A stretch of 24,000 bases of DNA from an uncultured Pseudomonadota bacterium (lineage in GTDB: Bacteria > Pseudomonadota > Gammaproteobacteria > Coxiellales > Coxiellaceae), in the NCBI GenBank assembly GCA_963795715.1, contig CAWCIY010000002.1:1156131-1180130 (forward strand). Direction: 5' to 3'. The position numbers were made by a program, and so were the translations under genes. Within the stretch, counting starts at the first letter, position 1; every line of letters starts with the position of its first letter. This document shows positions 1 to 24,000 of the stretch, piece after piece. The notes beneath the pieces are model-generated. The model made no database searches. It was not told the DNA's origin and was given only the letters and a program-made list of their open reading frames with translations.

Positions 1-548
1 AAACTTTATTAAGTATTGTGCATAAGGAAACTTCCGGCGGAGAACGTTTTTTTATTATTTTAGAAGAAATGACAAAATTTCCCAAAGAAAATCTATGTTT
101 ATTAGAATTACTTTATATCATTCTAAGCTTAGGATTCGAAGGAAAATATTACAACCAAGAGCAAAGCATACGTGACCAAGTTCGTCATCAGCTTTATCAT
201 CTCATTAAGATAAATCAACAGGAACAGGAATCCTCATTATCACCTAGCAGTCAATTAATTAAAAAGACTAAAACAAATAGACAGCAGCGCTGGTCTAAGT
301 TACATATTGCAGGTGTCACTGCAGCAATCTTACTGGGTTTAGGCTTAGTATTTAACTACTTAACCTATTTGGCGGCGCGCAAACCTCTTGCCGAGCTGTG
401 GGCAATAAATCAAGAAGCCGCTAAAATTCCCCTGCCCTCTCTAGATCCTCCAGCTCCGGTTGCATTGGCCACACCCAATCCCAGTATTGTCATGGATAAA
501 CCAGTACTTCATCATAAACATCACCATAGAATGAGGAGGACTGCTTAA
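1..548 (+). CDS. icmH: DotU/IcmH (TssL-family) inner-membrane protein, C-terminal part; 5' end lies outside the window
   Basis: Frame 3 is open from the window edge (TLLSIVHKETSGGERFFIILEEM...). It carries the DotU-type core LLELLYIILSLGFEGKY, one C-terminal TM helix (IAGVTAAILLGLGLVF) and a Pro/His-rich tail. Its stop overlaps the next start (TAATG at 546-550). Confidence 0.75.
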   Translation, partial: TLLSIVHKETSGGERFFIILEEMTKFPKENLCLLELLYIILSLGFEGKYYNQEQSIRDQVRHQLYHLIKINQQEQESSLSPSSQLIKKTKTNRQQRWSKLHIAGVTAAILLGLGLVFNYLTYLAARKPLAELWAINQEAAKIPLPSLDPPAPVALATPNPSIVMDKPVLHHKHHHRMRRTA

Positions 549-3500
549 TGCGCTCGTTTTTTTCATCCATCATTTCTGCCTTTACCATGTTGGCATTGGG
601 CGCAATTTGGCTGTTGCCCCAGTATTTTCATTGGAATACCGGTTCGGTTTTCATAACTTTACTAATTCAAATTTTGAGCACACTGGTTATCACGTTATTG
701 TGTGGCTTATTTCTTTTTAAGAAAAGTAACCGTGCTAAACCTGCGCCAGCAGCAGCCAACCCAACTTCTGATAAACCTAAAAAATATAAAAGATTTTGGA
801 ATTATCTAAAAAAACAAAGTAGCCACTTGTATTTTTATACTAAAAATAAATTGCAACCTGACGCTAGAAAAAAGAATCAACTGTTAACGCATTTGCCTTG
901 GTATTTAGTGATAGGTAATCGTCAAAGTGGCAAATCTACTTTAATTGCGCAGTCGGATTTAAGCCTTTTGCCTACAGATTATTTACAAAGCCTCTCCAAC
1001 GAACTGAACTATCCTCACACCTGGCATTTGACGAAAGAAGCCGTGCTAATGGAATTGGGATATGAATACAACACCCTCATTCCGGAATCATTTTGGAATA
1101 ATTTTATTAAATTCAGTCGACGCTACCGTAGAAAAACCTATTTTAATGGGATCATTTTTACCATTGATCTATCTGAACTGATGTCTGCGCACACCTATAA
1201 CAAAGAATCAACTCAATTAGCTAACGTTAAAACCATTTTTCATCATCTAAGCCACATTTTAAAAACACCCGTACCCGTTTATTTTGTATTAACCAAAAGC
1301 GACCAAATTGCAGGCTTTCAAGAGTTTTTTGCTGATCTGAGCTTGGAGGAAAGGCAACAAATTTTAGGCATCATATTTTCTAAAACCGCGATCAATACTA
1401 CCCAATTCCTGGATTCCTTCCAAAAAGAATATGATGCCTTACTAGCGCGTTTGAACCATCGATTATTTAAGCGCCTAGACGGCGAGCGAGATTTAAATAA
1501 AAGAGCTGTACTCAGTTTTTTCCCGCATCAGCTTCAAATTATCAAAAAGATTTTAGGAGATTTCATCATCCAGGATAAACGCACACAACTTCAGGGTGTT
1601 TTTTTTACCAGCGGGTTACAAGAAGGTGCTAACTTAAATATGGCGATGTCTCTTTTAGCCGCTAAGTATCATCTGGATGAACAAGAGAAGATAGAACTCG
1701 CCTCTCAGAAAAAATCATTCTTTATCAAATCACTTTTTGCAGAAGTCATTTTGCCTGAAAACAATTGGGTATTTCAAACTGCTGATTGGCGCAGACGAGA
1801 TTTGGCCATGTACCGCGTAACACTGATTACCTCCGCAGCCACGTTGGTAATAGGAATCGTCCTACTGTCCCTCTCTTTTACCTCCAACTCACGAAAGATC
1901 TCTAGCATTTCGGAGTCAACCCCATTTTACAGTCAAGCGATACATGAATTTGCTCTTGGACAAAGAGGACTCTATGATCTAGCGCCTGCGTTAATCGAAC
2001 TCAATAAAATTCAAGATTTATATCACTGGAAAAATCGTTCATGGCTCACAAATTTAGAATTATATCAACCGTGGAGCATTCACCATCAGCTAAAGAGTAT
2101 CTGGCAACAAAGTCTCGCTTCTATTTTCATGCCAAGAGTGGCGTCTCGATTAGAAAATATGTTACAAGACAATCAGTTGAGCCTAGAAATAGTTTATCAA
2201 GCTTTAAAAGGTTATTTTGTTTTCAGTCCCCAAACTATTGTTGACCCCCATTGGTTAAAAGCTCCTATCAGCTACGATCTCAGCACTCACTTAAAAGATC
2301 AGACTCATGATCAAATGTTAATTAACAATTATTTAAATGAAGCCATTAACCTACCTATTCCATCGTTTATTTTAAATAAGCAGCTTGTCGATCAAGCCCG
2401 GATCCGTTTAAAAGAAGTACCCCCGGTACAATTTTCTTATTACGAGATAAAACAGGAAGCGGAAAATTCCAGCAATCAATTTAATCTAGAAGAATTATTA
2501 GGTAAAAATTTCTTTAATGTATTTGCATACAGTGATAATAGCCTTAAAAAATTCCCAAATTTCTACACACTGAAAGGATACCAAACTCTTAGAGGTCAAC
2601 ATAGTCAGGATTTTATTAAACAAACGGCACAAACCTATAAAATCCTGGGAATTAATCCAACGGTCAACACTGATAACTTAAGTGCAGAAATGACCCCGGC
2701 GCTATGGGAAATTTATGGTTCAGACTACATTGAACATTGGCAAAAATATTTGGATAATCTCCATGTTGTTAATTTTTCCAATCTCAATGAAGCTATCCAA
2801 AGTATCAATGCAATATTAGATGTTAATAGTCCTATAATGAAAATTTTGGCGGTGATTAAAGACAATACTGAATCTGTGAATACCGATCATTTACAAGTCG
2901 CACAGCAATTCACTCCTTTGAACTCATTGACGCCCAATGGCATTTTCCATAAAGATTCTTCTGCTCCTTATGACGAAATTACTAAAAACCTGCAAGCATT
3001 ACGTGATTATTTAATCGGTATGAATAATTCTCCCAACATTAATCAAAGTGAATTCCAAGAAGCGGTTGGAATTATGAGTAATAAGCTGTCCACCAATCCA
3101 ATTCTCGTCTTGCGCCATCAAGCAGAACAATTACCCGCACCCGTGCGAGGTTGGTTAACACAAATAGCAGATAATAGCTTGGCTTTGCTATTAAAAGGTG
3201 CGCATCAAACCATCAATACCGCGTGGCAGTCCAATGTTTTTTCTTTTTATAAATCCAATATTCAGGGTCGCTTCCCCTTTTCTGCTGATAAATCTAAAGC
3301 CATTGATTTAGAAAATTTCAGCAATTTTTTTGGAGGTAAAGGAATTTTTAATCAATTTTTTCAAAATTATTTAGCACCTTTTATTGATACCAGCCACGGA
3401 GTGTGGCGTGCAACTCAAATCGATAATATTTCACTGCAATTCACAGAAGATGTTTTGAAACAAATTCATCGAGTTTCCTTAATTAGCAACATGTTTTTTC

Positions 3501-3907
3501 AAAACGGCGACAACAAACCCTTTATGCAGTTTCACATTCAGCCTTTATTTTTAGACTCCGAATCTAGCAGTGTGTACGTACAATTGGCCAATCAAACACT
3601 CACCTACAGGCATGGACCGCAACAAACCATCAGTTGGAACTGGCCGGGAAATGAAGGCAGCCAACAGGTGAGCATTTCATTCAGCGATTTCCAAGGTCAA
3701 AATTTCAGCCAAAGCCTAGATGGACCCTGGGCCTGGTTTGAAATGCTCAATAAAACCGCTCTTTCTACTGGCAATGGCTATGGCCGTTACGTATGGTCAT
3801 TTAATCAACACAACCATAAAGCAAGTTTTAATTTGACTGCACAAAATAATTTGCCGCTGTTTGATTTAAAAACGTTGCGACAATTTAATTTGCCTAATGA
3901 TATTTAA
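548..3907 (+). CDS. icmF: IcmF/TssM-family membrane ATPase (1119 aa)
   Basis: Long ORF with N-terminal TM helices, a Walker A motif (GNRQSGKST) and a later TM segment (VTLITSAATLVIGIVLLSL), followed by a ~650-aa C-terminal region. It is translationally coupled to the DotU-like gene. The pair is the conserved DotU+IcmF module of T4BSS/T6SS. Confidence 0.85.
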   Translation: MRSFFSSIISAFTMLALGAIWLLPQYFHWNTGSVFITLLIQILSTLVITLLCGLFLFKKSNRAKPAPAAANPTSDKPKKYKRFWNYLKKQSSHLYFYTKNKLQPDARKKNQLLTHLPWYLVIGNRQSGKSTLIAQSDLSLLPTDYLQSLSNELNYPHTWHLTKEAVLMELGYEYNTLIPESFWNNFIKFSRRYRRKTYFNGIIFTIDLSELMSAHTYNKESTQLANVKTIFHHLSHILKTPVPVYFVLTKSDQIAGFQEFFADLSLEERQQILGIIFSKTAINTTQFLDSFQKEYDALLARLNHRLFKRLDGERDLNKRAVLSFFPHQLQIIKKILGDFIIQDKRTQLQGVFFTSGLQEGANLNMAMSLLAAKYHLDEQEKIELASQKKSFFIKSLFAEVILPENNWVFQTADWRRRDLAMYRVTLITSAATLVIGIVLLSLSFTSNSRKISSISESTPFYSQAIHEFALGQRGLYDLAPALIELNKIQDLYHWKNRSWLTNLELYQPWSIHHQLKSIWQQSLASIFMPRVASRLENMLQDNQLSLEIVYQALKGYFVFSPQTIVDPHWLKAPISYDLSTHLKDQTHDQMLINNYLNEAINLPIPSFILNKQLVDQARIRLKEVPPVQFSYYEIKQEAENSSNQFNLEELLGKNFFNVFAYSDNSLKKFPNFYTLKGYQTLRGQHSQDFIKQTAQTYKILGINPTVNTDNLSAEMTPALWEIYGSDYIEHWQKYLDNLHVVNFSNLNEAIQSINAILDVNSPIMKILAVIKDNTESVNTDHLQVAQQFTPLNSLTPNGIFHKDSSAPYDEITKNLQALRDYLIGMNNSPNINQSEFQEAVGIMSNKLSTNPILVLRHQAEQLPAPVRGWLTQIADNSLALLLKGAHQTINTAWQSNVFSFYKSNIQGRFPFSADKSKAIDLENFSNFFGGKGIFNQFFQNYLAPFIDTSHGVWRATQIDNISLQFTEDVLKQIHRVSLISNMFFQNGDNKPFMQFHIQPLFLDSESSSVYVQLANQTLTYRHGPQQTISWNWPGNEGSQQVSISFSDFQGQNFSQSLDGPWAWFEMLNKTALSTGNGYGRYVWSFNQHNHKASFNLTAQNNLPLFDLKTLRQFNLPNDI

Positions 3908-3912
3908 GGAGG

Positions 3913-3942
3913 CTGAATGCATAATCGTACGAATGCATTCAG
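3913..3942. repeat. Perfect 10-bp inverted repeat (CTGAATGCAT / ATGCATTCAG) with a 10-nt loop, directly after the icmF stop
   Basis: Read directly from the sequence. No T-run follows, so it is not a canonical intrinsic terminator. AAGGAGG (3906-3912) and an ATG at 3917 open a 10-codon mini-ORF inside the hairpin. Confidence 0.6.
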
Positions 3943-3944
3943 AT

Positions 3945-4076
3945 GGTAAAGACTTACAAATTTTTGCCCGCGGCATTCGTGTTGCTAAATATGCTGATGG
4001 CTCATTATTGGTTTCTGATGATTTTGCTGGAAAAGTCTATCGAATCAGTTATCTTCAACCTCAAACTATTCATTAA
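3945..4076 (+). pseudogene. C-terminal remnant (~44 codons) of a PQQ-dependent sugar/sorbosone dehydrogenase-like gene
   Basis: Frame 3 reads GKDLQIFARGIRVAKYADGSLLVSDDFAGKVYRISYLQPQTIH*. This matches the characteristic ...DGSLLVSDD..G.IYRI.Y C-terminus of soluble glucose/sorbosone dehydrogenases. The rest of the gene is absent, because icmF ends 38 nt upstream. Confidence 0.45.
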
Positions 4077-4096
4077 AGCCTATTTAAATTTTGAAC

Positions 4097-4125
4097 TTGA
4101 TTTTTTTGTATTTTTTATTTAAAAT
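4097..4125 (+). promoter_or_regulatory. Candidate sigma70 promoter for the POT transporter gene
   Basis: TTGATT (4097-4102), 17-nt spacer, TAAAAT (4120-4125), about 27 nt upstream of the ATG at 4153. The region is AT-rich, so chance matches are common. Confidence 0.3.
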
Positions 4126-4152
4126 CAGAGTTTATATTTTTGGTGAGTAAAT

Positions 4153-5658
4153 ATGACTAAATCTTCGCTTTACCAGCAGCCTAAAGGCTTATATCTCTTG
4201 TGCGGCACCGAGCTTTGGGAAAGATTCGGCTTTTATACCGTACAAGCCATTTTAATACTCTTTCTAACCAAAGCCCTGGGTTACAGTGACCATAAAGCCA
4301 ACCTGGTGTATGCGGTGTACAGTTCCTTGCTCTATATTACCCCTATCCTTGGAGGCTGGGTGGCAGATCGTTTCCAGGGCTTCCAACGCGCGATTTTAGT
4401 GGGAGGATTATTATCGGTTTTAGGTTATCTCATCACTGCCGTTCCCAATGAAAAAATATTCTTTATAGGGCTCAGTATTTTGATCTGCGCCAATGGCCTA
4501 TTTAAACCCAATGTATCGGCCATCGTTGGGGATCTCTATCAAACCGGCGATGCCCGCAGAGATGGCGGATTTACCTTATTTTATATGGGTATCAACATCG
4601 GCGCTCTGGTTCCTCCACTCATTGCAGGAGCGGCGGTCGGATTATATGGTTGGCATATCGGCTTTTTGCTGGCCGCAGCAGGTATGATTATTGGCTTCTT
4701 CACATTTATGATAGGCCGCAGAAGGTTGACTTTAGCCGGCAAAATTCCGGTGACCAGCCCACTGACGCAATCTAGAAGCAAAAAATGGCAGTTTGAAGCG
4801 TTATTTTACTCTGGCTTCGCGTTATTAGCCGTACTCTGTTACTTTGCCTTTAATTTCCCTCAACTCATTACTTACCTAGTAGAATGCGCTGCTCTAGCGG
4901 TCGCTTTGGTGGTGGTTTTTTACATGTTCAAGGAACCTCCTACTGAACGTAAAAAGATACTCGCCAGTTTAGTTCTCACGGCCATTTCCGTCGGTTTTTG
5001 GGCTTTATACAACCAAACGTTTACTTCCCTAACTCTTTTCGCCGACCGAAACATGGAACATCATTTCCTAAAATGGTCAGTAGACGCTTCTACCATGCAA
5101 TTCTTTAACCCACTGTTCATTATTTTACTAAGTCCCTTAATCAGCGCAATGTGGGTGAGCTTGAGCAGACGGAGGCTCAATCCATCTATACCGTCAAAGT
5201 TTACTTTAGGAGTTTTATTTTTAGGATTGGGATTTTTAATCTTACCTTTAGGCATCTACTTCTTCCCAAACCAAGGCTCGGTAAATGCTTGGTGGTTAGT
5301 CATTAGCTATTTTCTACAAACCGTGGGTGAATTATTGCTATCTCCGGTAGGACTTTCTATGATTACCCAGCTAGTCCCTAAAAAATTAGTCGGCATGATG
5401 ATGGGGGTCTGGTTCTTCGCCCAAGCCGCTTCATTTGCCCTCGGCGGTAGCTTAGCCAATCTAGCTGCGATTCCAGATAACTTATCTAAAATAGATTCGT
5501 TAGCAGTGTATAACCATGCCTTTTTCTTGTTTGGCATTTTATCTATGGGTTTAGTTATTTGCAGTGCCATACTAGTGCCTTTTTTAAGAAAACTCATTCA
5601 ATCCCCGGAAGCTTCTGTAAAAAAAGAGAGCTCCAACCCGGAGCCAGTGGTGATGTGA
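4153..5658 (+). CDS. Proton-dependent oligopeptide transporter (POT/PTR2 family, di/tripeptide permease)
   Basis: 501 aa and polytopic. It has the POT signature ELWERFGFY (ExxERFxYY) followed by GGWVADRF. Confidence 0.9.
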   Translation: MTKSSLYQQPKGLYLLCGTELWERFGFYTVQAILILFLTKALGYSDHKANLVYAVYSSLLYITPILGGWVADRFQGFQRAILVGGLLSVLGYLITAVPNEKIFFIGLSILICANGLFKPNVSAIVGDLYQTGDARRDGGFTLFYMGINIGALVPPLIAGAAVGLYGWHIGFLLAAAGMIIGFFTFMIGRRRLTLAGKIPVTSPLTQSRSKKWQFEALFYSGFALLAVLCYFAFNFPQLITYLVECAALAVALVVVFYMFKEPPTERKKILASLVLTAISVGFWALYNQTFTSLTLFADRNMEHHFLKWSVDASTMQFFNPLFIILLSPLISAMWVSLSRRRLNPSIPSKFTLGVLFLGLGFLILPLGIYFFPNQGSVNAWWLVISYFLQTVGELLLSPVGLSMITQLVPKKLVGMMMGVWFFAQAASFALGGSLANLAAIPDNLSKIDSLAVYNHAFFLFGILSMGLVICSAILVPFLRKLIQSPEASVKKESSNPEPVVM

Positions 5659-5740
5659 TCATTGCCATTGGCCCGAAATCAGTGTATCTGCTAAATTTAA
5701 GGGAGAATCAAACAAGGCTTATAATCTAAAGGAGAAAATT

Positions 5741-6163
5741 ATGCAAATAAAAGAAATTATGACTAAAAAACCTGAATCCTTACCCCCCACCACTATATTA
5801 AAAGAAGCCGCTGAAAAGATGTTAAAAAAAGATTTTGGCTTTCTTCCTGTATCCGAAAACGGAAAACTATTGGGTGTGGTAACTGACCGAGATATCACTA
5901 TTCGCGCTGTCGCTAAAGGATTAGAAGCGGATTCTACCAGTTTGGAAGATGTGATGACTAAGAAAGTGGTGATCTGTCACGAAAACGATGACGTGCACAA
6001 CGCCGCTGATTTAATGAAAGAAAAGCAAATCCGCCGTTTGGTAGTGCTTGATAAAAACGAACACATCTGTGGCGTAGTGACATTGGGTGATATTGCCATT
6101 AAGTGCGATGATATAGATTTGAATGACGAAGTACTTCGTGCGCTTTCCGAAAAAACCCATTAA
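5741..6163 (+). CDS. CBS-domain pair protein
   Basis: 140 aa with two CBS-type repeats (IMTKKPESL...GVVTDRDI and VMTKKVVICHEND...GVVTLGDI). A strong RBS (AAAGGAGA) precedes the start. Confidence 0.85.
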   Translation: MQIKEIMTKKPESLPPTTILKEAAEKMLKKDFGFLPVSENGKLLGVVTDRDITIRAVAKGLEADSTSLEDVMTKKVVICHENDDVHNAADLMKEKQIRRLVVLDKNEHICGVVTLGDIAIKCDDIDLNDEVLRALSEKTH

Positions 6164-6165
6164 TA

Positions 6166-6243
6166 AATCCCTTCCCTAACTCCCTTTTCAAAGGGAGAAG
6201 AGCTCTTCCCCCTTTGTCAAAGGGGGATTGAGGGGGATTTTTT
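6166..6243. terminator. Compound palindrome / probable bidirectional terminator between convergent genes
   Basis: Two local hairpins are present: CTCCCTTT..AAAGGGAG at 6180-6197, and TCCCCCTTT-GTC-AAAGGGGGA at 6207-6227. Both sit inside a longer imperfect palindrome centred on AGAGCTCT (6199-6206). A T6 run lies at 6238-6243. Confidence 0.55.
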
Positions 6244-6259
6244 ATTCCGTACACATTCC

Positions 6260-6793
6260 CTATGTCAACAATTCCGCTAAATCATCCGCATGCTCTTCTT
6301 CATCTTCTAAAATTTTTTCCAAAATTCTGCGCGTAGTGGGATCAGCAGCTCCAAACCATTCAATCATTTTGCGATAAGTCATAATTGCAATTCTTTCAGC
6401 TATCAAATCTTCTTTAATTAGAGTAACCAAATCCCTGCCGTTGCCATATTCTGTAGCGGTTCTAGCCGCAATGCTGGAGGGATTAAAATCCGGATTTCCG
6501 CCCAATTGATTGATGCGCTCAGCGATCATGAACATATGCCTTTCTTCATTGTCACCATGTTCTTCAAATTCCGCCGCCACCTGGGGCCTATCAATCCCCT
6601 TAGCAATCACTTGATGATGCCGGTATCTTAATACACACATGATTTCGGTTGCTAAAGCACAATTGAGAATGGCGCAAGCTTGATTAATATCCAGCGGGTA
6701 GTCCTTAGTCACTGCTCCTTCTTCGATAGATTGCCTTGCCTGTTCTCTGATTTGATCCAAATCAAAAGGCAAATTGCTATTAGAATAATCCAT
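6260..6793 (-). CDS. Ferritin-like (bacterioferritin/Dps-like) di-iron protein
   Basis: The start is taken at M83 of the tracked ORF (MDYSNSN...), which is preceded by GGAGG. Ferritin-like helices carry E..H ligand motifs (FEEHGDNEERH, LEDEEEHADDL). The longer ORF would overlap the divergent qor-like start. Confidence 0.8.
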   Translation of the reverse strand: MDYSNSNLPFDLDQIREQARQSIEEGAVTKDYPLDINQACAILNCALATEIMCVLRYRHHQVIAKGIDRPQVAAEFEEHGDNEERHMFMIAERINQLGGNPDFNPSSIAARTATEYGNGRDLVTLIKEDLIAERIAIMTYRKMIEWFGAADPTTRRILEKILEDEEEHADDLAELLT

Positions 6794-6967
6794 AATTCCT
6801 CCGATACTACTTAAACCCAGATACGTTAAAAGATAGTAAGCTGGATAAAGTTTGTCAAAAATCAGTAATCCCCGCTGCCATCCTAATGAGAAGAGGTCGA
6901 ACGGGAATTGCTGGTCAAAAATCAAAATAAGTGATAACTTTCTAATTCTATGAATACACCAGAGACC

Positions 6968-7948
6968 ATGCGTTACATCGAAGTGCAGCCCGACCACACC
7001 TTGAAGATAGCGATCGGTCCGACTCCCAAACCGAAGCAAGATGAAATTTTAATACGCGTTTTTGCTGCAGGCATTAATCGCGCAGATATTCTACAACGTA
7101 AAGGTTTGTATCCACCGCCGGCAGATGCAAGTCCCATTCTCGGTTTGGAAATTTCCGGAGAAATAATACAAATCGGAGCACAAGTACAAAGCCATCAGGT
7201 AGGGGACAAAGTGTGTGGTTTAACCAATGGCGGAGGTTATGCCGAATATGCTATCTTGCCAGCTACACAAGCGCTCCCCTGGCCTGAAAATTACGACGCT
7301 GTTCACGCAGCCGCTATACCTGAAAGTTACTTAACTGTTTGGGCCAATGTCTTTATGAAGGGAAGATTCGCCAAAGGCGAAACATTTTTAGTGCATGGCG
7401 GCAGCAGCGGAATTGGTGTGACCGCCATTCAATTGGTGAAAGAATTTGGTGGCAAAGTTTACGCCACTGCTGGCTCTGCAGAAAAATGCCAGGCTTGCCG
7501 AGATTTAGGAGCAACCGAATGCATCAACTATCGGCAAGAAGATTTTGAAGAACATATTCTTCGACTCACTCAAAATAAAGGTGTAGACATAATTCTAGAT
7601 ATGATCGGCGCACTTTATTTCGAACATAATCTCAATTGTCTTAATTTCGATGGCAGATTAATAGAGATCGCTACTCAAAAAGGAGCCATTGTGGAACGAT
7701 TGGATTTACAAAAAATTATGAAAAAACGATTATCTATTACCGGCTCTCATTTACGTCCGCGCAGCGCACAAGAAAAAGCGGCAATCGCTGCTTCCTTATT
7801 CCATGATGTTTGGCCCATATTGTCGGCAGGCCGCTGTAAGCCGGTTGTTTACAAAACTTTTTCTTTTAGTGAAGTCAACGAGGCGCATTGTTTAATGGAA
7901 AGCAGCCAACATATTGGCAAAATTGTCATAACTGTGGAGATACTATGA
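6968..7948 (+). CDS. qor: NAD(P)H:quinone oxidoreductase (MDR superfamily, PIG3/Qor-like)
   Basis: MRYIEV...EILIRVFAAGINRADILQRKGLYPPP...GLEISGEI and the nucleotide-binding motif VHGGSSGIGV. An alternative ATG lies at 6950. The stop overlaps the next start (ATGA at 7945-7948). Confidence 0.85.
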   Translation: MRYIEVQPDHTLKIAIGPTPKPKQDEILIRVFAAGINRADILQRKGLYPPPADASPILGLEISGEIIQIGAQVQSHQVGDKVCGLTNGGGYAEYAILPATQALPWPENYDAVHAAAIPESYLTVWANVFMKGRFAKGETFLVHGGSSGIGVTAIQLVKEFGGKVYATAGSAEKCQACRDLGATECINYRQEDFEEHILRLTQNKGVDIILDMIGALYFEHNLNCLNFDGRLIEIATQKGAIVERLDLQKIMKKRLSITGSHLRPRSAQEKAAIAASLFHDVWPILSAGRCKPVVYKTFSFSEVNEAHCLMESSQHIGKIVITVEIL

Positions 7949-8937
7949 AAGCACAAATTATTACTCAATTCGGCGAACCTTCGGTATTTAAGTTAATGGA
8001 AATTCCAGTTCCCGATTTAAAACCAGGACATGTGCTGATTAAAGTCGCAGCAACCAGCGTTAACCAAATCGATTGCAAAATCAGAAGCGGCTTAGTCGGT
8101 GCAATTGCACCTGCTTTTCCAGCAGTTTTACACGGAGACGTATCCGGCGTCATCTCAGCCGTTGCACCTGATGTAAGCTCTTTCCACGTTGGAGATGAGG
8201 TCTACGGCTGTGCCGGAGGTTTAAGAGATTCGGGTGGCGCGCTTGCAGAATGGATGGTAGCCGATGCTCGCTTAATAGCAAAAAAGCCCAAAACCTTATC
8301 CATGTTACAAGCAGCCGCTTTACCTTTAGTTAGCATTACTGCTTGGGAGGCGTTATTTACCAAATCCAATTTACAAAAAAACCAATCTATTTTAATCCAT
8401 GGGGGTGTTGGCGGAGTGGGCCATATCGCAGTCCAACTGGCCCGATGGGCAGGCGCCAAAATTTCCACCACTGTTTTAACTCAAAATGATTTTGATTTAG
8501 CAAAATCTTTAGGGGCCGATGAAGTGATTAATGCCCGGGAGGAAAAAGTAGCCGATTATTTAGCGAGATTGACCCGCAATAAAGGTTTTGATATTGTTTT
8601 TGACACCGTTGGCGGAGCCAATTTAGATAATTCTTTTCAGGCAGCGGCGAAAAACGGCAAGGTAGTCACCACAGCAGCCCGCTCAACTCACGATCTGAGT
8701 CCTTTGCACAGTAAAGCCTTGAGCCTGCATTGTGTTTTTATGTTATTACCTCTCTTAGATAATGCCGGTCGAGAACAACATGGCGAAATTTTACAGCAGG
8801 TCGCCCAAATAGTAGATCAAGGACAATTAAAACCATTCATAGACAGCCATTCCTTTAATCTAGAAAACACTCCAGCAGCCCATACTCTGTTGGAATCTGG
8901 AAAAGCTCATGGAAAAGTAGTGATTTCGATTAGTTAA
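7945..8937 (+). CDS. Zinc-type alcohol dehydrogenase/quinone oxidoreductase family protein (MDR paralog)
   Basis: The start is taken at MKAQIITQFGEP (ATG 7945), which is coupled to the upstream gene. It has the motif IHGGVGGVGH and a C-terminal GKAHGKVVI. Confidence 0.85.
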   Translation: MKAQIITQFGEPSVFKLMEIPVPDLKPGHVLIKVAATSVNQIDCKIRSGLVGAIAPAFPAVLHGDVSGVISAVAPDVSSFHVGDEVYGCAGGLRDSGGALAEWMVADARLIAKKPKTLSMLQAAALPLVSITAWEALFTKSNLQKNQSILIHGGVGGVGHIAVQLARWAGAKISTTVLTQNDFDLAKSLGADEVINAREEKVADYLARLTRNKGFDIVFDTVGGANLDNSFQAAAKNGKVVTTAARSTHDLSPLHSKALSLHCVFMLLPLLDNAGREQHGEILQQVAQIVDQGQLKPFIDSHSFNLENTPAAHTLLESGKAHGKVVISIS

Positions 8938-8973
8938 TCACTGCTAGCTACTGTATTAGGGCTTGCAACGGTT

Positions 8974-9468
8974 TTATGCAGACAAGCTGGCTTTTACCGT
9001 CTCCACATTTTTTTGAGAGGCGGAAATAGCTTTCTTTAGAAACCCATCGGTGATCGATTGCAATCCCCAGGGAATGGAAGTATCTTTTTCATAGGCTTTT
9101 TCTAATTCAGCCATTACCTTTGGAACAAAATGTACAAAATGCAGGGCAAAGGTTGTTTCATAATGGTTACCCTTTGTCATCACCACAGGACAACCTTTCT
9201 TTCCTTTGATCTCTGTAAATGAATTGATATCTTTATGTAAAGAGTTCAAAAGAGTCACAACTCGGAATGCAGTGTTTTCCTGGTTTGGTAATTGCTTTAA
9301 CTCCAAAAATATTTTATTAAGTGTTTCCTGATAATGTTGATAGTAAACTGTTTGTTTTGGTTTTTCGTCTTCAGTCTTTTTCTCTTCATCTTTTTGCAAT
9401 ATATCTGTTAACCTTTTCCAAGCACTTAAAATACCCGCTAAATGTGTATAGGGTTGCGGAAATTTCAT
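8974..9468 (-). CDS. Hypothetical protein (164 aa), no recognisable domain
   Basis: Clean ORF convergent with the oxidoreductase operon. It has a Lys/Glu-rich N-terminal stretch and a weak RBS. No motif recognised. Confidence 0.5.
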   Translation of the reverse strand: MKFPQPYTHLAGILSAWKRLTDILQKDEEKKTEDEKPKQTVYYQHYQETLNKIFLELKQLPNQENTAFRVVTLLNSLHKDINSFTEIKGKKGCPVVMTKGNHYETTFALHFVHFVPKVMAELEKAYEKDTSIPWGLQSITDGFLKKAISASQKNVETVKASLSA

Positions 9469-9630
9469 ATATTTCTACCTTTATGATTTCAAAATTTATC
9501 AACAATGATAAATTAGCAAAGAAATATTAAAAAAGTCTTAAATTCTAAACAATATAGCAAATCAACCAGCCTGGAAATTTCATATCTCAGAGTCATTAAC
9601 ATCTAGAACTGTTTGTTTCCAGGGTAGATG

Positions 9631-9876
9631 TTACTCATCTATCTCATTTTGGTAGAGCATGTAGTGCCCCATCGCCAATTCCAGCAGATCGTGCAGTAAA
9701 GACAAATACTGATGCCGTGAGCCCATGGGCAACGATGAAATATCGAAGCCATGGGTGCAGACTAGCAACATTGCTTTAATCTTTTCCAAACAATCTTGAA
9801 CGATATCGGCAGGGGGTAAACCCTGATGGGAAGACAAGACGAAATCCGAATTATCGGATACAATGCGCTTAACCAT
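9631..9876 (-). CDS. Hypothetical small protein (81 aa)
   Basis: AAGGAGAG lies 6 nt upstream of the ATG at 9876; the tracked ORF starts two codons earlier at a TTG. No motif recognised. Confidence 0.45.
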   Translation of the reverse strand: MVKRIVSDNSDFVLSSHQGLPPADIVQDCLEKIKAMLLVCTHGFDISSLPMGSRHQYLSLLHDLLELAMGHYMLYQNEIDE

Positions 9877-10439
9877 GATCAACTCTCCTTGAGTTTAGTT
9901 GGTTGTGGCCGTGCGACGTGAGGTTGTTTTATTGATTGTTTCTACCTAAGAGATCAAGGTGAGAAACCGGTTGTTTCGCCAACCGTTTCCTACCCGAACA
10001 TGCGATCCCGGCGACGGGATGGTGTGAAGCTCCGGGGACAACGAAGCCGTGGGATTAAACAAGCTACCCGATAAGATTTTTCGTGAGGAAATCTAAAATC
10101 CCTAATATCCATGGGATGAGGCGCCAGGAAGAATGGCATGGTTAATGTAATGTAAATCTTCGTAACTATCGTAAGCAACAAACAGCTAAAGGATATTGGT
10201 AAGCTGTAGCCAAAAGGCAAGAAGTCAGGATAAGAGCTGACCACTCTCTTATCGCGAATGTTGAACTTCCGGTGGATAGAAGAAACCTAAACCATTTCGT
10301 CAATAAAATAGAACATGTCAAATCTGTTGATCTCCTTTGAGCCAGGGAAAGCAAACCGTAAGGTGCGCCGAAAGGTCAGCAGAATTAGGAGGATGAACGA
10401 AGCGAATGCCACCCGGTAATAGGATGGATAGGGATTGAG

Positions 10440-10469
10440 TTTTTTTTTTGAAAAAAAAAAAAAAAAAAA
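10440..10469. repeat. Homopolymer pair T10-G-A19 inside the intron ribozyme
   Basis: Read directly: 10 T (10440-10449), G (10450), 19 A (10451-10469). It is immediately followed by a GCGC-GAAA-GCGC tetraloop hairpin. Confidence 0.95.
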
Positions 10470-10540
10470 TAATATCATCCCGCGCGAAAGCGCTGCCCAA
10501 GTTCATCTGGTTCTTATAACGAGAAGGATTCGAAAACCGA

Positions 10541-10957
10541 ATGAAAGCAGGTACGCAGGATAGGAGTAACCCTGGAGTTGCTGACGCGGCCTCACAACGT
10601 GATATACCTTGGCATCATATTCATTGGCGTCAAGCGCATAAAACGGTGAATCGGCTTCAATCCCGCATCGTTTCGGCATTGCAGGAAGGCAATCATCGTA
10701 AAGTCCGCGCTTTACAGATCCTTCTGACAAAATCGTTATCCGCAGCTGCAATGGCTGTGAGACAGGTGACCGAAAATACAGGAAAAAGAACGCCCGGTAT
10801 TGATCAGGAAGTTTGGAAAACCAACAACCAAAAAGCCGAAGCCATCAGTCGGATTCGCGCCAGTCGATATCGAGCTAAACCCCTTCGTCGAATCTATATC
10901 CCTAAACCCGGCAAGGACGAAAAACGTCCCTTGAGTATCCCGACGGTGACTTCATAA
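10541..10957 (+). pseudogene. Group II intron reverse transcriptase, N-terminal fragment
   Basis: ...VNRLQSRIV...LQILLTKSLSAAAMAVRQVTENTGKRTPGID...YIPKPGKDEKRPLSIPT, followed by VTS* where the insertion begins. Confidence 0.85.
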
Positions 10958-13048
10958 TACACCTCCTTCAATTTTATTTTGGGATTTTGATCGCGCAATA
11001 GCAATTTTGGTTGAATTTTCAACTATCCTCCTAAGTTCAAGCTCTTTTTCTGGTCCAATAAATAACCAGAACTTCAAGCCGCTGCGTCGCTTGCTAATCA
11101 TACCACGTTCAATCCAGTCATAAATCACATACTGGCTCACGTTAAATTTTTCGGCGGCTTCCTTGACGGATATCTCTCCTTCTTTTTGCCGTCGTGGCGC
11201 AGGGATTTTATGCTTAAATCGAATCCATTGAACACCCTCTATCGTAAAAGAATTTCCCTTATTGGTTTTCAATCCCATTTGATTAAATTGCCCAACAATT
11301 TGCTGATCAGTCATCGTCAATGCTAATTGCCGGACTTGTTCAATCAACTCAGGAGAATGACGCCATTTTTCATGTGATTTTTGAGGTAATTCTACTTCTA
11401 TGCTTTCCGTGGCTCCACCTTGCCAGCGAATATGCAATGTGCTTTTTCTAGCGTTAATTAATTTCTCTACCGTAATATCTTTAATAAGCAGTCGCAAAAT
11501 ACGTTTACGATCTTTTGAACTGGTAGAATCAGCATTCCAGAGAACACTAAAATCTTTGGCTAATGCCACAATATTTTCCTTGTGTTGTTTTATTTGAATG
11601 AGCGCATTTTTTTCTTGATATTCAGCATATTTCTTATGAATTTCTTCCAGCGCTATTAACGATTCATTCCAACGTTTTTCAAGGGTTGCGGCGACTAGTC
11701 GATTAGACGGATCGACTTCCTCATAACGTCGTTGGGCGATTTGCACTTCATAATCTGCTCTGTCGATCTTCATTTTCCACTGTTTTTCTAGAGACTTCGC
11801 CTCTTTGTTCCAATTCTTCAAATGCTTTAATTGCAATATCAATTTGATTCGAATTCATGACGGTTAATATTTTTTTTGAAATAGTTTGATCTAATGGAGT
11901 AGCTAATACAGAAAGACAGGATTTAAGATGAACACCATTACGTTTTTGCCAATTACACTGATAAGCAGGGCGAATCCCATTATGATCCGTATAACGCACA
12001 GTCAGCCGATAACCACAACGACCACAGATTAATAATCCTTGTAATAAAGCATGTCCTTCTCTTGCCGCTGTAGAGGTTAGGTTTTCTAATCCGTTCGTTT
12101 TATTTTTTTCAAGGCTCTTTTGATTATTTAAATAGTCTTCCCAAGAAATATAGCCTTCATGATGATCTTTTATCATGACATGCCATTTATCCATCGGCAA
12201 ACACTGAGTGGTTATTTGTAATTGACCGGTACTCGATAATTTTTTATTAAAGCGATGACGTCCATATACATAAACACCCGCATAATTAGGGTTTTTTATG
12301 ACACCTAATACTCGAGAATCCGTCAATGTTCCCCATATTAATTTTCCTTTCCAAGCTCCACCGTAGGCACGTTTAGGAAATAAAATTTCATTCTCATCTA
12401 AAGTATTTAACTACTGCATAAGCAGCTGCCTCTCTCTTTAAATACTTTAAATAACAACTGAATAACGTGGCGCACTTGTTCATCACAATCAATATAATGT
12501 GACCTTCTTCGTTATAGCATAATCCTATTGGCAAAGGTGATCGCAACTCACCTTTTTTAGCTTTATTCATTTTCCCTCCCTGGAGGCGCGCGCGAATAAA
12601 ATGCAGCTCGGCTTGCGACATGGTTCCCTTGATTCCCAACAACAATTGGTCGTTGAAATCGGCAGGATTGTAACAACCATCTTCGTCGATAATCAATGTA
12701 TTCGTTAATCGCACATAATTCCAATAAACGATGCCAATCGGTACAAGACCGTGATAGTCGAGAAGCTTCCAAAGCAAAGACTGCTCCGACTTTCCCCATC
12801 GAAACATCCGCTACGAGCAATTTGAAATCTTCGCGGTGATTCGCTTGACTGCCCGACAATCCTAAATCCCCATCCAATATTTTGATCGCTTGTTGAGGCC
12901 ATCCCATCTGCTGTGCCTTGTCTCGAAGAGCATATTGGCGCTGAGTACTTTCCTGATTGAAGCGTACTTGTGCCATCGTCGATTGCCGAAGGTAAATATA
13001 CGCTGGTTTGGCCGTGTGTTGGGGTTGAATTTTGGTTTCTATCATCAT
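10952..13048 (-). pseudogene. Large serine recombinase (~699 codons), multiply frameshifted
   Basis: The N-terminal resolvase domain reads AYIYLRQSTMAQV...ALEASRLSRSCTDWHRLLELC. The gene then continues in other frames: TLIIDEDGCYNP..GIKGTMSQAELHFIRARLQGG; LDCDEQVRHVIQLLF; AAYAVVKYF; ENEILFPKR..NPNYAGVYVYGR..LLICGRCGYRL (zinc ribbon); coiled coil YEEVDPSNRLVAATLEKRWNE; and a C-terminal HTH-like tail. Frame changes lie near 12700-12715, 12485-12495, ~12424, ~12396 and 11795-11815. Confidence 0.85.
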
Positions 13049-13191
13049 GATTCAGTTTCTCCCTTTGAGTAGATATCATTTTATTTTTGTCCAAATAGTC
13101 TTGTAGCATATTCGCTACAATGATGGCGGCATGAGCCGTATTCAATGATGTCAGGGAGGATGAATCCATTTCAGATACTCTAATTTCCTTT

Positions 13192-13531
13192 TTAAAAATT
13201 GACTTTTCGTAACAATAGCTCGCGATTGATATCGCTGATTTCTCCTATAATTGCTTGGGCTTTTCGATAATTTTCTAACGCCTCTTCGACGATTACCTTG
13301 TTTTCCATAGACACGTAGATTAAAACAGTCTCTTGCATCCGGTATACTGACAGAAAGGTAATAAGTCGGCCCATGCTTGCTCCCTTCGTTGCAATGGCAA
13401 TTGGTTTTCCCACACTGTTTGTACCTTTCGATGAGTGACCCTCGCATCATATTTTCTTCGATGCTTTGTAAGTTCTTTGTATAAGCGTTCCTTCTCTTTT
13501 GACGTAGATGAGTGGAAGTAAAATTTTTCAT
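13192..13531 (-). pseudogene. DUF6788-like small protein, one frameshift
   Basis: MRGSLIERYKQCGKTNCHCNEGSKHGPTYYLSVS in one frame continues as ...ETVLIYVSMENKVIVEEALENYRKAQAIIGEISDINRELL in another, with the shift near 13350-13365. The RGSL..CGK.NC.C....HGPYYYL...YV pattern is the family signature as I recall it. Confidence 0.6.
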
Positions 13532-13537
13532 AAATAC

Positions 13538-13561
13538 CTGGACAGTTGTTAAACTGTCCAG
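13538..13561. repeat. Perfect 10-bp stem / 4-nt loop palindrome between the DUF5372-like and DUF6788-like genes
   Basis: CTGGACAGTT-GTTA-AACTGTCCAG, lying 6 nt upstream of the DUF6788-like ATG on the minus strand. Confidence 0.6.
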
Positions 13562-13585
13562 ATTCTACTATGAAATTTTCATAAT

Positions 13586-13945
13586 TCAATTTCTATTTTT
13601 TTGTTGGTTAACTGGTTTTAAAGTAGAGATCAAATCAGCCAATTGTTGAAGATGTGTAAAAGACAAAATAGGCGGGTGTTCAGATAACGATTGCAAAGGA
13701 TTGATATCAGCCTGATCAGTCCATTCTCGAGGAATACCAAAGGTACCTTGAAGGGATCCTTGCAAACTTAAAATGTCTTCATTGTACCTCTTTAAAGAAA
13801 GAATCTTAAATTTCTGACCTCTTAAAGGATGAAAAGGATGAGTAATGGTTGCCCATCCCGAAGATTGACTGTACTGATGTGCAGTTAGCTTTGACCGTGC
13901 CGTGCATGGTGGACAGAGCGAAACAAGCCTTACATCTATTAGCAT
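13586..13945 (-). CDS. DUF5372-like (Y4bD/Y4pK-type) small protein; the annotated ATG lies in flanking antisense RT sequence
   Basis: Conserved core ITHPFHPLRGQKFKIL...GIPREWTDQADINP...LSFTHLQQLADLI. The first ~12-14 codons (MLIDVRLVSLCPP...) are read from the antisense strand of the RT gene, outside the cassette. No ATG, GTG or TTG lies in frame inside the cassette upstream of ITHPF. Confidence 0.6.
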   Translation of the reverse strand: MLIDVRLVSLCPPCTARSKLTAHQYSQSSGWATITHPFHPLRGQKFKILSLKRYNEDILSLQGSLQGTFGIPREWTDQADINPLQSLSEHPPILSFTHLQQLADLISTLKPVNQQKNRN

Positions 13946-15204
13946 TAGATCCGATTGCGGAATACTATGCGGATTTAAACTCCTATGGTTTTCGCAAGAA
14001 AAGATCCACAGCCGATGCTATTGAGGCTTGTCGAATCTGTCTTTTCAGGAAAAACTCTGCAAAATGGGTCCTGGAAGGTGACATCAAAGGCTGTTTTGAC
14101 AACATCTCGCACACGTGGTTAATGAAATGGATTCCGATGAATAAACGAGTACTCGCACAATGGTTAAAGGCGGGATATATCGATCAGAAAACTTTCTATG
14201 AAACCGATCTCGGGACTCCCCAGGGGGGTATAGCGTCACCGGTATTGGCTAACCTAACGCTGGATGGATTAGAAGCTCAAATTAAGCTTCAATTCAAAAA
14301 ACAGAAGGTCAATGTCATCCGCTACGCCGACGATTTTATCATCACCGGAGAATCAAAAGAACTCCTGGAAAATAAAATCAAACCCGCTGTGGAAAAATTT
14401 TTGCAGATCAGAGGACTCTCTCTATCTCAGAAAAAGACCCATATCACCCACATGGAAGAAGGATTCGATTTTCTTGGCTTCAATCTTCGCTGGATGAAAG
14501 ACCAGCTCGTCATCAAACCAGCGAAAGCGAAGGTGAAAGCAGTGCTCGCCAAAATCAGGCTAACATTGCGCAAAGGTTTACACCGACAACCAGGAGATAT
14601 CATTAGTCAACTCAATCCTATTATTAGAGGATGGGGTAACTATTATCGCCACTGTTGCTGTTCTCGAACATTCTGCTACCTCGATCATCAAATCTGGCAA
14701 GCGCTTTGGCGTTGGGCGATGAGAAGACATCCCGGCAAAGGCAAAAGATGGGTCAAAGATAAATACTTTAAGAAAACACACAGAACAGCCTGGGATTTCT
14801 GCGGAAAATCGTTCGAAGGGCTTCCCATTTATCTCACTATGGCCCGGTCTGTTCATCACAAAAAGCATATCAAAATCCGTCAGGAAGCCAATCCTTACGA
14901 TCCTCAATATGCCCAGTATTTTGAACAACGCCGCCGGAATACGACTGATATTCCAGATAGAAAACTTCTAAGAAATCTATGGCTTGAACAAAAGGGATTA
15001 TGCCCACTCTGCCAAACGGTAATCACACAACAGTCTGGATGGCATATGCATCACATCATACATCGGAGTCGCCAAGGCAAAAACACTCAAGAAAATCTGG
15101 TCTTGTTGCACCCAATGTGTCATGATCAATGGCATCTACGCGATAGCGAGAGCAAAGCCGGGCTTTCCAGGAAAGTCTTTAAGAGCTTGAGCCGTATGCA
15201 GTGA
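13906..15204 (+). pseudogene. Group II intron reverse transcriptase, C-terminal fragment (RT domains, maturase X, HNH endonuclease)
   Basis: It resumes MVDRAKQALHLLALDPI. It contains SYGFRKKRS, GTPQGGIASPVLANL, the IRYADDFII (YADD) active site, the maturase motif RGWGNYYR, and HNH motifs CPLCQ...HHIIHRSRQG...LHPMCHDQWH. There is no internal stop. Confidence 0.85.
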
Positions 15205-15263
15205 AAGTTGCACGTACGGTTCTTAGGGGACGGGGTCACGGTAACGTGATCTTGTTACCCGAC
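15189..15263 (+). ncRNA. Group II intron domains V and VI
   Basis: Domain V is GAGCCGTATGCAGTGAAAGTTGCACGTACGGTTC (34 nt) with an AGC triad, a 2-nt bulge and a GAAA loop. Domain VI is GGGGACGGGGTCACG-GTAA-CGTGATCTTGTT-A-CCC, with an unpaired A at 15257 six nt before the 3' end (..GAC). Confidence 0.8.
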
Positions 15264-15514
15264 AGTCCTGCTGCGGTGTTCTAGCACTGCTGCGGGACGC
15301 TACGAAAGTCTCCATCTTAGCGCCCTGTTCTGGATGCAAGGTGGAGACATTTCCTTAAGTACGTACATTAACAAAACTTTTCAAATAGTTCAATATTCAT
15401 AATTCAGTTTATTAGCTTTCAAAAAAAAATATTTTTATTCAACATTCCCTAGAATTACATTGCAAAATTTAACTTTGCTATTTATAATTTTTTATACAAA
15501 AATGGAGAATCGAC

Positions 15515-16339
15515 ATGGCGCGCTATCTTGATCCGAAAGTGGATGTAGTTTTTAAAAAAATCTTTGGTCAGCACCCTCATTTGTTGAGGAGTTTTCTAAA
15601 CGCTGTACTGCCTTTGCCGGAAGGAACCTGGATAGAGTCATTGGAGTATTTAAGCAGTAAGCAAACCCCAGAAATTCCGGTATTTAAAACCACGGTAGTG
15701 GATGTAAAATGTAAAGACCAGATGGGCAGAATATTCATTGTAGAGATGCAAATTCAATGGACGGATGCATTTAAGCAGCGGTTGTCGTTTGGAGCCAGCA
15801 CTGCTTACGTGCGCCAACTGAAGCATGGAGAGGATTATAATTTATTAAAGCCGGTTTACGGTTTAGGATTGTTAGCCAGTGTCTTTGATAAAGAAACTCC
15901 GCAGTGGTATCACCATTATAAATTAGTGAATATCGGCCAGCCGGAACGAGAGATCAAGCATTTACAGTTAGTATTTATTGAACTGCCGAAATTTAAACCG
16001 GCGTCCTTTCAGGAAAAAAAACTGCAAGCGCTCTGGTTAAGCTTTATGTCCGAATTAAATGATGAGACCCAAACTATTCCTGAAGAATGGTTAAATGAGC
16101 CGGAAATTGCAGAAGCAGTACAACTAAGCCGGCAATCAGCTTATACAAAATCAGAATTGCAAGCGTATGATAAATATTGGGATGCAGTAAGTACAGAAAA
16201 AACTCTAATTTCAGGGGCTTATCATGAAGGTAGGCATGAAGAAAAAGTACTTATTGCTCGAAAACTATTATTGTCTGGTATGAAAAAAGACGAAGTTTTG
16301 GCAATAACCGGTTTATCACTTCAAGATTTAGAAACCTGA
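15515..16339 (+). CDS. Rpn-family recombination-promoting nuclease / PD-(D/E)XK putative transposase
   Basis: N-terminal YLDPKVDVVFKKIFG and the nuclease core VVDVKCKDQMGRIFIVEMQIQ are the typical signature of this family. Confidence 0.8.
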   Translation: MARYLDPKVDVVFKKIFGQHPHLLRSFLNAVLPLPEGTWIESLEYLSSKQTPEIPVFKTTVVDVKCKDQMGRIFIVEMQIQWTDAFKQRLSFGASTAYVRQLKHGEDYNLLKPVYGLGLLASVFDKETPQWYHHYKLVNIGQPEREIKHLQLVFIELPKFKPASFQEKKLQALWLSFMSELNDETQTIPEEWLNEPEIAEAVQLSRQSAYTKSELQAYDKYWDAVSTEKTLISGAYHEGRHEEKVLIARKLLLSGMKKDEVLAITGLSLQDLET

Positions 16340-16414
16340 TAGGTTTCCCTATTTCCACCCACAGTATGTTATAACTCGAAAGGATTTCTATGCAATATTT
16401 GCATTCCCGTCTCA

Positions 16415-16825
16415 TCAGGTAATGTTTCGCAGTTCTAAAGGCAATCGTTGAACACGGCCATTTAAACCAATACAAACTATTTGAGTATTTATTTGCGTCA
16501 GTTTGATATTGGCTTTCTCGATGGATTGATCGAACTCAATGGCAGCTCCACTGATGGAAATCACTTTGCTAGCAACGATCAGATTATCATCTAATTTTGC
16601 TGGAGCTATATACTCAATCAAGCAGCGGCGGACTACAAAGGAAATACCAGTGGATTCACGCAATTGCTTTTGATCAATTCCTAATTGCCGCAACATTTCG
16701 GTTCTGGCTCGCTCCGCAAATTTCAAATAATTCGCATGATAAACAATCCCGACTGCATCGGTATCCTCGTAATAAATCCGCACCGGGTAAAAATAAGATT
16801 TGTTTTCTGGGGGGTTTTTCGACAT
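16415..16825 (-). CDS. ybgC: YbgC/FadM-family acyl-CoA thioesterase (hotdog fold)
   Basis: YPVRIYYEDTDAVGIVYHANYLKFAERARTEMLRQLG is the canonical 4HBT/YbgC N-terminal motif. 136 aa. Confidence 0.85.
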   Translation of the reverse strand: MSKNPPENKSYFYPVRIYYEDTDAVGIVYHANYLKFAERARTEMLRQLGIDQKQLRESTGISFVVRRCLIEYIAPAKLDDNLIVASKVISISGAAIEFDQSIEKANIKLTQINTQIVCIGLNGRVQRLPLELRNIT

Positions 16826-16965
16826 CTTTTCTCCCGAATGCGATTTTACTAACTTATTCTTGCTATTACAATAAAATTGCAGTATAAATTAATCATCCAA
16901 ATATATTGAACAGTGTTTAAATTTGAGCTAAACTACTTTTACATAAAACATTTTAGGAATAGCTT

Positions 16966-19900
16966 ATGAAGATCTCAAAAATCAACGGTTTTACCCCCTA
17001 TTTGGCCATTGTTTTCTTCAACGCCTTTGTAGATTTAGGACATAAAATTTTAATTCAGAACACTTTGTACAGAACTTTAAATGCCTCCCAATTTACTACT
17101 TGGTCGGCGATTATTAACGCGCTGATTTTAATACCTTACATCTTATTATTTACTCCTTCTGGTTTTGTCGCCGATTATTTTTCCAAAACCAAGGTCTTGA
17201 GGGTGACTGCTTTGGCGGTTATACCCGCGACAATTCTAATAACGGTTTGTTATTTCCTGGGCTTATTTTGGTGCGCTTTCAGTTTAACACTTTTGTTAGC
17301 TATTCAAAGCGCCTTCAATTCACCTGCAAAATATGGCTTTATTAAAGAAATTTTTGGCAAAGATAACATTGCTGAAGCCAATGGCTTAGTGCAGACAGTA
17401 GCCATTATTGCTATTTTAGCTGGCACTTTTGCTTTTACCCTGCTCTTCACTTTTTTCCTTTCACACAAAGGATTTACTCATTCAACTCCCGCCACAGCAG
17501 CCCAATTGTTAAAAGCTTTTGCGCCCTGCGGTTTTTTATTAATTATTGCCGCCAGCGCTGAAGCTTGGTTGACTTTCCTTCTTCCAATAAAACCTCCTGC
17601 GGATGCGGGTTCAAACTATCTTTTACGAAATTATTTTACCGGCAAAAACCTGCATGGCAATTTAAAAAGTCTAAACGGCAACTCAGTGATCCTAACCTGT
17701 ATTTTTGGCTTATCCCTCTTTTGGGGGATCAACCAAGTATTGCTGGCAAGCTACGGAGCCTATCTAAAAGAATTTGTTACCAGCGCCAGCGAGATTTATA
17801 TCAATGGGGCCTTGGCTATTGGTGGTATCGGCATATTTTTTGGAGCGTTTTATGCTGGACGAATCTCCCGGGGATTTATTGAAACAGGTGTTATCCCAAT
17901 CGCAGCAGTTGGAATGAGTTTAGGTCTGCTTTTATTAGCTTTTATCACCAACAAAACCAGTATTCTATTGTTATTTTTCGGCTATGGTTTCTTTGGCGGA
18001 TTATTGATCGTGCCTTTAAATGCCTTAATTCAATACCATGCCCAATCTAAAAATCTTGGCACCGTCCTGGCCAGCAATAACTTTGTGCAAAATATTTTTA
18101 TGCTGGCCTTCCTCATTCTTACAGTAGTTGGCGCTAATGCAGGTCTAAATTCTCGAATGAGTTTAATTATTCTATTTTTATTGGCTTTGATCGGCAGTAT
18201 TTATGCTTTAAAGCGTTTACCGCAATCGTTAGTTCGCTATCTTATTTTTTTCTTTGTTTCCAAATTTTATAAAGTCAAAGTAGAGGGTTTAAATAACTTA
18301 CCTTCTAGCGGCGGGGTTTTATTGCTGGGAAATCACACCAGCTTTCTTGATTGGGCCTTGTTACAAATTGCTTGCCCTAGACCGCTTCATTTTGTGATTG
18401 ACCGGCAGTTTTATGAAACCTGGTATTTAAAACTATTTCTTAAAGCAGCAGGAGCCATTCCCATTTCCAAAGGAGGCAGCAAAGGAGCCATTGAAGCAAT
18501 CGAAAACGCTTTAAAATCAGGCCAGGTAGTCGCTTTATTCCCTGAAGGTTATATCAGCCGCAATGGCCAGCTGGGCACATTTCAAAAAGGCTTTGAAAAA
18601 GCGGTGGCGGGAACCAATGCAGTGATTGTGCCTTTTTACATTCATGGTTTATGGGGCACAATGGTTTCATATGCCACTCGTCAGTACAAAACAACGAGTG
18701 GACGACACTTTCGAACAATCAGTGTCAGCTATGGTCCTTCCTTACCTGCTGAAGCAACTGCAGCCACTGTAAAACAAGCTGTTTTTAATTTATCTATTAA
18801 GGCTTGGCAAAATTACAGCGATACCTTAAAAAGCACCGCAGTGGAATGGCTCCGGCGAGCCAAAAGCAAAGGCGCTGAATTAGCGATCGCTGATTCTTCT
18901 GGAAAAAAAATTTCTAACCAGCAACTAATCGCTCTTGTTTGGTATTTAATAGCTGAACTAAAATCCAACTTAAAGACTGAGTCCAATATAGGTATCCTAT
19001 TGCCTCCCGGCATAGGCGGCGCTGCTACCAATTTAATGGTGTGGGGGCTCAACAAAACCGCGGTAAATTTAAACTATACTGCTGGTAAAAACGCTATAAT
19101 TCAAGCTTGTGAACAAGCTGAAATTAAAATAGTGATTTCTTCACGTTTATTTTTAAACCGTCTCAGCAAAAAAGGGTTTGCTAGCGAAGAAATACTAGCC
19201 GATAAACAGGTTTTTTATTTGGAAGATTTATTACAAAAAAGCAAGTTTGCTATTTTTTCTAGGCTTATTCTAAGCAAAATACTACCTTTCTCTCTTTTAA
19301 AATATTTTGTTCTGAGCTCTGGTCAAAGTATTCATCATGTTGGTGTCATTTTATTTAGCAGTGGTAGTGAAGGCAAACCCAAAGGAGTTGAATTAACTCA
19401 TCGAAACTTATTAATTAATGCCAAACAGGTATCTAGTATTGCAAATATAGAAACAAAGGATGTTATTTTAAGTTGCTTGCCTTTATTTCATGCTTTTGGC
19501 CTTACTGTAACTACGATTTTGCCCTTAGTAGAGGGTATCCCAATGGCCTGCCATCCAGATCCTAGAGACGCCGTTGAGATTGGCAAACTGGTTTTTAATT
19601 ACCAAGTGAGTTTTATGGCAGCTACTTCCACATTCCTTAATTTTTATTGCCGCAATCATCGCCTGCATCCCTTACTGTTCAAAAGCTTACGTTTAGTCAT
19701 TGCAGGAGCAGAAAAATTATCACCTCAAGTCCGGGACGCGTTTAAACAAAAATTTGGGATTGATGTTTTCGAGGGTTATGGTGCAACCGAAGTGGCTCCC
19801 GTAGCCAGCACAAATCTGAACGATATTATCAATCCGGATGACTTACATTTACATGTGTCCAATAAAATTGGCACCGTAGGTCTACCAGTCCCCGGCACTT

Positions 19901-20478
19901 GTTTTCGAATTGTAGATCCTATGACTCTTGAAGATTTGCCATTAGGTGCAGAAGGTATGGTGTTAATCGGCGGCCCTCAAGTAATGAAAGGCTATCTAAA
20001 AAACCCTGAAAAAACTCTACAGGTTTTAAATAAACAAGATGACATCGATTGGTATGTTACTGGAGATAAAGGAAAATTAGATGAAGAGGGTTTTTTAATT
20101 ATCGTGGATCGTTATTCTCGTTTTGCTAAAATTGGGGGTGAGATGATTAGCTTGAGTTTGGTGGAGCAAACCATTAGAGAAATATTAGATATTGAAAGTT
20201 TAGATTTAATGGTAATCTCTTTGCCAGACGATAAAAAAGGGGAAGCATTAATTTTGCTTTATCAAGCGCAAATAACTCCGGACGAATTATTAGCGAAATT
20301 ACGTGCTGCTAAAATCCCACCGCTCATAATTCCCAGCGACTGCTTCGCTGTTGCCGAATTACCTAAATTAGGTAGCGGAAAAAGCGATTATAGCGCCGCG
20401 AAGCAGTTGGCTAGCAAATTGCTTTCAAATTCAAATATATTACATGCTGGGGTCAACCCAAACATAATAGGGAATTGA
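16966..20478 (+). CDS. aas: Triple-fusion lysophospholipid transporter (LplT-like MFS) / PlsC-type acyltransferase / acyl-ACP synthetase (Aas)
   Basis: Residues ~1-420 are a polytopic MFS. An acyltransferase HX4D motif follows (GNHTSFLDWA, then FPEGYISR). The C-terminal part is an AMP-binding domain (ILFSSGSEGKPKGVELTH, GYGATE, GDKGKLDEEGFLIIVDR, SGKSD). Confidence 0.85.
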   Translation: MKISKINGFTPYLAIVFFNAFVDLGHKILIQNTLYRTLNASQFTTWSAIINALILIPYILLFTPSGFVADYFSKTKVLRVTALAVIPATILITVCYFLGLFWCAFSLTLLLAIQSAFNSPAKYGFIKEIFGKDNIAEANGLVQTVAIIAILAGTFAFTLLFTFFLSHKGFTHSTPATAAQLLKAFAPCGFLLIIAASAEAWLTFLLPIKPPADAGSNYLLRNYFTGKNLHGNLKSLNGNSVILTCIFGLSLFWGINQVLLASYGAYLKEFVTSASEIYINGALAIGGIGIFFGAFYAGRISRGFIETGVIPIAAVGMSLGLLLLAFITNKTSILLLFFGYGFFGGLLIVPLNALIQYHAQSKNLGTVLASNNFVQNIFMLAFLILTVVGANAGLNSRMSLIILFLLALIGSIYALKRLPQSLVRYLIFFFVSKFYKVKVEGLNNLPSSGGVLLLGNHTSFLDWALLQIACPRPLHFVIDRQFYETWYLKLFLKAAGAIPISKGGSKGAIEAIENALKSGQVVALFPEGYISRNGQLGTFQKGFEKAVAGTNAVIVPFYIHGLWGTMVSYATRQYKTTSGRHFRTISVSYGPSLPAEATAATVKQAVFNLSIKAWQNYSDTLKSTAVEWLRRAKSKGAELAIADSSGKKISNQQLIALVWYLIAELKSNLKTESNIGILLPPGIGGAATNLMVWGLNKTAVNLNYTAGKNAIIQACEQAEIKIVISSRLFLNRLSKKGFASEEILADKQVFYLEDLLQKSKFAIFSRLILSKILPFSLLKYFVLSSGQSIHHVGVILFSSGSEGKPKGVELTHRNLLINAKQVSSIANIETKDVILSCLPLFHAFGLTVTTILPLVEGIPMACHPDPRDAVEIGKLVFNYQVSFMAATSTFLNFYCRNHRLHPLLFKSLRLVIAGAEKLSPQVRDAFKQKFGIDVFEGYGATEVAPVASTNLNDIINPDDLHLHVSNKIGTVGLPVPGTCFRIVDPMTLEDLPLGAEGMVLIGGPQVMKGYLKNPEKTLQVLNKQDDIDWYVTGDKGKLDEEGFLIIVDRYSRFAKIGGEMISLSLVEQTIREILDIESLDLMVISLPDDKKGEALILLYQAQITPDELLAKLRAAKIPPLIIPSDCFAVAELPKLGSGKSDYSAAKQLASKLLSNSNILHAGVNPNIIGN

Positions 20479-22314
20479 TAGTTTCTCAGCTAAAGATATA
20501 TTTTGACTGACGTTGAAACTCTGACGCTGATGCGATTGAACGAATACTCTACTTCTACAGCTGAGGTCACTTTGTAATGAATTTCTAAAAGAATCTAAAA
20601 ATTCACAGGTGTTTCTTGCAAATTGTTCTATCACATCTTTATCTACTTTATTACCTAATACAGATTCTAATAGATTCTGCATAATGTCTTTGGAAATGGC
20701 AGGCAGTTTGAATAAGTCTCGTAAAATCTCAGCAGCTTCTCCAACTTTTGGATTTAACTCGCATAAAGCTTGAGTGATCTCGTAGGTTCTTTTATATTCC
20801 TTAGGTGAAGTTAAAAACTCATGGATGGCTTTATCTTGTGCCACTTTGCTTTCTTTTAGCTGCACTTTAAGTAATTTAATTTCTCTTGTAGCTGGACTTT
20901 CCACACCGCCAAACAAGCCTTTCATTGTTTGCAAAGTTTCTTTTTTGTGAATTCCGTCTACTTTTTTTGGTACTTGAGCTATTTTTTCTTCTTTCTCTTC
21001 ATCTTCCGTATTCATTGACTTTTCTGACTCTTTCTCCTCAAGTAGCATATTCATTAACTCTTTTATTACATTCTCTTTAGCTTGCACACGCAGTAAATTA
21101 TCTATTTCTTTTCCTACATCATGGGCATATTCTCTTTGAATTAATCTGGCTGACATTTCGGCATGAATACATTTGTCAAACGTTTCCACGAGGTTTATAA
21201 AGCAATCCAAGTATTCACTGTCTGATAATATAATTTCACGTAAATAACCGCCGGCGCTGGCGAGGCAATTAGTAGCGCTAACCCCTGTCAAAATAAAAGG
21301 GATCGCTGCAGCAACCGGAGGAAAAAAGCAAGCTAAAACACCTAAAGTTGCGGCTGCACCGATTTTAGCAGCCAGAAGTAAATAAAACTGAGTGAGTTTT
21401 TTCTTCTGCGCGGCTTCATCAATTGAATTCCCAAGTTGAACTGCGCTAACGACAGAAGATTGGGATGTAATGATTGTCTGCGCAATATCTGAGATTTCGC
21501 CAATTGGAGTCACTCCTGAAAGTATTGCCTGCATCAGATCACATACTTCCTTAGGAGTTGTTTCCACCGTAGGCAAATCAAGGCTTCGTTGTGCTACTAT
21601 TTTAGAAATTAGATTACGACAATCTTCAGCAGTAATTATTTTAATGGGACCTTTGGTTTCAAGGTAAGTGTCACCCGCATGAATTCTAGCAATCTGGGAA
21701 AATTCTTCGATTTTTTTTCTGATTGTTTCTTGTATTAAACCATCATTTATCACTAAATTTATTTCCTTTTCTTCCGTTTCAGCAGCTAGCTTCTCAATTT
21801 CCTTCATTAAAGTCACGAGTTTATCTAATTTATTTATTACAAGATGGTAGTTTCTAGGTAAATATTTATCAAAATCTTCTTTTAACTTCTCGGCTCTAGC
21901 AACAAAAGTATCCGTCGCTAGTTTTATAGAAGTGTGAAATTCAAAGGAACTAACAGGTTTTTTTTCAAAATCGTTAAGTTCTTGATGTATTTGTTGTGTA
22001 GTCGCTTGAATACCTAAAAAATCTTGGGAATGTCCTTTAAGGCCGTGCAACATGCCAATAAGTGAGACCGCATAAAATTGCAGTTCTTCTTGTTTAGAGG
22101 CTTTCAACAGTAAATCTACCATTTCTATTAAAATACTTTCTCCCATTTTACCCAAGGGGAAATCAGAGGAGAAAGAAAATGATTGAAAATATTGCTTAAG
22201 GTTTTCTTTTAAGAGTTTATTAAGATTTATCAATTCTTTGGAAGGTTCATTTTTTACTTTAGATTTTGCGTCAAGAACAATGAAAGAAAGAGATGCTATT
22301 AACCCCTGATTCAT
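20440..22314 (-). CDS. Hypothetical 624-aa protein with coiled-coil regions and a central bilobed hydrophobic hairpin
   Basis: Long clean ORF. Residues ~310-357 (FYLLLAAKIGAAATLGVLACFFPPVAAAIPFILTGVSATNCLASAGGY) form two adjacent hydrophobic segments. The flanks are Lys/Glu-rich, including an acidic cluster EEKESEKSMNTEDEEKEEK. The 3' end overlaps the convergent aas gene by 39 nt. Confidence 0.6.
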   Translation of the reverse strand: MNQGLIASLSFIVLDAKSKVKNEPSKELINLNKLLKENLKQYFQSFSFSSDFPLGKMGESILIEMVDLLLKASKQEELQFYAVSLIGMLHGLKGHSQDFLGIQATTQQIHQELNDFEKKPVSSFEFHTSIKLATDTFVARAEKLKEDFDKYLPRNYHLVINKLDKLVTLMKEIEKLAAETEEKEINLVINDGLIQETIRKKIEEFSQIARIHAGDTYLETKGPIKIITAEDCRNLISKIVAQRSLDLPTVETTPKEVCDLMQAILSGVTPIGEISDIAQTIITSQSSVVSAVQLGNSIDEAAQKKKLTQFYLLLAAKIGAAATLGVLACFFPPVAAAIPFILTGVSATNCLASAGGYLREIILSDSEYLDCFINLVETFDKCIHAEMSARLIQREYAHDVGKEIDNLLRVQAKENVIKELMNMLLEEKESEKSMNTEDEEKEEKIAQVPKKVDGIHKKETLQTMKGLFGGVESPATREIKLLKVQLKESKVAQDKAIHEFLTSPKEYKRTYEITQALCELNPKVGEAAEILRDLFKLPAISKDIMQNLLESVLGNKVDKDVIEQFARNTCEFLDSFRNSLQSDLSCRSRVFVQSHQRQSFNVSQNISLAEKLSIPYYVWVDPSM

Positions 22315-22373
22315 ATTTACCCCAGTTATTTTTGTAATTTTGTTACACTGGGCTATATTTTATATTGTATTTA

Positions 22374-23124
22374 TTAAGCTAATATTAAATGAGGAAGAGA
22401 TAATTGATAACTAGGATGTAAAAATATGTCTAATCTTTTTAGAATAGCTGCAAAAAAACTAAGATGAAGCGCCTGATTCTTACTATATTCAATATGGACT
22501 CCGGACAGAATGGCCTTTCCAGCGCCAACGATACATTCTACAATAGCTACAGGTTGATCTTGAATGTCATGATATCTTGCTAAGACCTCTATATTTGCAT
22601 CAGTGTCATGGCCATGAAAGAAGCAACCGCCATTAAAATATACTTGTAAAAAATATTCGATTTTCTCAACTGTTTTAAAACTAATAAGAGCTGACTGCGC
22701 ACCCGATTCATCTTGGTATTGAAATTTTCCCAAACCGTAAGCAGGCCCTTCAGCTATGCCAGAATAAAAATTGAGTGGGCCGGTGTCATAAATTTCTAAA
22801 TCATTTCCCCGTTCAAAAATGGTTTGAGCAGCACCGTAATAGCCTCCAGCACATAATCCTAAATATTTACCTCCTGAACGGACATATTCGACAATTTTTT
22901 GATTACCTCCTGCCGCAAGATTCTGATAATGTGGTCTAGCTCTACCGCCGGGGATCACTAACAAAGCGGTAGATGCTTCCCAGTTATCATGATTTAGGTA
23001 ATCGCTGGACGTGCTTGATGCTATATCGAGCGTCCACCACTGCTAATAAACTCTTATAAAGTTCATTTACACTGGTTGCACCGGTGCTTTCAGCATCATT
23101 GTCATAAATTAAAATATTAAACAC
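22374..23124 (-). pseudogene. BPL_N-domain (class I glutamine-amidotransferase-like) protein, frameshifted
   Basis: A GTG at 23124 opens VFNILIYDNDAESTGATSVNELYKSLLAVVDARYSI..., which stops at 22987-22989. A second frame continues SSDYLNHDNWEASTALLVIPGGRARPHY...GGKYLGLCAGGYYGA.... Together they reconstitute the ILIY...LLV.PGG...YLG.CAG.Y pattern. The shift lies within 22990-23042. Confidence 0.55.
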
Positions 23125-23564
23125 TAAATATAGTTGATTACCTCCAGCCTTAAGCTACTGTCTTTTGCATTCAACCTTTCAATTAAAGCTTCTAATCTAC
23201 TTTGTAGAGCGCTTTTGGTTTGACTATTGCCGTTAAATGCAGCCGCAAACCAATTTCGAAATGCTGCAGCGCCCCCTTCAACAATTCTATTTGAGTGACA
23301 ACCTGCTGCAATTCCTACAGCGAGCCCTAGCTGTGCCTTTAATATTCTGTAAGCAGCAACAGGATTTTTAGATTCTGCAGCTGTGGATATTTCGATCGAC
23401 ATCCTCTCAATTAAATCTTTTTTGGTTTGATCTGTGGTCCCGTCGGCGCGAGGAGCAATATTTTTATTATATTCTGCCTTAATTTCTAAAATCAAATTTG
23501 TGGCTAATGAATTGGGATCTTGAATAGTAGTTGACTTGCTTTCAAAAACAGAGAATCTTTTCAT
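23124..23564 (-). CDS. Hypothetical protein (146 aa)
   Basis: Clean ORF with an Ala/Gly-rich central segment (LGLAVGIAAGCH). Its TAG stop overlaps the GTG of the BPL_N-like gene (TAGTG). No recognisable domain. Confidence 0.45.
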   Translation of the reverse strand: MKRFSVFESKSTTIQDPNSLATNLILEIKAEYNKNIAPRADGTTDQTKKDLIERMSIEISTAAESKNPVAAYRILKAQLGLAVGIAAGCHSNRIVEGGAAAFRNWFAAAFNGNSQTKSALQSRLEALIERLNAKDSSLRLEVINYI

Positions 23565-23641
23565 TTCCTTAACTCCTTTTGTTAAACAATTCCAAAAATA
23601 ATAATATTTATAAATTAAGGAAATATTAAAGAATGTAAAAA

Positions 23642-23674
23642 AGAAGCAGTCCAGCTCTGTACTGGACAGCTTTT
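23642..23674 (-). terminator. Hairpin flanked by T-runs on both strands (bidirectional terminator-like; could also be an IS end structure)
   Basis: GC-A-GTCCAG / CTGGAC-A-GC stem with a 7-nt loop. TTTT follows on the + strand and TTCTTTTTT on the minus strand. It abuts the transposase stop at 23675. Confidence 0.45.
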
Positions 23675-24000
23675 CTAAGCATGAACATGCTCCATGGGGT
23701 GATCAAGATTAAGAGGTGTCAAAAGTGAAAGGATTTTCCTAAAAATAGGTATTTTTTTAGTAGGTTGAAGCAGAAGGTCCCTGATACAATCAAGGCCATA
23801 ACGAAAGAAACTATATTGAGGACGATGACTATCGCGATGCTTTTTAAAGCGAATAGGCCTTTGCTGAGCGCGCCACTCACCTGTCTTATGAGCCAGGCAA
23901 AAACCTAAAGCTAAAATGACCATGAGTTTTTCTATTCTCTCAGGTTTGGTAAGATGGGTATCCTCGAAACGAAATCCTCGTCCCTTGAGACTTTGGAAAA
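23675..24000 (-). CDS. IS4-family DDE transposase, C-terminal part (continues beyond the window)
   Basis: The frame is open to the window edge: FQSLKGRGFRFEDTHLTKPERIEKLMVILALGFCLAHKTGEW...YGLDCIRDLL. The F..LK.RGF..EDTHL....R.EKL....A..F motif is typical of the C-terminal region of IS4-type transposases. Confidence 0.7.
   Translation of the reverse strand, partial: FQSLKGRGFRFEDTHLTKPERIEKLMVILALGFCLAHKTGEWRAQQRPIRFKKHRDSHRPQYSFFRYGLDCIRDLLLQPTKKIPIFRKILSLLTPLNLDHPMEHVHA

Follow-up and report, generated by a model that had tools for sequence, protein, structure and literature searches.

Why is the RT/maturase gene (IEP) of a group II intron split, at a conserved motif, by serine recombinase (LSR) DNA on the opposite strand? 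The arrangement lies in a window of 24,000 nucleotides from an uncultured Coxiellaceae bacterium, and a first-pass annotation had proposed that the cassette specifically targets conserved RT-coding sequence. The comparisons below, which include every check suggested with it, bear this out. The insert is very probably a defective copy of a ~2.9-kb integrative LSR element whose attachment site is the group II IEP RT motif R-P-L-G-I-P-T-x-x-D-R. The host of the insert comprises the following features.

9911..15263, plus strand: host group II intron, structurally complete (2,393 nt with the element taken out)
10541..10941, plus strand: N-terminal IEP fragment, from RVT_N to RPLSI and the CC of a Pro codon (Pfam RVT_N, E 6e-31)
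13900..15204, plus strand: C-terminal IEP fragment (P-CMVDRAKQ.., RT domain, maturase X, HNH; Pfam RVT_1, GIIM and HNH)
15187..15263, plus strand: intron domains V and VI (Rfam RF00029, 66 bits)

The intron is complete, as first described. GTGCG begins at 9911, and an Rfam scan, one of the checks suggested at the time, finds group II matches at both ends, including group-II-D1D4-7 (RF02012) at 9967-10124 (93 bits). Homology with two uninterrupted relatives runs from 6 nt before 9911 to 2 nt past 15263. Once emptied, the intron can be aligned over its whole length with two uninterrupted ones, L090 (94.3% nucleotide identity) and L084 (79%). Also as described, ~2.96 kb of opposite-strand serine-recombinase DNA divides the IEP into an RVT_N fragment and an RVT_1+GIIM+HNH fragment. 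The N-terminal ORF continues for 16 nt inside the element (P-T-V-T-S-stop, to 10957); the insertion cuts the IEP short after RT motif 0/1, disabling the RT and maturase of that intron copy. In-silico removal of the element, likewise suggested earlier, yields a fused ORF of 567 aa with RVT_N, RVT_1, GIIM and HNH domains, colinear with the solved T.el4h group II RT (6ME0_C, residues 17-552, E 2e-166) and with intact 567-aa homologues.

The exact point of entry is marked by a repeated dinucleotide.

10940..10941, plus strand: crossover dinucleotide CC, copy 1 (intron B arm / element end); a join at CC reproduces the intact homologues
13900..13901, plus strand: crossover dinucleotide CC, copy 2, identical at both element ends

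The Pro-codon CC in ..RPLSI-P-CMVDR.. marks the crossover, which makes the element 10942-13901 (2,960 bp). The break had been placed between IPT(VT) and (MV)DR, with deletion limits of 10946/52 and 13905/11; those junctions lie 5-10 nt off. Joined at CC, the IEP halves read RPLSIPCMVDRAKQ, exactly as do the intact IEPs P0308 and P0311 (94% identical) and P0159 (80%), and the intact intron L090 aligns without gaps across the insertion site. The 'T' of 'IPT VTS*' comes from the element's own end (GACGGTGACTTCATAA), not from the intron; the window and locus L001 share an identical element end, after which their flanks diverge. In the window, and in nearly every relative, the dinucleotide at one end of the element recurs at the other. 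No meaning attaches to the GGTG previously remarked on at both junctions. The two junction 21-mers are 10/21 identical, as reported, although that comparison set attL against attR; with a binomial P of ~0.02-0.04 the identity is not decisive, and it is the comparisons with relatives, not this similarity, that make the case strong.

Between the crossover points lie three genes, all on the minus strand.

10942..13901, minus strand: inserted LSR element, 2,960 bp (one CC copy counted), with DUF5372, DUF6788 and LSR; decayed, non-autonomous copy
10952..13048, minus strand: LSR pseudogene (resolvase catalytic domain, recombinase domain, zinc ribbon, long C-terminal extension with HTH); five frameshifts, Pfam matches on fragments
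13192..13531, minus strand: DUF6788 pseudogene (Pfam PF20586, E 1e-14, first half only; one frameshift near 13330)
13586..13899, minus strand: main body of the DUF5372 (Y4bD/Y4pK family) gene (Pfam PF17342)

This copy is dead, and its recombinase is a pseudogene. The element is 97.7% identical at the nucleotide level to the intact one in L001, from which it differs by 10 small indels that shift the LSR frame five times and the DUF6788 frame once; L001 has an intact 111-aa DUF6788. Its size agrees with the family range of 2.69-3.1 kb. Stitched together in a three-frame translation, the window's ~700-aa LSR matches the intact 697-aa P0001 at 98% identity. It has resolvase, recombinase and zinc-ribbon domains (PF00239, PF07508 and PF13408, matched on fragments), a near-invariant Y-x-R-Q-S-T motif and a C-terminal extension of ~220 aa with an excisionase-like HTH (match below cut-off); Pfam found no DUF4368. 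For DUF5372 and DUF6788, structural and family searches gave no match. Inside the element, the DUF5372 body of this copy lacks its own start codon; the called ORF uses an ATG that lies by chance in the flanking intron, at 13945. Neither attP arm of the window element differs from its counterpart in the intact L001 copy, so the element, immobile by itself, could be moved in trans.

The element ends carry these arms and a detached piece of the DUF5372 gene.

10942..10962, minus strand: LSR-side terminal attP arm, GTGTATTATGAAGTCACCGTC
13879..13899, minus strand: DUF5372-side terminal attP arm, CACGGTCAAAGCTAACTGCAC
10942..10955, minus strand: detached 5' piece of the DUF5372 gene (ATG AAG TCA CCG TC..), overlapping the LSR stop codon as ATGA in the window

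The LSR-side arm has a family consensus of high information content (GAGGTGCATTATGAAnnCACCGTC), and that of the DUF5372 side is gACGGTCAgnGCgAACTGCAC. The rebuilt attP is a conserved ~44-bp imperfect palindrome, GTGCATTATGAAnnCACCGTC [GG] GACGGTCAgnGCgAACTGCAC. On the 3' side of the crossover, its half-site reads GACGGTca, a copy of GACGGTG (Thr-Val codons), the half-site found most often in attB, in agreement with the earlier idea that an attP arm mimics attB. The LSR-side end also carries a conserved Shine-Dalgarno-like GGAGGTG (10959-10965, minus strand) and an ATG (10955-10953) that is conserved in 61 of 62 elements. Across the rebuilt attP, this ATG is in frame with DUF5372 in 62/62 elements, a count that does not amount to 62 independent observations, since the ends share ancestry and lack indels; the resulting ORFs are of 103-121 aa in 59. 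Homologous DUF5372 genes have been given heterogeneous N-termini by gene callers. Since the RBS, ATG and first five codons adjoin the LSR stop, the complete gene, and with it the full-length protein, appears to exist only in the excised circle or a head-to-tail tandem. One metagenome contig from JGI (L086, 2,983 bp) consists of the LSR C-part, attP, DUF5372, DUF6788 and the LSR N-part, with overlapping ends; it is a circular permutation of the element with the predicted attP junction and a continuous DUF5372 ORF. The overlapping ends differ at a few bases, and instead of a circle L086 may represent copies joined head to tail in tandem, or several copies mixed in assembly. The integrated state might also yield a shorter DUF5372 from an internal start, as an in-frame GTG or TTG precedes the conserved HPFHP motif in 48/62 elements, and conservation around the LSR-end ATG could be partly due to LSR binding.

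Relatives of the element were surveyed at 80 genome loci in more than 12 phyla, with LSRs 47-67% identical, taken as the best 80 of at least 580 matches by similarity to the query LSRs. RT sequence flanks the element at this same codon in 67 of the 75 informative loci, a figure of ~90% that describes this LSR clade rather than all relatives, given that the best 80 of at least 580 were surveyed. RT sequence lies on both sides in 41 loci, on the sole available flank in 21, on one side only in five and on neither in eight; seven have no flank. Sites outside RTs number seven or eight. More distant LSRs (41% identity, Sinorhizobium pSymA) accompanied by a DUF5372 gene have no RT flanks, and LSR relatives were found in 458 plasmid records. 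The DUF5372-DUF6788-LSR trio is conserved among the relatives, with RT halves adjoining both ends, and rebuilt empty sites translate to an unbroken ..RPLGI/PTVxDRxxQ... Many contigs of ~2.95 kb terminate at att sites, a multicopy signature. All 23 long RT C-parts contain RVT_1, and 19 of the 23 contain a group II maturase domain. The hosts are otherwise disparate: their introns span Rfam D1-D4 classes 2, 3, 4, 6 and 7, and their RTs share only ~25-30% identity.

In the attB consensus, ..CGn CCn CTn GGn ATn CC G ACn GTn nnn GAY CG.., the first two codon positions are conserved and the third is free to vary. Because the target is a coding motif common to all intron classes, one element lineage can hop between unrelated introns. 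Insertions are antiparallel to the RT in 53 cases and parallel in 14: elements with GG as the central dinucleotide on the LSR strand are antiparallel and CC variants are parallel, the latter scattered across the LSR tree (an unsupported NJ tree). The GC, GT and AC variants have as hosts RTs or other genes carrying that dinucleotide. On this correspondence, orientation is set by the central dinucleotide alone.

Could the insert instead be a domesticated reversible switch, like the XisF fdxN or SpoIVCA skin element, with programmed excision turning the RT gene on? Without a target duplication, LSR excision would restore the exact RT ORF, and XisF is the best NCBIfam match of the LSR, albeit at 81 bits against a cut-off of 375, so far under it that the LSR is not an XisF member. 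This reading is very unlikely, as the elements are multicopy, patchy over more than 12 phyla, present in different introns of a single genome and, like the window copy, often decayed. They share no conserved host regulatory context, and the interrupted gene is itself selfish.

Slightly less probable still is that the three genes were gained once by an ancestral intron and spread only by its retrohoming and vertical descent. Additional DNA can be accommodated in domain IV of group II introns, and in Burkholderia sp. OK233 a 5,681-bp block of intron plus element occurs at two chromosomal sites (L014 and L016) with 99.9% identity. That duplication is compatible with hitch-hiking on multi-copy introns, and composite retrohoming may operate alongside LSR-mediated movement. 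Near-identical elements, however, sit in unrelated introns. The search for further copies, also proposed earlier, recovered the 97.7% identical element of L001 at the same codon of an RT with 24% amino acid identity to the window's over the aligned stretch and different maturase domains, and in one MAG (L033 and L034) 99.7% identity covers the element only, the hosts being different RTs. Spread as intron cargo is further opposed by uninterrupted alleles of the same intron at 94% identity, by both orientations, each with its matching central dinucleotide, by the attP junction of L086, which lacks any intron sequence, and by LSRs 47-67% identical to one another, far above the ~25% of their host RTs; co-phylogeny of LSR and host RT and an absence of empty sites are both contradicted. 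The idea that RT halves travel with the cassette was also rejected, as empty sites exist and the RT flanks are not identical everywhere.

A one-off accident, in which some unspecialised serine-recombinase element, be it what is left of a prophage or ICE or an LSR transposon with many targets, landed here and the junction similarity is chance, is barely credible: the 10/21 identity taken alone and the non-RT sites of a minority of relatives would allow it, but codon and dinucleotide are the same in 67 of 75 informative loci across five Rfam intron classes, the element is only ~2.9 kb without phage or conjugation genes, Pfam found none of the DUF4368 typical of multi-targeting LSRs, and the differing flanks of the surveyed loci rule out one ancestral insertion that was copied. 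The first-pass alternatives of chance similarity and of a leftover from a previous intron host are rejected.

As an RT-targeting integrative element, the family would move as follows. The LSR would be its sole enzyme. The element would leave precisely as a circle, its two ends then making attP, which LSR dimers would pair with attB; four strands would be cut at the central dinucleotide, bases 1-2 of the Pro codon, followed by conservative strand exchange. We infer LSR catalysis and a circular intermediate as the transposition form, with DUF5372 probably expressed in full from the circle and DUF6788 or DUF5372 as putative directionality or accessory factors. The mechanism is ordinary LSR recombination, and the novelty lies in the target and the element architecture; the searchable literature yielded no description of such an RT-targeting element. 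The family looks like a widespread parasite of a parasite.

Among known systems, the closest are LSR integrases and transposons (Bxb1, phiC31; TnpX of Tn4451, TndX of Tn5397; Ccr of SCCmec), which share the resolvase, recombinase and zinc-ribbon domains, an identical 2-bp crossover at both junctions without target duplication, a palindromic attP of ~40-50 bp, polarity from the central dinucleotide and a presumed circular intermediate. Unlike them, the present element is pared down to three genes in 2.9 kb. It carries no cargo of phage, conjugation or resistance genes, and it inserts into a coding motif that belongs to another mobile element instead of into a gene of the host. Its LSR has the ~220-aa extension with a sub-threshold excisionase-like HTH and no DUF4368, and it has two conserved small partners (DUF5372 and DUF6788), one of whose genes is split across attP. 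The fdxN element of Anabaena (XisF) and the skin element of Bacillus (SpoIVCA) are likewise LSR inserts that split an ORF which conservative excision can restore, but they are single-copy, developmentally controlled and in host genes, whereas the present family is multicopy, cross-phylum and in a retroelement gene.

The same gene families occur as Y4bD/Y4pK (DUF5372) and recombinase sets annotated on rhizobial and Burkholderia plasmids, for which a literature search found no paper. The public records list separate genes without mobile-element or target annotation; P. phymatum pBPHY02, for example, has a 'Y4bD/Y4pK family protein', a 'DUF6788 family protein' and a 'recombinase family protein'. 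A sequence that is conserved, present in many copies and dispensable likewise offers a safe landing pad to group IIC-attC introns (integron attC), twintrons, R2 in rDNA and REP-targeting IS. Here, by contrast, the invader is a DNA recombinase element, the pad is the coding sequence of a retroelement catalytic domain, and recognition must tolerate wobble at each third base. Finally, IS911, IS30 and IS110 form junction promoters, and Tn916 is read through across its joint; in these, as would be the case in the present element, an expression unit is assembled only once both ends are joined. Unlike them, the present element would join coding sequence, the RBS, ATG and five codons to the rest of DUF5372, and not just a promoter.

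The intron at 9911-15263 of the window matches group II models of Rfam in both of its parts, as the first-pass annotation had anticipated: RF02012 (D1-D4) at 9967-10124 with 93 bits and RF00029 (domains V/VI) at 15187-15263 with 66 bits, both on the forward strand and both exceeding gathering scores. With GTGCG as its 5' end at 9911, it possesses the ribozyme domains I-VI, the domain V and the 5' GUGYG of a mobile group II intron. Mobile introns of this kind also carry an intact intron-encoded protein (IEP) in domain IV, with RT, maturase X and En regions. In the window, the IEP gene is cut by an inserted element that encodes DUF5372, DUF6788 and a serine recombinase (LSR) on the opposite strand. 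Because the IEP ORF is split, and is whole only after removal of the element in silico, this intron copy is not autonomously mobile.

Open reading frames of the interrupted IEP and of the inserted element
10541-10957, + strand: N-terminal piece of the IEP, with RVT_N
10952-13048, - strand: LSR in four overlapping ORF fragments, with resolvase, recombinase and zinc-ribbon domains
13151-13531, - strand: DUF6788, spanning just half of the Pfam model
13586-13945, - strand: DUF5372 (Pfam), between the IEP pieces
13849-15204, + strand: C-terminal piece of the IEP, with RVT_1, GIIM and HNH

The exact junction emerges from comparison with L001, a locus holding an intact DUF5372-DUF6788-LSR cassette. 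On the DUF5372 side, read in the RT sense, sequence shared by the two cassettes stops at ..TTGACCGTG-CC, beyond which the flanks differ (GTGCATGGTGGAC in the window vs ATCGGGTGATGAT in L001), while the LSR-side junction is identical in both (..ATC-CC-GACGGTGACTTCATAA). Since the shared cassette end abuts CC before the flanks diverge, we place the core, the crossover dinucleotide, at CC, bases 1-2 of a proline codon, assuming a conservative 2-bp exchange. The element spans 10942-13901 (2,960 bp). Joining its flanks at CC yields a 567-aa ORF reading ..KRPLSIPCMVDRAKQ.., with RVT_N, RVT_1, GIIM and HNH domains, which aligns to the solved T.el4h RT (6ME0_C, residues 17-552; E 2e-166) with no gap at the junction; the in-silico deletion suggested earlier thus produces a protein colinear with a group II RT. 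The nearest intact proteins are exactly 567 aa long and read RPLSIPCMVDRAKQALHLL (P0159, 80% identity; P0308 and P0311, 93.8% ungapped). In DNA alignments over its whole length, the emptied intron (2,393 nt) matches L090, an uninterrupted copy of the same intron (94.3%), and a relative, L084 (79%), both without a gap over ..TTGAGTATmCCGTGCATGGTGGA.., and homology to intact introns runs the full length and ends at the intron termini. The junction proposed in the first-pass annotation, IPT|xx|DR, lies 5-10 nt off: intact homologues show Cys, not Thr, and the Thr codon of 'IPT VTS*', previously read as an intron residue, belongs to the element. The 10/21 identity reported between the two junctions is real, but its P is only ~0.02-0.04.

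The window intron contains a T10-G-A19 tract (10440-10469) shortly before the start of the IEP. The 94%-identical L090 has the shorter T8-GAG-A8 at this position, which argues that the T-run/A-run hairpin expanded in the window copy. The intron is followed after 250 nt by a PD-(D/E)XK nuclease family 'transposase' gene (15515-16339, + strand; PF12784, E 2e-41), one cluster member of which carries the name TIGR01784 family. A group II intron paired with a PDDEXK2 gene is also found in Wolbachia cid islands (PMC13439711).

The element in the window is dead through decay. Its cassette is 97.7% identical in DNA to that of L001; the 10 small indels between the two, for the most part insertions of one base away from homopolymers, cause five frameshifts in the LSR and one in DUF6788; the stitched LSR is nonetheless 98% identical to P0001, the intact 697-aa LSR of L001. 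Because the adjacent window genes are intact and the indels do not fall in homopolymers, sequencing error is ruled out as their source. Near 13330, 12710, 12426, 12399 and 11795, the inactivating lesions consist mostly of one inserted base (four G, one A) where the sequence is not repetitive, an odd mutational spectrum. The same contig also records LSR fragments of the same cluster (P0125 and P0131, 77 and 273 aa), and as their lengths fit no fragment in the window, one or more further decayed copies are probably present in the genome.

Related elements were surveyed with an alignment of 30 LSR homologues against contigs representing one genome per species, and out of 580 or more matches the 80 best, with LSRs 47-67% identical to the query, were taken as loci. 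Judging from record titles, they come, among others, from Alpha-, Beta-, Gamma- and Deltaproteobacteria, Acidobacteriota, Nitrospirota, Planctomycetota, Verrucomicrobiota, Lentisphaeria, Gemmatimonadota, Chloroflexota, Cyanobacteria, Bacillota, Myxococcota, Saccharibacteria and Binatia, and several copies occur in Wolbachia genomes. Element termini are conserved and locatable in most of these loci, delimiting 2.69-3.1 kb. In tblastn searches with RT halves, the C-terminal part of an RT, from residue 1-4, adjoins DUF5372, and the N-terminal part, up to ..IP, adjoins the LSR stop. Removing the element in silico restores an unbroken ..RPLGI|PTVxDRxxQ.. in the large majority of loci, and the core is equal on both sides (mostly GG/GG or CC/CC; in a few GC/GC, GT/GT or AC/AC).

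Flanks of the surveyed elements
RT on both flanks: 41 of 82 loci
RT on the sole available flank: 21 of 82 loci
RT on one flank only: 5 of 82 loci
RT on neither flank: 8 of 82 loci, among them L036, which is probably in an RT
No available flank: 7 of 82 loci

In total, 67 of the 75 informative loci, among the best 80 of at least 580 matches, are flanked by RT sequence. The long ORFs of RT C-terminal parts contain RVT_1 in 23 of 23 cases, GIIM in 18 and Intron_maturas2 in one, and Rfam detects D1-D4 models of classes 2, 3, 4 and 6 together with domain V at the expected positions (the window intron is of class 7). Judged by these domains, the host genes are group II intron RTs. The hosts are mutually only ~25% identical, which points to many independent insertions at one codon. 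L001 exemplifies this diversity, its cassette sitting at the same codon of a different RT with RVT_1, Intron_maturas2 and an AI2M-type HNH, 24% identical to the window RT over the aligned stretch. In a single MAG, the 99.7% identity between L033 and L034 is confined to the element, and the RT hosts differ. The survey and the junctions support the landing-pad reading of the first-pass annotation, in which a recombinase element targets the RT motif, and the check it proposed, for copies at the same codon in relatives, turned out in favour of that reading. On the P. phymatum plasmid pBPHY02, cassette genes are likewise bordered by RT fragments, and the public annotation splits them into a 'Y4bD/Y4pK family protein', a 'DUF6788 family protein' and a 'recombinase family protein'. 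Carriers that can be cultivated include P. phymatum STM815, whose pBPHY02 encodes the intact LSR WP_012406688, Ralstonia pickettii RAL3, Alicyclobacillus sp. ALC3 and Desulfosarcina variabilis. Distant LSRs of Sinorhizobium plasmids (41% identity) retain a DUF5372 gene but are not located in RT genes, so RT targeting is a trait of one clade within a wider family.

The joined element ends (attP) have the consensus GAGGTGCATTATGAAnnCACCGTC-Gg-gACGGTCAgnGCgAACTGCAC on the LSR strand, an imperfect palindrome of ~44 bp (GTGCA..ACCGTC | GACGGT..TGCAC). The empty RT site (attB) reads ..CGnCCgCTgGGnATn-CC-gaCngTgnngGAcCGn.. in the RT sense, with an information content that is periodic every three bases. 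Both sites share a half-site on the 3' side of the core, GACGGT of attP corresponding to the Thr-Val codons of attB, and this is where the proposed mimicry of attB by attP holds. Orientation follows the core dinucleotide: 53 RT-flanked elements run antiparallel to the RT, mostly with a GG core on the LSR strand; 14 run parallel, with a CC core in all but one; and three with a palindromic GC core are seen in both orientations. GC- and GT-core elements occupy RTs with an Ala (GCn) or Thr (ACn) codon at the site (RPLGI|ATIRDR, RPLAI|TALEDK). In a neighbor-joining LSR tree, computed without support values, CC variants are dispersed among GG lineages, which suggests that the core has switched repeatedly.

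The predicted attP of the element is GTGCATTATGAAATCACCGTC-GG-GACGGTCAGCGCGAACTGCAC. A scan of JGI metagenome contigs with the junction query ATGARNYCACCGTCGGSACGGTYA returned two matches, of which L085, devoid of element genes, matched by chance. In the second match, L086 (2,983 bp), the element is circularly permuted: LSR residues 417-681, GGAGGTGCATCATGAAACCACCGTC-GG-GACGGTCAGCGCGAACTGCAC, DUF5372, DUF6788 and LSR residues 2-425, with contig ends that overlap within the LSR. L086 represents a circle captured by assembly or else a tandem arranged head to tail, and because it holds the junction in both cases, the predicted attP occurs in nature. We infer that the LSR recombines attP with attB, with this one contig as natural support. 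The junction was not found in viral_contigs in either orientation class. Three ~2.95-kb Logan contigs considered as circles were rejected, since their termini fall at att sites, as in collapsed repeats; many ~2.95-kb contigs begin and end at att sites, marking a multicopy repeat.

The DUF5372 gene is apparently split by integration. At the LSR-side end, an ATG preceded by GGAGGTG or AGAGGTG is conserved in 61 of 62 elements, even in subfamilies whose LSR stop lies 20-60 nt upstream; in the window subfamily, stop and ATG overlap as ATGA. In 62 of 62 elements, which are homologous rather than independent cases, the frame opened by this ATG continues into DUF5372 once attP is rebuilt, and the resulting ORFs measure 103-121 aa in 59 of 62, beginning M-K-S-P-S-G-R-S... 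In L086, the DUF5372 ORF is continuous over attP. The integrated gene lacks this attP-side start, and gene callers consequently assign homologues unrelated N-termini that extend into the flanks. Full-length DUF5372 would thus probably be produced solely from the circle. A shorter product of the integrated copy is possible via an internal start, as an in-frame GTG or TTG precedes the HPFHP motif in 48 of 62 elements, usually the TTG Leu of 'LGWAEI'. This Leu (DUF5372 codon 13) is TTG in ~44 of 62 elements (e.g. L013 and L008), GC-rich genomes included, and may mark an alternative start in the integrated state. Conservation around the ATG may also serve LSR binding in part. An AlphaFold2 model of DUF6788 from an 11-sequence alignment reached pLDDT 72, and a Foldseek search of the PDB with it found no match with an E value under 0.14; the DUF5372 model, at pLDDT 48, was set aside. 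NCBIfam holds no model for either family, and a protein search with the DUF5372+DUF6788 concatenate returned 15 matches, too few for a deep alignment.

Three other explanations bear on how the element relates to its host. It is possible that it acts as a domesticated switch, to which its multicopy, patchy and often decayed distribution runs counter. The cassette could also be cargo of the intron, as might be indicated by Burkholderia sp. OK233, in which two 5,681-bp blocks of intron plus element are 99.9% identical; near-identical elements in unrelated introns, the existence of empty alleles and the attP contig L086 exclude this, and the OK233 block suggests that intron-element composites can also be copied whole. 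The two blocks (L014 and L016, locus positions 3113-8793) lie on one chromosome with different left flanks, compatible with composite retrohoming or with two insertions into identical intron copies. Chance insertion into an RT is excluded by the 67 of 75 informative loci that share one RT codon in divergent introns.

A minority of elements lie outside RT genes (L037, L050, L038/L039/L041, L003 and L030). L037, with AC as its core, interrupts an ORF at LVLVGL|TELRRRL, L050 lies within a 678-aa ORF that looks ParB-like from sequence appearance, and L038, L039 and L041 are three copies in one MAG within a ~200-bp repeated palindromic sequence (CAGCAGGTTT-GG-AAACCTGCG). Because their LSRs nest inside RT-targeting clades in the neighbor-joining tree, these sites seem to reflect retargeting or off-target insertion.

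Another, distantly related LSR family (33-40% identical, ~730 aa) also inserts into these RT genes, at the motif D-x-x-x-F-F-D-x-V-x-H, which lies ~60 codons downstream of the first insertion site, so that some RTs carry two different LSR elements together. It has a 149-aa upstream ORF with a DUF5372-like PADWTD motif, and its LSR-side end also bears ..GCATTATG../..CAGTATGAAG... The crossover deduced from L053 would be TT in the second Phe codon (AGCTTC-TT-CGAC).

Loci of the second LSR family
L005: ~1384-3981
L048: 1461-4209
L053: ~1250-3945
L064: ~1240-3926
L040: to 3944
L067: 7760-10218

Within the searchable literature, we found no description of LSR elements residing in RT genes of group II introns, and no mention of DUF5372, DUF6788 or y4bD. 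Three features appear to be new: the target, a coding motif in a different mobile element whose recognition tolerates wobble; the minimal architecture of three genes; and the apparent split gene. Tentatively, and with real doubt, the ~2.9-kb LSR elements and at least one sister family, that at the F-F-D motif, could be regarded as dedicated hyperparasites of group II introns, an undescribed tier of parasitism. Such a lineage would read a coding motif in DNA with wobble tolerance and thereby gain access to every intron class across phyla; it would spread further inside introns retrohomed in trans and would also limit intron proliferation. A circle-only DUF5372 would be a sensor of being out of the chromosome that steers the element toward integration, a gene completed by circularisation coupling expression simply to the excised state.

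The most conserved stretch of a retroelement polymerase gene here serves as the attachment site of a DNA-recombinase element that ranges from Wolbachia to Acidobacteria and Bacillota. Intron copies are inactivated reversibly, and intron load may be shaped as a result. The elements may lie behind many annotations of 'fragmented RT' and many of the ~3-kb repeat contigs that assemblies contain, and a clear annotation rule follows, namely that cassette loci are one mobile element. Core-driven orientation and re-targeting to Ala or Thr codon variants provide a natural illustration of LSR polarity rules. In practical terms, the family offers hundreds of natural LSR/attP/attB triples with a compact, well-defined attP of ~44 bp, and the tolerance of attB at every third base is useful in integrase engineering.

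By sequence and junctions, the enzyme fits the LSRs and their standard chemistry. The catalytic domain PF00239 is present in the window fragments and in all homologues, with an almost invariant serine-nucleophile motif A-Y-x-Y-L-R-Q-S-T in the 30 LSR sequences that is also present in the window pseudogene, and is followed by the recombinase domain PF07508 and the zinc beta-ribbon PF13408. Matching core pairs, no target-site duplication and gapless empty-site alleles indicate a conservative 2-bp exchange, and attP is an imperfect inverted repeat within the ~40-50 bp of LSR sites, with polarity from a non-palindromic core. Past the zinc ribbon and coiled-coil region, a C-terminal extension of ~220 aa, unusual among LSRs, holds an excisionase/MerR-type HTH (P0001 residues 625-657; about 10980-11160, - strand, in the window) that matches TIGR01764 (E 5e-4) and HTH_17 (E 1e-4), each below cut-off. 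This HTH might recognise the outer GTGCA motifs or have a part in directionality.

Classical IS encode a DDE, DEDD or HUH transposase or an IS607-type small serine transposase, and most families produce a target duplication. The element resembles them solely in size and absence of cargo, and was rejected as an IS because it encodes a ~700-aa LSR with an N-terminal catalytic domain and leaves no duplication. XisF-type developmental excision elements have XisH and XisI as partners, whereas this element has DUF5372 and DUF6788, and its LSR is no XisF equivalog, with a score of 80.8 for NF041201, far below the cut-off of 375. Multi-targeting LSRs carry a DUF4368 domain and use relaxed AT-rich or TT-core target motifs (Durrant et al. 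2022, PMC10083194). DUF4368 was not found in the LSR by Pfam scans or among precomputed domains, and unlike the relaxed targets of the TnpX/TndX transposons of this clade, the target of the element is specific, a coding motif of ~30 bp whose core is CC.

Follow-up and report, generated by a model that had tools for sequence, protein, structure and literature searches.

A DUF5372 gene putatively split by the attachment site of its own serine recombinase element: a candidate translational switch

Results

The window (the whole stretch of 24,000 nucleotides that was analysed) contains a group II intron, identified by Rfam RF02012 (93 bits) and RF00029 (66 bits), and an element carrying a large serine recombinase (LSR) sits within the RT gene of this intron in antisense orientation. 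The features are:

9967..15263, plus strand: host group II intron; domains I-IV start at 9967-10124, domain V/VI at 15187-15263
10541..10942, plus strand: N-terminal part of the RT ORF (Pfam RVT_N, 5.9e-31; empty-site comparison)
10902..10955, minus strand: 17-codon ORF, MKSPSGYSRDVFRPCRV and stop, opened by the terminal ATG when integrated
10940..10941, minus strand: core dinucleotide GG at attR, recombinase side (empty-site and family comparison)
10942..10962, minus strand: P arm of attP, -21 to -1, GTGTATT ATG AAG TCACCGTC (symmetric blocks; codons 1-5, MKSPS)
10943..13902, minus strand: inserted LSR element, 2960 bp; the boundaries are ambiguous by a 3-nt microhomology CCG/CGG (10940-10942 = 13900-13902)
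10952..13048, minus strand: large serine recombinase pseudogene (Pfam Resolvase, Recombinase, Zn_ribbon_recom)
10953..10955, minus strand: start codon ATG, -14 to -12 of attP, overlapping the recombinase TGA (10952-10954) as ATGA
10960..10968, minus strand: Shine-Dalgarno (SD) sequence AAGGAGGTG; its GAGG core is kept family-wide at -24 to -21, on this arm only
13151..13531, minus strand: DUF6788 gene (Pfam PF20586, 1.2e-14 and 1.5e-3 on two frames)
13538..13589, minus strand: promoter-like TTGAAT-16-TAGAAT (13589-13562) and palindrome CTGGACAGTT-TAAC-AACTGTCCAG (13561-13538), directly ahead of the DUF6788 ATG
13586..13900, minus strand: DUF5372 body without start codon, ARSKLTAHQYSQSSGWATITHPFHPL... 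(Pfam PF17342, homologues); stop codon at 13586-13588
13879..13899, minus strand: P' arm of attP, +1 to +21, CACGGTCA AAGCTA ACTGCAC (DUF5372 codons 6-12, ARSKLTA)
13900..13901, minus strand: core dinucleotide GG at attL, DUF5372 side (centre of attP symmetry; equals CC of the RT Pro codon)
13903..15204, plus strand: C-terminal part of the RT ORF (Pfam RVT_1, GIIM, HNH), beginning with TGC of CMVDRAKQ

The N-terminal part of the RT ends with the Pro codon CCG (10940-10942) of RPLSIP, after which its ORF enters the element and stops at 10957. Intact RT homologues (P0043/P0045) read RPLSIPCMVDRAKQ at the site, and the DNA of locus L083 was also used as an empty site. With RPLSIP-CMV-DRAKQ in the closest intact RTs, the crossover is pinned to the microhomology CGG (13902-13900 and 10942-10940 on the cassette strand) and the excised length to 2960 bp. 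Apart from the 3-nt microhomology, the comparison with the empty site revealed no target-site duplication. An earlier note on this sequence had offered 2960 or 2963 bp as examples of the excised length; its statement that any deletion of 2 mod 3 restores the RT frame and also aligns the ATG with the DUF5372 frame was reproduced by recalculation. Our first model had placed the crossover at TCAC[CG], giving an RT reading ...IPT-CMV-DR; L001 would have needed an inserted ATG of 3 nt, and L004 a mutation. It was rejected for two reasons: intact RTs show IP-CMV-DR, and the GG core, which centres the symmetry of attP, accommodates the window copy and those of L001, L003 and L004 with no additional events. 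One RT sequence, P0044, is truncated (451 aa).

The copy in the window is about 95-97% identical to the intact copies L001, L003 and L004, and carries about ten single-nt indels relative to intact relatives. The recombinase is spread over four frames (12563-13048, 12394-12807, 11748-12326 and 10952-11842, with an HTH_17-like stretch at the C-terminus), with single-nt indels near 12710, 12490, 12426, 12396 and 11795 compared with intact copies of 697-698 aa. PF00239, PF07508 and PF13408 were found on the window fragments, as in the intact homologues, and the fragment 12563-13048 has the motif YLRQST. DUF6788 is frameshifted as well, by a 1-nt insertion near 13331 (second piece 13192-13413). These frameshifted pseudogenes of recombinase and DUF6788 are not mentioned in the earlier note. 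Since this copy is decayed, any switch at this locus would be a fossil, and with the recombinase lost the cycle would no longer be self-run.

The proposal that integration also disconnects DUF6788 found no support: this gene has its own ATG (13531) after the conserved promoter-like site and the palindrome, and it is missing from several subfamilies. The consensus match of the promoter-like site alone is no commoner than in shuffled sequences. The site is kept as a lead only on account of its joint conservation with the palindrome in L001-L003, where L003 shows a compensatory A>G / T>C change.

The two ends of the element carry complementary signals, as had been proposed earlier from the same sequence. 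On the minus strand the left end reads ...GAAGGAGGTGTATTATGAAGTCAC..., and the TGA at 10954-10952 terminates the last recombinase fragment (ORF 10952..11842). The distance between AAGGAGGTG (10968-10960) and the ATG is 4 nt, or 6 nt if counted from GGAGG. The 17-codon ORF opened by this ATG enters antisense RT DNA and is not conserved. At the right end, the DUF5372-like ORF (13586..13945) matches PF17342 with 42.7 bits (cut-off 25; E=5.7e-11) from residue 34 (ITHPFHPL). Between the junction and ITHPFHPL no ATG, GTG or TTG is present in the window, and the sole start of the ORF, at 13945, belongs to the flanking antisense RT DNA. Joining of the ends at the mapped crossover places AAGGAGGTG and the ATG (10955-10953) in frame with the DUF5372 body, stop-free, as MKSPS-ARSKLTAHQ...ITHPFHPL. 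The junction peptide is MKSPSARSKLTAHQ... and replaces the illustrative MKSRTARSK... given before, because the true crossover lies in CGG (2960-bp deletion). In the reconstructed ORF the core separates codon 5 from codon 6, so that attP lies inside the element's own coding sequence, within the first codons of DUF5372 as the earlier note had supposed.

The joined ends form a symmetric attP of the LSR type, with symmetric blocks at ±2-6 and ±15-21. Complementarity of the half-sites over 41 distinct sites is 0.68-0.80 at ±2, 3, 5 and 6, and 0.78-0.95 at ±15, 17, 19, 20 and 21. Here, GTGCA(G/T)T at -21 to -15 mirrors ACTGCAC at +15 to +21, which makes part of the terminal motif an att-arm element. 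The terminal ATG holds 1.7-2.0 bits over the same 41 sites, and its mirror positions are not conserved; the mirrors of the ATG (-14 to -12) and of GAGG (-24 to -21) carry little information and are rarely complementary. Since ATG and GAGG are kept on one arm only, symmetric binding of the recombinase fails to explain them. Positions +22 to +50 fall outside these blocks; they are variable in sequence, constant in length and free of stops in the DUF5372 frame. The core sets the orientation of insertion: elements antisense to the RT have GG, those in sense have CC (L005, L006, L023, L026, L027, L030, L031). In either orientation the core corresponds to CC in the Pro codon of the RT.

A profile search with DUF5372 delivered 1532 cluster representatives. 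In 46 distinct elements the geometry is constant (start codon, 14 nt, core, 50 nt, domain motif), and cores were located by fixed offsets of +14 from the start codon and -52 from the motif. The dinucleotides at the two junctions are identical in 42 of the 46 distinct loci, compared with at most 12 of 46 in shifted controls, and seven core dinucleotides occur across the loci (GG, CC, TT, GA, GC, TG, TA). The reconstructed joined frame is open in all 46. The repetition of end signals and frame relation in 46 distinct elements is more than chance. However, given the constant spacing of start, core and domain, frame conservation alone could be inherited att-site architecture and not coding selection. 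Among 15 loci with RT on both flanks, a script found the same length mod 3 for restoring the RT and for aligning the ATG in 14; in the remaining locus, L002, the RT is decayed, and the codons next to the junction agree on hand reading. The deletion length mod 3 itself varies among loci (0, 1 or 2).

An SD sequence and a start codon face outward at the recombinase-side end in 53 loci; the start is mostly ATG, with GTG in a few (L017, L022, L025, L063). A terminal SD with start codon is thus the general feature of the family; the ATGA overlap with the recombinase stop is particular to this subfamily. In Alicyclobacillus and Ktedonobacteria the end motif is separate from the recombinase stop, and in Alicyclobacillus the terminal start lies 65 nt beyond it. 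At the opposite end, the 17 element-side codons of the DUF5372 frame contain a stop in just one of 67 distinct 5' regions; the other two frames of the same codons do so in 30 and 43 cases, and the 17 codons of the DUF5372 frame past the element boundary in 36. In 34 of the 67 the element-side frame is devoid of ATG, GTG and TTG. Annotated N-termini of DUF5372 proteins range from 1 to 139 residues ahead of the domain, and we regard these gene-caller starts as arbitrary because the gene is split by attP. P0001-P0003 (MARSKL...) were considered as evidence for an internal start and discarded, as their ATG is a hybrid attL codon without SD. The AF2 model of DUF5372 predicts a small SH3-like beta-barrel plus a helix; the first strand precedes the Pfam domain, and residues 1-8 are disordered. 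There is no sequence match in the PDB, and Foldseek gave nothing significant for the fold (best E-value 0.05).

Alicyclobacillus sp. ALC3 carries four 2972-bp copies that are 100% identical and whose flanks begin to differ exactly where the cores end; this fourfold presence within a single genome points to recent mobility. The stand-alone repeat contigs L027, L043 and L067 end 0-4 nt from the cores. Related subfamilies target ISL3 and IS66 transposase genes, and the arrangement is conserved in at least Pseudomonadota, Bacillota, Chloroflexota, Acidobacteriota, Actinomycetota and Planctomycetota.

The joined form was searched for in several data sets. A metagenome scan for attP junctions with the pattern ATGNNNTCACCGTCSSSACGKT, which is too degenerate, returned chance matches and a few attR sites, with no attP among the matches listed, and two specific patterns gave no attP junction in viral contigs. 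An N-terminus of the attP type (M.SPS...) was found neither in the 42 word-search matches nor in the 39 profile-search representatives of DUF5372 that were inspected. By eye, no convincing -35/-10 pair spans the junction; the promoter scan covered the integrated sequence only, and its matches were no commoner than in shuffles. The literature search brought up no paper containing DUF5372 or DUF6788 and nothing on this element family, and nothing relevant was found on serine recombinases with group II introns or on circular intermediates with start codons.

Discussion

We consider it likely that DUF5372 is split by its own attP and translated only from the joined form, either an excised circle or a tandem. 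The boundaries, the core, the symmetry of attP, the stop-free frame, the lack of internal starts and the one-sided conservation of SD and ATG are demonstrated here by sequence comparison, and the homologous cassettes together with the empty site lend support to the expression switch suggested in the earlier note. Cassettes in which a DUF5372 gene with its own RBS and start goes along with a missing terminal ATG were not encountered, and the crossover neither sets the two pieces out of frame nor introduces a stop.

In the mechanism that we propose, the cassette is a compact integrative element moved by the LSR, with attP in the 5' end of the accessory gene DUF5372. The recombinase-side end supplies RBS, start and codons 1-5, and the opposite end codon 6 onward. 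Integration (attP x attB) would sever DUF5372 from its translation start, because RBS and start remain at one end and the start-less body at the other, and the terminal ATG would then open a brief ORF of no meaning that runs into the target. As LSR chemistry predicts, a circle should result from excision (attL x attR), and any head-to-tail junction would be equivalent. Joining would rebuild SD-ATG-MKSPS-ARSKL...DUF5372 directly behind the recombinase gene, in this subfamily with the ATGA overlap, and the junction ORF is presumably translated.

Another explanation, which we judge unlikely, takes the terminal GAGGTGCAxTATG as a recombinase-binding arm of attP and the open frame as a by-product of spacing, with DUF5372 made in the integrated state from weak internal or flank starts. 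The mirrored GTGCA(G/T)T and the invariant spacing of start, core and domain speak for this, but binding does not account for an ATG and a GAGG that are kept on one arm with poorly informative mirrors, nor for the fact that the ATG is substituted by GTG, also a start codon. The same applies to the stretch from +22 to +50, which is variable, yet constant in length and stop-free in the DUF5372 frame although it lies outside the symmetric blocks. As for the supposed starts, an in-frame ATG, GTG or TTG occurs in the 17 codons next to the domain in 33 of the 67 loci, usually a TTG as codon 14 or a GTG as codon 17, and in roughly half of the loci a TTG or GTG that lies in frame 1-4 codons ahead of the domain might act as a weak start. 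A hybrid ATG of flank AT and core G stands in frame at attL in L001, L002, L039 and L040, in the L001/L002 type without SD. However, besides the 34 loci without any internal start, 40 of 42 internal candidates lack an SD, and initiation at codons 14-17 would delete the first beta-strand predicted by the model.

It is far less probable that the terminal SD-ATG works in the integrated state, through ribosome restart on an outward ORF or translation into the target, while DUF5372 is not completed. The ATGA overlap with the recombinase stop in this subfamily is a classic signature of coupling, but the motif is uncoupled from that stop in several subfamilies, the outward ORF is short and unconserved, and flanks differ among loci. 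Moreover, the ATG is out of frame with the C-terminal part of the RT in sense insertions (junction of L026), and the start-less DUF5372 would be left unexplained. Finally, a decay artefact, in which a dead element lost the DUF5372 start by mutation, would suit the pseudogene-ridden copy in the window but is refuted by the intact L001, L003 and L004 and by the four Alicyclobacillus copies, which share the start-less 5' end and the terminal SD-ATG.

If DUF5372 is indeed translated only from joined ends, one may speculate that recombinase and DUF5372 work together on the excised element, in directionality control or autoregulation. Production only after excision would be paradoxical for a classical excision factor. 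Recombination directionality factors, a candidate role for DUF5372 or DUF6788, are small LSR-binding proteins that switch the enzyme between integration and excision and have no common sequence or fold signature. A wider reading, which we put forward tentatively as possible rather than probable, regards the DUF5372/LSR cassettes as widespread, undescribed transposons of 2.3-3.6 kb inserted at conserved motifs within intron RT, ISL3 transposase and IS66 transposase genes, whose split gene senses topology, with DUF5372 made on the circle only. DUF5372 and recombinase on the circle would then, for example, favour re-integration or shut the operon, and integration would silence DUF5372.

State-dependent expression is known from promoters (Tn4451, ICEclc, IS circles) and from 3' truncation (integration-dependent phage immunity). 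The separation of RBS and start from the gene body by attP of the same element would carry this logic over to translation, hard-wired in the recombination site. In addition, attP, attB and core dinucleotide are now defined for many compact LSRs with short conserved target motifs which, with one or two candidate accessory factors, are raw material for recombinase engineering. The survey also reveals elements specialised in colonising other mobile elements.

The circles of IS911, IS30 and IS21 have junction promoters. In Tn4451/Tn4453, with the LSR TnpX, the joint of the circular intermediate is a promoter for tnpX (Lyras and Rood 2000, cited in PMC13023037). As in that account, a small LSR-moved element is concerned whose joined ends create an expression signal missing when integrated. 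The ends described there are promoter halves for the recombinase gene; here they bring together SD, start and five codons with the body of an accessory gene, and attP lies within coding sequence. State-dependent promoters of integrative conjugative elements are Pcirc of ICEclc and P3'end of ICEKp1 (PMC13023037). With these and the IS circles our element shares expression that would follow the integrated or excised state through an end signal reading across the junction. In those systems control acts on transcription, the enzymes are of the tyrosine or DDE type, and the gene governed is that of the integrase or transposase, whereas the split observed here is translational, RBS and start against body, and concerns an accessory protein.

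Mycobacteriophages of the BPs type carry attP within the repressor gene and show integration-dependent immunity (PMC4557955, PMC3694055). In both cases attP lies in the element's own ORF, integration alters the gene product and the recombination state is the switch, in our element putatively. In BPs, attP is situated close to the 3' end, and the repressor made after integration is shorter, stable and active, so the gene is on in the integrated state. In our element attP lies at codons 5-6, and what is lost on integration is the 5' end with RBS, start and five codons, not the C-terminus; the gene is predicted to be off, and DUF5372 is not a recognisable repressor.

Large serine integrases of phages and ICEs use recombination directionality factors, such as gp47 of Bxb1 and gp3 of phiC31. 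To our knowledge, no directionality factor has a gene split by attP. Like the Bxb1 and phiC31 integrases, the present recombinases have Resolvase, Recombinase and zinc-ribbon domains, a 2-bp core, an imperfectly symmetric attP and small genes beside the integrase. Unlike in those systems, the element is cargo-free with a size of about 3 kb and targets conserved motifs within genes that belong to other mobile elements.

The element and its ends

An element of 2960 bp with a large serine recombinase (LSR) interrupts the reverse transcriptase (RT) gene of a group II intron. Between the two RT pieces it carries three genes, all on the minus strand.

Features of the intron and the LSR element in the window
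9967-10124, plus strand: group II intron, start of domains I-IV (Rfam)
10541-10957, plus strand: intron RT ORF, N-terminal piece (RVT_N; ORF and Pfam)
10952-11842, 11748-12326, 12394-12807 and 12563-13048, minus strand: LSR in four frames (Pfam Resolvase, Recombinase, Zn_ribbon_recom)
13151-13531 and 13192-13413, minus strand: DUF6788 gene, split into two frames
13561-13538, minus strand: palindrome with 10-bp arms, CTGGACAGTT-TAAC-AACTGTCCAG, 7 nt before the DUF6788 ATG
13589-13562, minus strand: promoter-like TTGAAT-16-TAGAAT just upstream of DUF6788, at the same position in the relatives L001, L002 and L003
13586-13945, minus strand: DUF5372-like ORF (Pfam PF17342, E=5.7e-11, match from residue 34, ITHPFHPL)
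13849-15204, plus strand: intron RT ORF, C-terminal piece (RVT_1, GIIM, HNH; ORF and Pfam)
15187-15263, plus strand: group II intron, domain V/VI (Rfam)

This copy is decayed, with about ten single-nucleotide indels relative to the intact relatives L001, L003 and L004. Since neighbouring host genes are intact (e.g. a 1170-aa ORF at 16966-20478), sequencing error is an unlikely source of these indels. The decayed copy (10952-13531) still has both att ends intact. In the last recombinase fragment (10952-11842), residues 225-261 form a C-terminal helix-turn-helix stretch resembling HTH_17, MerR or excisionase-type domains (E=1e-4, under the Pfam cut-off); this sub-cut-off match predicts an additional DNA-binding module past the zinc ribbon and coiled-coil region. 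Directly 3' of the intron lies a 274-aa ORF (15515-16339, plus strand), which we take to resemble an Rpn/YhgA-type recombination-promoting nuclease and which would be another mobile-DNA-related gene.

The earlier note had proposed that DUF5372 has its start at one end of the element and its body at the other, the gene being complete only with the ends joined. On re-reading the window DNA, all its sequence statements hold. The recombinase frame stops at TGA (10954-10952), overlapped by an ATG (10955-10953) as ATGA, and the Shine-Dalgarno (SD) sequence AAGGAGGTG is located at 10968-10960 on the minus strand. In the integrated state this terminal ATG reads MKSPSGYSRDVFRPCRV and then a stop. At the other end, the DUF5372 frame is free of ATG, GTG and TTG from the junction to ITHPFHPL, and the sole start available to it (13945) falls in antisense RT sequence. 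The argument that any deletion length restoring the RT frame also brings the terminal ATG into frame with DUF5372 is correct modulo 3.

The position of the crossover was searched for with the reconstructed RT as query against proteins. The closest intact RTs (P0043 with 79% identity, P0045 and P0046-P0052) all read RPLSIP-CMV-DRAKQ, and the DNA of the P0043 locus (L083) is CGTCCCTTGAGTATACCGTGCATGGTGGAT. Because the window agrees with L083 on the left up to ...GAGTATCCCG (10942) and on the right from CCGTGCATGG (13900), the insertion measures 2960 bp, with microhomology over 3 nt (CCG read along the RT, CGG along the cassette). These empty sites fix the crossover and thereby correct the one given earlier; the claim of an in-frame join stands, both DUF5372 pieces lying in one open frame. 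On the cassette strand the joined ends read ...AAGGAGGTGTATT ATG AAG TCA CCG TC[G G]CA CGG TCA AAG CTA ACT GCA CAT..., which translates as the single open frame MKSPSARSKLTAHQYSQSSGWATITHPFHPL. A conserved TCGGGATG inside DUF5372 (13856-13866; codons S-G-W-A: TCG GGA TGG GC) looks like the RT target read in antisense (..CGTCGGGATGCC..), which may be coincidence or may mark a secondary recombinase site.

Related elements and their targets

A scan of one genome per species yielded 80 loci in Pseudomonadota, Bacillota, Chloroflexota, Acidobacteriota, Actinomycetota, Planctomycetota and others. Most have RT flanks (tblastn with two RT queries), and in these the junction is constant at the same RT residues, with both element orientations present. 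The close relatives L001 and L002, with intact recombinases of 697 and 696 aa, likewise lie antisense in a group II intron RT, here of another class, with the insertion at the same RPLGIP motif. Four elements from Ktedonobacteria/Chloroflexota (L053, L070, L075 and L078) are inserted not in an intron RT, but antisense in ISL3 transposases, at a conserved motif near the C-terminus (Pfam DDE_Tnp_ISL3 on the reconstructed target, 4e-33), and L074 sits in an IS66 transposase (DDE_Tnp_IS66, 4e-93); these junctions were placed at start codon +14 and motif -52. L074 is listed as a Gammaproteobacteria MAG, yet clusters with the Acidobacteriota subfamily L065/L067. From the ISL3 and IS66 insertions beside those in intron RTs, the family therefore seems to be specialised for conserved motifs in genes of other mobile elements.

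Some loci show a deviating organisation. In L003, identity to the window RT is 94% for the RT piece next to the recombinase and only 55% for the one next to DUF5372, so the flanks seem to derive from different introns; element copies may have recombined, or the assembly may be chimeric at a repeat. L007 has the N-terminal RT part (..LGIAM) on both flanks, facing the element from opposite sides, with its core in the palindrome CCATGG, which could reflect an inversion between two copies or misassembly. The DUF6788 Cys motif is missing from several subfamilies (L005, L006, L008, L019, L020, L053, L063, L070, L073 and L076). Because the recombinase ORF starts at or overlaps the DUF5372 stop in L053, L070 and L073, joined ends would there form a closed ring of coupled ORFs. 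L025 has one 950-aa open frame spanning the DUF5372 stop, DUF6788 and the recombinase.

Geometry of the att sites

The recombinase-side end motif GAGGTGCAxT-ATG occurs in 53 loci, in a few with GTG as start. With the core set at fixed offsets, 14 nt from where the start codon begins and 52 nt ahead of the TITHPFHP motif, 42 of 46 distinct loci have the same dinucleotide at both junctions (GG 24, CC 7, TT 6, GA 2, and GC, TG and TA 1 each), compared with at most 12/46 in shifted controls. The core is GG in RT-antisense elements and CC in sense-oriented ones, both corresponding to the CC of an RT proline codon, as would be expected with a core that sets the orientation of insertion.

The complete genome of Alicyclobacillus sp. 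ALC3 (NZ_CP066784.1; L039-L042) contains four copies of 2972 bp that are 100% identical and occupy at least three different sites, which shows recent movement; their flanking sequences part exactly beyond the two GG cores. In the stand-alone, high-coverage repeat contigs L027, L043 and L067, both ends lie 0-4 nt from the cores. Judged from these sequences, the ALC3 copies and the repeat contigs fix the element boundaries to a single base. Among 41 distinct reconstructed attP sites (the joined element ends), the arms are symmetrical in two blocks at +-2-6 and +-15-21 from the core, with a complementarity of 0.68-0.95, a pattern that would be expected for LSR half-sites.

DUF5372 as a proposed split gene

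In 15 loci with RT on both sides, the deletion length that restores the RT varies modulo 3 (0, 1 or 2), and by script it is in 14 the one that frames the terminal start with DUF5372. Only L002 deviates; its RT is decayed, and the codons next to the junction agree on reading by hand. All 46 reconstructed joined frames are free of stops. Among 67 distinct 5' regions, the 17 element-side codons contain a stop in the DUF5372 frame in only one, compared with 30 and 43 in the two other frames; in the 17 codons just beyond the element, the DUF5372 frame is stopped in 36/67. The segment from +22 to +50, outside the symmetric att blocks, is variable in sequence and constant in length. In an AlphaFold model beginning at codon 6 (pLDDT 76), it contributes the first beta-strand, upstream of the Pfam domain start, and residues 1-8 are disordered.

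Comparison with homologous cassettes also bears out the reported lack of a start. An in-frame ATG, GTG or TTG is absent in 34 of the 67 regions; in the other 33 the candidate is mostly a TTG at codon 14 or a GTG at codon 17, and no SD precedes 40/42 candidate starts. N-termini are inconsistent in 42 DUF5372 proteins from a word-based search; among the 1532 cluster representatives from an exhaustive search with the profile, gene callers put them 1 to 139 residues ahead of the domain.

Taken alone, the conservation of frame could be inherited att architecture, because the spacing of start, core and domain is constant. The translation signals are one-sided: in the 41 attP sites, the information content is 1.7-2.0 bits for the ATG (-14..-12), GAGG (-24..-21) is conserved, and the mirror positions on the opposite arm have low information and are rarely complementary. 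Recombinase binding does not explain these terminal signals. Lost ATGs are replaced by GTG. The SD-ATG lies 65 nt past the recombinase stop in Alicyclobacillus and also downstream of it in Ktedonobacteria, so it is independent of the recombinase C-terminus. The case for a split gene thus rests on frame, stop-codon pattern, missing starts and one-sided SD/ATG conservation combined, all of them sequence features. Corrected for the crossover and the role of DUF6788, the interpretation of the earlier note is supported by each computational test it had proposed.

The attP junction was found neither among the metagenome matches listed for a degenerate pattern nor in the viral contigs searched, and no attP-type N-terminus was present among the DUF5372 proteins inspected (the 42 word-search matches and 39 profile-search representatives). 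The predicted circle-junction k-mers are TATGAAGTCACCGTCGGCACGGTCAAAGC for the window subfamily and GTATGAATTCACCGTCGGGACGGTCAG for ALC3, a cultured strain and convenient experimental system, whose predicted junction peptide begins MNSPSGR. The element is also present in the cultured strains Lamprobacter modestohalophilus DSM 25653, Thiocapsa imhoffii DSM 21303, Edaphobacter aggregans DSM 19364 and Ktedonobacter racemifer DSM 44963.

Proposed mechanism

We propose that codons 1-12 of DUF5372 contain attP and that the crossover falls between codons 5 and 6. On integration, the SD, the start and five codons would be parted from the body; an excision circle, or any head-to-tail junction, would rejoin DUF5372 directly behind the recombinase gene, which would make it the last gene of the recombinase operon and one specific to the circle. 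AlphaFold models DUF5372 as an SH3-like barrel with a helix, and neither its structure nor its sequence matches any PDB entry significantly. It is a guess that the product acts with the recombinase on the excised form.

The earlier note had DUF6788 disconnected as well. This is not supported, because the promoter-like site and palindrome just upstream suggest a separate transcription start for DUF6788 and the recombinase. In L003 the palindrome has changed in a compensatory manner (CTGGGCAGTT...AACTGCCCAG); it may act as an operator or form an RNA hairpin. Inspection by eye shows imperfect palindromes or hairpins in the corresponding position of other subfamilies (e.g. L018, L021 and L023) and exact ones in L017/L025.

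Comparison with known systems

The element family is apparently undescribed: our literature search revealed no paper mentioning DUF5372 or DUF6788, and RT or intron targets go unmentioned in a large survey of LSRs. In the circle of Tn4451/Tn4453 a joint promoter is formed (Lyras & Rood 2000, as cited in PMC13023037), and the integrase promoters of ICEclc and ICEKp1 are state-dependent (PMC13023037). As far as described there, these are the closest precedents, and all are transcriptional, whereas the split proposed for DUF5372 is translational. Mycobacteriophages with integration-dependent immunity have attP towards the 3' end of their repressor gene (PMC4557955), whereas here it lies at the 5' end of the gene. 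Unlike in all these precedents, the gene concerned is an accessory one, carried by an LSR element. The split DUF5372 gene would thus extend state-dependent expression in mobile elements to a translational form.
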